Made by a program: the position numbers and the translations under genes. DNA of 63,563 nucleotides, the filler included, from an uncultured bacterium (GTDB lineage: Bacteria; CAYUVA01), in assembly GCA_964448115.1 (NCBI GenBank). It is 5 parts of 4 records of this genome, joined end to end, with 100 filler letters (N's around TTAATTAATTAA, not from the genome) between each part and the next. Parts side by side here need not be neighbours in the genome. Positions count along the whole stretch, not along the records: positions 23,152 to 52,886 come from CAYUVA010000007.1; 4 more parts are not named here. The stretch is one strand, 5' to 3'. The notes beneath the pieces are model-generated. The model was given only the letters and a program-made list of their open reading frames with translations, was not told where the DNA came from and searched no databases. Position 1 is the first letter of the stretch. Each line of letters begins with the position of its first letter. Shown piece after piece: positions 1-63,563 of the stretch.

Positions 1-82
1 CTCCCCCTGGCATAGCATTAAACAAGAGATCAGAAATGGAACGAGCAAAGAAAGCGCGGCTCTGGTTGCTTTTTTTATCATC

Positions 83-871
83 CTAGGGATCTTCTTTGGT
101 CAGCTCCTTAAGCAATCGCCTCGCCGAGGCTTTTTCTCTTGTGTTCTCTGCCTCTCGATCCTCCAAGACATCTGCTGGTGTCTCCACGATATAACGAAGC
201 TGAGCTATTGCCTTTTGCTTTTCTCCACTCTTCAGATAAGCCTTTGCCAAAAAATATCTATTTGTAAAGAGCCTAGGCTCGATCTGTACCGCCTTGAGCG
301 CCATCTCGACAGCCTTTTTCGGATCGCCACCTAACAGTCGTGGTGCTCGCAGATAAAGCTGACTATAATACCTATAGACACCGCCATAGTTGTATGTATC
401 ATCAAGCTCTTCGACCTTCCTTAGAAGGTCAAGCACCGGTTTTAATACAAAAAGGCTCTTCATTATCCCGGTGTCGCGGGCTATTACCCCCATGCAGGTA
501 GCCTTCCAGAAGTATCCAGCCGGGTTCGTGCTATCCTGCTCGATTAGCCTTTCGGCTGTCTTTATCCCCCTTAAGAAGCATCGCTTTCGTTTTGGCTGTT
601 CATCCAGCGAGCAATGCGCCCCTTGCCAGAAATATAGATGGGTCAGCTTTTCCAGGTACCCGGTGTTGCCGGGATCATCTTGAAGTAGTTGCTCGAAGGC
701 TCTCACTGCCTGTTCGCACTTATCCCGCTGGTTGCGTTGCTCATAAAGCTGGTCAGCATGGACAGCCGGCTCATCGTCGGTGCCGGTGCCGGGCTGTGCC
801 TTTATCGATAAGGCAGAAAAAAGTATAGCCAGAGCCACCGAAGACATGATCTTCCACCCCATAGCCCTCAA
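83..871 (-). CDS. Exported TPR protein (TRAP transporter TatT-like)
   Basis: N-terminal signal peptide, TPR-like helices, GGVYRYYSQLYLRAPRLLGGDPKKA segment typical of TatT-like proteins. Confidence 0.55.
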   Translation of the reverse strand: MRAMGWKIMSSVALAILFSALSIKAQPGTGTDDEPAVHADQLYEQRNQRDKCEQAVRAFEQLLQDDPGNTGYLEKLTHLYFWQGAHCSLDEQPKRKRCFLRGIKTAERLIEQDSTNPAGYFWKATCMGVIARDTGIMKSLFVLKPVLDLLRKVEELDDTYNYGGVYRYYSQLYLRAPRLLGGDPKKAVEMALKAVQIEPRLFTNRYFLAKAYLKSGEKQKAIAQLRYIVETPADVLEDREAENTREKASARRLLKELTKEDP

Positions 872-907
872 TCCCGATCCAGTTTTGGATGATTCGAACC
901 GGTGGAG

Positions 908-1939
908 TTAACCAAAGAATACCTTTGCCACCTCATAAAGCTCCTTGGGCACATTCTTAGGTTTGAGAGCATCCTTGTTTAGCGGTATGGGAACGATTTC
1001 ATTTCCCTTTAATGATACCATCTTACCGAAGTCCCCTTGCAGGAAGCATTCCACAGCCTTTACCCCGTATCTTGTAGCCAGCACGCGGTCATAGGCAGTT
1101 GGAGTTCCTCCCCTTTGTACATGTCCAAGTTGGGTTACCCTGACCTCGTACCTGGTTCTTTTCTCTATTTTCTCTGCCATGTAGGCTCCGATGCCTCCCA
1201 GTCGTACATGTCCGAAGGGGTCGGTTCCTCTTGAAAGGGTGATATGTTCGTCCTGTCCTTTGATCTTAGCCCCCTCGGCTACGACTACTATGCTGAAGTC
1301 TTTTCCAAGGTCGTGCCTCTTTCGTATATTCTCGCAGACTTCGTCCATATCGATGGGGAATTCAGGAATTAGTATCTGGTCAGCTCCACCGGCTATTCCG
1401 CCCTCCACTGCGATCCAGCCGGAGTGTCTTCCCATCACCTCCACGATCATTACTCTATTATGCGACTCGGCTGTGGTGTGCAACCTATCTATAGCCTCTG
1501 TAACAATATTGATCGCGGTATCGAATCCAAAGGTGGCATCGGTGCCGGCTAGGTCATTGTCTATGGTCTTGGGGATACCGATAATCCTAAGCCCCTCATC
1601 GATGAACCTGGCACCGACTCCCAGGGTATCCTCACCTCCTATGGCTATCAGGCAATCTAGTCCAAAGCGCTTGTAGTTCTCCAGGCATTTTTGAATATCC
1701 TGTGTCTTATTGAAGGGGTTGGTTCTGGTGGTGCCAAGTATAGTACCCCCTTTATGGAGTATCCCGCTTACATAGTATTGGGTTAATGGCACAGTATCGC
1801 CGACTATCAGTCCAAGCCATCCCTTTTCGATCCCCACCACCTGTATATCATGCAAGATCGCCTTGCGGGTAACCGCCCTTATGGCAGCGTTCAATCCAGG
1901 GCAATCTCCTCCGCCGGTCAGGACTCCTATGGTCTTCAA
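908..1939 (-). CDS. pfkA: 6-phosphofructokinase, group III (probably PPi-dependent or mixed-substrate)
   Basis: GGGDCPGLN, GGEDT, PKTIDND, EVMGR, LGHVQRGG motifs. TTG at 1939 lies 9 nt after AAGGAG, so preferred over ORF-track start 1948. Confidence 0.93.
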   Translation of the reverse strand: MKTIGVLTGGGDCPGLNAAIRAVTRKAILHDIQVVGIEKGWLGLIVGDTVPLTQYYVSGILHKGGTILGTTRTNPFNKTQDIQKCLENYKRFGLDCLIAIGGEDTLGVGARFIDEGLRIIGIPKTIDNDLAGTDATFGFDTAINIVTEAIDRLHTTAESHNRVMIVEVMGRHSGWIAVEGGIAGGADQILIPEFPIDMDEVCENIRKRHDLGKDFSIVVVAEGAKIKGQDEHITLSRGTDPFGHVRLGGIGAYMAEKIEKRTRYEVRVTQLGHVQRGGTPTAYDRVLATRYGVKAVECFLQGDFGKMVSLKGNEIVPIPLNKDALKPKNVPKELYEVAKVFFG

Positions 1940-2046
1940 GTCGATCAACTCCTTTTTTGGATCTGTCAGACAGATTAAGAATAAAATGAGCTATCGGCTT
2001 TTAAGCCTAGTTCAATGAGCAAGAATCGCACTAGGTGCCTGCTTTT

Positions 2047-3351
2047 CTAGTTATTCACCGGCAGCCTACCGATGGAGTAATACTTGAATCCGAGTTTTCG
2101 CTTTGTTTCCGGCTTGAATATATTTCTGCCATCGAAGATTATCGGATTGCGCATGGCTTTTTTGATTCGCTCCATATTTAGCAGGCGAAATTCGTTCCAC
2201 TCTGTAACCACGAGCATCGCATCAGCGCCCTCCACAGCCTCGTAAGCGCTCTGACAGTATGTAATATCCGGATGCAGCAACTTCATGTTCTCCATGGCAA
2301 CCGGGTCGTAGGCTCTTATCTTAGCCCCCTCCTCCTTTAGACGATCGATAAGCTCCACGGATTTCGCCTCGCGAAGGTCATCGGTATTCGGCTTGAATGC
2401 TAGTCCTAGGATGCCAAAGGTAAGCCCTTTTATATCCTCGAAAACAGACTTTATTCTTCCCATGAATCGCTCCACTCGCTCATCGTTGACCTTGTCAACA
2501 GCCCTGAGTATGGAGAAATCGACCCCGTACTTACTCGCCGTGTGGATGAATGATTTTACATCCTTGGGGAAGCAGGAGCCACCGTATCCTAAGCCAGGGT
2601 TCAAGAAGGCGTTTCCGATCCTCTTATCCAGCCCCATCCCCTTTACCACGGACTCGATATCAGCGCCGGCTTCCTCGCAGAGATCCGCTATCGAGTTGAT
2701 AAAGGAGATCTTTGTAGCCAGGAATGCATTGGATGCATACTTGATCATCTCCGCTGAGTGTACATCGGTAATTATCATTGGACGCTCCAGGGTCGAATAT
2801 AGCTCCAGGAGGATCATAGCCACATTCTGGCTGGGAGCGCCAATTACCACCCGATCCGGGTACAGGCTATCGTTGATTGCAGAGCCTTCTCGCAGGAACT
2901 CGGGGTTGGAGACAACATCGAAATCGACCTTTCGTCTCTTGTTCTTCTCGATAATCTCGGTTACCAGGTCTCCGGTCCCTACCGGTACGGTACTTTTATT
3001 CACGATAACCTTATATCGATCTATGTGTCGGGCTATCTCCAACGCGACTCCCTCCACCTGGGAGAGATCGGTCTCGCCGTTGGGCAAGGAGGGAGTGCCC
3101 ACCGCAATGAAGATGACATCTGATTTCTTGACCCCCTCAGCCAGGCTGGTGGTGAAGGTGAGTCGCTTATCGGCTGCATTACGGATGACCATCTCCTTCA
3201 ACCCCGGCTCGTAGATAGGCATGATCCCTTTCTTTAGCCCTTCGATCTTCTCTTCGTTGTTATCTACGCATACCACATCGTTGCCTAGGTCTGCGAAGAC
3301 AGCGCCGGTAACCAGACCGACATACCCTGTGCCAATCACGCATATGTACAT
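2047..3351 (-). CDS. ugd: UDP-glucose 6-dehydrogenase
   Basis: GTGYVG Rossmann motif, KSTVPVGT, SNPEFLREG, GYGGSCFPKD catalytic Cys, GLAFKPNTDD. Confidence 0.95.
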   Translation of the reverse strand: MYICVIGTGYVGLVTGAVFADLGNDVVCVDNNEEKIEGLKKGIMPIYEPGLKEMVIRNAADKRLTFTTSLAEGVKKSDVIFIAVGTPSLPNGETDLSQVEGVALEIARHIDRYKVIVNKSTVPVGTGDLVTEIIEKNKRRKVDFDVVSNPEFLREGSAINDSLYPDRVVIGAPSQNVAMILLELYSTLERPMIITDVHSAEMIKYASNAFLATKISFINSIADLCEEAGADIESVVKGMGLDKRIGNAFLNPGLGYGGSCFPKDVKSFIHTASKYGVDFSILRAVDKVNDERVERFMGRIKSVFEDIKGLTFGILGLAFKPNTDDLREAKSVELIDRLKEEGAKIRAYDPVAMENMKLLHPDITYCQSAYEAVEGADAMLVVTEWNEFRLLNMERIKKAMRNPIIFDGRNIFKPETKRKLGFKYYSIGRLPVNN

Positions 3352-3395
3352 TACACTCTCCTGTTGAGACTAGTTATTTGGTTTTCCAAATCCTG

Positions 3396-4811
3396 TTATG
3401 CAGCGCCATTGTAAGCCCGGAAGATGGTTAGCAAGAGTATCTTAAGATCAAATCCGATCGACCAGTTCTGTATATAGTACATGTCGAACTCGATCCGTTT
3501 CTCTATTGAGGTATCTCCCCTTAGTCCATTGATCTGCGCCCAGCCGGTAACCCCGCTTTTCACCTTATGGCGAAGCATATACCTGGGGATCTTCTCCCTG
3601 AACTCCATGACAAACGGGGGACGCTCGGGGCGAGGACCGACCAGACTCATATCCCCTTTGAGCACATTGAAGATCTGCGGGATCTCGTCGAGGCTGGAGC
3701 GACGAAGGATCTTGCCGATGGTGGTGCACCTGGGATCGTTTGGTTTAGCGAACACGGGACCAGTCTCGTCCTCTGCTCCTTCCACCATTGTGCGAAACTT
3801 ATACATGATGAAAGACTTGCCATCCAAGCCCATGCGCTCCTGTTTATAAAAAACCTTGCCCTTGGAGGTTAGCTTGATAGCAATGGCAATGACCCCCATC
3901 AGCAATGTAAGGGGTACCAGAAGCACCAGGCAAATAGTGAGATCCAACAGCCGCTTGGTTAAAGCATTCCAGGTGTCCAATGGCGTCTCGGATAGGTTTA
4001 TTATGGGCAATCCATCCAGATCCTCCACCCCGGCGCGAATGGTTATATATTGCAGCAAATCAGGGACAACCCGCACATCGACTATCTCCTTTTGAAGCAT
4101 ATTGAGTAGCTGGGCAGTGCGGCGATGCGCGGTGAGGGGAAGAGTAACAAAGATCAGATCGATCCCCCGCTCGCTAAGAATATCTGGCAGATCATCGATT
4201 GAGCCTAGAACTGGGTATCCAAGCACCTTCTCACCGTGCAGCCTTGGATTATCATCGACAAAGCCGATGATGTTAAGCCCCAATGCCGGATGGAGGTTGA
4301 TCTTCTCGGCTAATGCCCTACCCAGCCGACCGGCGCCGGCGATTATAACATGACGAAGGTTGAAGCCCCGGCTGCGCAGATAGCGTAAAAAATGACGAAC
4401 GCTCAGGCGGGCGCTTATGATAAATAGATTATCCAGCAGCAAGAATAAAACTACTACAATACGAGAGTACTCGGTCTTTCTATAGAAAAAGGAGATACCT
4501 AAAAGGATGATAGTGGATAACAGCACGCTATTGAATACAGAAAAAGCCTCATCAATGTTCGATTTGCCTCGCTTTGTCTTATAAAGTCCGCTGAAACGGA
4601 AGATCACAAGCCAGATAATGGCGATGATGACTACCACATAAGGATTTAGAAAATCCTCAAAGGGGGGGATGCCGTGAACGATTGGAAATAGCTCTATGAA
4701 TGGCTCCCACTTGAAGCGAATATAATAAGCCACCAACACCGCAAGGAGGGTCAGTGCCACATCCAGCGTCGCTAGTATGGTTATCATCACCCTGTTATAC
4801 TTCTTTAGCAA
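3396..4811 (-). CDS. Undecaprenyl-phosphate glucose phosphotransferase (WcaJ family)
   Basis: N-terminal TMs, CoA-binding-like GAG segment, KFRTM, SLDEIPQ, GDMSLVGPRPE, GVTGWAQING. Confidence 0.92.
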   Translation of the reverse strand: MLKKYNRVMITILATLDVALTLLAVLVAYYIRFKWEPFIELFPIVHGIPPFEDFLNPYVVVIIAIIWLVIFRFSGLYKTKRGKSNIDEAFSVFNSVLLSTIILLGISFFYRKTEYSRIVVVLFLLLDNLFIISARLSVRHFLRYLRSRGFNLRHVIIAGAGRLGRALAEKINLHPALGLNIIGFVDDNPRLHGEKVLGYPVLGSIDDLPDILSERGIDLIFVTLPLTAHRRTAQLLNMLQKEIVDVRVVPDLLQYITIRAGVEDLDGLPIINLSETPLDTWNALTKRLLDLTICLVLLVPLTLLMGVIAIAIKLTSKGKVFYKQERMGLDGKSFIMYKFRTMVEGAEDETGPVFAKPNDPRCTTIGKILRRSSLDEIPQIFNVLKGDMSLVGPRPERPPFVMEFREKIPRYMLRHKVKSGVTGWAQINGLRGDTSIEKRIEFDMYYIQNWSIGFDLKILLLTIFRAYNGAA

Positions 4812-5002
4812 GACGGCTTTCTCTTTTCCTTCTATTCTACGAAAAACTAATTATATATAACTAACCATGAAAAATACAAGTTCCAGTTCCCCCAAAATCA
4901 TAGGTATGAAGATGCCTATGCGGACAAAATAAGCAGCAAAGGCATGATGGACAAAAAAGTCCATAAGTTTTCTATATGATCAGCCTTACCAGCTAATTGC
5001 TA

Positions 5003-5926
5003 TCACTCAACAAAGGTCAACCAATTGAAACGATCAGGCTTTCGCCCCTTAAGTATGTTAAAGTACTCCATTTGGAGTCTCTCGGTCAATGGACCCCTTC
5101 TACCTTCACCGATCTTGATCTTATCGATGGAACGTATAGGGGTAACCTCAGCTGCGCTGCCGGTAAAGAATACCTCGTCGGCGATGTACAGCATCTCCCT
5201 TGGGATAGCCCGTTCGATGATAGGGACTCCCCAGTCCTTAAGGATGGTCAGGATGTTTTCACGAGTGATACCTGCAAGGATGGAGCTGCCCAATGGCGGC
5301 GTATAGACAACATCATCCAGTACCAGGAATATATTCTCGCCTGAGCCTTCGCAGACATAGCCGTTTACATCAAGGGCGATCCCCTCGACATAACCTTCCA
5401 GGATCGCCTCCATCTTGATTAGTTGGCTATTCATGTAGTTAGCTCCACACTTTGCCATAGCCGGGAAGGTATTGGGCGCCATTCGATTCCAGGTGGAGAC
5501 CTTGACATCAACACCTTTCTCCAAAGCCTCTTCGCCAAGATAGGCTCCCCACTCCCAGACCGCAATGGTTACATTGATCGGGCAGTTGAAGGGATTCACC
5601 CCTAGCTCCTTGAAGCCGCGATAGACTATGGGACGAATGTAGCAAGCCTTCAACTTGTTCGCCTTGATGGTATCAATAACCGCCTGCTCCATCTGTTCGA
5701 TGGTATAAGGTGGATCGAGCCGATATACCTTAGCCGAATTATAAAGCCTCTTGAGATGTTCTCTAAGGCATAATATCGCTGCCTTGCCGTTGTAATTGTA
5801 GGCTCTTAAGCCCTCAAATACATTCGTGCCATAGTGAACCACATGACTCAGCACATGGATCTTAGCATCATCCCACTTGACAAGCTCTCCGTCCATCCAA
5901 ATGTAATCGACCGCTTGGATAGCCAT
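5003..5926 (-). CDS. ilvE: Branched-chain amino acid aminotransferase
   Basis: HYGTNVFEG, AKCGANY (PLP Lys), EGSGENIF, ILAGITR, FFTGSAAEV. Confidence 0.95.
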   Translation of the reverse strand: MAIQAVDYIWMDGELVKWDDAKIHVLSHVVHYGTNVFEGLRAYNYNGKAAILCLREHLKRLYNSAKVYRLDPPYTIEQMEQAVIDTIKANKLKACYIRPIVYRGFKELGVNPFNCPINVTIAVWEWGAYLGEEALEKGVDVKVSTWNRMAPNTFPAMAKCGANYMNSQLIKMEAILEGYVEGIALDVNGYVCEGSGENIFLVLDDVVYTPPLGSSILAGITRENILTILKDWGVPIIERAIPREMLYIADEVFFTGSAAEVTPIRSIDKIKIGEGRRGPLTERLQMEYFNILKGRKPDRFNWLTFVE

Positions 5927-6098
5927 GAGTTTCTCCTTAAAGGTCTATTTCCTATGTTTAATCATGCTAAACAGGACTTTAATATAATCATAACATTGAT
6001 TTGAAACAATGTAAACAGCTTTGAGATCTAGAGCTACGACTCAGAAAAAACAGGCAAGTAACTGCCCACCTCAGCCAGCAGCCAAACGCCAACTGATG

Positions 6099-8263
6099 TT
6101 ATTCTTGTGAGTAAAGATAGGGCCAGGGGAGGCTGGTTACGATGCCGCCTTCGCAGGATCCGACTAGTTCCAAAGTGAAGCTCCCTGCCGAAGCACCGCT
6201 GCTAACATAGACCGTCGGGAACAAAAATACTCCTGGATTTAAAGGATCCGGCGATAGCATGATGCCAGTCGGTGCACCTTCTAGGTAGATCTCGACAGAC
6301 TCGATTCCACAAGCGCCGGGATCGCTCAGGTAGGCAAACATGGTGAAATCGCCCCCCTGGCTGGAGGTGATACGAGTGTTCATATAGCCTGCGATCATAA
6401 TAATCGGCGGCTCTGGTTCTGAGGTCGGCGTTGGGGTCGGCGATGGCGAGAAAGAGGCGGTAGCGCTGGGTAGCGGGGTTGCAGTGTAGGTCGGAACTGC
6501 TGTCGGCGATGCTGATGGCGTGTTGGTTGAAGTCGGCTGATGTGATGGTGTTGCTGTGGCAGTAGCGGTTTCAGTTGGTATGGCGGTTGCGGTCGCTGTT
6601 GGGGTTTGACTCGGCGTCCAGGATGGCTCACCGGAAGGTGTGGAAGTCGGAGTTGCAGTAACCGATGGCGTGCTGCTGGGTGTCGAAGTGCTGGTCGGTG
6701 TATAGGTGTTTGCGCCTGTGGGCGTTGCGCTGGGTGTCATGCTCGGTGTGCTGGTTGGTGGTGCTAATGTGGCGGTTGCAGTCGCAGTTGCCGTGGCGGT
6801 TGCAGTCGGGATCTGCGTATTGGTCGGTGTTCTGCTCGGCGAGGCGGTGGCAGTAGCCGTAAGGGTCGGGGTTGCTGTGCCGTAAGGAGTGGGAGTATCA
6901 GTTGGAGTAGGCGAGGCTTGAACATCATACTCAAGGTATAGCTCGAAGTCTCCATAAGCAGCGGGATCTTGTCCATCAACCATGATATAGTATGTCCCGG
7001 CGGGAAGCTGGACTACAATAATATCCATTCCTATATTATCCGAGTAAGCAAAGCAGCTTCGAGTATCATCGCACTCTGATAGTAGTAATATATCAATGCC
7101 TCCCCAGCCATCAAGCTCGGTCATCTCGATATAAACCATGGAGAAATCATCCAGGGTGAATGAATAGGCTACCTCGGGTCCATAGCCGATCCATGAGCTG
7201 CAATTATACTGATGATAAAGCGAGATTCCCTCGATATGACCGATGATCGTTTGGCCATTCTCGATTTCCTGCGGAGCAAGGCATGGATCCGGCTGCTCTG
7301 TCGGCGATGGAGTATAGGTTGCCATTCCGCTGGGGGTGCTGGTCGGTGTCGATGTCGGCGGTAAAGGCGTGGGTGTGGGAACTCCAGGGCAATCGACTGT
7401 CAATCTGAAGGCGCCCTCAAATGGAAAGCGACTATCGACAAAAAGATAATAATCACCGGAACTCAAATAAATGGTAAGGTTTTCATCGCCGCTGGTAGCG
7501 CTTCGTTGAATACAGTTGGGAAACTCCGCACAGTCCAGCGAGATGAATAAATCTGTATCGAGACCATGGGGACCCTGGATGGCTTCGAGCAGGAAACGAA
7601 CCTCGCCATTTATTGGATAATCGAGGATGAAAACCCTCTCCGCCCCCTGTTCCTTGTCGTCGTAGCACCAGTAGTCCTCGATGTAAGAATCGCCGAAGAT
7701 ATCCATCTCTATCGACTCCCAGCAATGGATCGGGATTGGCGAGATGCAGGGATCCGGCAGCGATGTCCTGGTGGCGGTCGGCGTAACCGTCGGCGTCTTG
7801 GTGGCAGTGGGGGTTATGGTTGGTGTTGGTGTCATTGTAGGTGTTGGTGTCATTGTAGGTGTCGATGTCATTGTAGGTGTTGTGGTCGGTAGGTGCGTGC
7901 CGGTTGCAGTTGTGGTCGGTGTTGGCGTTGCAGTCGGGGTCGCGGTGTTGGGATCCGGAGTCGGCGTAGGCGTGTCGGTGGGGGTCGCGGTAGGAGGTGG
8001 AGTCTCTCCTGGAGAAAAACAGCGCAACGTAAACTCGAAAGGCTCATTAAAACGATTGAAGAATGAATCGACGAAAATATAGTAGGTGTCTGCGGCTAGT
8101 TCCTCGTAATAGTAATTATACCCTAGATAACCCGGCGCGAAGTCTATGCAAGTGCCGTTCACATCAGCGCAGTCCCCCACTAATACTATGTCCATCAGGC
8201 TATCGTCATCGTAATTGAGCAGCATCTCCACCGCATAGCTCTGATTTAGCTCAAATATATATA
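6099..8263 (-). CDS. Surface-type protein, 5'-truncated: three Cys-containing PPC-like beta domains, Pro/Thr linkers, conserved C-terminal domain
   Basis: Frame is open to the contig gap. Repeated DPC...GPE...[GD][TD]YY[IL]xVD units, long PT tracts, ends AGYMNTR...WPYLYSQE. Confidence 0.75.
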
Positions 8264-8363
8264 NNNNNNNNNNNNNNNNNNNNNNNNNNNNNNNNNNNNN
8301 NNNNNNNTTAATTAATTAANNNNNNNNNNNNNNNNNNNNNNNNNNNNNNNNNNNNNNNNNNNN
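8264..8363. other. Artificial contig linker (N-TTAATTAATTAA-N)
   Basis: N runs around a six-frame stop sequence. Confidence 0.97.
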
Positions 8364-8521
8364 ATAGACTCTTGGTCATTATCAACCACTTATGACGCAT
8401 TTACTGTCTGAATCACAGTTCCATCAAGAGCTAGTTAACATAAGATAAAATAAGTGGTAAAATGGATTGCTTGGCATAACTTAAAAATGCTTGTAGTATG
8501 GTATGATAATACTGCCCGAAG

Positions 8522-10441
8522 ATGCAAGGTAGAATCGAAGAAATAAACCTTTCCTCCATCCTGCAACTATTACTCCAGCAGGACAAGCCCGGAACACTTT
8601 ATTTAAGACGCGATGATGAGCAGGCGTTTGTCCACATCAAGAACAATAAGATCGTCTCTGCAGGATTCAGCGATATTGATAGAAAGGATGAATTCAATCG
8701 GATACTCCTAAAAAGAAGGCTCATATCGGAGGGTAAATACAAGCAAGCTCTGGTCAAGCAAGCAAAAACATCACTTACAGAAAAGGAGCTAATTGGCTTA
8801 GGGCTGATAGACAAGGATAAGCTTCGCAAGCTGAAGAGGGAATATACCATCCAGGTGCTCAGCGAGCTTCTAAGCTGGCAAAGCGGGGAGTTCAATTATG
8901 CAAGCGATGATCAGGTGGTATCCAATGACCAACTAAGCTCTGATCTAACCGCTGAGTTTGCTTTAATGGAGAGCTTCCGGCGCATGGACGAGTTTAAGCG
9001 ATTGAGGGATATGCTCCCCTCGCCGGATACAATCCTGGTCAAGAAGACCGAGCTGGGTACATCGGTAACCTTTACCAAAGATGAAAAGAGCATTCTGATG
9101 CTAGTCGATGGTAATCGCAAGCTAAAGACGATAATCAAGGAAGCACCGCTGGAGCCGATAAATACCATGCATATCCTCCATGATTTGCTGGAAAGAGGCA
9201 TGCTCAAGGAGACGAGCAAACCATCCAGGCCAGTGCGCCCGGTCAGGATCGAGGTTCGTGATGTGAGCCTTTCCAACGACCGAAGAGTTACCGAGCTACT
9301 GGATATCTACAAAACGATTGTCATACAACTGAACAGCCCCAAAACCGATGAGAGGATAGATGCCCTGAAGGTGCTGGGCAAAATATATATAAACCTGCAT
9401 AGTAAAAATCGCCCGGATATAGTCGAGGAGATCCTGAGTATCTATAAAAAGATACTTATCAACGAAAAGGTCTCCTCCATCCTGGTAGTAACATTAGAGA
9501 TCTTGCTAGGATTACTTAAATTTCATTCCAAGAGAAAAGAATCAAAAGAATGTCGAGCAGTACTCACTTCGATCGTAGAATTCCTTAAGAGCAAACTGAG
9601 GGTGGATAATCAACTGGTGAAAAGGATATTCAAAAGGCTAGAGGAGCTTGAATTGAATGATGCACTGATCCCGGTAGTGGATCTGTTGGAAAGCCCGTTT
9701 TATCAAAACGAAACCACGATTCTCCTGGTATCCAAGGGGGAGAGTATCGCGCCGCTATTGTTAACAACCCTGTTCGAGAGTGAATCTCGAAGCGCCCGCA
9801 TGAGCATCCTGCGCATACTCAGGAACTATGTTCATCTTATTATTGAGCAACTAATCGATGGCTTAAATCATGATTCATGGTTCATAAGACGCAATTGTTG
9901 TCATCTGCTTGCTCACGCAAAGGATAATCGATCTGTAGAGAGGCTATTGGAACTACTAAGGGATGAGGCTCACCAGGTGCGGGAGAGCGCAGCAAATGCC
10001 CTGGCTGCCATTATGGGAAGTGAAGCCGAACCGCACCTGCTGGAGCTTCTGGATGATAAGGAAAAATCGGTGCAGATGGTGGTGGTTAAGCTCCTTCAGC
10101 GAATTGGTACAAAGAAAAGTGCGCCGGTTATTGCCTCAAGACTGAAACGCAATATATTCGGCATCGGCGATATCGACGATGAGATAAAATGCGAGATCTG
10201 CCGAACATTGGGAGAGATAGGAAGCTCTGAGGTTATCGATACCCTAGGTGATATTATCAAGGAAACCTATTTGCTTTCACCCTCCAAGCATAGGGTGCAG
10301 GCATTCGCATGTCGAGCACTAGGAAAGATTGGAGACACCAGGGCAAAGCCGATCCTGAAAAAAGCTGTTAAAAGCCGCATCTCATCAGTCTCAATCGCTG
10401 CAAAAAAGGCACTAAGAGACCTTGAAAAAAATAGAACTTGA
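8522..10441 (+). CDS. DUF4388 (PATAN-like) domain + HEAT repeat protein
   Basis: MQGRIEEINLSSILQLL...GTLYL...LLSWQSGEFNY N-terminus. C-terminal repeats such as WFIRRNCCHLL, VRESAANALA, ALGKIGD. Confidence 0.8.
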   Translation: MQGRIEEINLSSILQLLLQQDKPGTLYLRRDDEQAFVHIKNNKIVSAGFSDIDRKDEFNRILLKRRLISEGKYKQALVKQAKTSLTEKELIGLGLIDKDKLRKLKREYTIQVLSELLSWQSGEFNYASDDQVVSNDQLSSDLTAEFALMESFRRMDEFKRLRDMLPSPDTILVKKTELGTSVTFTKDEKSILMLVDGNRKLKTIIKEAPLEPINTMHILHDLLERGMLKETSKPSRPVRPVRIEVRDVSLSNDRRVTELLDIYKTIVIQLNSPKTDERIDALKVLGKIYINLHSKNRPDIVEEILSIYKKILINEKVSSILVVTLEILLGLLKFHSKRKESKECRAVLTSIVEFLKSKLRVDNQLVKRIFKRLEELELNDALIPVVDLLESPFYQNETTILLVSKGESIAPLLLTTLFESESRSARMSILRILRNYVHLIIEQLIDGLNHDSWFIRRNCCHLLAHAKDNRSVERLLELLRDEAHQVRESAANALAAIMGSEAEPHLLELLDDKEKSVQMVVVKLLQRIGTKKSAPVIASRLKRNIFGIGDIDDEIKCEICRTLGEIGSSEVIDTLGDIIKETYLLSPSKHRVQAFACRALGKIGDTRAKPILKKAVKSRISSVSIAAKKALRDLEKNRT

Positions 10442-10520
10442 ACAATAGGTTACTTATCTAGCAAGATAACGCACATTCGCACATCATAATTTTCATGCGT
10501 AAACTGTCATTACCTTGAAA

Positions 10521-10577
10521 GTAGGGGCGAACACTTATGTTCGCCCCTAAATGGGCAGACACACGGATCTGACCCTA
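10521..10577. repeat. GTAG-type REP pair (possibly also a terminator)
   Basis: GTAGGGGCGAACA-CTTA-TGTTCGCCCC hairpin followed by an imperfect inverted partner GGGCAGACACACGGATCTGACCCTA. Confidence 0.65.
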
Positions 10578-10680
10578 TGACACATTTCCACGATTGATGA
10601 CCTGGACAAGGGGCTGGAACAGAATTAGTTATAGGGAAAAATAAGCGCGGATTCTTTCCGTGATTCCTCTCATTTTTTAG

Positions 10681-10709
10681 TTGCTTTAGACACCCCCCAA
10701 TTGTATAAT
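10681..10709 (+). promoter_or_regulatory. Sigma70-like promoter
   Basis: TTGCTT-17 nt-TATAAT upstream of a short ORF and tRNA-Val. Confidence 0.5.
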
Positions 10710-10830
10710 CTCGATTTGTTATGGGAGCTTATAAAAAGTACAAGAAAGGGAAAAACTGGCACATCGATTATCGCTACAGCAAATGTGATAGTTTGATAGA
10801 TGTGATAAGTTATTGTAATATAAGGTATTC

Positions 10831-10902
10831 GGGCGATTAGCTCAGCGGGAGAGCACCGCTCTCACACGGCGGGGGTCGTCGGTTCAAGTCCGACATCGCC
10901 CA
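10831..10902 (+). tRNA. tRNA-Val(CAC)
   Basis: Acceptor GGGCGAT/ATCGCCC, D arm GCTCAGCGGGAGAGC, anticodon arm CCGCT-CTCACAC-GGCGG, GGTTCAAGTCC T arm; CCA not encoded. Confidence 0.95.
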
Positions 10903-10946
10903 TAAGAAAGTGCTATGGGCAAAGTAAAAAGGTGCTATGGTTTCTT

Positions 10947-11035
10947 AACCACAAAGGCGCTAAGGCACTAATAAGGAGAGATCTGATCACCCAAAGATGC
11001 AAAAAAGTGCGAGGTACAAGGTACAAAGTACAAAG
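10947..11035. repeat. Degenerate AACCACAAAG-type repeat plus heptamer tandem (A[AG]GTACA)
   Basis: AACCACAAAGGCGCTAAGGCAC resembles the copies at 44549 and 54766; aggtaca-aggtaca-aagtaca run. Confidence 0.5.
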
Positions 11036-11042
11036 AATTCCG

Positions 11043-11807
11043 ATGGTATCGAGACTCACTATCATATTATATTGTCTTGCCTTTATAACCGCAGCCATTA
11101 CCGGCTGCAGCGCAAATCCATCTCCTGAAGAAGCTAAGCAACAAGCCTCAAAACGAGAGGAACTGGACAAGGCGATCCTACAGGCAATCAATGAACAAAA
11201 TAGAAACATGAAGATCTTGGTGGAAAACGAGAAGCTGATCATCGAAGGCTTGCGCATCATCTATGAATCCAACCAGATGATCTTGACCTACCTGTCCAAG
11301 GTAAATGATAAACTCGCCCTGGACCTGCATGAGGCAGCCGGCAAGAAGCCGAGCGAGGTTTCCGAAGGGACAGTTATAGCAGCAGAGGTTGTAGAAAAAA
11401 CGCCCAGGATGAGCAAAACACTTCATCAATTGTCGCCGCAGGATCTCTTCAAGGGAGCATTGTCTCTTTATGAAAAAAAGGACTTCAACCAGGCGATCCT
11501 AAAGCTCGAAGAGTTCATCGCCCGATACCCACAAAACGATTTGGTGCAAAGAGCTTATTTCGTTAAGGCTGAGTCATACTATTACCTGAACGATTTCCGA
11601 ACCGCGCTCGATGAATTCACCAAGTTCGTCTTTCGTTACCCCAATTCAGAGATGCTCGCAAAGGCAAGTCTTTATATAGCCCTATGTTTCAAGGGATTAG
11701 ATAACATAACTGCTGCTACCAATGCACTGGAGAAGATCATCGCTGACTATCCGCGGACAATCGAGGCACAAAGGGCAAAAGAGGAATTGGAAGCCCTGAG
11801 CAGGTAG
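11043..11807 (+). CDS. CpoB/YbgF-like TPR lipoprotein
   Basis: Lipobox ITGC after ATG 11043, coiled coil, C-terminal TPRs with FIARYP / FVFRYPNS / IIADYP. Confidence 0.75.
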   Translation: MVSRLTIILYCLAFITAAITGCSANPSPEEAKQQASKREELDKAILQAINEQNRNMKILVENEKLIIEGLRIIYESNQMILTYLSKVNDKLALDLHEAAGKKPSEVSEGTVIAAEVVEKTPRMSKTLHQLSPQDLFKGALSLYEKKDFNQAILKLEEFIARYPQNDLVQRAYFVKAESYYYLNDFRTALDEFTKFVFRYPNSEMLAKASLYIALCFKGLDNITAATNALEKIIADYPRTIEAQRAKEELEALSR

Positions 11808-11821
11808 GGAGTCTATGGGCG

Positions 11822-13711
11822 ATGCTGAAGAAGATTGTCCTTTCCATGGTCTTCTTTTTCTATATCTTACTTCTTGCAGAATTATCGCTGCGCTTTTTAG
11901 CTTCCTTCTACTCGTGGCGTGTCTTTAGGCAATCGAGGTCAACTCAGCGTGATAATGTCTATCGCATCGACTGCTTCGGCGATTCGCATGTCTTTGGCAT
12001 GGGAGCGCCTTTGGGTATGGGTTTTCCCGAACAGTTGCAGAAGCTGCTCGATAGGTATGCAGATAGCAACATGACCTTCCAGGTAAGGAACCGGGGACAG
12101 CCAGGCTACAACAGCTCGCAGGTGCTCGAATTTATGAAAAAAAGAGCATTCGATGATCCACCTGACCTGATAATTGTCTGGGCGGGGATTAACAATAGAT
12201 GGAATCTTCAGGAATCCAATATCCATGAGCTTATTCCACCTGAGTCGATAATGAGCGCTATTTATCACTACTCATTCTTGGCTATCCAAGACATCCGCTT
12301 GTATAAGGCGGGCATGTATCTGGTAAAGGGAGCTGATTTCGAGCGCTGGCGTGAGCCGAATACAAGCGACTCATATAGGGAACTGCTGCTGAGCGCTGAG
12401 AGCCAGAGGATTCTTATACAACATGATTACGAAAAGATGAAGCAGTTTGCTGATAGGCTTGGCTGTGAGATTCTATTCATAGCATATCCTTTTTATCGAA
12501 CAGTCACAGAGGTATTGGAGCAAGAGGAGTATCATTTCATAGACACTAAACCGATATTCGAGTCAACACTGCCTTTACAACTCATATATCGGGCTGATGA
12601 CCATCCAAATGTCATCGGATATCATCTCATTGCCTGGCAGGCGCTCTATTATCTTGTTGATCATAAGATGCTGCCGGTTACTTATTATAAGAAATCATTT
12701 TCTACTAATAATGTTTATTTTAAGCAAAGGTCGTTTCTTAAAATAATCAAACAGTTCTTTGGGAACCTAGGAAGAGTTGAGCCAATAGACGAGTTATCCC
12801 CATTGAGCGATAAGTATGAGCGTATCAGACCAAATGATGCTTCCTTTAGATTTGAGCTGATCCTAAAAAATGGTGAGCCTTTTATGATAAATAATCGCGA
12901 CGAAGCCTTCAAATCGAAGTACCATGCCTTGCCACAAACTCAATTGCCAGCGCTTTTATTCAAGTATCTATTTGGTGAACCCCATCAGGTCATCGAATCC
13001 TCTACTGATGAAGATTACGCCCAGGTCCTTGATGAGCTATGGATCTATAAAGACAATGGCACAGAGTACCGCGCTTTGATCAACAACGAGAAGGTTAAAC
13101 AAGTGTTCTTTGGATATACTTTGAGCAATGGGTCGCTTATCGCTCCTGGGGTGATCCAATATGGAATGGATCAGGAGCAGTTCTTTATACTCTTTGGGGA
13201 ACCTGAATGCAGGCTGTTAGTCCAAGAACCAAAAGGCATCGAGGTATGGGTATTCAGCAGATATCTTGTGTTTTTCCATAATAGAAAGCTGAGTCAAGTA
13301 TGTCGATTCACCAATGAGATCTTTGAGGATGACAGTTTCGGTTACGAAAGCTGTAAGCGCGGAGAACTAAAATTAAAGGATTTTATAAACACTTTCGATT
13401 ACCGCTTGAATCCAGTGGAGTCTATTTATCATCGCGATAGGATGATCCGGCTCATCGAGGATCCTTATCAAGGGGCAGTTTACGACTTCGACCCCATTAC
13501 AAGCCTTTTAGTCAAGGATAACAACGGCATCATAGAAATGTTTATTCCCACCGTTTATGACAAAACAGCAAAACCAGGTACTGAAGAACTCATTTTTATA
13601 GAACGCCCGCGAGGAAATACATACTACTATATACATGTTGATGAATTGGAAATAATGATCGATTCAAGTACAAACCAGGTCATCGAGGTAATGCGATGTC
13701 TAGCGAGATGA
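11822..13711 (+). CDS. SGNH/GDSL hydrolase domain protein with unknown C-terminal domain
   Basis: TM anchor LLLAELSLR, FGDSH block I, NRGQPGYNS, GINN, DDHPN. Confidence 0.75.
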   Translation: MLKKIVLSMVFFFYILLLAELSLRFLASFYSWRVFRQSRSTQRDNVYRIDCFGDSHVFGMGAPLGMGFPEQLQKLLDRYADSNMTFQVRNRGQPGYNSSQVLEFMKKRAFDDPPDLIIVWAGINNRWNLQESNIHELIPPESIMSAIYHYSFLAIQDIRLYKAGMYLVKGADFERWREPNTSDSYRELLLSAESQRILIQHDYEKMKQFADRLGCEILFIAYPFYRTVTEVLEQEEYHFIDTKPIFESTLPLQLIYRADDHPNVIGYHLIAWQALYYLVDHKMLPVTYYKKSFSTNNVYFKQRSFLKIIKQFFGNLGRVEPIDELSPLSDKYERIRPNDASFRFELILKNGEPFMINNRDEAFKSKYHALPQTQLPALLFKYLFGEPHQVIESSTDEDYAQVLDELWIYKDNGTEYRALINNEKVKQVFFGYTLSNGSLIAPGVIQYGMDQEQFFILFGEPECRLLVQEPKGIEVWVFSRYLVFFHNRKLSQVCRFTNEIFEDDSFGYESCKRGELKLKDFINTFDYRLNPVESIYHRDRMIRLIEDPYQGAVYDFDPITSLLVKDNNGIIEMFIPTVYDKTAKPGTEELIFIERPRGNTYYYIHVDELEIMIDSSTNQVIEVMRCLAR

Positions 13712-15928
13712 TCCTCTTCGATCATCACCCTCCCCAGGTTCAATGAATGTCCTAAATACAGGTATTGCCTGTTCATCTCTTTGTATGAAGAGCTTCAAGG
13801 TCGATACTCTCGACTCGCGAGCCATCTTAATATCCAGAATCAGCCAGTAATGTTTATCCTCGATTCGGGTCATAATATAAAGTAGATCATCCCATAGGGT
13901 TAACTCCTGTAAAGCCAGCAGACTGGGGATTCTGTGTGAAGTAACCCTGATGGAGTGATTGAGATCCTCTATAACCACCAAGCTGCATAAGTTCCCTGGA
14001 TTCGAGATTGCAATGGTGAACTCGATTTGATCTTCAATATCCAAGATCGGGTTGGAAGCGTAAAGGATATTAAAGGGGACTACTGCTTGATCCATAACAT
14101 CAGCCAAGGTTATGTTGCTGTCAATAAAGCGGTAAAAACATGGCTCTTCGCATAGCTCCAACCTTAAAGGTTCAGGTATTCTCTCGGTTCGGTTGGGATA
14201 TTGAGCACAAATCGACTTAGCTTTTGAATACAGTCTGTAGGGAAAAACATCTGAGGATTCCCAAAAGTTATCGAATGATAACTCGGAGTTATCAAAAAGT
14301 ATTCCCTGGAGACTGTTATCGATAAATACAGCAAATTTAGGATTGGGTTCACCAAAGACGACCATCTGTGTGTCTGGTTCTAATTCATAAGAGGCGATTA
14401 TTTTAGGATATGGTATGATCAGCCCCATGTTCAGGTCAAATCTGTAGTTGAGGGGGGTTCTATTCCCATCTGCATTTCTTAGGTATTCAAATAATCCACC
14501 CTTGTCATCGACTAGCCTTCCGCTGTAATCGATTGTATAGCTTGCGATCGGCTTGGTAGAATCGCGAGTCCATGAACGCTGGCGCATTACTGCCCACCTG
14601 GAGATGATTGCGTAATCGCAAGGCTGCTGATTGCAGAAATCATAACCATATCGCTCTAACAAGTATTCAACGACCCAAAGCACGGAGTTTTCATTGTAGC
14701 CGTAAATGATTGGAGCAAGCTTGTCATCACATTTATCTCTATAGTCAGTTATCACCTGATGAACTAAAGCAGCTCTTTGCGCTGGGGAACACATCATAGA
14801 TTTAAAAGCATTACAAGCATGGAGATAAAGCCAACCCGAGAAGACGAGAAGGACAACTAGGAGCACCAACGCGATCAGCTTGCCAGGTTTGTTAACAATC
14901 CATCTCAAAAAGAGAAGAAATAAACCGACCAAAACTATGTGAAATATCAAGTAGTTTCTGTATTGATTTAAGTAATATGAGGGATAAATGGTTGCTAAAC
15001 CCACCAGAGGAAGTATCGATAAAAGCCCGAACAACAACAAATATAAAGTCTGAGCGCTGAAACCTGATGGATAGCGTATAAGCAAGAATATAAGGCTAAC
15101 AATAAAAAATAAAGGGATGATTAGATGAACCCATGATGGATTTGTGTATAAGAACGAAAAACTTCTCTCATTAGCTAACCCAAAGATAGTTGCCACTCCA
15201 TTCGCAACCAACTGGGGATAAACATTGGTAATCAGCGAAAAAAGCTGTCCCTTATAGTCATCAGAAGGTTCTCTGATCGGCTCGAATAACAAAAAAATGG
15301 TAATGAAAGCAGCAATGAGGATACCAATATCACGATAAAATCTAATATCTTTTAATTTTCTTTTCTTGAGCGTATCGATAAAAAGCATAATTGAAAAAAA
15401 TAATGGTATAAATATGGCGTTCTCCTTTGAGATCATTCCTGAGATCATCGCAAAGAGAGCGTATCCAAAAAGCCTGGTATTATTTGTTCGCATATATCTC
15501 CAAAACAACCAGGCAGAGAGTATTATGAAGATGAAAGATAAATAACAATATGCATGTCCGTAAGTATAAAGATTATCAAGGTTGCTATACAGGGACATTA
15601 TTATGATTACAGATAGAAAGCCAAGTAAACGATTACTTAACAAGCCTTTCATAAGTATGTAAACAACGATACAGAGAAAGCCAAAAAGTGATACCAGGAT
15701 TATTTGATCAAGGATTGGCGAATGGGATACGGAAGATGCTAGAGTCCTTAAAAGTAACCGAGACAAGAAAACATGATCTAAAGCGCTGTCTCCCAGGAAC
15801 CAATCAACCTCGTCCGTGTCCCAGAAGTAAAGCCCTATCAGGGGACTAGCAAGGTAAAGGGCAGTCCCTATGATGAGAAAACAAAAAGTAAAATCCTTCC
15901 AGTTGAAGCTGACCTTCATAGAGTGCAT
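13700..15928 (-). CDS. Multi-pass membrane protein (GT-C glycosyltransferase-like) with soluble C-terminal domain
   Basis: About 10 TM segments, early acidic loop FWDTDE, SKENA motif. Confidence 0.55.
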   Translation of the reverse strand: MHSMKVSFNWKDFTFCFLIIGTALYLASPLIGLYFWDTDEVDWFLGDSALDHVFLSRLLLRTLASSVSHSPILDQIILVSLFGFLCIVVYILMKGLLSNRLLGFLSVIIIMSLYSNLDNLYTYGHAYCYLSFIFIILSAWLFWRYMRTNNTRLFGYALFAMISGMISKENAIFIPLFFSIMLFIDTLKKRKLKDIRFYRDIGILIAAFITIFLLFEPIREPSDDYKGQLFSLITNVYPQLVANGVATIFGLANERSFSFLYTNPSWVHLIIPLFFIVSLIFLLIRYPSGFSAQTLYLLLFGLLSILPLVGLATIYPSYYLNQYRNYLIFHIVLVGLFLLFLRWIVNKPGKLIALVLLVVLLVFSGWLYLHACNAFKSMMCSPAQRAALVHQVITDYRDKCDDKLAPIIYGYNENSVLWVVEYLLERYGYDFCNQQPCDYAIISRWAVMRQRSWTRDSTKPIASYTIDYSGRLVDDKGGLFEYLRNADGNRTPLNYRFDLNMGLIIPYPKIIASYELEPDTQMVVFGEPNPKFAVFIDNSLQGILFDNSELSFDNFWESSDVFPYRLYSKAKSICAQYPNRTERIPEPLRLELCEEPCFYRFIDSNITLADVMDQAVVPFNILYASNPILDIEDQIEFTIAISNPGNLCSLVVIEDLNHSIRVTSHRIPSLLALQELTLWDDLLYIMTRIEDKHYWLILDIKMARESRVSTLKLFIQRDEQAIPVFRTFIEPGEGDDRRGSSR

Positions 15929-15961
15929 CTTTATGGTATTTGTTTTGTCTCGCTTGTGAGC

Positions 15962-16759
15962 TTAAACATTCTCCGCTAACCGTGGGCTATGCGTGCTGAA
16001 AACTAGTATACCGAAGCTCAAGGAAAAAATGGTAAACAACACCACCTTGGTCATTGCTTGGATATTAGGCATTTGCCCATAAAGCAGCAGGTCTCGGTAG
16101 ATCTCCGTGAAGACGGTCATGGGGTTGAGCAAATACAAGCGCTCAAAAAACGGCGGTAATTGCTCCACGAGCCGCATCGGATACACGATCGGGGTCAACC
16201 AGAACCATATAGTCAGGAATACCTCTAATAAGTGCTTGATATCTCTGAAGAAAACATACAAAGAAGCTAACATCAGCGAAAGTCCGATAGTAAAAAGAGT
16301 ATGAAGTAGTATCGTTGCCGGCAACAGCACTAGCACCCAGCTAAGCTGCACCTTCCAGAAAAAAAGCGCTGGAAAAAGGATAAAAAAGGTGAGCAGGAAG
16401 TTGACCAGGTTGGAGAGCACTATCGATATCGGTAAAATCTCGCGAGGGAAGTATATCTTCTTTATCAGGTTGGCATTATCGACCAGCGAGCTTACCGACA
16501 TGGATAGCGACTGGGAGAAAAAAGCCCAGGGCAGAAAGGCGCACATAAAAAAAAGCGGGAAGTTGGTAACTCCGCCGATCTCGCGTATCCTGAGCACATA
16601 ATCGAAGGCGAAGGTATAGACTATTAGCATTAACAGCGGATTGAGCAGGGACCATAAAAAGCCTATGGCAGAGCCTTTGTACTTTATCTTAAGGTCGCGT
16701 ATGACCAGGTTGCGGGTCAGCTCCCTGTAAAGCAAAAAGTCTTTCAGTCCCTTGAACAT
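15962..16759 (-). CDS. ABC-2 polysaccharide export permease (Wzm-like)
   Basis: RDLKIKYKGSAIGFLWSLLNP, IKKIYFPRE, TPIVYP, LNPM motifs. Confidence 0.92.
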   Translation of the reverse strand: MFKGLKDFLLYRELTRNLVIRDLKIKYKGSAIGFLWSLLNPLLMLIVYTFAFDYVLRIREIGGVTNFPLFFMCAFLPWAFFSQSLSMSVSSLVDNANLIKKIYFPREILPISIVLSNLVNFLLTFFILFPALFFWKVQLSWVLVLLPATILLHTLFTIGLSLMLASLYVFFRDIKHLLEVFLTIWFWLTPIVYPMRLVEQLPPFFERLYLLNPMTVFTEIYRDLLLYGQMPNIQAMTKVVLFTIFSLSFGILVFSTHSPRLAENV

Positions 16760-16817
16760 CTTCTATTCTCCGATTATTTTTATACTAAGTATTGTACTTA
16801 AATTATTAAGTATTATT

Positions 16818-17933
16818 TTAAATTATAGGTTTTGGCAGAAATAACTCTCTAATTGCCTGAAATGCAAAATTGTCTGTTAGTGTTGATAGAAAGTCTATCA
16901 CTATCCTTTGATATAAAAGTTCATTATTATTGTACTCTGGTTCCTCCGAAAAATATAAAAATTTTCGATCTAAAATGAACTTACCGAATATTATAATAAA
17001 TCTATGCTTTGATTTCATATACTTCTCAAAATCATCTTCAAACTCATTTATTTTATTAACTAATATATCAAACAACGCGTTTAAAATATCCTTAACAGAG
17101 ATTTTATATTCTATAATATTGGGATGACTATATATTCTTTCATAATTATACTTAAATAATTTTTCCATCAAATCTCTATTTTTACTAGATAATTGAATAT
17201 TTTCTGAGTTCGAATTATCAATCAAATCTCCAACGAAAAAATCAACTATTTCGCCGTTTTTGCTGCCTATTTGGGCAGCAATATTTCCAGGTATTTCTGT
17301 CTCCTTTATTAAACCTGCGATTATTGCATCTTCAAGATCTCTTCCCAGATATGCTATTTTATCGACCATCCTTACTATACAACCTTCATAAGTAAAAGGA
17401 TATGAATTGCCTTTCAAATTAGGGGAGACTGACGGGGAAATACAATAATCCAATTTTTCTCCACAATGATTTACGATTCCATCTCGTACTGCCTGTGTAA
17501 GATTTAAGCCGATCAAAGGCTTTCGGTTTCTTGGTTTCTCGATTTTATCAACTATTCTAAGGCTATGTCTTTCGTGCTTGAAGCCTCCTATATCTTTTGC
17601 CAGTTTGTTGAGAACTTCCTCACCAGCATGACCGAAAGGTGGATGACCAAGGTCGTGTCCAAGACCTATGGCACTAGCCAGCATCGGCTCACATTCAATC
17701 CCTTTCGCATGAAGTGCTTGACAGACAATGAATGATATAGTTGCCACATAAAGCGAGTGATCTAGTCGAGTGCAAACATGATCATTTTGAGAATAGAAAA
17801 AAACCTGCGTTTTATGTCTTAGACGCCTGAAGGCATGAGAGTATAATATTGCAGTATAATCTCGATCAAATTCTCCGCGCCCTTGCCCTAAATGCTCAAT
17901 CTTTTCTTGTCTTTGGATCCGTGGATTCATCAA
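16818..17933 (-). CDS. dgt: HD-domain dNTP triphosphohydrolase (dGTPase)
   Basis: FRRLRHKTQVF, TRLDHS, HDLGHPPFGHAGE, DKIAYLGRDLED, LTDNFA; start uncertain. Confidence 0.88.
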   Translation of the reverse strand: MMNPRIQRQEKIEHLGQGRGEFDRDYTAILYSHAFRRLRHKTQVFFYSQNDHVCTRLDHSLYVATISFIVCQALHAKGIECEPMLASAIGLGHDLGHPPFGHAGEEVLNKLAKDIGGFKHERHSLRIVDKIEKPRNRKPLIGLNLTQAVRDGIVNHCGEKLDYCISPSVSPNLKGNSYPFTYEGCIVRMVDKIAYLGRDLEDAIIAGLIKETEIPGNIAAQIGSKNGEIVDFFVGDLIDNSNSENIQLSSKNRDLMEKLFKYNYERIYSHPNIIEYKISVKDILNALFDILVNKINEFEDDFEKYMKSKHRFIIIFGKFILDRKFLYFSEEPEYNNNELLYQRIVIDFLSTLTDNFAFQAIRELFLPKPII

Positions 17934-18105
17934 ATGGTTCCATATTATTCTTTCCGTTTTCGTTGCGCCATTGTTGTAGCACTATTTCCGCTTCTTGTTC
18001 TAAGGATGGCAAGTCTCCATTTAATGATATATTATCAAGCCCAAAAGGGTCGTGAATTGGGAGAATGATCGTCTCTGCTTTATTGTGATTCTTTGCTCGG
18101 GTCAT
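17896..18105 (-). CDS. Small hypothetical ORF (69 aa) overlapping the dGTPase start, or its frameshifted N-terminus
   Basis: Strong AAAGGAG RBS before ATG 18105; 38-nt overlap with the dGTPase ORF. Confidence 0.55.
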   Translation of the reverse strand: MTRAKNHNKAETIILPIHDPFGLDNISLNGDLPSLEQEAEIVLQQWRNENGKNNMEPFDESTDPKTRKD

Positions 18106-18128
18106 CTGTTACTCCTTTCATTAGTATT

Positions 18129-18158
18129 AAAATACTTTGTTATTAGCTTCACTGTCAA
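18129..18158 (-). promoter_or_regulatory. Putative sigma70 promoter for the dGTPase cassette
   Basis: TTGACA-18 nt-TATTTT on the minus strand. Confidence 0.4.
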
Positions 18159-18176
18159 GATGAATCATGGTTGAAA

Positions 18177-18986
18177 TCAATCTTCATACTCCAGCGCCTT
18201 GTCGATCAGGTGCTGCTTTGTGTAGTGTCCCAAGGTCATTATCTTGAACATACCTTCTTTGCCCAGCAGGCGAAGACGAATCTGAATCGGGCTTAAACCC
18301 TTTGAGTAAAGCTCCTTGGAGCGCTCGATAAGCTCTTCATAGAAGCTTAGTTTAGTTCTCAACGCGCTTGCAGGATGGCGCTCGATCCTCCCGTGGCTGC
18401 AATAGAGCACCCTGGCATCAAGCTCGATTAGCTTTTTTAGCGAACTTAAGAACTCCTCCAGGCTCTCCTCGGGGCGCATCACCTTGACTCGCTCGTTTAT
18501 AAACATATCGCCGGTGAAGAGCCAGCCATATTTAGGCTCGAAGAGGCAGATATGCTCTGGGCTGTGTCCCGGCGTGTGGATTATCTTGAATAGATGCTTA
18601 TCCGTGTACACCTCGTCTGTCTCCAAAGGGGAAGCCTCCTCGCCGTTTATGTTTCCCCAGATAAGGCGCCGATAGGCTTGCATCTCACCTCTTAGCCTCC
18701 CAAGCTCATCAATACCTAAAGGGTGAATCTTGGGGGTTATGCCGAGTTCCTGCTTGATAACAGGATTGTTGCCCGCATGATCCTCGTGGTGATGCGTGTT
18801 GACCACCTGCTCGATAACGAGTTCCTTTATAATGCGACGGATCTCCTGGCTATTTCGAGGCTGTCCGGTATCGATAAGAAGCTTGTCAACATAAAAAAGA
18901 CAGACCATGTAAACGCTCTTTCCGAACAGGCGCGAATAGGAACGAAGGCGGATGATCCCGTTATCCAACAGGTCTTTCCTTATCAT
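18177..18986 (-). CDS. Metallo-beta-lactamase fold hydrolase
   Basis: LIDTG, THHHEDHAG, HTPGHS, FTGD, SHG. Confidence 0.9.
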   Translation of the reverse strand: MIRKDLLDNGIIRLRSYSRLFGKSVYMVCLFYVDKLLIDTGQPRNSQEIRRIIKELVIEQVVNTHHHEDHAGNNPVIKQELGITPKIHPLGIDELGRLRGEMQAYRRLIWGNINGEEASPLETDEVYTDKHLFKIIHTPGHSPEHICLFEPKYGWLFTGDMFINERVKVMRPEESLEEFLSSLKKLIELDARVLYCSHGRIERHPASALRTKLSFYEELIERSKELYSKGLSPIQIRLRLLGKEGMFKIMTLGHYTKQHLIDKALEYED

Positions 18987-19134
18987 TAGCTTTACCCTAA
19001 AGTAGCATTATCTTATCAAGCAGCTTCTCTTTGATATTTTTTTTCTAAGAGTATGTCAATAACCCGAAGCAGATAGACCTTGAATATTGTGAACCTATAA
19101 TATAGACTCAAATGGATATTTGAATAGATGACAA

Positions 19135-19950
19135 ATGCAAGATAAAGAGACAAAAGGCAACGGCAGCATTACTATCGCCATGGCGAATCAAAAAGGCGGG
19201 GTAGGGAAGACCACCACCACCTTGAATCTCGGTGCAGCAATAGCACAGCAAGGGAAGAAGGTGCTGCTGGTTGATCTCGATCCCCAGGCATCCCTCACCA
19301 TAAGCCTGCGCATCGATATCATAGCCTTAAAATATTCAATCTGCGATATCCTATCCAAGGTGGATGATGTAGAGGAGGAGGAGCTTTACAATCTAATAAG
19401 CTCCACCATCTTGAAGGTTTCTGACACTGAGCTTTACCTGATACCATCGCACATATCCCTTTCCAGCCTGGAGGTGAACCTGTTCAATGCCTATGGCAGG
19501 GAGCGAATACTGAAGAATGCACTCAGCTTGATCCAGGACGAATATGACCTGGTCATCATCGATTGTCCCCCTTCCCTAAGCCTTTTAACTACCAATGCAT
19601 TAACTGCTGCCGATTGCATCATAATACCGATCAGCACCGACTTTCTAGCCATCGAGGGTGCAAAACTGCTGTACAGAACCTACAAAGTGGTAAAAAAGAA
19701 ACTCAATCGCGACCTTAAAATACTTGGTATTCTAGCCACCAGGCATGACAAGCGGACAAGGCATAACAACGAAGCCCTCGAGGAGATAAGAAGGCTGTAT
19801 GGCGAACTAGTTTTTAACACCGTGATACACTCGTCGGTCGATCTAATGGACGCCAGCCTTAAGGGAGTCCCCGCCTATAAATATGACGCCGCCTCTCGAT
19901 GCGCTGGCGAATACCAATCACTGGCAAAGGAGGTCATCGACCGTGGCTAA
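19135..19950 (+). CDS. parA: ParA/Soj family ATPase
   Basis: [25 protein letters not shown]. Confidence 0.92.
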
Positions 19951-20893
19951 GAAAAGAACATCATTCTCCGAGAGAACCATACCCAAAGACACCATAGAGG
20001 AGAAAAAGGAGGAGAACCTCCACGAGCAATCCCCATTATTATCCGAGCAATTCATTGACCGCATCGTGGAGCTTCCCATCAACCTTATAACAGCCAATCC
20101 AGACCAACCGCGAAAAAACATAACTCCCTCCAGCATCAACGACCTCACAGAGTCGATAAAAGCACATGGGCTACTGCAACCGATCGTGGTTAGACCACAC
20201 GGCGATGGGTACCAGGTCATAGCTGGCGAACGAAGATACCTCGCCTGCAAGAAAGCCGGGCTGACCCGCATTCAAGCCCTGGTCAAGCAAAAGGATGATG
20301 AGCAGACCACAGTGCTCGCCTTGGTGGAGAACATCCAACGCGAGGATCTAAACGACATCGACAAGGCTGTTGCGCTTCGCGACCTGAAGAAAAGAACCAA
20401 CCGAAGCTGGGATGATATCGCAAAGGAAGTAGGCATATCAAAAAGATTAGTCTTCTTCTTGATAGCACTTTTAGACCTGCCAGAGCAGATGAAGGAAGCA
20501 ATCCGCAAGAAGAAGCTCTACGAGAAGCATGGTAGAGCGCTGCGCAAGCTACAAAAAGATCCCGCCAGACAGCAAGAGCTTTTCGAGCTCTTGTTAAAAC
20601 AGAAGCCCTCCGGGGACGATTCCATAAAGATCGCCACCGAGATGCTCAAGCCCAAAGAGCCGATCAGCGCTACTGAGGCTTATGCCGCAATCTTCAAGGA
20701 AAAGCCACAACAGGCTCAGAACCAGATCGAAAAGAAGGACTACATCGCCCTGACCCAATCCAAGGTCTCCAGCCTGCGGAAATTCTTGGATAGGCTTCCC
20801 ATCAAAGAGCTTGACAAGTCTGAGAAGAAAGGGCTTTCCAGGGAGCTTGATTCGCTCAGCAACTACCTGGAGAGTATCAGAAAAAAGCTCTAG
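19943..20893 (+). CDS. parB: ParB/Spo0J family partition protein
   Basis: [32 protein letters not shown] 19943 follows AAGGAGG and overlaps the parA stop. Confidence 0.9.
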
Positions 20894-20910
20894 CCTTAGA
20901 ATATTTGAAT

Positions 20911-20939
20911 TTGCCCCCGTTTATTTTTAGGGCTATAAT
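20911..20939 (+). promoter_or_regulatory. Sigma70-like promoter for the C25 protease gene
   Basis: TTGCCC-17 nt-TATAAT. Confidence 0.5.
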
Positions 20940-20996
20940 AAGCCTGTTGATATAGCAGATTGATCGAAAAATCGAATAAAGGAGATATAAAATACT

Positions 20997-23051
20997 ATGT
21001 ATAGGTGGAAAGATACTATGCATCTGAAAGACTTATATTTCATAGGCATTTGTATCACAATAATTGCACTGTTCTTCCTAAGCGGTGCAGAAGCGAAGTA
21101 TCTCAGCGCTGGAATGCAGATTAACGATGACAATCCGGTGTTGAATGTCATCGAACACGACTCTCAACGCATTGTACTTGAGATCGTCGTGCCCGGCTTC
21201 TATTCTACTGAGCATAATATCAAGGGGGATGTTTACCAGTTCTTGCATATCGCCGGTGAGATGCACACTAGCGAGCCGGGCAAGCCGAAGCTCCCCACCA
21301 TTATACGCAAGATAGCCATCCCTGATGACAAGGATGTACAAGTCAGTATAATCCGCCAGGATGCCTTGAGTTATGAGGGTTTCAATGTCTTTCCAGTGGA
21401 GCGACCAACTACCGACTCTGTAAGTATAGATGACTTCGTAAAAGACGAGCAGTTTTATCGTCAACACACCATGTACCCTGCTAAGACAGTACGATACAAT
21501 GGACCCGGCATCTGGAGGGACTGTCGAATCATTGCCCTCAAATACACCCCATTTCAGTACAATCCTGCACAAAAGCTGCTTCGGTTTTATCCATATACCA
21601 GGATTGAGATAAGCTTCAGCGGTAAGTCAGATGTCAATGTGCTTGAGCGGAAAAGGTGGGAAATAAGACCTGGATTGTGGAAATCATACAAATACCTGAT
21701 CCTCAATTTCGAGCAGTACGCCAAGCAAAATGGCTTAAGAAAGCAGACCAGCAGCAAAAAAGCTACGCCCAAGTACCTTATCATCGGAACGGATGATCTC
21801 TGCTGCCATGTCGGCTCGCTGGTCGATTGGCGAACCAAGAGCGGCATTTACACCATCACAGAGCGCTTATCCAATATCGGCAGCACTGCCGAGGCTATTA
21901 AGAACTATATTACTCAGCAATATAACGACAACGGCATCGAGTATGTGCTTCTGGTTGGGGATGTGGATGATCTGCCGGCATATAATGGCTATGGCTTTTT
22001 ATCTGATCACTGGTACACCTTGATCGAGGGTGATGATCTGTATTCTGATATCAATATCGGCAGAATAGTCGCCCTGACTGCTATGCAGGTTCAGCACCAG
22101 ATAAACAAGGTGCTCAACTACGAGCTGGATCCAGTGGTTGGCGACTGGCCTAAAAGGACTATACTGGCAGCCCATGAACAAAGCTACCCCGGCAAATATA
22201 CCGAGTGCAAGGAGCAGATACGGACTTACAATTATAACTTCGTGCAACCTATCTTCGATACCGCATATCCCCCAGAGGGCGGTAATAATGAACAGGTGGA
22301 GGCTGCTATCAATCAAGGGAGGGGTATCACCAACTATCGGGGACATGGTGATACAACCTCCTGGTCATGGGCGCCGCAATGGACAAAATCAAACATCAAT
22401 CGACTCAACAACGCGGGCAAGCTATCGGTGGTGCTCAATATCTGCTGTTTGAATGCTGCCATGGATTCAAGCAGCGAAACCCTGGCTGAAAGCTGGGGCT
22501 ACGGACAATACGGAGCTGTGGGAAACCTGGCTGCTACTGACCCATCCTACACGGTGGAGAATCATACCTTCGACAAGGAGATCTACAAGGCAGTTTATGA
22601 CCAGGGCGTGCGCAACATCATGGATGTAATCAATATCGCCAAGAATGTTATTATTGACCAAAGCTCCAATGGACAGACCAATGCAAAGATGTATTTGTGG
22701 CTTGGAGATCCAGCTAATATGATCTGGTCGAACAGCCAAAGACCGGTTACAGTGGAACATAGCGGGATGGTGCCTATCGGCGAATCCGAATTTGAGGTTA
22801 CCGTTACCACCATGACCCAGATGCCGGTGGAAAACGCCCAAGTCTGCCTATGGCAGGATGAGAATGCTTACTACACGGGATTTACAGACAGCTTTGGCAT
22901 AGCAACTATACCAGTCAACCCAACGGAAGTGGGTATGATGAGTATATGCGTAACCGGGCAGAACATACTTCCTTATGAGGCGACCATACCTACTATGGTG
23001 TCCGGATGCGGAATGATTACAATAAAAGGAAGCACACATAGCTGCACCGAC
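20997..23051 (+). CDS. C25 family (gingipain-like) cysteine peptidase with propeptide, 3'-truncated by gap
   Basis: Signal peptide, PGKPKLP propeptide, YVLLVGD, SDHWY, IGRI, YRGHG (His), ICCLN (Cys), WLGDP. Confidence 0.88.
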
Positions 23052-23151
23052 NNNNNNNNNNNNNNNNNNNNNNNNNNNNNNNNNNNNNNNNNNNNTTAAT
23101 TAATTAANNNNNNNNNNNNNNNNNNNNNNNNNNNNNNNNNNNNNNNNNNNN
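23052..23151. other. Artificial contig linker
   Basis: N44-TTAATTAATTAA-N44. Confidence 0.97.
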
Positions 23152-23333
23152 ATAATCCAGCTCTGGTTGCCCTGGGCATTTCAGAAGCGCTAATAACCAC
23201 CGCCACCGGTCTTGCCATCGCCGTTCCCATTCAGTTCTTCTATAATGCCTTTGTGAATCATGTAAACAAGCTCACCATTGAGATGGAAGAGATTGCTAAT
23301 ATGATCATCGATCGAACACCGGATGTGGAATAA
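23152..23333 (+). CDS. exbB: MotA/TolQ/ExbB proton channel, C-terminal fragment
   Basis: Hand translation NPALVALGISEALITTATGLAIAVPIQFFYN...; directly upstream of exbD. Confidence 0.88.
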
Positions 23334-23351
23334 AAGGAGTGATCGGAGGCA

Positions 23352-23756
23352 ATGAAGTATCAGCGCAAGATGAAAGTAGAGTCAAAGATCCCCAGCGCCT
23401 CCATGGCTGATATCGCCTTTTTGCTCATCGTATTTTTCATGGTAACCACGACCTTCAGCAAGGACAAGACAACCGTAAACCTGCCAAAATCGCAGTATCG
23501 CGTGGAGATCCCCAAGAACGCTACCATCATATCCATAAAAGAGGACCTCAGCATCCACTTCGACGGAGATCCAATTACCTTGACCGATATATACCCTCGG
23601 GCGGCGCTTTTAATCAAGGACAATCCTCACAAGCAGTTTGTGATCAAATGCGATGAGAAGGTAAAATACAGGTATCTTGACGATGTACTCGATCAACTAA
23701 GAGAGGCAAAGGTGGTCAATATAAACCTACCAACTTTGCAGGAAATCGAGGAGTAA
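23352..23756 (+). CDS. exbD: Biopolymer transport protein ExbD
   Basis: SMADIAFLLIVFFMVTT TM with conserved Asp; IKCDEKV. Confidence 0.92.
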   Translation: MKYQRKMKVESKIPSASMADIAFLLIVFFMVTTTFSKDKTTVNLPKSQYRVEIPKNATIISIKEDLSIHFDGDPITLTDIYPRAALLIKDNPHKQFVIKCDEKVKYRYLDDVLDQLREAKVVNINLPTLQEIEE

Positions 23757-23776
23757 TCAAGGGGAGCTGATTATAT

Positions 23777-24199
23777 ATGAAGATAAAACGAAGAATGCAG
23801 GTTACCAGCGAGATCCCTAGCGCCTCCATGGCTGATGTAGCCTTCTTGTTAATAGTCTTTTTCATGGTAACTACAGTCTTTGCAGCCAGGAAAGGCATCG
23901 ATTTCGCACTGCCCAAGGATGATCCCGAAAAGGCTACTGCCGAGATACATGCCGTCTATATCTACATCGCCCCCGGGTGCGAGATAAGCCTGGACAGAAG
24001 CCCAGCCAACCTTAGCGACATTCAGCCTTATATAAAGCCAAAACTGGACATCAATCCTAACAAGTTCGTCATCGTGCACACGGATCCAGAGGCTGAATAT
24101 GGATGCACAATCGATGTCTTGGATGAGCTTAAGCAGCTTGGAGTAAAGAACATCGCATTGCCGGCAAAGGAAGAAATCTCTTCATGGGGGGCTATGTAA
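23777..24199 (+). CDS. exbD: Biopolymer transport protein ExbD (second copy)
   Basis: SMADVAFLLIVFFMVTT; DPEAEYG...VLDELK. Confidence 0.92.
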   Translation: MKIKRRMQVTSEIPSASMADVAFLLIVFFMVTTVFAARKGIDFALPKDDPEKATAEIHAVYIYIAPGCEISLDRSPANLSDIQPYIKPKLDINPNKFVIVHTDPEAEYGCTIDVLDELKQLGVKNIALPAKEEISSWGAM

Positions 24200-24200
24200 A

Positions 24201-24938
24201 TTGGAGACCCAGGGACAGGAACCGACTCGACACAAACATAGACAATCAGAACCTCTTTTCATCTTTGATGAAGAATACAGGGAAAAGATAAGGAAAGAGG
24301 AAAAAAATATCCTCGAATGGGCTATTTTCATCGCCATCATCATCCATATAGTTCTGCTATACATGGTCTGGCCTAAGTTCGGCGGCTTCAAGGGGAGCAC
24401 CGCGCGCGAGTATAAAAGACCAATAGTCTTTGTGCCGCTTCCAAAGAAGGAACAACCCACCCCTGAGGTGAAAAAGAAGAAAAGGGAAAAAAGAAAGCCA
24501 AAACCTATTCCAGACCCCAATCCTGAAGAGCCAGAGGAGATATACGAGTGGGAGCCGGAGGAACCGGATCCAATAGAAATCCCAGAGGATGCTATCGTAC
24601 TGTTCGGAGAACCGCAGGGACCACCGGTAAGCACAGGTCCACAAAGAGGCTACACAAATCCGCCTAAGATCATACCTAGCACAAAAGTGGAGCCGAAGTA
24701 CCCGGAGATCTTAAGACAAACCAGGATCGAAGGGTCTGTACTTCTTGAGGTTGTTATATTAAAAGACGGCACTATAGACCCCAATCAGATCACTGTTATA
24801 CGAAGCTCGCATGAGTACTTCGAGCAGGAGGCTATAAAAGCGGTGAAAAAATGGAGATTCAAGCCTGCTCTGCAGAACGGCATCCCGGTCGATGTGTACT
24901 TCTATCTCGAGGTGCAGTTTACTCTACGCAAGAGGTAA
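24201..24938 (+). CDS. tonB: Energy transducer TonB
   Basis: TM with His, Pro/Lys/Glu linker, PKYP...IEGSV...WRFKPA. Confidence 0.9.
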   Translation: METQGQEPTRHKHRQSEPLFIFDEEYREKIRKEEKNILEWAIFIAIIIHIVLLYMVWPKFGGFKGSTAREYKRPIVFVPLPKKEQPTPEVKKKKREKRKPKPIPDPNPEEPEEIYEWEPEEPDPIEIPEDAIVLFGEPQGPPVSTGPQRGYTNPPKIIPSTKVEPKYPEILRQTRIEGSVLLEVVILKDGTIDPNQITVIRSSHEYFEQEAIKAVKKWRFKPALQNGIPVDVYFYLEVQFTLRKR

Positions 24939-24948
24939 TCCTGGCTGG

Positions 24949-27132
24949 CTATTTTAATTGCTGCTGATTCTCCACTTCTTCGGAAGGTTCAGTCTTTGGC
25001 ACTGGTTTACTTGGATGGCTTGAAGGCTGCAAACCCTCTATCCTAAGTTTGGTCTTGTATATCTTTTGCTTTAATTCGACATTGTCTGGAGCATTCTTTA
25101 GGGCTATGTTATAGAACCTCAGCGCCTTCTGGTAATCATCGTTGATAAAAGCCTTGTCCCCCCAAGCCTCGAACCAGTCATCGTAGTGAGTCTCCGCATA
25201 ATAAAGAAGCCCGCCAAATATTATCAGAAAGAAAAAGGCGATAAACCCGATGCGAATATATTTCGCTTTTTTAGGAGAGATGCTAATTACTTGATCCTCT
25301 CTCTCCTGTTCATCGAGCAGTTTCTGTTCCTTTTGGCGCTTGCTCTCCAACGTATCCCTTTCTTTTTGTATTTCCTCCTCGCTCTTGGCGGGGATGTCAA
25401 ACTTCTTATGGATCACCACCTGGCTAGCATCATAACGATCATATATATCCTCGCTCGGCAGTGTTTCACTGGATAGCTGTTCACCCTCTTGAGCAGTCTC
25501 GGTCCCTTCAACAGGGTCCAATGCCTCGGTTTCGGTATATTCTTCATCTTCACCGTATTCTTCGGTGTCCTCCAGTGCATCATCTATCATAGCCTTATCG
25601 ATAACCGTATCAGTAGGGATCTCCTCGGATAGCTTCACCTCTTCGGCAAGATCGAGACCTTTTTCTTCCTGATCCTGTTCATCTGTGTAGGATTCAGATC
25701 CCTCTTGAGAAGTGCTTACCTCAATTTGCTCGGTTGATACCGATTCCGAGGCGGCGATTTCTTCCTCGATTTGTGAGATCCTTTTTTCCTCCCAATCCTC
25801 GTCCTCGTCTTCTTCCGAAAGGGCTTCTCCTTCCATCTCCTCGATACTTTCCTGTTCATCCTCAAAGAAATGTTGGACATCCTGCAAAGAGTAGCTTATC
25901 GGTTGTTCGTCTTCGTCCTCGGCTAGCTCGCTTTCGCTGGATTCATCCTCGATTCCTATAGAAGATCTTATTGCTTCGAGTTCTTCCTCGCTTACCTCTA
26001 TGTCAAAAGGTTTCTTGTCTTCTTCAGTTGTATCTTTTGGGGGCGCAGTTTCTTGTTGAGCTTCCTGGTAGGTCTCTTCATCTGCCCCTAAGCTCTCGGT
26101 AGGTTCAGAAAATATTTCGCCAAGCTCCGAGTCGAGCGATTGGCTTGCTTGTTTGTCTATATCCTCTTTGACCGCCTGGTCGAACTGCTCGTAATCAAGC
26201 ATAGTAATGGACAGGGTCTTGGCAAACTCGGAACCTAGCTGTTTTAGCTCCTCTTGCTCACTCTCAAGGTCGCCAGCGATGAGGTCCTCCATGAAGTATT
26301 TAACCGCTGAGCGATCCCTGGAGAAGTAAGGTTGCATCAGCGTTTCCATCTTGTGGTAGAGCTTTTCAGGGCTGTCTAAGCGATTTCCAGGGTCAGCGAC
26401 CAGGCAGCCTTTGAGCAGCTCAAGCAGATCGGGCATAAATTCCTGCATGCCGAAATCTCTCAGGATCTTTGTGCTCTGTTGCTCAAAATCCTGCTCAACA
26501 TGATACTGTTCATTAGCCAATACATAGAATCCCAGCGCGGCAACCGAGTATATATCAGACGATCGGCAAAGAGCTTGTCCGGCAAGGATCTCCGGAGCCA
26601 TGAAAGGTCTATCTAGCGCATCCGGTTCGATGCCGCAGGAAAGGGCAGTGGCTGCTAAATGAAAGTCGGTGAGAACGAACTCGAGTTTAGCAGGGATGAA
26701 TATGCTCCTCGGGGAGATGCCGCCGTGCATTATTCCTTGCTCATGGAATCTTTTTATCGCCTTGGCTAGCGAGTAGAGAGATATCAGCGCTAAGTCAAGT
26801 GGCGGACGAGTATTCGACTGCGCAAGCTGGTCCAAGATGGTTGACAATCGTGTGCCTGGCACATATTCCTCGCCAACATAGCCTTCTTGATTGAAGGTGC
26901 CGAAGTCGAATATGCGGCAAGCCTGGTCTATCTTTTTGTCAGCAACAGACTCGAGCCTTTCAAAATACTTGGAAAGGAATCCTGTATTATTTAAACGGGG
27001 ATGAAATTTCTTCAGCACAGCAAACCTGCCATAATGCCTGCGATAGACATGCACGCACAGGTAGGAATCGTAGTAATAAGCCGATCTTATTCCCTTCTGG
27101 ATATAGTAATCTTTAAACGACAGGTTCTCCAT
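24949..27132 (-). CDS. Ser/Thr kinase-like pseudokinase with acidic linker, single TM and C-terminal TPR
   Basis: VLKK, EYVPG, FMAPE, SDIYS retained; HRD replaced by HGG and DFG by DFH; long E/D-rich region; TM near C-terminus. Confidence 0.75.
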   Translation of the reverse strand: MENLSFKDYYIQKGIRSAYYYDSYLCVHVYRRHYGRFAVLKKFHPRLNNTGFLSKYFERLESVADKKIDQACRIFDFGTFNQEGYVGEEYVPGTRLSTILDQLAQSNTRPPLDLALISLYSLAKAIKRFHEQGIMHGGISPRSIFIPAKLEFVLTDFHLAATALSCGIEPDALDRPFMAPEILAGQALCRSSDIYSVAALGFYVLANEQYHVEQDFEQQSTKILRDFGMQEFMPDLLELLKGCLVADPGNRLDSPEKLYHKMETLMQPYFSRDRSAVKYFMEDLIAGDLESEQEELKQLGSEFAKTLSITMLDYEQFDQAVKEDIDKQASQSLDSELGEIFSEPTESLGADEETYQEAQQETAPPKDTTEEDKKPFDIEVSEEELEAIRSSIGIEDESSESELAEDEDEQPISYSLQDVQHFFEDEQESIEEMEGEALSEEDEDEDWEEKRISQIEEEIAASESVSTEQIEVSTSQEGSESYTDEQDQEEKGLDLAEEVKLSEEIPTDTVIDKAMIDDALEDTEEYGEDEEYTETEALDPVEGTETAQEGEQLSSETLPSEDIYDRYDASQVVIHKKFDIPAKSEEEIQKERDTLESKRQKEQKLLDEQEREDQVISISPKKAKYIRIGFIAFFFLIIFGGLLYYAETHYDDWFEAWGDKAFINDDYQKALRFYNIALKNAPDNVELKQKIYKTKLRIEGLQPSSHPSKPVPKTEPSEEVENQQQLK

Positions 27133-27147
27133 ATCCTGCCTGCTCCC

Positions 27148-27939
27148 TTAGCTTCCCGGTTGTTCCAAAGTTAAGCTTATAGCTGCAAAAAGCGCAAAAC
27201 TTCCAATAATGATCATACAATACCTGAAAATATTTTTAAACTGCGGATTGAATCTTAATAAGTCCCTGCCGTATAACAAGATATAAATACCAGCAATAAA
27301 AGGCAGCGCAGGTATGGGGGTCTGGAATAATGCAGCAGCAAGCAGCGCGATAGGCAAACCAAGATACATAAGCGAAAGTCCACCTTTTACCTCAAATCCC
27401 ATCAAAACAGAGCAACGATAAAATATAACCAGAAAGATCAGGTCGCCTAAAGCAAAAACCGGCTCGATAAGCTCCGTGCCCCATAAAGGAAAACGAAAGG
27501 TTACCAGGTAGGTTATGGGATCATAAGTGGAGGCTATTTTCCCCGGTCCAAGTAGCAATCCCACAGGATCGATGATGGCAACGCTTATAACAATAGCGAT
27601 CAACAGTTCAACCGAGCGAATGTATCCGGCTGCTATAAGTCCCCCTACTATGCAGAAATAAAGCAGGAAAAGGCTTGAGAGACCATGAAACTCGAAAAGG
27701 ATACCGAATAAGATCTCAGCGACCGCAGAGATCAGAAGCACCATAGCGCCACGCTTTGTATCTAGCCTAAGCAACGGCAGGTACTTTAGGCATATAAATA
27801 TGATCGACATACATAACAGGCTGCTTAAAAGATACTCGACCATTCCATGGCTCAATGGGGGCAATCCAGGCGCAAGCAGGGCAAAACCATAATATCCCGA
27901 TATCCATACCAGACCAATAATAAAAAGATACAATGCCAT
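27148..27939 (-). CDS. Polytopic membrane protein, GxGD/presenilin-SPP-like aspartic protease candidate
   Basis: TM-embedded IID, FALGDLIF and PIPALPF in the order YD / GxGD / PAL. Confidence 0.5.
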   Translation of the reverse strand: MALYLFIIGLVWISGYYGFALLAPGLPPLSHGMVEYLLSSLLCMSIIFICLKYLPLLRLDTKRGAMVLLISAVAEILFGILFEFHGLSSLFLLYFCIVGGLIAAGYIRSVELLIAIVISVAIIDPVGLLLGPGKIASTYDPITYLVTFRFPLWGTELIEPVFALGDLIFLVIFYRCSVLMGFEVKGGLSLMYLGLPIALLAAALFQTPIPALPFIAGIYILLYGRDLLRFNPQFKNIFRYCMIIIGSFALFAAISLTLEQPGS

Positions 27940-27963
27940 TATTAAGCCTTATATTGGCAAGAT

Positions 27964-29157
27964 TTACCCATTATCTCCTTGGGAACGATGCCTTTTGGGC
28001 ACGGTAGCCCTTATGACCTCCTCGTATATCAGCTTCATCGGAATGCCGAGTCGATTAGCCAGCTCCTTAACTGATTCGTACTCCGGCGTTATGGCGTGGA
28101 TCTCTTTTCCGCGATAAGATTTTTTAACCTTTACCCTGCCATAGACGGTGTCAACATAGGATTGTTCACGGCGCAGGGTCTTGCGATGTACTTCCCTAAG
28201 TCGCACACCTAGCGTTGAGGTGTGAAGAAATATCAGGTCCACCAAGTCCTCGACATCGTCCTTTCTTGCCATTACCTGCAACAAAAGTCCCGGGCGGGAT
28301 TTCTTCATGATCATCGGAATGATGCATGCGTCTAAGGCATTATGCTCGAAAAGAACATCCATGAGGTTACCGTATAGCTCCGGATTCATGTCATCTATAT
28401 TAGTCTCAATAAGTGTAACACTGGATAGTTTAAGCTCGTCCTCATGTAATCCGATCACTACCCGCAGCAGATTCGGTATCTGGGGCAGATCTGCCTTTCC
28501 AGCGCCGTAGCCGATCCTCTCCGCCTTAATGGGTGGCATGTCGGTGAAGCGATGGGCAAAGGTCTTTGCAATTGCTGCCCCGGTGGGGGTGGTAAGCTCT
28601 TTTTTAACATCCAGGCTATAGATGGGCACTCCTTTGAGTATCTCCAGGGTCGCTGGTGCAGGCACCGGCAGTACACCGTGAGCCGTATCAACCATTCCAG
28701 AACCTACATGTATCGGCGAGCAGTAGAGCTTTTCGATCCCAAGCCTGCTAACCAGGATCGCTGCCCCTGCCGCATCTATTACCGTATCCAGACCACCGAT
28801 CTCATGAAAATGTACCTCGGATATATCGACTCCATGCACCACCGATTCTGCCTTGGCGATAGTCTTCAAGATTTTGCTGGAGATGGTTATTACCGATTCG
28901 GGGAGATCACTTTCATGCAGGATCTGTTTTAATTGATGATAACTTCTATGTTTTGCCTCATCGCTTGATTCCACGAGCATTTGAGTGGCGCTGATGCCAT
29001 TTTTCCTTACCTTATGAAAAATGACTCTGGTGCCAGGAAGATGTAACTTATCCAGTTCAGCAATGATCCAACCTGGGTCATCTAGGCAATCGATAAAGGC
29101 GCTTAGGAACATATCGCCACTGATTCCACAGAAGCAATCAAGGTATGCTGTCCTCAT
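27964..29157 (-). CDS. larC: Nickel pincer cofactor biosynthesis protein LarC
   Basis: YLDCFCGISGDM, VHFHEIG, AHGVLPVPAPAT, ELTTPTG, ETNIDDM, MKKSRPG. Confidence 0.93.
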   Translation of the reverse strand: MRTAYLDCFCGISGDMFLSAFIDCLDDPGWIIAELDKLHLPGTRVIFHKVRKNGISATQMLVESSDEAKHRSYHQLKQILHESDLPESVITISSKILKTIAKAESVVHGVDISEVHFHEIGGLDTVIDAAGAAILVSRLGIEKLYCSPIHVGSGMVDTAHGVLPVPAPATLEILKGVPIYSLDVKKELTTPTGAAIAKTFAHRFTDMPPIKAERIGYGAGKADLPQIPNLLRVVIGLHEDELKLSSVTLIETNIDDMNPELYGNLMDVLFEHNALDACIIPMIMKKSRPGLLLQVMARKDDVEDLVDLIFLHTSTLGVRLREVHRKTLRREQSYVDTVYGRVKVKKSYRGKEIHAITPEYESVKELANRLGIPMKLIYEEVIRATVPKRHRSQGDNG

Positions 29158-29312
29158 GGTTTCTTTCTCCTTTAATATGCTTAAACAGCATCCGTGAATG
29201 CTTTATATATCGAAGGTTTATTATTTTCAATGATAACTAAAACAACTCATAGAGACCATTAGCGAGACTACACCAGGGGCAAAGAATGGAACAGTTTGTG
29301 CATAATACTTGT

Positions 29313-29341
29313 TAGACAAGCAGGTTCTAATGTAATATACT
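29313..29341 (+). promoter_or_regulatory. Sigma70-like promoter for tRNA-Leu/tig operon
   Basis: TAGACA-17 nt-TATACT, ending 17 nt before the tRNA. Confidence 0.6.
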
Positions 29342-29357
29342 TATAAATCTTGGCTAG

Positions 29358-29439
<82 letters not shown>

Positions 29440-29474
29440 CTAGAGTTGACCAACCATAAGCTGGAAGGACAGCA

Positions 29475-30782
29475 ATGAAACTAGAGACTATCGAAGAAAA
29501 GGAACTCTACAAGAAATTCAGGGCAGTAATTCCTAAAGAGACAGTCGATGAGGAGCTGGAGAAGATCTTCATCAAATATCGTAACCAGATGGAGATCCCC
29601 GGCTTCAGGAAAGGCAAGGCTCCATTATCCCTGGTGAAAAGGCATAAGAAGCAAGAAGCCGAGGAGGAACTTAAGACCTCGTTGATGACCACTCACTTCA
29701 GCGAGGCTTACGAACAGACCGGCTTAACCCCGGCAGTTATGCCGTCCATAGATGAGTCGGAGCTGAAAGAGGACGGGAGCTTCGAGTTTACATTTGGCAT
29801 CCATTATATAGGTGAGATTGAGCCTGCTCAGTATAAGGGAGTTACGGTCGATATCCCCGAATTTGAGGTCAGCGAGGAGGAGATGAATCGACAACTACGC
29901 ATCCTTCAGGAAAGACAGGCACAGGCTATCCCAAAGGAGGAGGACCCTGTAGAGGAGGGAGACCTGGTTGTCTTTAGCCTCTCTGGAAAGATCGGCGACA
30001 TCAAGGTTGAGCCTTCTCAGCCGCAGATCCTTCAAACTGTTGTCGGCACCGACCGCATCTTCAGCGGCACCAAGTTCGAGGATAACTTCATCGGGATGAA
30101 AATCGGGGATATTAAGGATATAGAGCTGACTCTGCCCGACGATTATTACGATAACAAGCTAGCTGGCAAGAACTGCAAGGTTCATATCAAGGTCAAGGAG
30201 ATCAAACAGATCAAGTTCCCCGCGTTGAACGATGAGTTCGCTAGATCATTCAAGGACATAGAGAATATGGAATCGCTGAGGAATTGGATCAAAGAACAAC
30301 TGAGGAAGGAGCACGATAAAAATACCAAGGAAAGAATCCCTAATATGGTAGTAGATAAGGTTGTTAGCGATAGCGTTGTCAAGTTCCCTGAGTCCATGGT
30401 CGATGAACAATTCAAGCGCGATTTCCCGAATGTGGATAGTTCAAACCAGTACTATGAGATCTACCGCAAGATAACGAAAAACAAGATAAAATCGTACCTA
30501 GTTTTGAATAAAATAGCCCAGGAGGAGAATATCGAGGTCTCTGAGGCAGAGGCTGAGGATGCCCTTGCCAGGGAGGCTGCGGAAAAGAAGACCACTGCCG
30601 CTGCCTTAAAAGAGGAACTGGTAAGCGAGGATGGTTGGGATGATTATCTTAACGACCTTAAGATGGAAAAGGTGAAAAGGTTTATTTTTGAGAACTCGAC
30701 ACATTACCAGCCCCCGCAGATGGTGGAGGATGTTCCCGGTGCACAGGAGGACAGCCGGGATGACAACAAACAGGAGGAATGA
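29475..30782 (+). CDS. tig: Trigger factor
   Basis: IPGFRKGKAP ribosome-binding motif, FKBP-like middle domain, LNDEFA. Confidence 0.93.
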   Translation: MKLETIEEKELYKKFRAVIPKETVDEELEKIFIKYRNQMEIPGFRKGKAPLSLVKRHKKQEAEEELKTSLMTTHFSEAYEQTGLTPAVMPSIDESELKEDGSFEFTFGIHYIGEIEPAQYKGVTVDIPEFEVSEEEMNRQLRILQERQAQAIPKEEDPVEEGDLVVFSLSGKIGDIKVEPSQPQILQTVVGTDRIFSGTKFEDNFIGMKIGDIKDIELTLPDDYYDNKLAGKNCKVHIKVKEIKQIKFPALNDEFARSFKDIENMESLRNWIKEQLRKEHDKNTKERIPNMVVDKVVSDSVVKFPESMVDEQFKRDFPNVDSSNQYYEIYRKITKNKIKSYLVLNKIAQEENIEVSEAEAEDALAREAAEKKTTAAALKEELVSEDGWDDYLNDLKMEKVKRFIFENSTHYQPPQMVEDVPGAQEDSRDDNKQEE

Positions 30783-30886
30783 GTATCCTAAGGTATTCTG
30801 AAATATATCTATGGTTTCTTGATCAGGGCCATTATCTTGGCTATAAGTATTGATGTAAAACGATGAATAATCCTGGAGATGAAAGA

Positions 30887-31516
30887 ATGGTCGGTACAAT
30901 ACCGTTTGTCATAGAACAGACCAGCAGGGGAGATCGCTCTTATGATATCTTCTCTCGTCTGCTGAAGGATAACATAATCTTCATTGGTCAGCCGATCGAT
31001 GACTGGATATCGAACCTTACAATCGCACAGCTTCTGTATCTGGAAGCAGAAGATCCAGAGAAGGACATCTCTTTGTACCTTAACAATCCGGGGGGCATTA
31101 TCACCGCAGGCTTGGCGATCTATGACACTATGCAATATATTCGTCCCCCTGTCTCAACTATATGTATCGGTCAGGCAGCCTCGATGGGAGCGGTGTTGTT
31201 GGCTGCCGGCGCCAAGGGTAAGCGGTTTGCCTTGCCTCATGCTCGCATAATGATCCACCAGCCTATGGGTGGATTCCAGGGACAGGCTAGCGACATTGAG
31301 ATACACTCAAAGGAGATCCTACGCATAAGGGAGGAGATCAATCAGATACTCGCCTCTCATACCGGGCAATCAGTTGAAAAGATCCGCCGCGACTCTGAAC
31401 GAGACTTCTTTATGACCGCACAACAGGCACTCGATTATGGAATTATCGATAAGGTAATCCAGGCACATGAGGTGCCGCTTAGAGGCAAGGAGGAAGAAAG
31501 CTCTAATGATGTTTGA
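30887..31516 (+). CDS. clpP: ATP-dependent Clp protease proteolytic subunit
   Basis: [15 protein letters not shown] (Ser), IMIHQP (His), ERDFFM; start 30887 chosen from the GGAG RBS. Confidence 0.96.
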
Positions 31517-33896
31517 TAAAAAAGACAGCGAGATACTATCGGTTCTACCGCTTCGTGATATAGTGATCTTTCCCAAGATGATCATCCCGCTTTTTGTGGG
31601 CAGGGAATCATCGATTGAAGCGCTTGAATACGCTGGCAATAAAAGCAAGAACCGCATCTTTCTAACCGCCCAGAAAGATGCCTCGCTGGACAAGCCTTCC
31701 TATGAGGATATCTTCAAGGTCGGCACCATCTCACAGATTATACAGGTCATCAAGCTACCCGATAACACGGTAAAGATCTTGGTCGAAGGATTGAATCGGG
31801 CTGAGATAAAAAGCTTGCTCGACGAAAGAGACGGATTCTTCGAGGTCGAGGCTGATGAACTTGAGACCGAATCGATCCCCAGTAACACCGCATCGGACTA
31901 TATAAATAGGCTCATGGCGCAACTCGATTATGCACTCAAAGTCGGAGCCAAGATATCATCAGAGGTGCAACGCGGACTTAAAAAGATGCGCTCCAGCGAT
32001 GAGGTCATAGATTATGTGGCAGGGTTCATAGAAACCTCGGTGGAAAAAAGACAAAAGCTGCTCGAAATGATTGAGCCATTCGACCGCATGGACTATCTCT
32101 CCATGTTGATCGATGAAGCAATAGAGGTTGCGGTTACCGAAAAAAGAGTGAAAAATCGAGTAAAAAACCAGATGGAGACCTCGCAAAAGGAGTACTATCT
32201 GAACGAGCAGATGAAGGCGATCCGAAAGGAACTGGGCAAAAAAGACAAATTTGCAGAGGATATAGATGAGCTCAAGGAGAGAATAGAAAAAGCAAATATG
32301 CCCCCCGAGGTCGAGGAAAAGGCTCGCAAGGAACTAAGGAAGCTGGAGACCATGACCCCGATGTTCGCCGAGGCGGCAGTGATCAGAAACTATATAGAGT
32401 GGCTGATCAACCTTCCATGGAAGATCTCCACTAAGGACAATGAAGATCTAAAAAGGGCAGAGACGATTCTCGAAGAGGATCACTATGGTCTAAGGGAGGT
32501 CAAGGATCGAATAATCGAATACCTTGCAGTGCAGCAAAAAGTAAAGAAACTTCGGGGTCCCATTCTTTGTTTCGTTGGACCGCCCGGGGTAGGGAAGACC
32601 TCGCTTGGAAAATCGATAGCTCGTGCACTGGATCGCAAGTTCATCCGCATATCGTTGGGCGGTGTGCATGATGAGGCTGAGATCAGAGGGCATCGCCGAA
32701 CCTATGTGGCTGCGCTGCCTGGAAGAATAATCCAAGCCATAAGACGAGCCGGCTCCAATAATCCTGTATTCTTGATGGATGAGATCGACAAAATTGGAAG
32801 CGATTTTCGTGGAGATCCATCCTCAGCCCTGTTGGAGGTGCTCGATCCAGAGCAGAATGACAGCTTTAGCGACCATTACCTGGAGGTAGATTTCGACCTA
32901 TCGAATGTCCTGTTCATCACCACAGCAAATGTGCTGCACACAATACCGCCTGCCCTGAAGGACAGAATGGAGATCATTCGTTTGCCAGGATACACCGAGG
33001 AAGAAAAGATAAAGATAGCCGAGAAATTCCTTGTGCCTAAGCAGCTTGATGCGCATGGACTCAAGGATGAAAAAATAATTTTCACTGAAGAAGGACTTAT
33101 CGATATCATCAGAAAATACACACGAGAAGCAGGGGTGCGAAACCTGGAACGGGAGATCTCATCGATCTGTCGAAAGGTAACCAAGAAGTTGCTCAAGGGT
33201 GAACTAAAGGGAGATATAATCATTGATTCCGACATGGTTCACGACCTGCTGGGTACTGAAAAATTCAGCCTTTTAGCCACTGATAAGAAGGATACCATCG
33301 GCATGGCGCATGGGCTTGCCTGGACCGAGATCGGCGGGCAAGTGCTAATAACAGAAGCGGTGGTTGTGGATGGCAAGGGAAACCTGAGCCTGACCGGACA
33401 GTTAGGTGATGTTATGAAGGAATCCGCCCAAGCTGCCCTTAGTTATATACGATCACGCTCTGAAATGCTTGGTTTGCCCAAGGACTTCTACCAGAAAATA
33501 GATATCCACTTGCATGTACCGGAAGGCGCAATTCCTAAAGATGGTCCCAGCGCTGGGATCACCATAGCGGTCGCAATGATCAGCTCGCTCATACAGAAGC
33601 CTGTACTCGGAGAAGTGGCAATGACAGGGGAAATAACCCTGCGTGGAAGGGTGCTTAAAATAGGTGGATTAAAGGAAAAAGCGTTAGCTGCTCATAGACA
33701 GGGGATATACAAGGTGATCATACCAAAGGAAAACGAGAAGGAGATCTCAGACCTGCCCGAAAACATTGTAAAAGACATGACCTTCTTCCCAGCAGAGACA
33801 ATGGATGAGGTAGTAAAGATAGCCTTTAGCGAGACCCCGTTCATCCACCCTGAGCACGCGCGACTGAGAGACCAAAGCCAGACACAGCCAAACTAA
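31506..33896 (+). CDS. lon: Lon protease
   Basis: [33 protein letters not shown] (Ser), IGGLKEK (Lys). Confidence 0.97.
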
Positions 33897-34091
33897 AATA
33901 CACCCAATCGATTCCCTTGCAAGCTGGATCTCGAGCTAATCCCCCTTCAGAAAACATACATGGTCGGGTTATTGGGTAAATAGATGTGATCTATGCGAAT
34001 ATAGATGTTATGATAAAAAATGTAGGTATTCTTATGTCATTTACCTCTAAGCAGTTATAAGAATTACAACCACAGCTCAAGGGGCGCAATC

Positions 34092-36404
34092 CTGTACCGT
34101 TATATCGCCTTTTTCACTCGGCAGCGAGCTGCGATAATCATCGCCACTTTAGCAATCACTCTGATAAGCCTGGCGATCATTTCCCAGGGAGTTTTGGCAT
34201 CATCGGTGCCAAAGATGTTCTTTGGCGACGATCCCTTATACCGTACTTATCGTAATCTAATCGATCAGTTCGGCTCCGATGAGATCTTCGCGGTGGGATT
34301 TAAACTGCCAAAACCATTTAGCCCTGAAGAGATCCAAAGGCTAAAACAGATGGTGAACAAGATCGAAAGCCTTGAGGATATAGAGCGGGTGGATAGCATC
34401 TTAAGCGCAGAGAAAATGGAAGGCTCTACGGGGGAACTAACCATCATCCCTTATTATCAGCTAGTGATAAAAGATAAAATACCATCCGAGCAAGTAATCT
34501 CGGAGCTTTGCTCTGACGATTTATATAGGAACTTTTATATATCGGCAGATGGCAATCATACCGCCATGCTTGTTTATATGATCCCGAACCGACAACGACC
34601 AGTGGAGAAGCTGTATGAAATCTATCAATCGATAGTAGATGTTTTCCTGGATGCTGGCTACAAGCGGAGAGATATTCACTTTGCAGGCTTGCAGGCTCAG
34701 ATAGCTGAGGTCATTCGCCAGTCATATCTAAATATATTTCTTATTTTCCCGATATGTATCCTTTTTCTATCACTGGCTGTTTTCGCCTTTTATCGCCAGT
34801 TCATCCCGGTACTGATCACCATGGGAATAGCCATGGTCTCGGTATCGTGGACAATGGCTTTTGCGGTCATATTGGATCGCGAGATTAATATACTCATGGC
34901 GCTCGTTCCCTCGGTGGTGCTGATAGTAGCCTTCAGCGATATCATTCATCTTTGCAATGCTTATAGTCTCGAACTTGATAATGGTCTGTCCAAGATGGAT
35001 GCGATAACAAAAAGTGGCGCCGAGGTAGGTAAGGCTTGTATGCATACATCCCTAACTACTTTAGTAGGTTTCGCGTCCATGTCCTTTGTCCCCTCGCCGG
35101 GCTTTCAACTGCTAGGCGTAGTGCTCGGATTCGGCGTGGCAATAGCCTTGATGCTTGCCCTTGTATTGGTGCCGGTTCTTGTCTCCCTGGTCGATAAAAG
35201 GTACTTCCTGAGAGTAAAAAAGGGGAATCGTGTACGCGATCTGCTCGACAAGGTTATAAGGTTTTGTCGAGTTGTATCTACCAAGAAGCCGGTCCTGGTA
35301 CTTATTACCTTTACTATCATTATCTTGCTTGGCATTGATGGCTTTCTCAGGATTAAGATCGAGACCGATATGAGCAAACGGCTGGATGAGAGCAACCACA
35401 TCCGCATAGCCGATCGCTATTTCCGCGATCACTTCCACGGCACCAACTTCATGGATGTCTTTATCGATACCGGTAAAGAAGGTGGGGTAATGGAACCCTT
35501 TTTCCTGTCCCAGTTGTCCAAGTTCCAAGATGAAATCCTATCCATAGATGATGTTGATCATGTAACCTCGCTAGTGGATATCATTAAAAGGATTCATAGT
35601 GTGATGGCGATCGAGTCTGATTTGAATTTTAGCTCGGTAAATGAACTGCCCGGCTCCAGGGCGCTGATCGCTCAGTACCTGCTGCTATTCGAGATGTCTA
35701 GCGAGAGCGATCTGGAGCGTATTGTAGATTTTAATAGGCGCAAGCTGAGGCTTTCGGCGCGCATCCTGGATCACGCCTTTCGCAATACTTCCCTTATCGG
35801 CGACCGGATCAATGAGATGGCTGCCAGCTACTTTGACAGTAATGTTACCGTTCAGGCAAGCGGCTATACATACATTCTTGGCAGGTGGTTAGATGATTTG
35901 GTTATCGGGCAGCGGCGGGGGCTTGCCTTTGCTATCTTGAGCATAACTATCTTGATGGTAATCGGGTTGCGTTCTGCAAGGGTAGGCTTGATGAGCATGG
36001 TACCGAACATATTACCTTTGTTATTCCTGCTTGGATACCTGGGTTATTTCTGGGATGCAGTCGATTCGGATGTCATGGCTATATGTATGATGGCAATCGG
36101 CTTGGGAGTTGATGATACCATACATTTTTTAAGTCGCCTAAAGCTGGAATCTTCGCGAAACGAAAATATCGACAATGCCCTTTATGAGACATTTCATTTC
36201 ACGGGCAGGGCGATCATTCAGACTACGGTGATCCTTGCGATCGGTTTCTCACCGTTTGTCATAAGCGATTACTTCTCCACTCGTATGATGGGGACGCTAA
36301 TGCCAATGGTTTTGGCAGTCGCCCTGGCGGCAGACCTGTTTATGGTACCAGCCATGGCAAAGCTGGGGATAATCCGCTTTCGCGATAAGAAAACTTCAAA
36401 ATAA
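34092..36404 (+). CDS. MMPL/RND family transporter
   Basis: Two TM clusters, SLTTLVGF, GLGVDDTIHFL. Frame extends upstream of TTG 34194 through a first TM helix; likely CTG start at 34092 after AAGGGG. Confidence 0.85.
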   Translation: MYRYIAFFTRQRAAIIIATLAITLISLAIISQGVLASSVPKMFFGDDPLYRTYRNLIDQFGSDEIFAVGFKLPKPFSPEEIQRLKQMVNKIESLEDIERVDSILSAEKMEGSTGELTIIPYYQLVIKDKIPSEQVISELCSDDLYRNFYISADGNHTAMLVYMIPNRQRPVEKLYEIYQSIVDVFLDAGYKRRDIHFAGLQAQIAEVIRQSYLNIFLIFPICILFLSLAVFAFYRQFIPVLITMGIAMVSVSWTMAFAVILDREINILMALVPSVVLIVAFSDIIHLCNAYSLELDNGLSKMDAITKSGAEVGKACMHTSLTTLVGFASMSFVPSPGFQLLGVVLGFGVAIALMLALVLVPVLVSLVDKRYFLRVKKGNRVRDLLDKVIRFCRVVSTKKPVLVLITFTIIILLGIDGFLRIKIETDMSKRLDESNHIRIADRYFRDHFHGTNFMDVFIDTGKEGGVMEPFFLSQLSKFQDEILSIDDVDHVTSLVDIIKRIHSVMAIESDLNFSSVNELPGSRALIAQYLLLFEMSSESDLERIVDFNRRKLRLSARILDHAFRNTSLIGDRINEMAASYFDSNVTVQASGYTYILGRWLDDLVIGQRRGLAFAILSITILMVIGLRSARVGLMSMVPNILPLLFLLGYLGYFWDAVDSDVMAICMMAIGLGVDDTIHFLSRLKLESSRNENIDNALYETFHFTGRAIIQTTVILAIGFSPFVISDYFSTRMMGTLMPMVLAVALAADLFMVPAMAKLGIIRFRDKKTSK

Positions 36405-36421
36405 GTGGACTCAGAGAGTTG

Positions 36422-36451
36422 TTGGATAGGAGTCCAATTCTTTGCTATAAT
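36422..36451 (+). promoter_or_regulatory. Extended -10 promoter
   Basis: TTGGAT...TGCTATAAT upstream of ATG 36490. Confidence 0.45.
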
Positions 36452-36489
36452 AAGATGAGTAACTTTGTGATGGAGCGTAACATTGAGCC

Positions 36490-38280
36490 ATGAGATGGTT
36501 TATGAAATATAGACTACAGAGAATAGCATTGGCTATTGGCGCCATACTGATGCTTGCAATACTTAATATCTCCCCTAGCTACGGTCAATCAATAAACCTT
36601 GAGACCAATACGCCGACCATGACACCTACCTTGACGAGCACAGCGATTCCAACCTGGACGCCGACAGTTACCCCTACAAGCACGCCTACCGAGCCGCCCC
36701 CCCCGATACCAAGCCCGATGCCAACATATTCTATTGGCACAACCAATACATTTCGCTGGAATAACACACCCGGAGATGGAGCACTGTATTTTGAGGCACA
36801 ATGCTGTACTTCACCCGGCTGCCCGCTTCCCACCCCGAGCGGATGGTTGACCCGCAAGTACTATACATTCACCAACCTGGGGCATGGTACAAAATACTAT
36901 TATCGAGCAAGGGCAAAGAACATTTACAACGGGATATCCGACTGGTCTGAATTGGTCAGTTCCACGCAGGATGCCTTCCCGCCGGCTACACAGGTATCCT
37001 CATTGCCGCCGATTACATATTCCCCTGATTTCAACATTCCCTTCGTTGTGCAACAAGAAGATGTAAGCGGCTTCAAGCATGTGGCTTTGTGGTATAAAAA
37101 GGACGGGTATCACGAGGAGTATGTCCAGTACGATGGATTTTTTAACACTAGCCCGATCAGCTTCTCAACGACACTAGGCAATGGGATGTATCGCTTCTAT
37201 ACCATCGGGTATGATAATGTCGGCAACGAAGAATCTCCACCTCCCTTTGAGGATGCCTATACTACAATCGATACGAATACCTTCACTCCGACCCCGACTG
37301 CCAGTTGGACAGCGACCGATACTCCTACTATAACCCAAACTCCGACCCGGACTCCTTCAGCCACGCCATCATTTACTCCAACTCACACCAAGGACGCGCC
37401 GACTCCACCGAGGATATACAAGGAACCTGCCTATACAGCAGGGGATTCCAACCTGGTAAAATGGACCGATGAGTTCGAAAGCGGAGCAATCGAGTATTAT
37501 GCAGAGATGAGCGTTGACAACTTCCAGAGCGTATCTTCAGACTCCGGGTGGATACCGGGCACGGAATATACATTCCAGCATCTCAATCATGGCATTAAGT
37601 ACTTCTATCGAGTCAAGGACAGAAACGCCAAGCTGTACGAATCAGACTGGTCCAATGTAGAGTGGTCCATCCAGGACCAGAGCCTGCCGGAGAGCTTCAT
37701 CGATCAGCCCCAGCAAGGTCAGTTCATCGGCGGTAACAAATACACCATCAGGGGCACGGCGGTAGATGATGTCTCCAATATCAAGTATGTTGAGCTTACC
37801 TTTGACAACGGCAATAACTGGGTAACCGCCAGCGGGGGAGAGGAATGGGCTTATGAGTGGCAGCTCCCCAAGAGCGGGCAATATACCATCCGCTCCCGGG
37901 CACACGACGATGTCGATAATGTAGAAGATCCAGTGAAGCCGGGGGTCGTGGTGGTCATTGACAGGGAGCCTCCCCTGCTCGCCATTGGCGGATATATGGA
38001 TACCAGGTTAGCCTCCACAGGCGGGGGAGTGCTTACACTTGCTGTTTTCTGCACTGATGTGAACATAACACCATTGGAGCTCTACTACAACGACATGCCG
38101 ACCGGCATAGAGCTTAGTGATAATGGACCGCCTGGCGATTGGACAGCGGGAGATGACCTGTGGATGCTTATTGTTCCCATAACCGGCAGTTTGCCGCCAT
38201 CCAACCTGCTGCTTGAGGTTTATACCGAGGACTACGCGGGGAATATCGCCTGGTGGCCAGCGCTTTATGTTACAGAGTAG
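36490..38280 (+). CDS. Secreted FN3/Ig-like domain protein with PT linkers and conserved C-terminal domain
   Basis: Signal peptide; duplicated YTFxxLxHGxKYxYR...SDWS...QD units; ends GGYMDTR...WWPALYVTE. Confidence 0.78.
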   Translation: MRWFMKYRLQRIALAIGAILMLAILNISPSYGQSINLETNTPTMTPTLTSTAIPTWTPTVTPTSTPTEPPPPIPSPMPTYSIGTTNTFRWNNTPGDGALYFEAQCCTSPGCPLPTPSGWLTRKYYTFTNLGHGTKYYYRARAKNIYNGISDWSELVSSTQDAFPPATQVSSLPPITYSPDFNIPFVVQQEDVSGFKHVALWYKKDGYHEEYVQYDGFFNTSPISFSTTLGNGMYRFYTIGYDNVGNEESPPPFEDAYTTIDTNTFTPTPTASWTATDTPTITQTPTRTPSATPSFTPTHTKDAPTPPRIYKEPAYTAGDSNLVKWTDEFESGAIEYYAEMSVDNFQSVSSDSGWIPGTEYTFQHLNHGIKYFYRVKDRNAKLYESDWSNVEWSIQDQSLPESFIDQPQQGQFIGGNKYTIRGTAVDDVSNIKYVELTFDNGNNWVTASGGEEWAYEWQLPKSGQYTIRSRAHDDVDNVEDPVKPGVVVVIDREPPLLAIGGYMDTRLASTGGGVLTLAVFCTDVNITPLELYYNDMPTGIELSDNGPPGDWTAGDDLWMLIVPITGSLPPSNLLLEVYTEDYAGNIAWWPALYVTE

Positions 38281-38312
38281 GGGAGAGGTAAATATAAAGC
38301 AGGAGATCGAAT

Positions 38313-39584
38313 ATGAGAGTTAATGGCAGTTATATAACCGATTCTTCAATGGCTCATAACCACTCCAAGTCACTTATTATTGGCATGATCATCCTTTGTC
38401 TGCTATCGAATAACCCAGTTTTAGCAGAGAGGTTTCTCTTGGGATATCATGCTTTTCAATCACCTCCATCAATTGTTGTCCCTTCTCCTACCGAGCCGGG
38501 GAGTTACCATGTCGGGGTGCGTACTGCCACCATGGTCGATTATACCCGCTTCGAGGTCTATGGAATGATGTTCCGAACCTTTCCGGTCGAGATCTGGTAT
38601 CCCTGCTTACCCGGCGGGGAGCGCAATACGGTATCGGATATGATCGGAGACCTGCCGAACTGGGCGTGGGAGATCATGGCTAGCTTTTACGGCGATTACC
38701 TCGAGGAGATCCTGCCCGCAGGGACCAGTGCCTATCGGGATGCGGAGCCTGATGTCTCTGGTGCTCCCTATCCGGTGATTATCTTCAGCCACGGCAACCA
38801 GGCGATCCGATTCCAGAATTATACGCTCTGCGAGCACCTGGCGAGCCATGGATTCGTAGTTGTCGCGCCGGATCACTATGCTAACGCTGTTTTCACGAAT
38901 ACGCCGACCATGCCCATTCTATATAATCCCATGGAGATCCTGCACACCGTCATCGACCGCCTTGCCGACTGCTATTTTTTGTATGGTATATTGCGCGGAT
39001 ACAATAATGACAATGATAGCTTCCTTCGTGGCATGTTGAGTCTCGGTCGTCTTGGCATCACCGGGCACAGCTACGGCGGCACCACTGCCATGATGGCAGG
39101 CTACCTTCTGGAGTTCGTTGATGCGATTGCGCCGATGAACCCTGTGCTGATCTACCCCTTCCCGGAGCACTTCGGCAAGCCATTTTTTCTTATACAGGGC
39201 GAACTTGATGGTATTTGCGATTATTTCCTTGACTCCAATCGGCGGGTAAAGGATGCCTTCATGTACTGCGAGTCTCCGCTCAAGGTATGGATTAATATGT
39301 TAAATGGCGGACATTACAGCGCAACCGATGCGTGTTTCTTATTTCCGCCTTCATATCAAGAGTGGAGTGCTGATTGCTCACCGAGCAGGATCGAGCCAGC
39401 GCTCGCAAATGAGATAGCCAAAGGGTATATAACCGCTTTCTTCAAGGCTACTTTATGCGGCGAGGAGGCTTACATGCCTTACTTGGAGGACAATCATTAT
39501 CCGGGCGACCTCGAGCACTATTATTATTGTGCCCCATCCAATCAATATCTCAATAATGCTCCTAATCCCTCGAGCCTCCCTTAA
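38313..39584 (+). CDS. Secreted alpha/beta hydrolase (PAF-acetylhydrolase/chlorophyllase-like)
   Basis: PVIIFSHG, LASHGFVVVAPDH, GHSYGG, GELD, GGHYS. Confidence 0.85.
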   Translation: MRVNGSYITDSSMAHNHSKSLIIGMIILCLLSNNPVLAERFLLGYHAFQSPPSIVVPSPTEPGSYHVGVRTATMVDYTRFEVYGMMFRTFPVEIWYPCLPGGERNTVSDMIGDLPNWAWEIMASFYGDYLEEILPAGTSAYRDAEPDVSGAPYPVIIFSHGNQAIRFQNYTLCEHLASHGFVVVAPDHYANAVFTNTPTMPILYNPMEILHTVIDRLADCYFLYGILRGYNNDNDSFLRGMLSLGRLGITGHSYGGTTAMMAGYLLEFVDAIAPMNPVLIYPFPEHFGKPFFLIQGELDGICDYFLDSNRRVKDAFMYCESPLKVWINMLNGGHYSATDACFLFPPSYQEWSADCSPSRIEPALANEIAKGYITAFFKATLCGEEAYMPYLEDNHYPGDLEHYYYCAPSNQYLNNAPNPSSLP

Positions 39585-41137
39585 TGATGAAGGTCTGCCT
39601 GGTAACGCCGACCCCGCAAGATATCAGCGCCTTCGGGGTGAGGAGTCTAAGCTCGTTTCTTAAGGAGCACGGTCATCAGGTAAGGTGCATATTCCTTCCT
39701 GGTGGTATAGAGCTACTCAGACATAGGGGTGATTATATTTACAAATATCCTACTTCAATTATCGAAAAGATAGCAGATCTGTGTAGCGATGCTGATCTGG
39801 TTGGAATATCTTTTATGAGCCAGTATTTCGACCGCGCATTGCAGATCACCAAGCACCTGAAAACACGGCTGACAGCGCCGATTATCTGGGGTGGAATACA
39901 TCCTACCTGTGCGCCAAAGCAGTGCCTGGAGCATGTTGACATGGTCTGCATCGGAGAGGGGGAACAGGCGCTGCTTCAACTCTGTGAGCGCTTGAAAAAA
40001 GGTGAAAAGATAGCTGGTTGCGGTAACATCGCCCTCAAGAGCAATGGGAAAATCCATACGGGTCGTCTATTGCCATATCTTGATATCGATCAGTTGCCCC
40101 ACTTTGACTACAGCCTCGATGGTCACTATCTTTACCAGCCGCACAAGGAGAGGATCATCCCCATGACCGCCGATGTTCTGCATGAGGCGCTGCCATTGAT
40201 GCCTGCTCCTAAAGGGGGTGCGCTGAAGGTCTATCGCACCATGATAAGTCGCGGCTGCCCACATCAATGCAGCTATTGCTCAAACTCGACATTGCAGGAT
40301 ATCTTTGGCAGAAAGGGCTTTTTAAGGCGCAGAAGCCCGCAGAGCTTCATCGAGCATCTTTGCGATATGGTACGAAGATATCCGTTCATCGAGGGCATAC
40401 ACTTCATCGATGATACCTTTTTCGCAGCCTCAATGGGCGAGTTGGAGCGCTTTGCCGAGCTTTATGCTAAGAAGGTCAGGCTACCTTTTTACACCCAGGT
40501 AAGCCCCAATACCATCTCGAAGAGCAAGATGGAGCTGCTGCTCGATGCCGGCATGGTCTATACCGAGATGGGGATTCAAACAGGCAGTCCGCGGATTCGC
40601 AGCATATTCAATCGCTCTGAGAGCAATGAGAAGATAAAGGAGGCTGCGCACCTGATCAGCGATTTCAAGGGAAGGCTGATCCCGCCAAGTTACCATGTCA
40701 TACTGGATACCCCGTGGGAGAGCCTGGATGACAAAATGCAGACCCTGAAGCTGCTGCTTAGCTTGAAAAAGCCGTACCGTCTATGTCTTTCATCGCTGAT
40801 ATTCTTCCCGGATACGCCGTTATATAAGCGCGCGGTGGATGAAGGCATGATCAGCGATATCAGTCGTGATATACTTAGGCATCCGTTCTTTCATCCTAAG
40901 CAGAGCTATGCGAATTACCTGGTCTATCTATGCGGATTGATGCTTGTTCCCCGTTTTGCCATTCGTATTTTAGCAAATCGCCGGATCGTAAAACTGCTTT
41001 ACACAGACAAGGCAGCCCCGCTTGTTAGCGCTTTGTTCAAGTTGACCCGCCTAGTTGAACTTGGCTATAAGGGGATAAAAGCGATATTGCGAGGGGATAC
41101 ACGGCTAATCGGACAACATCTCAGGCGTCCGCGCTAA
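39584..41137 (+). CDS. B12-binding radical SAM protein
   Basis: WGGIHPT, IGEGE, SRGCPHQCSYC, FIDDTF, MGIQTGS. Confidence 0.9.
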   Translation: MMKVCLVTPTPQDISAFGVRSLSSFLKEHGHQVRCIFLPGGIELLRHRGDYIYKYPTSIIEKIADLCSDADLVGISFMSQYFDRALQITKHLKTRLTAPIIWGGIHPTCAPKQCLEHVDMVCIGEGEQALLQLCERLKKGEKIAGCGNIALKSNGKIHTGRLLPYLDIDQLPHFDYSLDGHYLYQPHKERIIPMTADVLHEALPLMPAPKGGALKVYRTMISRGCPHQCSYCSNSTLQDIFGRKGFLRRRSPQSFIEHLCDMVRRYPFIEGIHFIDDTFFAASMGELERFAELYAKKVRLPFYTQVSPNTISKSKMELLLDAGMVYTEMGIQTGSPRIRSIFNRSESNEKIKEAAHLISDFKGRLIPPSYHVILDTPWESLDDKMQTLKLLLSLKKPYRLCLSSLIFFPDTPLYKRAVDEGMISDISRDILRHPFFHPKQSYANYLVYLCGLMLVPRFAIRILANRRIVKLLYTDKAAPLVSALFKLTRLVELGYKGIKAILRGDTRLIGQHLRRPR

Positions 41138-41138
41138 G

Positions 41139-42449
41139 ATGAAGATACTACTTGTACAATCGGCTACATTGCCAGGCGAGGCGCCCATCTTTCCTCTCGG
41201 ATTAGCATATCTCGCCTCATCGTTGAGCGATCACGAGCTGATGGTGCTTGACCTTAACATTGTCGATGATCCTGTGGCTGGATTTGAAGGTTTGATAAAA
41301 GACTTTAAGCCTGAGGTGATCGGTCTATCCATTCGTAACATCAAGATTGCCAAGGTAGGAAGGCACCATGACTGCTTTCAGGAGCATGGACAGGTGCTGT
41401 CCGCGCTGAGAAGAAAGGCTCCCAATGCAATAATTATCGCCGGCGGCACCGGCTTCTCCATCTTTGCCAGCGAGATGATGAAAATGTATCCAGCCATAGA
41501 TTACGGCATCTTCGGCGAGGCAGAGGAGACGCTGCCTCGACTGCTTGGAGATATGAGTAATGCCCAGCAAATACCTGGAGTTCTGCATAGAGTTGATGGA
41601 CAGGTCGTTTTCAATGGATATCCTAATCTGCCCAACTTCTCTGCGCTGAAAAAGCCGAAGCGAGACATTCTTCCCTTGCAGCAATACATGAAACATCCCG
41701 ATTCAATGGGGGTGCAGACCAAGCGAGGCTGCGTGCTTAAGTGCATCCATTGCTGCGACAGGTATCTCACAGGAGATAAGCTGCGCATCAGGGACCCGGT
41801 CGATGTGGTCGATGAGCTTGAGGAACTACAAAATGCTTTTGGCGTGGAGCAGGTTTTCTTTGCTGACAATGTCTTCAACATCCCAGCCGATCATGCCAAG
41901 GAGATCTGCCGCAATATAATAAAAAGGGGGCTTAGACTGCGCTGGACTGCATGGTTCAACGAGGCTGCACTGGATGACGAGTTGGTGGAATTATGCAAGG
42001 AGGCTGGATGCTACCAGCTCAGCTTCTCGCCGGATGCAGTGGATGATCGCGTGCTTAGGGCTTATCGCAAGAACATAAGCTCCAAGGATATCAAACGAAC
42101 CGCTTTGATCGCCAGGCGGCATAGCATTCCAGTTACATACAATTTCATGATCGGCGGTCCCGGCGAGTCGCCGCTTTCGCTTTTTAGGCTCATTTTATTT
42201 GTGATCTCTGCCAAACTGCGTCTAGGTCCGCTTTTCAGGCTGCATGGGCTATTTATTACCAGGATAAGGATCTATCCGCACAGCGAGCTTGAGCAACTGG
42301 CATTGAATAAGGGTATGATTAGGGCTCGAGAGGATCTAAAGGAGCCGGTATTTTACAATCCGCTACCCATGCGCATCTTAACTAATTCAACGATATGGTT
42401 GATCAATCTCCTCTGGCGAGCGAAGAGGTTGCTGCAAAGAATACTATAA
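41139..42449 (+). CDS. B12-binding radical SAM protein (lipid-biosynthesis-like)
   Basis: PLGLAYLA, GLSIRN, GGTGFS, GEAE, QTKRGCVLKCIHC, FADNVFN. Confidence 0.88.
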   Translation: MKILLVQSATLPGEAPIFPLGLAYLASSLSDHELMVLDLNIVDDPVAGFEGLIKDFKPEVIGLSIRNIKIAKVGRHHDCFQEHGQVLSALRRKAPNAIIIAGGTGFSIFASEMMKMYPAIDYGIFGEAEETLPRLLGDMSNAQQIPGVLHRVDGQVVFNGYPNLPNFSALKKPKRDILPLQQYMKHPDSMGVQTKRGCVLKCIHCCDRYLTGDKLRIRDPVDVVDELEELQNAFGVEQVFFADNVFNIPADHAKEICRNIIKRGLRLRWTAWFNEAALDDELVELCKEAGCYQLSFSPDAVDDRVLRAYRKNISSKDIKRTALIARRHSIPVTYNFMIGGPGESPLSLFRLILFVISAKLRLGPLFRLHGLFITRIRIYPHSELEQLALNKGMIRAREDLKEPVFYNPLPMRILTNSTIWLINLLWRAKRLLQRIL

Positions 42450-42500
42450 TCAAGAGAAAGACTGGATTATTATTTTAATTGTAGGGCAACACAACCAGCG

Positions 42501-43553
42501 CTAAAAATAGGTATCCATATTTTCTGCCACGCCGTAATAATCGCGAACGAGATGCTTATTACCATCATTATCCACCAAGAACCCCTGAAAACATCCGAAC
42601 ATTTGATAATAATCGATGCGGGCTATGCCAAGATTTCTCTTCTCGAACTTCCCGCCATCGGGAGTGAAGAAAAGCTCTACATTCCCGCTTTTTTCCTTAA
42701 TAGACCAGGTCTTTTCAGGTTTGGATGGATCAAAATCGAATTGGGCAGATGATAAAAGTGATAACTGACCATCGATCCATATTGCGTTCTCGTTGCAATT
42801 TGATTGATCCTTGAACATCTGGTTGGCAATATTCAGTGCTATGACCCGGTTTTGCTCGTCTCTCGCGGTGAAGGTAGCCCATTGCCAGCGTGCGTGATAT
42901 GGATAATAAGCCTTTTGTTCATCGAGATTGGCTAAATCTCTTGAGGAATCGAACTTCACCTGGTTATCCCCGATGCAAAGGTTACCCTCGACTTCCAAAG
43001 GCGCTTTATGAGTGTACATATAATGATTAGGCTCAAGCGGCAAACTGACAACTAGAGGTTGTATGCTGCTGATGTCTTGATGTAGCGTAAGGTCAGCTCT
43101 AATAGCTGGCTTGTAACTTGACCCACTGATGTCGAGGCGAATATGGTGGCGACCTGCATCCAAATGATTGTAAAACTCCATAAAGTAACCACGCTTGTTA
43201 AGACGGCAGTGATCATTCCACGGATTGCTTGATATTTTCACGGATCGATCCCATATTACCGCACTATGTTCGATGAATTCCCCAGTGTGTCGATTGTAGG
43301 CATAGAAGGCGGATGATGCCAGATATTTAGCGTCCTGGATGATCATCGAGCAGTATAAATCAGGGTGAACAATGCCGAATCCAACCCATTCCTTCAGGCG
43401 CAGCCTGCGAAACCAGCGCATAGATCGTCCACCTAAAATTAGGGCATCCAGAAGATTCATGGACCGAAAAGGCTTGCTAAAAACCCCGAGACGCATAATG
43501 CCATCAGTAACTAGGGGATCTGTTGTATCTAGAATACGGCGTTTTATATTCAT
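42501..43553 (-). CDS. DUF2804 family protein
   Basis: RLKEW, MYTHK, KAYYPYHARWQWA, NENAIWIDG, YYQMFG...GVAE. Confidence 0.75.
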   Translation of the reverse strand: MNIKRRILDTTDPLVTDGIMRLGVFSKPFRSMNLLDALILGGRSMRWFRRLRLKEWVGFGIVHPDLYCSMIIQDAKYLASSAFYAYNRHTGEFIEHSAVIWDRSVKISSNPWNDHCRLNKRGYFMEFYNHLDAGRHHIRLDISGSSYKPAIRADLTLHQDISSIQPLVVSLPLEPNHYMYTHKAPLEVEGNLCIGDNQVKFDSSRDLANLDEQKAYYPYHARWQWATFTARDEQNRVIALNIANQMFKDQSNCNENAIWIDGQLSLLSSAQFDFDPSKPEKTWSIKEKSGNVELFFTPDGGKFEKRNLGIARIDYYQMFGCFQGFLVDNDGNKHLVRDYYGVAENMDTYF

Positions 43554-43583
43554 ATAGCGACTTATTAAGGCAAGAAGAGATAT

Positions 43584-44462
43584 TTAGTCCTTACCATCTA
43601 CCGATTCGAGAAACTTCTTTAACCTCTCAAGGATCAACTCCGGGTACTCGAGGAGGCTGTAGTGGGTGCCACCAGGAACCTTTAGCAGGCTCGCATTGGG
43701 CATCAGCGAGAGCATTGTCTCGGTAACCTCCGGCGGGGTCATCATGTCCTTGGAGCCGGCAATAAGCAGCGTCGGCATAACTAGCGATGAAAGGTAATTT
43801 TTGGCGGTGTGCTTATCCAGGTGCAAAAACAGCGCAAAGTAGTTCTTGAAATCGACCCCGGCATACTCCTTAACTACCTGTTTAACTATATGGTTATCGA
43901 TGTTTGAGGAAAACATGCCGGTCAGCTTGCCGAAGAAAATCACCGACTCTGGGACCTGCTGGACAGCCCTGAATCCACAGGTAAGAACCGGCGATATGTT
44001 ATACGCAAGCCTGGTCAGTCTGGGAAGCGCGAACCTTGATATGGGGCTGCGAAACGCGGTCTTGAACGGATGACCATAGGTGCCGTTGAGCAGGATAAGC
44101 CCGCGAACCTGCTCCCGATGATGATAGGCATATTCGAGTGCTACCTGCACTCCCATGCTCCAGCCGCCAAGTATGAACCTATCTATATTCTCCACTCTCA
44201 CAATCTGCTTTAGATCCTTGCAATGATCTTCAACGCCCAGAAGCTCGTAATTGTCAGGCGTATCAGAGTTGAAGGTGCCTCGATAATCCCAAGCTATGAA
44301 GCGGTATTGGTTCTTAAACCGTTCAAGGATGGGAGTCCATGCAGATAACCTTCCCCCCAAGCCGTTAGCCAGGATGATTGTGCCAGATTTATTGTTGCCG
44401 GTAATCTGGTAGGCGATCTTGGTGCCATCAAAGCTAGTTATCTCTTTTTCTTCCATGATCAA
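43584..44462 (-). CDS. Alpha/beta hydrolase
   Basis: NGLGG, WDYRG, GWSMG nucleophile, GSKD, GGTH. Confidence 0.9.
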   Translation of the reverse strand: MIMEEKEITSFDGTKIAYQITGNNKSGTIILANGLGGRLSAWTPILERFKNQYRFIAWDYRGTFNSDTPDNYELLGVEDHCKDLKQIVRVENIDRFILGGWSMGVQVALEYAYHHREQVRGLILLNGTYGHPFKTAFRSPISRFALPRLTRLAYNISPVLTCGFRAVQQVPESVIFFGKLTGMFSSNIDNHIVKQVVKEYAGVDFKNYFALFLHLDKHTAKNYLSSLVMPTLLIAGSKDMMTPPEVTETMLSLMPNASLLKVPGGTHYSLLEYPELILERLKKFLESVDGKD

Positions 44463-44548
44463 CTCTCCGTCATTTCACTTTATCCCAACGAATATAGATT
44501 GTATAACTACCTAATGCAATTCCATATTTGGGTTGAAGGTCTTTTGTA

Positions 44549-44666
44549 AACCACAAAGACACTCAGGCACAAAGAAAGAAGTGATACCGTGCTATCGTGA
44601 TAAAGTGATCAAGGAAAAAAAGCCCCTCGCCTAGGCCCTCTCCCAGCGCTTAGTGTCGTTGTGGTT
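44549..44666. repeat. Extragenic element with AACCACAA-GACACT terminal inverted repeats
   Basis: AACCACAAAGACACTCAG at left, CTTAGTGTCGTTGTGGTT at right; 44549-44602 matches revcomp of 54713-54766 at 48/54 nt. Confidence 0.75.
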
Positions 44667-44695
44667 AAGCGACTCTCAGAGCTCGTTGCTGGTTC

Positions 44696-45751
44696 CTATT
44701 TTGGCTTGCTTTTCCCCTTCATACCCATTAGTCCATAGGTTTCCAGCAGTTTATTCATATCGAGAGTTTTCAAGTCCATGCCAGATTGCGATACGGGTAA
44801 CAAAATAAGCCGTTTGCCTTGCAGTGCTTCTGCTATTCTCAGCTTGACCATGACCTCTCCGCCGGAGCCGGTCAATGCTTCGTTCATTGCACGAATACCC
44901 TGTGCTTCAGCTATTCCTTCAGCCTCTATTGCTTGTGCTCGCAGTTTTTGCTGCTCAAAGTAGGCATCTGCCTCGATCTTAGCTTTTTTATACTCTCCGT
45001 CAGCCTTGGCGATCATCTCATTTACCTTTCCCTGCGCTTCCTCGACTCGCATTAAATATTCCTCTTCGGCTGCCCTGGTAGCGGATCGGTTTTTCTCTAC
45101 TAATTGATCCGCGATCTTCTTATCCTCTATAGCTTTTTGATAGGCGGGATTAAAGCGATAGTCCTTGGTTGATACGCGTTCAACGATGATACCATACCTA
45201 TTCAAGATTTCGTTTAGCTCATCAAGTGCCTCCTGAGCCTTTTGTGCACGCAGAGCAGCATTGTAAAATTCCTCTGTCTTCAACTCGCCGAAGATATCCC
45301 TGGTGCGGCTCCTGGCAACGGCGCGGGTTATCTTGTCTTTTAACTCACGGTCACTCTTTGCAACATGTTGAAGGATGAATGGTGCCTTTTGCGGATCAAT
45401 GCGAAAGCTAATTATCACATCCAAGCCGATGTCGTTGCCGTCTATTGTTTTGAATAGCAGATCGTCCCGCTCCCTGCGATCACCACTCTTGACATCCAGG
45501 GTCATCTCCATGTTCTGGAGCCTGGTATCGAAGGTGTACCAATCATTAATAAAGGGAAGAAAGAAGAAAGTGGAGCCGGGTTGATATACCTTGTCTTCAA
45601 CTCCCTTTTTATGGAATAGCGCCAGTTTGCGTACCCTGACTCCAACCTCTGTTGGTCCGGTTGTATGGGGAATGCATCCTTGCAGAATGCAAAGTGCTAA
45701 AAAGACTAACACCAAGTTCGATAACTTATTGATTCCTCTATTACTATTCAT
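44696..45751 (-). CDS. SPFH (band 7) domain protein, possible lipoprotein
   Basis: EVGVRV, KTIDGNDIGLDV, AIEDKK, AEA coiled coil; LQGC lipobox. Confidence 0.85.
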   Translation of the reverse strand: MNSNRGINKLSNLVLVFLALCILQGCIPHTTGPTEVGVRVRKLALFHKKGVEDKVYQPGSTFFFLPFINDWYTFDTRLQNMEMTLDVKSGDRRERDDLLFKTIDGNDIGLDVIISFRIDPQKAPFILQHVAKSDRELKDKITRAVARSRTRDIFGELKTEEFYNAALRAQKAQEALDELNEILNRYGIIVERVSTKDYRFNPAYQKAIEDKKIADQLVEKNRSATRAAEEEYLMRVEEAQGKVNEMIAKADGEYKKAKIEADAYFEQQKLRAQAIEAEGIAEAQGIRAMNEALTGSGGEVMVKLRIAEALQGKRLILLPVSQSGMDLKTLDMNKLLETYGLMGMKGKSKPK

Positions 45752-45771
45752 TCTTTAATTCCTCCTTGAGG

Positions 45772-46848
45772 TTATTGGGCAGAGATTCCAAAAAGCTCAA
45801 GATTCCTTTTCAGGTTCAAAGGATTAAGCCCGTGATCACCATCGCTTGGTATTATAATGACATCAAGCCCTTGCAGTACATCTGCCATCTTCAAGCCGAC
45901 CAAGTGTTCGGACCCGGTGCCCTGAAGTGCCTTATTCTTTAGCTCTGTGCGCCTGGCTTCAGCCATCTTGATAAGAAGATCTGCCTCAGCGCGTTGCTTA
46001 CGAACATACAGCTCTTTTTCCGCTTCTCTTTTTACTACATAAGCCTTTCCCTCTTCGAGCTTTATTGCCACGGTTGCTTTTCCCTCTTCGATCGTCTTTT
46101 TAAGAATAGCTTCCTCTTTCTTAGCCTTTGCCTCTGCCTGGTTCTTGAAAACGAGCTGGTCTTTCAGCTTCTTCTCCTCGATATTCTTTTGGATCTCCTC
46201 GCTGTAAACAAAGAAACGAATGAGAATATCGTCGATGGTGATGCCCATGGGGTTAAGTTCCTGGTTAAGCAGTTGCTTTGCCAATTGCGATTTTTCGTAG
46301 CGTAGCGGGCTGTTATAGAAGTCCTCCGTGGTCAATACACCGAGCGCTTCCTTCAAGATGGGTTCAGCCTTGGGAATGATGCCGTTGGTATAGTAAAGTC
46401 TCCCCGGACCCAGGGTGGTCATTACCTTATATGGATCAGACAGGTGGTAAAGGATACTCAGATCGACATCCACAAAGAAGCCGTCTGATGTTTGGATCCT
46501 GGCAGCTTTGACCATATCGATGTCATAAGCGTAACGAGATGGAAACTGGGTGAACTCGAGCAGTTGCATATTTACAGGGAATCGATACATTCGCTCCACG
46601 CCGAAGGGGATAACTAAGTGAATACCCGGGCTGTAAACCTTCTCCTTTACTCCTCGTTTCACACCGATCTTCACCACTTTGATACCCGCCTCATAAGGAC
46701 GCACATAGACAGTGCACAGCTTGATGACGATGATAAGGATGGTAAGGATGGCCAGCAATGCAATACCAAATGCCTTAAGTTTAGCACCCATAATTGATGG
46801 GAGATTGGTCAACTTAAAGCTGATCTTTGCCTTGGTTCTTTTGTCCAA
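45772..46848 (-). CDS. SPFH (band 7) domain protein
   Basis: TM, VRPYEAG, PGIHLVIP, TSDGFFVDVDLSI, coiled coil. Confidence 0.85.
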   Translation of the reverse strand: MDKRTKAKISFKLTNLPSIMGAKLKAFGIALLAILTILIIVIKLCTVYVRPYEAGIKVVKIGVKRGVKEKVYSPGIHLVIPFGVERMYRFPVNMQLLEFTQFPSRYAYDIDMVKAARIQTSDGFFVDVDLSILYHLSDPYKVMTTLGPGRLYYTNGIIPKAEPILKEALGVLTTEDFYNSPLRYEKSQLAKQLLNQELNPMGITIDDILIRFFVYSEEIQKNIEEKKLKDQLVFKNQAEAKAKKEEAILKKTIEEGKATVAIKLEEGKAYVVKREAEKELYVRKQRAEADLLIKMAEARRTELKNKALQGTGSEHLVGLKMADVLQGLDVIIIPSDGDHGLNPLNLKRNLELFGISAQ

Positions 46849-47587
46849 TGTTCTCCTCCTGGAAAGTGATTTTATATTTGCCGCCGGTGATCTTTTTCTT
46901 GAGCACCAGATAGATACTTGAGATAAACAGCAGTAAGAGCGCCACCGGAACCGCTAGAATCTTATACAAGAACTTAGGCGCCTGGTGACGAAAATGCCTG
47001 AGACCTAGATATACATACCATTTAACGCGACCTACTTTATAGGATAACCACTTCACTGAGATAATGAACAACTCAGTCGATTTACCGATGATATACTTGA
47101 TCCCCTGAGATACTCCTGAGACTAGTAGGCCAATTAGCGCTCTTAGGTGTTCAAAGAAAAAAAGGAGCGATTGGTAAAGCGCCTCAAGTTTAACCTTTAC
47201 AGGATTTAATAAAATTGAAATTCTATCCTTTAGGTAAAATAAATGGGCTTTCAGCCAGGGAATATAACGATTCTCTTCTTTATCCCAGCAAAATATCTTT
47301 TCAGCACCTATAATGATTGTTATCAAAAGCCACTTGAAGCCAGGGTTCATCATAAGCGCCTCGCAAAAGCGCTCCCGCCTGAGTGCAATTAGGGTCCCAA
47401 GCATACCCCTCAAGCCTGAATCCTTCACATCGGTCAAGGTATGCAAGGTTATATTATCGAGCTTTGCATCAAGGGGGATTTTGGATAAAAGATGCTGGTT
47501 TACCTCGCCACCACCAGTTGCTTTGGCAAAAGCAATGAAACTGCTGGCGTTTTGAATGTCAGTACAAATTAGTAGCCTTTTCCGCAT
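46814..47587 (-). CDS. Hypothetical protein with C-terminal TM
   Basis: 257-aa ORF overlapping the SPFH start; no motif recognised. Confidence 0.55.
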   Translation of the reverse strand: MRKRLLICTDIQNASSFIAFAKATGGGEVNQHLLSKIPLDAKLDNITLHTLTDVKDSGLRGMLGTLIALRRERFCEALMMNPGFKWLLITIIIGAEKIFCWDKEENRYIPWLKAHLFYLKDRISILLNPVKVKLEALYQSLLFFFEHLRALIGLLVSGVSQGIKYIIGKSTELFIISVKWLSYKVGRVKWYVYLGLRHFRHQAPKFLYKILAVPVALLLLFISSIYLVLKKKITGGKYKITFQEENIGQKNQGKDQL

Positions 47588-47655
47588 GTTATTTATTCTT
47601 ACTTAAACTATCAGTTTAAATTATTGCTCCCTCTCCCAAGTAATAGCCAACATAA

Positions 47656-50600
47656 CTAATCGTTACTCCACAGGTATGGCCAGATAAGGCTGAAACGACC
47701 CTGCTTATTGGCTGCCCTCACCTCTAACGGATAATATCCCGAAGGTATGCCCTCCTGCACCGAGACCAAGAATCCATAGATGCCGTCTCCAGCAGCCAGG
47801 TCTCCATGTTGCCCATCATCATAAAGGAATAGGCCAGTCCCTGTGCCCTGAAATAGCAGCTCAACCTTGGATATATTCGAGATCCCTTCACTGTCGCTTA
47901 CCAGTGCTAGAAGGGTTATGTTGATAGGTGGCAGGTTCCCGATTGCCCTTGTATCCCAGTAACCACCAAGCATGACCGCCGGTGTCGCCTTTGGTGTGGG
48001 CGTAATGGTCGGCGTGCATGTAGCCGTCGGCGTGTTTGTATAGGGCGGGGTCTCGGTTGGAGTTCGGCTGGGAGTGGATGTTTCTGTCCAGGTTGGCTCC
48101 AATGTGCTGGTCGCAGTAGGCGTCTTGGTTGGAGTAGGCGAGTTTGTCGGGGTCATGGTCGGACTTGAGGTCGGCGTTTGTGTCCAGGTCGGGGTAGCGG
48201 TCGGGGTGCTGCTCGGAGTGGATGTTGGAGATGAGGTGGGAATGGTGGTCTCGGTCGGAGTACCAGTGGGTAAAGGCGTATTGGTCGGAGACCATGTAGG
48301 CGTCTTGGTGGGGGTATCGGTGGGGGTGTCGGTAATCGTTGGGGTAGTGGTGGGCAAGGTTGTCAGGGTCGATGTTGGAGTGGCGGTCGGCGAGGCGGTG
48401 CTCGTAGCCGTGGGCGTGAATGTCATGGTCGGGGTCGTAGTCGGTGTCGGGGTTGGATTGTAGATGAATAAAATATCGCTTTCGGTTGCTGCCACCAAGC
48501 CCCCGGTCAGCTTCACAGCAGCTCCGTGTTGAACAGGTCCGCTAACCGATACACTCAGCAGCTCCTGACCATGCTCATCCAATGCATAAAAGTTGTTGCC
48601 CTGATCTCCAAAAAAGATATTCCCTTCCATATCGATCACTGGTGCAGCAGTTATGCCACCAGATGCTTGATAGCTCCAAAGAACCTCACCTTCACGCAAT
48701 CCATACAGCTTACCGGTATCATCTCCGAAAACTATTGTGTCATCCGAAGCCACTGCCAGCGGGGAAGTGATATTAACCCCGCCTTCAGGAGTATAGCTCC
48801 ACTTCAAGGTGCCTTGCTTATTCAGTTTGTATATCTGGGGGGCATCATTAAGCAAGTAGATATTAGAGGAATCATCAAGCAATGGAGATCTGCTTATGGA
48901 ACTGCCGGAATCGAAGCTCCACGCCAGGGTACCATCGGAATTGAGAGCATAAAGATAATTATCCATGGCTGCCAGGTAAATCCTGTAGTCATAACCAACA
49001 GCAGGAGCTGAGGTTATGCTTCCTCCAACTCCATAAGTCCAGTTGACCGACCCTTGTGAGGACAGGCTATAAAGCGTGCCAGCCCAGGTACCAACCAGGA
49101 TAGTGTCCTCGGTTGAAAATGCCAATCCGCCAGTAACATCGCCATCCAAAGTATAAGACCAAAGCATTGTCTCATTGGAATCATATCGATAGAGGATCCC
49201 ATCCTGTTCGGCAACTGCGATATCACCCTTGCTACCTACTGCTGCAGAAGCGATGATGGTCGATGACAAAATATCTATAACATCCACTGTCGCATCATCA
49301 TTGACACCGAGCAAAGTCCCGTCATCGCATCCGACATAAGCCCGGCTACCATCCCCGCGCAATACAATAGGAGAGGTTATCACTTTGCCAGTGGAGGTAG
49401 AACCGATGAGAAGGCTGTCCATATCAACCGGGATCATGCTCAGGTTGCGACGGCGGTTGCTCCCCCCTTCAGTTGACCAGGATCGGCGATAGTGGTCGCT
49501 CATCGGATTGCCCACCATCACCCTTCCCAGGTTGCGATCATCCTGCTGATCGTAGATCAGAGCCTCAATCTCTGCTGGATCGGTTGTGCCCCAGTAATTA
49601 TCAAAGGCATAGGTTGTATAAGTGCTATTCGTGTCGCGCCTCTTTATCGCCTCCTCATGGTTGCCAGAGAGATCGCAATACCTGACCACTGCCGGATCGC
49701 CAAGGATCGCTTGCTGCTCACTGCCGGTTAAGATGCAGTCATACAGAGCCGATGCGCCGATGCCGAACAGCGTCTCACCGACATTGTCAATGAACCAACA
49801 ACCGTAAAAATTGGGTGCTGATTGCGATTGTGCTGCATAGATCGCCCCTCCATGCGCACCGAAGATGACATTGACCTCGTTCTCCCAAAACAGGCAGTCA
49901 TAAAAACTAGGGTTGGATAGATAGAGCGCTACCGCTCCCCCGCTTCCCGGCGCGGTATCCATCATGGAACGGTTGCGATAGAACATGTTAGAGATGAAAT
50001 CGCCGTTGCAATTCACCAATGCACAGGCACCGCCGCCCAGATTAGCCTTGTTTTCACTGAAGATATTGCCGCCGACAAGAAGCTTGCCCTGGTCATTCAA
50101 CCCCTTGTTGTAATAGATAGCAGCGCCGTATTTATCGCAGGTATTGCCGCTGAAAAAATTGCCTCGAATGGTTAAGGTTCCATAGTTGAGAATGCTATCA
50201 TTGTAAATGGCTATGGCTCCCCCTGATAGGTCTGCCTTGTTGCTGATGAACTGGTTTCTCTCCACGACAGCAGCGGAGTTGATCATACACATACCACCTC
50301 CATCGCCGTTGTTTACGATATATTCGGCTCGGTTTGTTATAAATAAATTATCTCGAATTATTGGCGCCGAGTTGACCACATAAATGCCCCCTGCATTTGC
50401 ATCCTTATTCGACTCGAAGAGATTGCCGCTGATTATCGGCGTGCAAGGGAAGGCTAAGCTATTCATGTGGATATACAGTCCACCCCCGCAGGTCTTGAAA
50501 ATGTTGTCCTGAATGTACCCCTTAGTCCCGGGAATATTATAGACCATACCCTGAGCCGGACAGTTCTGGATTATATTGTTCTCAAAATGAACCTCCGGTG

Positions 50601-51126
50601 TGCCCTGGGCGGAAAAGCCAACACCGCCGACAAGCATGCGATTTATATTACAGTTCGCCATGTAGGGAATTGAGCCTTTTAGCGCCATCACTGCTGTTGT
50701 CCCCCAGTAAAAATTGCACCAGACAAAGGCGCACCCATCCACATACTTACCGCCAGTGTCATAAGTGGCACCGACCGCGCTGACATTGAGGTCAATAGTG
50801 TTCCAGTCCCCTGCCCGCGGCGGGCGAAAGGGTCTGCCAGCAGTAAAGGTAATCTGCGCATTTGCATCACCGATAGCCTTGATAATGCCGTTTATCTTGA
50901 GTGAATATACACCTCGGAAGTTGACCTCGACACCAGGATCGATAGTTAACGTTACCCCAGGCTGAACGGTTACATTGCCCTGGATATAGTAAGGGCTGCC
51001 GGCTGCATCCCAGGTGGTGTCAGACCAGATCCAGCCTCCAGGTATCTCGGTAACAGGAAAACTCTGCTGGGGAAACCATAGGATGGCGAGTATAAGGGGT
51101 ATGATTGCTAAATTGTGCTTTGACAT
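47656..51126 (-). CDS. Secreted beta-helix + PQQ-like beta-propeller protein with PT linker and conserved C-terminal domain
   Basis: Signal peptide, GSPY...LTIDPGV, FxxN/GGA repeats, NYWGTT, WSY propeller repeats, PT tract, ends GGYWDTR...WPYLWSND. Confidence 0.85.
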
Positions 51127-51281
51127 ATCGAACTCCTACATTTTGCGTTGAATACAACTATGAAGTATAGCACAGCATAGAATAACGCTCAAAATAACTT
51201 CATCCCTTAAGTCGCACCTAGACTTCATAAGAGATCATCTTTGCCCAAAACACCCGAATAAATTAAGGTGTTGATATATGA

Positions 51282-51623
51282 CACATCCCGTCTGCTTCGG
51301 CAGCCACCCCTCTTATTAGAGGGGATTTGCCCTCACCCTAACCCTCTCCCAGAGGGAGAGGGGATCATAGCTCCCTATTCCCGCTGGGAGAGGGCGGGGG
51401 GTGAGGGTCTTTTCCTTCCTACCCCACGCCTCAAGCCTCAAGTCTATTACACACCCCGCCCCACTTCGCGGCTAGGTTTGAATGACCGCTCGCTCACGCT
51501 CACGGCTCGGTTTTATTCGAGCCATGACCAGCTCTTATCCGAGCCACGAGCTTAAGCGAGTGGTAATCCTTTCCTAGCCACGAAGTGGCGGATATATCCG
51601 TAGCCGTGTGCGCAAGCACACGG
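51282..51623. repeat. Cluster of nested palindromic (REP-like) elements
   Basis: CCCCTCTTATTAGAGGGG; CCCTCACCCTAACCCTCTCCCAGAGGGAGAGGG...GGGAGAGGG...GTGAGGG; IR 51461-51476/51573-51588; IR 51484-51510/51539-51564; CCGTGTGC-GCAA-GCACACGG. Confidence 0.75.
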
Positions 51624-51746
51624 TTAACAATAGCCCATCAATTAGCCAAACCCTGAAAGGACTAATCCAGCCTCAAGCCTCCCCTATACCTCTTCAGAGG
51701 TCGATATCTTCCTCATCACCTGAATTCAATCAAGTGTTGCCTTTCC

Positions 51747-52886
51747 TCACTCCGGTGGGGGACCGGTGTTCCCATCCGCATCGGTCTTGATAAGATAGAC
51801 ATCAGTACAACCAGCGCCATAAGACTCTGTATAACCAGCGATTATATATCCCCCATCCGTGGTCTGGGCCACGCTATAGCCTTCATCATACATACTTCCT
51901 CCGAATGTCTTCTGCCAGAGCATATTTCCATTAGCATCGGTCTTGATAAGATAGACATCACCAGTAAAAAATAAAAAACCATCATATGAACCAGCGATTA
52001 TATATCCCCCATCCGTGGTTTGGGCCACGCTGTAGCCTTCATCCGAATTACTTCCCCCGAAGGTCTTCTGCCAAAGCATATTCCCCGAAGCATCCGTCTT
52101 GATTAGATAGACATCAGCAGAACCTGCGCCATAAGAATATGTAGAACCAGCGACTATATATCCCCCATCCGTGGTCTGGGCGACGCTATAGCCTTTATCC
52201 AAACTACTTCCCCCGAATGTCTTCTGCCAGAGCATATTCCCCGAAGCATCCGTCTTGATAAGATAGACATCACCTCCAGCAATTAAATAACTATCATACA
52301 AACCAGCGATTATATATCCTCCATCCGTGGTCTGGACGACGCTATAGCCTTTATCTTCATCACTTCCCCCGAAGGTCTTCTGCCAGAGCATATTCCCCGA
52401 AGCATCCGTCTTGATAAGATAGACATCAAAATTACCTGCGCCATAAGACCATGTTTCACTAGCGATTATATATCCCCCATCCGTGGTTTGGGCCACGCTA
52501 TTGCCACAATCAAAATCACTTCCCCCGAAGGTCTTCTGCCAGAGCATATTCCCCGAAGCATCGGTCTTGATAAGATAGACATCAGCAAAACCTGCGCCAT
52601 AAGACCCTGTATAACCAGCGATTATATATCCCCCATCCGTGGTCTGGGCCACGCTTCTGCCTTCATCCCAACTTCTTCCCCCGAATGTCTTCTGCCAGAG
52701 CATATTCCCCGAAGCATCCGTCTTGATAAGATAGACATCATCGTTACCTGCGCCATAAGAAGATGTAGTACCAGCGATAATATATCCCCCATCCGTGGTC
52801 TGGGCCACGCTATAGCCTTTATCTTCATCACTTCCCCCGAAGGTCTTCTGCCAGGGGTTGGGATCATAAGTCGGTGTTGATGTAGG
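51747..52886 (-). CDS. Seven-bladed beta-propeller repeat protein after a PT linker, 5'-truncated
   Basis: Frame open from the gap (PTSTPTYDPNPWQKTFGG); seven 50-aa repeats WQKTFGG...QTTDGGYII...DVYLIKTD. Confidence 0.85.
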   Translation of the reverse strand, partial: PTSTPTYDPNPWQKTFGGSDEDKGYSVAQTTDGGYIIAGTTSSYGAGNDDVYLIKTDASGNMLWQKTFGGRSWDEGRSVAQTTDGGYIIAGYTGSYGAGFADVYLIKTDASGNMLWQKTFGGSDFDCGNSVAQTTDGGYIIASETWSYGAGNFDVYLIKTDASGNMLWQKTFGGSDEDKGYSVVQTTDGGYIIAGLYDSYLIAGGDVYLIKTDASGNMLWQKTFGGSSLDKGYSVAQTTDGGYIVAGSTYSYGAGSADVYLIKTDASGNMLWQKTFGGSNSDEGYSVAQTTDGGYIIAGSYDGFLFFTGDVYLIKTDANGNMLWQKTFGGSMYDEGYSVAQTTDGGYIIAGYTESYGAGCTDVYLIKTDADGNTGPPPE

Positions 52887-52986
52887 NNNNNNNNNNNNNN
52901 NNNNNNNNNNNNNNNNNNNNNNNNNNNNNNTTAATTAATTAANNNNNNNNNNNNNNNNNNNNNNNNNNNNNNNNNNNNNNNNNNNN
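52887..52986. other. Artificial contig linker
   Basis: N44-TTAATTAATTAA-N44. Confidence 0.97.
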
Positions 52987-53633
52987 CGTCACAAGTGCTT
53001 TCAATGGTCTCGCCTTCGATTGAGGCCTTCACCAGGACATTAGCCGACAAACAGGGATTCCCCAAGACCCTGGTCCTCAAGAAGGTGCTCGATCCCAAAA
53101 TGAGCACCTTCATTTGCCGTAATATCATCCCTGACAAGGGCGCCGGGAACTCATTTATCGCCTCCTTGCACAACACGGCTAACCCGACCATGATCAAAGC
53201 CGGCGAGAAGATAAATGTGATCCCGGAGAGGGCGGAGCTTATGGTTGACGGAAGGACCCTGCCCGGCTATGAAAAGGAGGTGTTTCTAAAGGAAGTAAAA
53301 GATCTCATCGGCGATAGCTACCAGATAGAGGTAATCGACCACGCACCGCCAGTGGTCGCTGACTGGCACCACGATATCTGCAAGCTGGCTGCCAGGGTGA
53401 TAAACAAGCTGGAGCCGGGAAGCGATGTGATACCCTATTTTCTTACCGGCTTCACCGATGCCAGGCACCTTAACTCACTTGGTATCCCCACCTTTGGCTT
53501 CATACCGATGCGGCTGTCTCCTGATGACAAGATCGCCGAGCTAATCCACGGCGTAGATGAGAGGATAAGCATCGATGCGCTGAACTTCGGGGTACAGGCG
53601 CTCTATGAACTAGTGAGTGAATATTGCACATAG
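52987..53633 (+). CDS. M20/M25/M40 metallopeptidase, C-terminal part
   Basis: AGEKINVIP, DGRTLPG, GFTDARH, IHGVDERI. Confidence 0.88.
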
Positions 53634-53674
53634 CATAAGAATTATTCATAAGGAAAGGAACGGAATAAAGGGAT

Positions 53675-54583
53675 TTGACAGATAACAGACCGGATAGCAA
53701 CTATATTTACTCTTATTACAACGATGAGGATGTAAGCGAACGGAAACAGGAGCCGCCCTCATTTTTCAGCCGCCACAAGCATCTGCTTTTGCTCCTGGCT
53801 ACCATGTTCACTACTACTACAGCCTTTGGTCCTCTATTTTCCATCGCATTGTTAGCCATCTTAGGTGCGCATGAGATGGGGCATTACATGGTGGGCAGAT
53901 ACTACGGCATTGATGTAACGCTTCCCTATTTCATCCCTAGTCCACTCCCGCCGGGGACATTCGGCGCGGTCATACTTATAAAATCCCCCATGCCCGACAA
54001 CAAGGCGATCTTCGATATGGGCATCGCCGGTCCCCTAGCCGGGCTGGTGATAACGATACCTGTCATTATACTCGGCATCTCGCTATCGCCCCTTGAACCT
54101 CAAAGCAGCCTGGTTGGTGGCAATTATGTTCTGGGAGAGCCTCTTATATTCAAGTGGTTATCATATCTAATCAAGGGCAATGTACCCGATGATTACATCC
54201 TTACGCTTCACCCGGTAGCGCTTGCCGGCTGGTTCGGCTTGCTGGTTACCGCCATCAACCTGTTTCCAGTGGGGCAACTGGATGGAGGGCATATATCCTA
54301 TGCTCTCTTTGGTGCACAGAGAGCCAGAAGCATAGGTGTTTTCGTTCTGATTTGCTTTGGCATTATGTCCCTGTTTTGGGCTGGATGGATGATATGGATT
54401 ATGCTCATTTTATTGGTGATTCACCTTCGTCATCCACCACCGACAAATCCTTATGGCAGGATAACCGGCTGGCGTAGAATACTTGGATACCTCTGCTATG
54501 TGATATTGATACTCTGCGTTACGCCGATCCCGATAACTTATGTGGAGTATATTCCGTTGGAGCCTAGCGGTATGTGGGTCTAG
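53675..54583 (+). CDS. Site-2 protease (M50 family)
   Basis: AHEMGH, GTFGA, IAGPLAG, NLFPVGQLDGGH. Confidence 0.92.
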   Translation: MTDNRPDSNYIYSYYNDEDVSERKQEPPSFFSRHKHLLLLLATMFTTTTAFGPLFSIALLAILGAHEMGHYMVGRYYGIDVTLPYFIPSPLPPGTFGAVILIKSPMPDNKAIFDMGIAGPLAGLVITIPVIILGISLSPLEPQSSLVGGNYVLGEPLIFKWLSYLIKGNVPDDYILTLHPVALAGWFGLLVTAINLFPVGQLDGGHISYALFGAQRARSIGVFVLICFGIMSLFWAGWMIWIMLILLVIHLRHPPPTNPYGRITGWRRILGYLCYVILILCVTPIPITYVEYIPLEPSGMWV

Positions 54584-54627
54584 GGAGAGGATTTAGACCT
54601 TAAACTTTAGGTAAGAAGGAAGGAAAA

Positions 54628-54766
54628 TCACGCATAGACGCTCACGCAAAGGCGCAAAGAAGAAAGGAGGATCACGCAAAGACGCAAAGACGCAAAGGGA
54701 GATAAAGAACGGTATCACGGTACCACGGTACCACTTCCTTCTTTGTGCCTTAGTGCCTTTGTGGTT
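54628..54766. repeat. CACGCAAAG-type and AACCACAAAG-type extragenic repeats
   Basis: 54628-54690 is an inverted copy of 58163-58225 (57/63); 54713-54766 is an inverted copy of 44549-44602 (48/54). Confidence 0.8.
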
Positions 54767-54803
54767 TCTTTCTTCTTTTCTCTAAAGCCTAGAGCCTTGT
54801 AAA

Positions 54804-56834
54804 ATGTGTGGAATAGTTGCCATCCTCGATAGAACCGGCGATCGCTCCCCAGGCAAACACGCCCTGAAGCGGATGCTGGAACTCATGCAGCATCGCGGTC
54901 CCGACCAGGAAGGTGCCTACCATAAGGGTTCAGTCGCCCTCGGTGCCAGGAGGCTCAAGGTCATAGACCTGGAAGGGAGCAGGCAACCAGCGACCAACGA
55001 GGACGGCTCGATCCATGTCGTATTCAACGGGGAGATCTACAACTATCGGCAACTGCGCCAGGAGTTAACCGCGCGGGGACATCGCCTCACCGAAAAAGGG
55101 GACACCGAGGTCTTGGTTCACCTTTACGAGCAGCACGGACTCGATATGCTAAAACATCTGAACGGCATGTTCGCCTTTGCGCTCTGGGATGAGAGAAGAA
55201 AGGAGCTTTTTCTCGCCAGGGATCGCATAGGAATCAAACCGCTCTACTACTACCTCGATGATGAGCTTTTCATCGCATCATCATCCCTACAAGCCATGCT
55301 ATTATGCTTGGATATCCCTCTTGAGATCGACCCTAATGCCCTGGCGCAGTACCTTATGTTCGAGTACAACCTGGCGCCGCTTACTATTATCAACCGCATC
55401 CGCAAGCTGGCGCCAGGGCATTATCTTCGTGTTGGAGGCGATTCGATGGATAGCGGATGCTATTGGCAGCCTGAGTTGAGCGAAGAGGTTGGCTTTCTTG
55501 GGATGAAGGAAGCAGCGATGCGGCTCACCGACCTGCTCGCATCGAGCCTTGAAATGCAGTCCATAAGCGATGCTCCGCTCGGCATCTTGCTAAGCGGAGG
55601 CTTGGATTCGGGCAGCCTGCTCGCCATGTTGCACCGGATCGGCTGCCGCGGGATACAGGCATTCACCATCGGCTTCAAGGATCAACAGTTCGATGAGAGC
55701 AGCAACGCAAAGGCTGTGGCAGAGAGGTTCGAGGCAAAATTGCATCTCGAATACCTCACCGAAAAAAACCTGCTCGAACTGGTGCCGGCAGCGATGGATT
55801 GCCTGGAGGAGCCGCTGGCTGATGCCTCGATAATACCGACCTACCTGGTCTGCAAGACCGCTCGACAACTTATGACCGCAGCGCTGGCTGGCGATGGCGG
55901 AGACGAGCTGTTTGCAGGTTATCGCACCCATCGTGCGCATCTTATTGCCCGAATGCTGGAGGGACGAGACCTGTTTTTTAGCCTTGTTTCTCGGCTTGTG
56001 CAGCATAAAAGCGATAAGAGCCAGGAGTTTTCACTGGTCTTCAAGCTGCGCAAGTTCCTCAAGGGGATGCGCTACCCACCCTCGCTTCGCAACCAGGCCT
56101 GGTGGGGGGCTTATGACCTGGAGGAGCTTGCCGAGGCGCTTTTACCACAGGTCGCTGTTACCTTGGATGCTTGGTCCTGGCTGGCGCCATCATGTTTCTA
56201 CACAAGCCTATCCCCCCATTCATCCCCCCCAAGTTCGGGGGGGAGAAAGAGGATGGGATGCCTCAAGCCCCAAGCCTCTTTCCCCTTCATCCCCTTAAAG
56301 TTTGGGGGGGATAAAGAGGTTGGGATACATCGAGCCTCGAGCCTAAATCACATTCTTTGGCAGGATCTGCGCTGCTACCTGGCGAACGATCTGCTCCCCA
56401 AGGTCGATATGATGAGCATGGCGAACAGCCTGGAGGTGCGGGTGCCGTACCTGGATCACCGCATCGTTGAGTTCATGTTTAGCCTGCCATCAAGCTATAA
56501 GCTGCGTCTGCTCGGTCGCTCCAAACGTATCTTGCGCCATGCGATGAGGGATAGGCTCCCAAAGTCGGTGCTCAAAGGGGGCAAGCGCGGTTTTGATGTG
56601 CCGCTGGGGCGCTGGCTGCGTGGCAAGCTGTTTGACTTCGCGCAAGATTGGCTGTTTGGCTCAAATCTCATCTCGAGCGAATTTATCAACCCATCCTTTG
56701 TCAGGCGAATAATTGATGAACATAATAAGGGCATTAGGAACAATCGGCAACTTATTTGGACTCTGATTGTGTTAAACTATTGGCACGAGAGGATACTAAC
56801 CATCCGCGAGAAGGGAGTAAGGCTATGGGAGTAA
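54804..56834 (+). CDS. asnB: Asparagine synthase (glutamine-hydrolysing) family amidotransferase
   Basis: MCGI, HRGPD, FNGEIYN, ARDRIGIKPL, LSGGLDS, GDGGDELFAGY, KVD...SLEVRVPYLD; carries an internal repeat insertion. Confidence 0.93.
   Translation: MCGIVAILDRTGDRSPGKHALKRMLELMQHRGPDQEGAYHKGSVALGARRLKVIDLEGSRQPATNEDGSIHVVFNGEIYNYRQLRQELTARGHRLTEKGDTEVLVHLYEQHGLDMLKHLNGMFAFALWDERRKELFLARDRIGIKPLYYYLDDELFIASSSLQAMLLCLDIPLEIDPNALAQYLMFEYNLAPLTIINRIRKLAPGHYLRVGGDSMDSGCYWQPELSEEVGFLGMKEAAMRLTDLLASSLEMQSISDAPLGILLSGGLDSGSLLAMLHRIGCRGIQAFTIGFKDQQFDESSNAKAVAERFEAKLHLEYLTEKNLLELVPAAMDCLEEPLADASIIPTYLVCKTARQLMTAALAGDGGDELFAGYRTHRAHLIARMLEGRDLFFSLVSRLVQHKSDKSQEFSLVFKLRKFLKGMRYPPSLRNQAWWGAYDLEELAEALLPQVAVTLDAWSWLAPSCFYTSLSPHSSPPSSGGRKRMGCLKPQASFPFIPLKFGGDKEVGIHRASSLNHILWQDLRCYLANDLLPKVDMMSMANSLEVRVPYLDHRIVEFMFSLPSSYKLRLLGRSKRILRHAMRDRLPKSVLKGGKRGFDVPLGRWLRGKLFDFAQDWLFGSNLISSEFINPSFVRRIIDEHNKGIRNNRQLIWTLIVLNYWHERILTIREKGVRLWE
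56203..56344. repeat. Tandem palindromic repeat inserted in-frame in asnB
   Basis: Two copies of TCCCC..TTCATCCCC..AAG...GGGGGGGA.AAAGAGG.TGGGAT separated and flanked by GCCTC[AG]A heptamers. Confidence 0.75.
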
Positions 56835-58144
56835 GGCTGATAACTGATAGCTTGATCGCCGAAAAAGACTCCGAGCACAAGCTAACAAGCCAACAGCTTT
56901 CGGAACTCAAGACCAGGGTGCTCGAGATCATTGACCAGTTGATGAATAATCCCAATGAGAAAGAAGAAGCATATCTTGAGCTTCCAGGAAAAACCAAGCT
57001 ATGGGACATCCGCGATTGGGCTAGGCATCACAAGGGTTCCTATGACGCTGTCGTGCATGTCGGCATCGGTGGCTCAGGTCTGGGAGCGATCACCATAGTT
57101 AGGGCTATCTACGGCAAGCATACCGAGCTTTTTAGCGATGAACGACCGCGATTTTACGCTATAGACAACATCGATCCATTTACTATCAGGTATATTCTCG
57201 AATCCATCGACCTTGAGAGCACCATGTTCCATATCGTAACCAAGTCAGGCAACACGCTGGAGACCATATCTGTCTTCTCCGAGATCTGGCGCAGGTTATA
57301 TTCGGCTTTGGGCGATAAAGCAGGCTCCCGCATAGTGATAAGCACCGGCGAAAGCGGTTTTATCAAGGACTTGGCGAGTAGTATCGATTATTGCTTCGAG
57401 ATACCAGGGCATCTGGCAGGTAGATTTTCCGTGCTTTCGCCGGTGGGGCTGGTAACCGCTGAGCTGATGGGCATTGACAGCGAGGGGCTTCTTGCTGGAG
57501 CAAGGGATGCTATTAAGGGCATGAAAAGCATCGATGCGGGCAATATTCTCGATAACCCAGCGGCGAGTTTCGCATTGTTCAATTACCTTTATGCCACCCA
57601 AAAGGGATGCAACATGGTTGTCATGTTCGCCTACTCGGATCGACTGTATGACCTGGCTGATTGGTTCCGCCAGTTGTGGGCAGAGAGCCTGGGCAAGGAA
57701 AAAAGCCTCGATGGCGAGATGGTCAATGTGGGGCAGACGCCGATCAAGGCGCTGGGCACCACGGATCAGCACTCGCAGGTACAGCTTTACTTCGAGGGTC
57801 CCTACGACAAGGTAATCTACATGCTCAAGCCGATGAACTACGGCTGCGACCTGGTTGTCCCCCACAGCCTGGGCGACGATAAGCGCATCAAGTATATGCA
57901 AAGCAAGAGCTTGAGCCAGATTTACCATGCTGCGCTGGATGGAACCATGCAGGCGCTAACCGAGAGCGATCGACCGGTAGGGCTGTTCGAGATCGACCAG
58001 GTTGATGCCTATCACCTGGGGTATCTGTTTATGGCATTTATGGTCGCCACCTCCATTGCCGGCAAGCTGTACAACATCAACGCCTATAATCAGCCAGGGG
58101 TTGCGAAGCCCAAGGAAGAAACAAAGAAGATATTGCTAGGGTAG
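56825..58144 (+). CDS. pgi: Glucose-6-phosphate isomerase
   Basis: GIGGSGLG, KSGNTLET, GRFSVLS, QLWAESLGK, DQHSQVQ, YNQPGV; ATG 56825 after GGGAG. Confidence 0.92.
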   Translation: MGVRLITDSLIAEKDSEHKLTSQQLSELKTRVLEIIDQLMNNPNEKEEAYLELPGKTKLWDIRDWARHHKGSYDAVVHVGIGGSGLGAITIVRAIYGKHTELFSDERPRFYAIDNIDPFTIRYILESIDLESTMFHIVTKSGNTLETISVFSEIWRRLYSALGDKAGSRIVISTGESGFIKDLASSIDYCFEIPGHLAGRFSVLSPVGLVTAELMGIDSEGLLAGARDAIKGMKSIDAGNILDNPAASFALFNYLYATQKGCNMVVMFAYSDRLYDLADWFRQLWAESLGKEKSLDGEMVNVGQTPIKALGTTDQHSQVQLYFEGPYDKVIYMLKPMNYGCDLVVPHSLGDDKRIKYMQSKSLSQIYHAALDGTMQALTESDRPVGLFEIDQVDAYHLGYLFMAFMVATSIAGKLYNINAYNQPGVAKPKEETKKILLG

Positions 58145-58162
58145 TATGTCTTTTCTCATCCT

Positions 58163-58225
58163 TCTTTGCGTCTTTGCGTGATTCTCCTTTCTCCTTTGCG
58201 TCTTTGCGTGAGCGTTTTTTCGTGA
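58163..58225. repeat. CTTTGCGT-type extragenic repeat (inverted partner of 54628-54690)
   Basis: 57/63 identity to revcomp of 54628-54690. Confidence 0.8.
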
Positions 58226-58243
58226 GTCTCTTTCTTTCCTCTC

Positions 58244-59278
58244 TCAAGCCTCAAACCTTTCCTCGGTCTGATATGCGCAATTGAGCAGGTCGCAGTTGCG
58301 CTGGCAGCGAGCCATGAAATGCCTCATATTGGCAGCCTTCTCGCTGTGCCAGACCACCTTTGGCTCATCGTGGTGGATGTTACCGATGGGATCGGTGAAG
58401 AAGCAAAGCATCATATCCCCCTGCGGGTTCATTACCAGCGAGTTCTCCCCTACCCTGCAAAAGGGGAGCGTCTTTCGATTCGGGTCTCGATAGTATCGCT
58501 TCATAAGCTCCAACTGGGCGATGCTGTTGTTGATCGGGCAGCCAGCTTCTCTCATGCTGATCAGCTTGTCGAGTATCCTGTCAACCTGCGCCAGGTCATC
58601 GGGGAACAGCTCACTTTTCTTATACCAGTTCATATCGAATGGTGCGCCGAAGTTCTGGTAGAGCACCTGGAGGTTGAACAGCATCCCCCGACTCTCAGCC
58701 AGTTCAGCGAGACGAGGCAACTGTTCGATATTGAGCCTGGTCATCACCGAGGCGATGGTAATATTGGTGTCAGCTTGTTTTTTTCTCCGTTGCATATCGA
58801 GTGCATCGATAGCCCTTTGCGCCATTCCATGTGCATTATCGAGGTTGCGCAGTCTGTTGTGGATCTCAGGCTCAATCGACTCCAAGGAGACATTGATCGA
58901 GCCGACTCCAAGCTCGATCAGCCTTTGTGCCATCTTATCATCGATGCGATAGCCATTTGTGGTTATCACGGTAAACACGCCAAGCTCTCGGCATAGTGCC
59001 AAAATATCGAGGAAACCGGGATAATCGAGCGGCTCGCCTCCAGCAAAGTCGATGCGACAAGCCCCCAGCCAACCCACCAGCTTTCTTATTGCGTCCTTCC
59101 ACTTGTTTAGCTCTGGTTCATCATTTACCGTCATGGGGTGATAATCGCAATAAAGGCATCTTCCTGAACATCTATAGGTTATACTGATGTGGATATTACT
59201 AGGCTTTGCATCATAGTAAGGCTGGTTTTCTTCCTGTCCGCTCTTTTTGGAAAGGTTGCCGAGCAATCTTTTTTTCAT
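58244..59278 (-). CDS. Radical SAM protein with SPASM/twitch-like C-terminus
   Basis: CSGRCLYC, GGEP, TTNG, VSLES; C-terminal CRVG...GDMMLC...IGNI...CQRNC..LNC. Confidence 0.88.
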   Translation of the reverse strand: MKKRLLGNLSKKSGQEENQPYYDAKPSNIHISITYRCSGRCLYCDYHPMTVNDEPELNKWKDAIRKLVGWLGACRIDFAGGEPLDYPGFLDILALCRELGVFTVITTNGYRIDDKMAQRLIELGVGSINVSLESIEPEIHNRLRNLDNAHGMAQRAIDALDMQRRKKQADTNITIASVMTRLNIEQLPRLAELAESRGMLFNLQVLYQNFGAPFDMNWYKKSELFPDDLAQVDRILDKLISMREAGCPINNSIAQLELMKRYYRDPNRKTLPFCRVGENSLVMNPQGDMMLCFFTDPIGNIHHDEPKVVWHSEKAANMRHFMARCQRNCDLLNCAYQTEERFEA

Positions 59279-59284
59279 AATAGC

Positions 59285-60754
59285 CTAGTTCCTTTTTTGG
59301 TCTGTGCTTTTCTTCCAGGCAGGCAGGATGATCTTCACTATCAACCCTCCATCTGGATGATTGCTCAATCTCAGGCTTCCCGAATGGCTCTCGATGATGC
59401 CGTAAGCGACGCTCAAGCCTAATCCAGAGCCTTCGCCAACCTCCTTGGTGGTGAAGAAGGGATCGAAGACCTTGCCTAGGATATCTTTATTGATGCCGGG
59501 ACCATTGTCTATGATGAAAAGCTGCACCTTATCTCCTGGATCAATCGAGCTTACCCTTATGGTTACGGTCGGTTTTCTTTGATTTTGTTGTCTTGCTGCC
59601 CACATGGCGTTATCGATTATATTCTGCAGCGCCTGTTTCAGCAGCCCCTTGTCCGCCCAGAGGTAAAGCTCTTTTTCCTTTTGCTCGATATTCAATTCGA
59701 TGTTTTGCTCTTTGATCATATCGATCCGAGCCTGTTTAATCTCCTCGATGATATAGTGGAGATTGACCGACTCGAACCTTGGATTATGGCTTCGGCTGAA
59801 GCTGAACAGGTTTCGCACTATGTCTCTTGCTTGTTCGCTATCCCGCATGATTCGTTCCAGTTTGTTCTTCAAGGCATCATCGCTCACCCTTCGCAGGGTC
59901 AGTTGAATATTGCCGATGATGCTTGCTAGCGGATTGTTTATCTCGTGCGCGATGCCGGCGATGATATCTGCCATGGAAGATAGCTTTTGTAGTTGCACCA
60001 TCTTCTCCCGAGCCTGCTTGTATTCGTTAAGCATTCTCTTGTAGTCGTAGTTTGCCTTGAGCAGCTTCTGGTGCATTTCTTTTAGCTTTCTCTCATTAGC
60101 CACTTGTTTGGAGATATCGCGGATTATCCCGATGGAGCCTTTAACCTTGCCATCAGGGTCGTAAAGAGCGGAGAGGGACAGGTTAACCGGGGATCTCTTG
60201 CCCTCCTTGGTTAGAATATTTACGATTATATCCTTGGATGTGCCCTTTTCCTTAGTCGTTTCCCAGGCTTCCAGTATCTTGACCGTATCCTCTGGATCGT
60301 AGATATCCATTACCGGCGAGTCTATAAGCTCCTCCATAGTGTAACCAGTTATGGTCTCGGTGCTATGATTGGCAAGGCGCAGGATGCCCGATTCATCGAC
60401 GAAAGTGAATGAATCCGGGCTTTTCTGCAACAGTTGATAGAACATGCTTCGGGAACTTTCTACCTCCTGAAGCTCGGCATAGTCGCTCAACGACCGTATA
60501 AGAAGCTGGTGGCAGAAACTCCAGTCCGCTGATTGGAGCAAATCACCCATCTTACCCGCTTCATTGCTCTCAATGTAAAGCAATCCCAACCTCCTGTTCC
60601 CTACTAGGGGAGCGATCACTACTTGAACTGAGGTATCATCCAATAATAGATTGGATATACGGTCTTTTTGCTGGCTACCGACCTCGATTAGGTCAATCTT
60701 TCGGTTATCGAATAGTGTTTTGCTCATCAGGTCTAGGTCATCCAGCCTCACCGA
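59285..60754 (-). CDS. PAS sensor histidine kinase, 5'-truncated
   Basis: PAS domain, IAHEINNPL H-box, NIIDNA, DNGPG, FDPFFTTK, GSGLGL. Confidence 0.92.
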   Translation of the reverse strand, partial: SVRLDDLDLMSKTLFDNRKIDLIEVGSQQKDRISNLLLDDTSVQVVIAPLVGNRRLGLLYIESNEAGKMGDLLQSADWSFCHQLLIRSLSDYAELQEVESSRSMFYQLLQKSPDSFTFVDESGILRLANHSTETITGYTMEELIDSPVMDIYDPEDTVKILEAWETTKEKGTSKDIIVNILTKEGKRSPVNLSLSALYDPDGKVKGSIGIIRDISKQVANERKLKEMHQKLLKANYDYKRMLNEYKQAREKMVQLQKLSSMADIIAGIAHEINNPLASIIGNIQLTLRRVSDDALKNKLERIMRDSEQARDIVRNLFSFSRSHNPRFESVNLHYIIEEIKQARIDMIKEQNIELNIEQKEKELYLWADKGLLKQALQNIIDNAMWAARQQNQRKPTVTIRVSSIDPGDKVQLFIIDNGPGINKDILGKVFDPFFTTKEVGEGSGLGLSVAYGIIESHSGSLRLSNHPDGGLIVKIILPAWKKSTDQKRN

Positions 60755-60854
60755 NNNNNNNNNNNNNNNNNNNNNNNNNNNNNNNNNNNNNNNNNNNNTT
60801 AATTAATTAANNNNNNNNNNNNNNNNNNNNNNNNNNNNNNNNNNNNNNNNNNNN
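60755..60854. other. Artificial contig linker
   Basis: N44-TTAATTAATTAA-N44. Confidence 0.97.
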
Positions 60855-61095
60855 TCGCCAGAATAAAAACATAGATAAGCTAGTTAAGACGCTTATCAAA
60901 TACTGTGATGAGGATGATATCATAAAATATAAGGAATTAACTTATAAAAATACTTTTTATCGAACAGAAAATGGGAAGCGGGTCAAGGTAGAGCTTGATG
61001 AAAGGCTGGTGATAATTTGCACATTTTTAAGATATAGAAATCATATTTTTCAACAACTTACAGCTCTCAACTGTCAAACTCGGGAAATACAATAA
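60855..61095 (+). mobile_element. Probable IS1634-like transposase remnant with right end
   Basis: AT-rich; translation ...KYKELTYKN...GKRVKVELDERLVII resembles IS1634 transposases; CTGTCAAACTCGGG at 61071-61084 resembles their terminal IR; lies at a contig end. Confidence 0.45.
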
Positions 61096-61144
61096 TATTA
61101 TTTAATATTTAATAATAAAATTAATTATTAATGATCCTCTCGAG

Positions 61145-63563
61145 CTATCTCCCCCTATAATATTCCACCTGGGTTTGTTCGGGATCGGTGCCGCCGGCGT
61201 GGATTCCTGTGTCCCACAACTGGTGCCCCAGGTCAGCCTCTATGAAGCGCAATTTACGCTCCTGTTGCGCAGCCTCTTTATCTCTCCCCAGCTTGCGGTA
61301 GATCTTTGCTAGAAACAGGTGTGGCAAATATGCATCTAAGGTAATGCTTCGCCGGTGCTTGAGAGCATTTATAAAGTCGGCTTCAGCCTGGGAATAATTG
61401 CCTTTCAGATAATGGACGATTCCCAGTTCAACATGAATGACTGCGAACTGAGGTTCATTGTTTAGTGCCTGCTCAAGCAGACTCTCCGCTTCCTGTAGCC
61501 TATTTTGTTGCATAAGCACCCGCGCCAGGATTATATGGGGCATGAACCCCCGTCTGTCCTCAGCGACCAGCTCACCAAGTATCCTGGCAGCGTCATCTAA
61601 TTCTCCGGCATGTATCTGTGCGTTTGCGATTCGGATCATGCGGTTGAGCCACAGGTTCCAATTTTTATCATGCAATGGTTCGGGTATCTGTTGGGCAGCA
61701 AGCATGACTTCATCGAGCAATGATTTTCCCCCTGAGCCTTGCTTGAATACTGGAAGATCCGCCTTGTCAGGTGAGATGAAGACCATCTGTGCAAGATCGT
61801 GGATCGCACCAGCCCTGTCGCCCAATAATAAATATAGCATCCCTCTTCTCTGGTAGGCATCGGCGCCGACCGACTGCAAGGGATTATCTTTGATAATCTC
61901 CGTATATTCCCGTATCGCAGCCGGGTAGTTACCCATGGCACTTAAAAGATCCCCCCTGATCAGGCGATATAGATAAAGGTGTGGATTTAGCCTTATCGCC
62001 TGGTTGATATACTCCAACGCCTGGGAGTTATCGCCCTGGTTCCTATGCCAGATGGCAAGGTAGTATTTGGTATGGGCGTCGTTGGGGGTCAAACTATCTG
62101 CCAGCATGAAATAACTCAAGGAGCGCTGCATGTACCCTTTCATCGCCAAATCCTGCGCCTTTTTCACACATAGCAGCGAGAAATGAACATTCAAAGCAAG
62201 TACCATAATCGCTATCAAGGCTATTGAGATATATTGAGAATACCTTGATTGATTCCGCTTTGCTTCATTTACTAGGTTTATCTGGGCTGACAACAGCCCG
62301 GCAATGACGAAGAGCAGATACCCGTTCTCCTTTATCCAGAGACGATGGTTGGCAAAGCCGTCCAGCAGGTAGGCTGTCAGCGCGCTTAAAATGGCTAAGT
62401 AAAAATACCTCGCTTGCGAGTCATTGGTAATCCATAAGCCCCTGAGACAATTGAAAACAAGCACGCCTAGCAGAGCAATATAGGCTACAAATCCGACACT
62501 CCCCACGCTGGAGAGCATCTCCACATAGGTATTATGCGAATCGACCAGGAACTGGTCAGTAACGCTCAGTCCTAGCTCCTTGAAATATGGCTTTAGGATA
62601 TATCGTTTGGTCGCTGGACCGGGACCGACAATTGGATAATCGGCGTAAATCTGCATTGAAACTCGCCAGACATCGTATCGTCTCGTCTTAGTAATATCGA
62701 ATATAGATTTTATGCGGTGCTTTACCGGTGGAGGCATTGCTACAGAAAGCATAATTGCTAGGACAATCATTACAGCTAATGCAAAGAATAATCGCTTCGG
62801 CTTCAGGATGCCCTTGTAGCCACTCGCGATGGCATGGGCTGTATATAGTAACAGGCTCAATGCTATGCAGAGATAGGCGACTCGGCTATAGGTCAAATAG
62901 ATGCCTAAGATGTTGACCAGCAGGCTTGCGGTCAGCAGGAGCTTTATGCGGCGGCGCCTAATGGTTTGCGTCAGGTAAATCCCCAAAGGAAAGGAGATGA
63001 ACATGGCAAAAGCTATATAGTTCGGCGCTGAATCCAATGGCCAGGTTCTGAAGCCGAGACCCTCGAACCAGCCCAAGATCAAGATACGCTCTGCGACCTC
63101 GTAAATGATGCAAAGTGAAAAGACTGTACCTAATGAATATATGGCAATTGCTAAGTCTCGAAGCCGCTGAGGTGAGCTGACACCATCGCTCAAGAGTAAA
63201 TACAAAGTAAAATATTGCAAGCAAAGCGCCAGCACCTTGTAACCGACAAAGGGGTATATGGAAAAAATAGTCGATAAAGCGACGGCTGCCACAAAGCAAA
63301 ATAGATATCCAGTGAAATGCCTCTGCTTATTGGTTGGCTCCGAGAATAGCGCAGCTAACAAGCCGACTAAAAGCACCATAGAAAGATGCCCCATATCCCG
63401 TATCTGCTCGTTACCATAAGCATTCGAGGCGATAATGATGGCGACCAGCAGAGCTGCATAAGGTAATGAATTCTTTCTAAGCCCGATGAGTATGATTATA
63501 GCCTGGCAGACGAGGTAAAGCCCCAGAAACACAAGCAAGCCCTCATCGACCCTGGCGAGGGTC
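61145..63563 (-). CDS. O-antigen ligase family membrane protein with C-terminal TPRs, probably 5'-truncated by window end
   Basis: PNYIA, TYSRVAY, RYDVW...PIVGPG, SHNTYVEMLSSVGSVG, multiple TPRs. Confidence 0.88.
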   Translation of the reverse strand, partial: TLARVDEGLLVFLGLYLVCQAIIILIGLRKNSLPYAALLVAIIIASNAYGNEQIRDMGHLSMVLLVGLLAALFSEPTNKQRHFTGYLFCFVAAVALSTIFSIYPFVGYKVLALCLQYFTLYLLLSDGVSSPQRLRDLAIAIYSLGTVFSLCIIYEVAERILILGWFEGLGFRTWPLDSAPNYIAFAMFISFPLGIYLTQTIRRRRIKLLLTASLLVNILGIYLTYSRVAYLCIALSLLLYTAHAIASGYKGILKPKRLFFALAVMIVLAIMLSVAMPPPVKHRIKSIFDITKTRRYDVWRVSMQIYADYPIVGPGPATKRYILKPYFKELGLSVTDQFLVDSHNTYVEMLSSVGSVGFVAYIALLGVLVFNCLRGLWITNDSQARYFYLAILSALTAYLLDGFANHRLWIKENGYLLFVIAGLLSAQINLVNEAKRNQSRYSQYISIALIAIMVLALNVHFSLLCVKKAQDLAMKGYMQRSLSYFMLADSLTPNDAHTKYYLAIWHRNQGDNSQALEYINQAIRLNPHLYLYRLIRGDLLSAMGNYPAAIREYTEIIKDNPLQSVGADAYQRRGMLYLLLGDRAGAIHDLAQMVFISPDKADLPVFKQGSGGKSLLDEVMLAAQQIPEPLHDKNWNLWLNRMIRIANAQIHAGELDDAARILGELVAEDRRGFMPHIILARVLMQQNRLQEAESLLEQALNNEPQFAVIHVELGIVHYLKGNYSQAEADFINALKHRRSITLDAYLPHLFLAKIYRKLGRDKEAAQQERKLRFIEADLGHQLWDTGIHAGGTDPEQTQVEYYRGR

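Follow-up and report, generated by a model that had tools for sequence, protein, structure and literature searches.

A mostly C-terminal domain on some 160 predicted secreted proteins of an uncultured bacterium and its proposed role as a cell-surface tag

A domain of roughly 105 residues, placed mostly at the C-terminus, probably tethers about 160 secreted proteins to the cell surface in an uncultured bacterium of the CAYUVA01 lineage (GenBank assembly GCA_964448115.1). A hidden Markov model (HMM) built from three copies detected 201 copies in 163 open reading frames (ORFs) of this 3.98-Mb genome, i.e. roughly one tagged gene per 24 kb. The full-length family is now defined and has neither a Pfam model nor a paper in the literature searched. 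Bacteria organise their surface proteomes by means of shared terminal tags and, to our knowledge, each terminal tag found so far (LPXTG, SLH, dockerin, PEP-CTERM, the C-terminal domain (CTD) of type IX secretion (T9SS)) led to dedicated machinery. The tag described here was found in the sole sampled genome of its phylum and recurs in two other small phyla. With a family model, the exported surface proteins of these uncultured lineages could be annotated at once, and the search for the partner would have a starting point. If that partner were a new receptor or secretion route, a new system of envelope biology would emerge; if the domain were merely a sticky Ig module, the outcome would be a useful annotation and little more.

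Three terminal domains in the window

The window, the whole stretch of 63,563 nucleotides that was analysed, had been predicted to encode three proteins with different cargo that end in one shared domain, and the three ORFs and their terminal domains were found as listed in Table 1. When the window was scanned with the HMM, exactly three full copies were detected, with envelopes at 47659-47997 for the 1156-aa protein (E 4.9e-34), 37957-38277 for the 596-aa protein (E 1e-29) and 6102-6422 for the third protein (E 1.1e-29). The gene of the latter is 5'-truncated, since a run of Ns starts at position 8264 and the frame is open into the contig join. The tails can indeed be aligned with significance: BLASTP among the three regions of about 105 aa gave E values of 1e-12, 9e-12 and 2e-12 (the last for an alignment of the first 54 residues only), and 19 columns of the three-tail alignment are invariant. 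Each of the three tails has the tryptophan of its WP[YA]L motif exactly 8 residues from the stop, and a D[DN]G..GD..AGD loop resembling choice-of-anchor X is present in two and deleted in the copy at 6099, both as anticipated. This likeness is not due to chance, because the same HMM recovers the family throughout the genome.

Table 1. Features of the three window proteins
Feature	Position	Strand	Remarks
Terminal domain (predicted Ig-like) incl. stop codon, 1156-aa protein	47656..47985	-	DDG..GD..AGDG loop; end WPYLWSND
Pro/Thr/Ser-rich linker, ~160 aa, between cargo and terminal domain of 1156-aa protein	47989..48462	-	
Cargo, 1156-aa protein	48463..51126	-	Signal-peptide-like N-terminus, right-handed beta-helix, PQQ/BamB-like beta-propeller
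Whole ORF, 1156 aa	47656-51126	-	
Terminal domain (predicted Ig-like) incl. stop codon, 596-aa protein	37966..38280	+	Loop present; end WPALYVTE
Cargo, 596-aa protein	36490..37965	+	Signal-peptide-like N-terminus, two Pro/Thr tracts, FN3-like modules, OmpL47-type or Mo-co-dimer-like Ig module
Whole ORF, 596 aa	36490-38280	+	
Terminal domain (predicted Ig-like) incl. stop codon, 5'-truncated protein	6099..6410	-	Loop deleted; end WPYLYSQE
Pro/Thr linker (about 6411-6926) and cargo, 5'-truncated gene	6411..8263	-	Three PPC-like cysteine-containing modules with Pro/Thr tracts in between
ORF of truncated gene	6099-8231/8263	-	Frame open to contig join 8263/8264

Both complete genes encode N-termini that resemble signal peptides, and the three proteins, all with Pro/Thr (PT) tracts, carry cargo as different as first described: a beta-helix plus propeller, FN3/Ig modules and PPC-like modules. 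Pfam matches in the 1156-aa cargo were Beta_helix (2.6e-18), PQQ_2 (1.5e-21) and Beta-prop_ACSF4 (1.8e-32), and the cargo of the truncated gene gave a weak match to PPC (E 0.073). By sliding-window composition, the PT-rich stretch of the 1156-aa protein comprises residues 881-1052. In the 596-aa protein, neither composition nor sequence revealed a PT linker immediately upstream of the terminal domain.

Position of the domain and its taxonomic range

A search of the genome was expected to yield many strictly C-terminal copies on signal-peptide proteins. The domain ends no more than 10 residues from the stop codon in 143 of the 163 carrier ORFs, so that terminal placement is the rule, but not a strict one: in the other 20 ORFs it is N-terminal (5 copies) or internal or placed before other domains (15 copies), and some copies have PKD or other domains after them. 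The five ORFs with N-terminal copies have the mirror order of signal peptide, domain, PT linker and cargo; by Pfam, the cargo is GH31 in one and FGE-sulfatase in two (once together with FG-GAP), and the other two gave no match. Tandem copies occur in 36 ORFs, where they are joined by a non-PT linker of ~34 aa that is predicted to be helical, and the internal copy of the pair retains WPYL. The modelled packing of a tandem pair has a pTM of 0.80. When the last 110 residues of every ORF with 250 aa or more (n = 2174) were clustered, one dominant family emerged (n = 136, all members HMM-positive), followed by a TPR cluster of 30 members.

The domain is 100-114 residues long and best conserved at its edges, in the P-x-I-x-x-A-G-Y-x-D-T start and the W-P-Y-L end; over ~200 paralogues G12 and P105 are conserved to 99%, L107 to 90% and Y13 to 89%. 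About half of the copies carry the acidic D-D-G..G-D..A-G-D-G loop. In 106 of the 143 terminal copies the W of WPYL is 7-8 residues away from the stop, with the chain ending 3-4 residues past this conserved motif; E, D or Q is the final residue in 87 of the 143.

This C-terminal bias and the regular chain ends would suit a true secretion signal, a folded CTD read by a non-T9SS outer-membrane translocon (one of the secretin systems or a pore of another kind) and perhaps later removed or modified, as the T9SS CTD is after translocation. The five bona fide N-terminal copies directly behind a signal peptide, the tandem copies with their internal WPYL and the copies followed by further domains speak against it. 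Since tandem copies and mirror layouts occur, an anchoring or docking module is preferred over a translocation signal.

At E<=1e-30 the domain was found in 7 of 401 sampled genomes, belonging to three small phyla, in keeping with the restricted taxonomy expected of a lineage-specific tag. Counted by phylum, the full domain is present in the single genome of its own phylum, in 11 of 14 genomes of the second and in 7 of 7 of the third. The carrier genomes tested all lack the known type IX tag.

Export signals, cargo and a minimal family member

Of the carriers with a complete 5' end, 137 of 154 start like a signal-peptide protein, compared with 552 of 1700 control ORFs; the test is a crude home-made heuristic to which 32% of the controls are positive. 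The 40 residues upstream of the first domain copy contain 48% Pro, Thr and Ser against 23% in the cargo (158 ORFs). The cargo is diverse, with 153 cargos falling into 73 BLAST clusters, 55 of them singletons. Pfam analysis of 60 family members identified peptidases (S8, M14, M6, C25) as well as beta-helices, FG-GAP, PQQ propellers, BNR, LTD, prenyltransferase toroids and fn3/Big modules. A known anchor or sorting module is present at the end of 8 of 18 non-self homologues of the 1156-aa cargo, namely Por_Secre_tail and/or FlgD_ig in seven and SLH in one.

In CBM2/CBM3-type enzymes, carbohydrate-binding modules (CBMs) classically take the form of a terminal beta-sandwich joined by a PT linker, at either end of the protein and sometimes in duplicate. 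The domain shares this layout, GH31 and BNR sialidase-like cargo is found among the carriers, and the domain is weakly similar to Ca-binding adhesin repeats (Big_13, Big_7, DUF4625; Bap at E 0.11). A CBM- or adhesin-like module of this kind would direct enzymes to a polymer outside the cell or to particles, and not to the envelope of the cell itself. Most cargo, however, is not carbohydrate-active (peptidases, propellers, FG-GAP, LTD, beta-helices), one module across 163 functionally unrelated proteins would be unusual, no CBM family was matched, and a conserved minimal member has no enzyme part at all. We therefore regard substrate binding as an unlikely role.

This minimal member of 163-222 aa consists of a signal peptide, about 60 further residues and one domain. 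It was found in 10 of 10 loci examined, in two phyla, and is the top-scoring copy in most of the genomes concerned. In the second phylum its neighbours are syntenic and encode a KH-domain protein and FabF-like, Mfd-like and ATP-grasp-like proteins; the neighbourhood is not shared with the genome studied here. As these are housekeeping genes and the synteny does not extend to this genome, the neighbourhood provides no lead to a machinery.

Fold, known systems and proposed function

Structure prediction and fold comparison of the domain had been suggested as a check. The AF2 model of the copy at 47656..47985 is a six-stranded beta-sandwich (pLDDT 89.1, pTM 0.82); its fold is, as modelled, a generic Ig/FN3-like one of the E-set type and Foldseek against the PDB gave nothing at E<=1e-3. 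VIA superposition returned Z scores of 7.5-6.1 over 74-94 aligned residues with FN3/Ig modules from glycosidases, sulfite oxidase, titin and further proteins; the best value, 7.5, falls in the range that this tool calls common, and no family stands out. A PDB sequence search gave nothing below E 0.1, and in the ESM Atlas the matches were limited to unnamed clusters at 0.92, for which recognition fell short of the mark set by the tool. None of the characterised Pfam or NCBIfam families spans the full domain in the window proteins or in 30 sampled copies, and a full-length match of known function, which would have spoken against a novel tag, was thus not found. In the protein library, a word search that used the tail of the 596-aa protein returned the self match only, and a search of longer proteins with the domain profile gave 9 matches, with a word index that is insensitive for this family. 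A homodimer prediction for the domain, run without controls, reached scores of 0.23 and 0.02, the mark being 0.42, and counts neither for nor against self-association.

A generic fold is what one would expect of an inert Ig-like end-cap or spacer spread by domain shuffling without a common targeting function. Among the best 150 of 2165 library matches, 11 are partial relatives that form internal repeats of giant adhesin-like proteins, and in 27 a tandem pair has 100-390 aa of PKD/Big domains behind it; it follows that the fold can also serve as an ordinary structural repeat. The choice-of-anchor X motif in its wider form, which 13 of 41 diverse genomes contain in varied settings other than the protein end, fits a spacer as well. 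Yet beyond a flexible PT linker at a free protein end nothing is left to space, the edge residues are strongly conserved over about 200 paralogues, and terminal bias, restriction to exported proteins and the conserved stand-alone member point to a shared function. An inert spacer thus appears very improbable.

Among the named models, choice-of-anchor X (NF041940) shares the central L-x-D-D-G-x-x-G-D-x-x-A-G-D-G-x-Y loop and the next strand with the domain. It matched the 1156-aa protein at residues 1101-1125 with 32.7 bits (cut-off 25 bits) and the isolated domain of this protein with 33.9 bits; two of the three whole window proteins gave no match at E<=1. At this threshold 27 of 30 sampled domain copies were matched, and at E<=1e-3 there were 59 places in this genome, most of them above the cut-off. 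The model has 37 positions, about one third of the domain; the conserved start and the W-P-Y-L end lie outside it, and about half of the domain copies are without the loop that it describes. Choice-of-anchor domains owe their name to a position ahead of various C-terminal sorting signals, whereas nothing follows the domain in the 143 terminal cases, and neither the window tails nor the other terminal copies have a hydrophobic or basic tail. No mention of choice-of-anchor X was found in the literature searched.

The original prediction that the domain matches none of the known C-terminal signals (T9SS CTD, PEP-CTERM, LPXTG, dockerin) was borne out. Sorting signals of the transmembrane type (LPXTG, PEP-CTERM, GlyGly-CTERM) were ruled out, as the tails end in x-W-P-Y-L-x-[IV]-x and have no hydrophobic stretch. 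PEP-CTERM (PF07589) gave no match in this genome in a search run without a positive control. One exosortase-family gene was observed in the genome.

Like most, though not all, copies of the domain as predicted, the T9SS type A CTD (TIGR04183/PF18962, Por_Secre_tail) is a small beta-sandwich placed at the very C-terminal end of signal-peptide proteins, which number tens to hundreds. Its cargo is like that of the domain (S8, C25, M14 and M6 peptidases, beta-helices, LTD, FG-GAP), and homologous cargo elsewhere bears a T9SS tail in the equivalent slot. The domain differs in its length of about 105 aa versus about 75 aa and in also occurring N-terminally and in tandem. Homology to T9SS tails was ruled out: there was no HMM match, hhalign against 17 T9SS tails gave a probability of 0.35%, and Por_Secre_tail and FlgD_ig did not match any of 30 domain copies. 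TIGR04183 tails were absent from this genome (7 candidates scored; genome 94% complete) and from all 7 carrier genomes tested; applied to 40 sampled relatives, the same search detected tails in 17, eight of which have 24-107 each. No SprA (TIGR04189) was detected in any of three carriers, while all three controls have it, and the PorV family (NF033710) was not found in two of two carriers, with family-level matches in three of three controls; both carrier sets include this genome. A one-for-one swap of T9SS tails by the domain was considered for the second phylum and rejected, as no switch pattern was seen. Its three family-negative genomes are also without TIGR04183 tails, so that absence of T9SS is a property of the phylum and not a one-for-one replacement.

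For a secretion signal, the number of carriers and their cargo types resemble the T9SS cargo sets of neighbouring phyla, T9SS tails sit on homologous cargo, and six secretin genes are present in 4 Mb. Against this stand the positional evidence given above, the unrelatedness to T9SS tails in sequence and the fact that no candidate translocon was found, and we hold this explanation to be quite improbable.

In the broad terms of the original prediction, the domain was a secretion, cell-surface or scaffold-docking tag. Lineage specificity stands, and within these alternatives anchoring or scaffold docking fits better than a secretion signal, given the 20 non-terminal cases, the 36 tandem ORFs and the presence of the loop in about half of the copies. 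The domain may be part of a sorting system in the sense first proposed. It could well be a lineage-restricted, general and position-tolerant tag for cell-surface retention or docking of exported proteins, a tentative assignment in which its mode of action is likened to SLH modules, dockerins and linker-tethered binding modules. Judged from sequence, the carriers would leave the cytoplasm via Sec by their N-terminal signal peptides and would cross the outer membrane by a non-type IX route; T2SS-like routes are available given the six secretin genes. The folded module on its flexible Pro/Thr linker, C-terminal and less often N-terminal, would then bind a putative common component of the envelope or matrix, and we infer that it acts as a binder of some partner. 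The acidic loop may be a Ca2+ or ligand site in the copies that have it; as it is missing from about half of them, it cannot be the universal binding site. No candidate receptor, translocon or co-occurring machinery was found for the domain.

Two further systems resemble the proposed tag. SLH modules and linker-tethered CBMs of the CBM2 type bind non-covalently and, like the domain, sit behind Pro/Thr linkers at one or the other protein end, often more than once; one homologue of the 1156-aa cargo has SLH where the domain sits. No SLH or CBM sequence match was obtained on the domain, and the whole genome has one weak SLH match only. The dockerin modules of cellulosomes are also mostly C-terminal, sometimes N-terminal or doubled, and occur on very many diverse secreted proteins, with an acidic D/N/G-rich loop and a linker tether as further points of likeness. 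Dockerins are small helical EF-hand-like pairs, unlike the domain with its predicted all-beta sandwich, and no dockerin Pfam match was found on 30 copies. A crude self-BLAST of the genome with 5 targets per query revealed no cohesin- or scaffoldin-like protein with many repeated modules that lacks the domain.

Given these likenesses, a more far-reaching and more doubtful possibility is that the three small phyla, in which the searches showed no type IX markers, have a surface-display system of their own, in which the module, at either end of a Pro/Thr tether, would dock ~160 exported proteins per genome (proteases, propellers, beta-helix proteins and adhesins among them) onto one putative envelope receptor or lattice, with the stand-alone signal peptide-helix-domain protein as a core component. 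In function, such a system would correspond to the T9SS CTD and to the cohesin-dockerin pair, to both of which it would be unrelated in sequence.

Copies of the domain in the window and in the source genome

The original prediction held that three ORFs of the window end in one alignable domain, and this was borne out: pairwise BLASTP between the tails gave E values of 1e-12, 9e-12 and 2e-12, and the three-way alignment contained 19 invariant columns. The motifs described with it, namely the P-x-h-h-h-x-G-Y-x-[DN]-T-R start, the PTG and LE motifs and WP[YA]L with its W eight residues from the stop, were all recovered. The acidic D[DN]G..GD..AGD loop is present in two of the copies and deleted in the third, and both complete genes have a signal-peptide-like start. 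An HMM scan found exactly three full copies in the window. Runs of N, with paired 44-base N's, lie at 8264-8363, 23052-23151, 52887-52986 and 60755-60854, so the window is made up of separate contigs joined end to end, and gene order across the joins is not real. Positions 1-8263 map to assembly contig C6, as the sole part there, and the domains at 47656 and 37966 to contig C7. The ORF at 51747-52808 consists of repeats which look like the beta-propeller type (unit D-G-G-Y-I-I-A-G ... D-V-Y-L-I-K-T-D-A-S-G-N-M-L-W-Q-K-T-F-G-G), and a similar repeat protein is encoded upstream of a small domain protein elsewhere in the genome. A gap of 85 bases separates the end of the transporter-like ORF from the 596-aa carrier gene that follows it.

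Carrier ORFs and other features (positions of the window unless a locus or contig is named)
Feature	Position	Strand	Remarks
Carrier ORF	47656-51126	-	1156 aa, ends in the ~105-residue domain
Carrier ORF	36490-38280	+	596 aa, ends in the ~105-residue domain
Carrier ORF	6099-8263	-	Ends in the ~105-residue domain; frame open into the contig join (N from 8264), gene therefore 5'-truncated
Minimal member of the source genome	L020:1273-1833 (G000:C4)	+	Second-phylum loci L045-L054
Repeat ORF	51747-52808	-	At least 353 aa, ~8 tandem repeats of ~43 aa, extends towards the N join
Similar repeat protein	L020:1-903		Upstream of the small domain protein
RND/MMPL-like membrane transporter ORF	34194-36404	+	736 aa
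Hydrolase-like ORF with signal peptide	38313-39584		423 aa, after the 596-aa carrier gene
Exosortase/archaeosortase-family match	G000:C2:147767-148192	+	PF09721, 43.5 bits, ORF of 187 aa; single

The source genome (G000; 3,975,921 bp in 86 contigs, 48% G+C, 94% complete) was searched with an HMM built from the three tails, which was expected to reveal many C-terminal copies and did so. The first profile gave 192 domains in 157 stop-to-stop ORFs; after one iteration there were 201, spread over 163 ORFs, which equals roughly one carrier every 24 kb. The last copy ends within 10 residues of the stop in 143/163 ORFs, and more than 30 residues follow it in the remaining 20. Among the 143 terminal copies the distance from the W of WPYL to the stop is 8 residues in 72 cases and 7 in 34, and in 37 the W lies elsewhere or was missed by the search pattern; 87 of the 143 finish with E, D or Q. 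Clustering of the C-terminal 110 residues from all ORFs with 250 aa or more (2174) produced one dominant cluster of 136 members, all HMM-positive; the next in size were TPR (30) and the ATPase ends of histidine kinases (22). Across 198 near-full copies conservation is strongest at P6, G12 (99%), Y13 (89%), G23-G24, L56, W104 (80%), P105 (99%) and L107 (90%). By a loose pattern the acidic loop occurs in only about half of the copies: in 46/110 single C-terminal copies and, in tandems, in 19/36 first and 27/36 last copies.

Fold and relation to known families

An AlphaFold model of the single domain, from a 30-copy alignment, is a six-strand sandwich (pLDDT 89.1, pTM 0.82). Foldseek against the PDB returned no match at E<=1e-3, and the top hits of a wide VIA-align search (Z 7.5-6.1, a range which the tool itself rates as common) were to FN3/Ig modules of many unrelated proteins. 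At the sequence level, Pfam gave only weak Big_7, DUF4625, Big_13 and Y_Y_Y matches on 30 domain copies and none over the tails of the whole window proteins, a PDB sequence search gave nothing below E 0.1, and the ESM Atlas returned unnamed clusters only. That the domain is an inert structural module appears very unlikely to us.

The acidic loop is matched by NCBIfam NF041940 (choice_anch_X, 37 positions), with 32.7 bits on the 1156-aa protein, in 27/30 domain copies at E<=1 and at 59 places in the source genome at E<=1e-3. Because the loop is present in about half of the copies, an NCBI-named motif lies inside about half of them; NF041940 is a motif model only and does not cover the full-length module. 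The motif also occurs one to four times each in 12/40 other sampled genomes, where its contexts vary and are mostly internal. A whole-word literature search found no paper on choice-of-anchor X and, as far as titles and the beginnings of abstracts show for 20 of them, the 33 'choice-of-anchor' papers concern other lettered families. In an unrelated genome (locus L044, G007:C98), a 339-aa protein carries the choice-of-anchor X loop 41 residues before its end and terminates in W-G-L-P-Y-R-V-I-P. This resembles the WPYL ending, and C-terminal relatives at a greater distance may hence occur beyond the three phyla.

Taxonomic range and type IX secretion

In a profile search of 1.84 billion representative proteins the number of hits was 2165 at a cut-off of E<=1e-3, falling to 827 at E<=1e-10 and to 205 at E<=1e-30. 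Architectures were counted in the best 150 of the 2165 hits, which summed scores bias towards two-copy proteins: 106 were two-copy proteins ending at the C-terminus, 27 had two copies followed by 100-390 aa (PKD/Big domains in those checked), and 11 were giant proteins, each with 5-12 partial matches from which the start and the WPYL end are missing. The source genome itself contributed at least 25 of these 150 proteins (28 in one tally with three later ids). This genome is a phylum-level singleton, the sole genome of its phylum in the GTDB set searched, and its sampled 'relatives' (40, later 400) are kin only at the level of the taxonomic domain. In a survey of 401 genomes from 348 genera, with 12 candidates scored per genome, the full domain was found at E<=1e-30 in seven, the source genome and three each from two other phyla. 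The second phylum has it in 11/14 genomes (4-48 matches at E<=1e-10) and the third in 7/7 (55-76 first-look candidates each).

The best or near-best copy sits in a protein of 163-222 aa at ten loci, in the source genome and nine second-phylum genomes. In this minimal member a signal-peptide-like start is followed by about 60 residues, among them a conserved W, and then by one domain that ends SD[LIM]WPYLT[IV]. Its second-phylum neighbours are syntenic housekeeping genes (KH-domain, FabF-like, Mfd-like) which are not shared with the source genome and therefore give no lead to a machinery. No receptor, scaffold or co-occurring gene for the domain was found.

TIGR04183 tails were absent from 7/7 carrier genomes tested (G000, G022, G041, G043, G054, G221, G371) and present in 17/40 sampled relatives, eight of which have 24-107. 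SprA was not found in carriers G000, G022 and G041, nor the PorV family in G000 and G022; both were found in comparison genomes G004, G028 and G035, PorV below the equivalog cut-off. When the domain was compared, profile against profile, with 17 T9SS tails from relatives, the probability was 0.35%. Hence we conclude that the domain is not a T9SS tail, and no T9SS marker was found in the tested carriers. The three family-negative second-phylum genomes, which are also without T9SS tails, speak against a simple replacement of the T9SS tail by the domain.

Four Omp85-family genes indicate that the source organism is diderm. It has six secretin (PF00263) genes (C1:34975, C1:64168, C40:16550, C15:33634, C14:67854, C6:67058), an unusually high number for a 4-Mb genome, and these are possible outer-membrane routes for carrier proteins. 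SLH gave one weak match. No PEP-CTERM match was obtained in a search run without a positive control, though an exosortase-family gene is present.

Carrier architecture and comparison with known systems

A signal-peptide-like start, scored by a crude heuristic (a hydrophobic 12-mer preceded by net positive charge, with no trained predictor), was present in 137/154 carriers with complete 5' ends versus 552/1700 other ORFs of at least 300 aa. Pro, Thr and Ser make up 48% of the 40 residues before the first copy, compared with 23% in the rest of the cargo, and reach at least 50% there in 83/158 ORFs. By BLAST, 153 cargos fell into 73 clusters, 55 of them singletons and the largest with 28, 17 and 9 members. 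Pfam was run on 60 of the best 150 library hits, chosen for a C-terminal copy and a length of no more than 1400 aa, and the cargo included Peptidase_S8 (5), M14, M6, C25 with its propeptide, Beta_helix, FG-GAP, PQQ propellers, BNR, LTD, a prenyltransferase toroid and fn3/Big domains; 13/60 had no match at E<=1e-5. The data establish a large family whose module is restricted to few lineages, sits mostly at a terminus and is carried by exported proteins with unrelated functions. A role in binding an external substrate or in adhesion is conceivable for such a module, but we regard it as unlikely.

Homologues of the cargo of the 1156-aa protein (residues 30-880) numbered 18 at E<=1e-10, self matches excluded. 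Eight of them finish with a known module for surface sorting or anchoring: in seven this is Por_Secre_tail and/or FlgD_ig, within the last 3-20 residues, and in one it is three SLH stretches. FlgD_ig often acts as a T9SS-type tail. Thus the domain fills a slot that other lineages fill with anchors.

Non-terminal ORFs were studied by Pfam (18/20) and by inspection of their N-termini. Five have a mirror-image order of signal peptide, domain, Pro/Thr-rich linker and cargo, the cargo being GH31, FGE-sulfatase and FG-GAP with FGE-sulfatase in three and without a Pfam match in two. In the remaining ones PKD or other modules come after the domain, or else a stretch of 44-180 residues without assignment. 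Two or more copies occur in 36 ORFs of the source genome, and the inner copy of tandems retains the WPYL end. The inter-copy linkers (n=38; median 33.5 aa) are not PT-rich and have a W...L pattern; AlphaFold modelled the linker as a helix, the helix itself at low confidence, in a tandem-pair model with pLDDT 82 and pTM 0.80.

Nothing in the literature searched appears to describe the family at full length, its size (~160 genes in 4 Mb), its restriction to three small phyla in which no T9SS markers were found, its either-end architecture or its conserved stand-alone member. Tags of this kind, with a beta-sandwich at the terminus of many secreted proteins, are already known, and the central motif has an NCBIfam name.

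Known analogues fall into two classes, translocation signals (the T9SS CTD, for example) and modules for anchoring or docking, among them SLH, dockerin and linker-tethered binding modules. The mirror-image layout, the tandems that keep WPYL and the copies before other domains lead us to rank first, tentatively and at somewhat under even chance, the reading that the domain may be an anchoring or docking module. The original prediction of a sorting or anchoring system is therefore favoured in its anchoring or docking part and loses ground as a secretion signal. We consider a true secretion signal for some other route distinctly unlikely, since N-terminal copies, tandems and following domains are awkward for translocation signals, whereas all three are normal for anchoring and docking modules.
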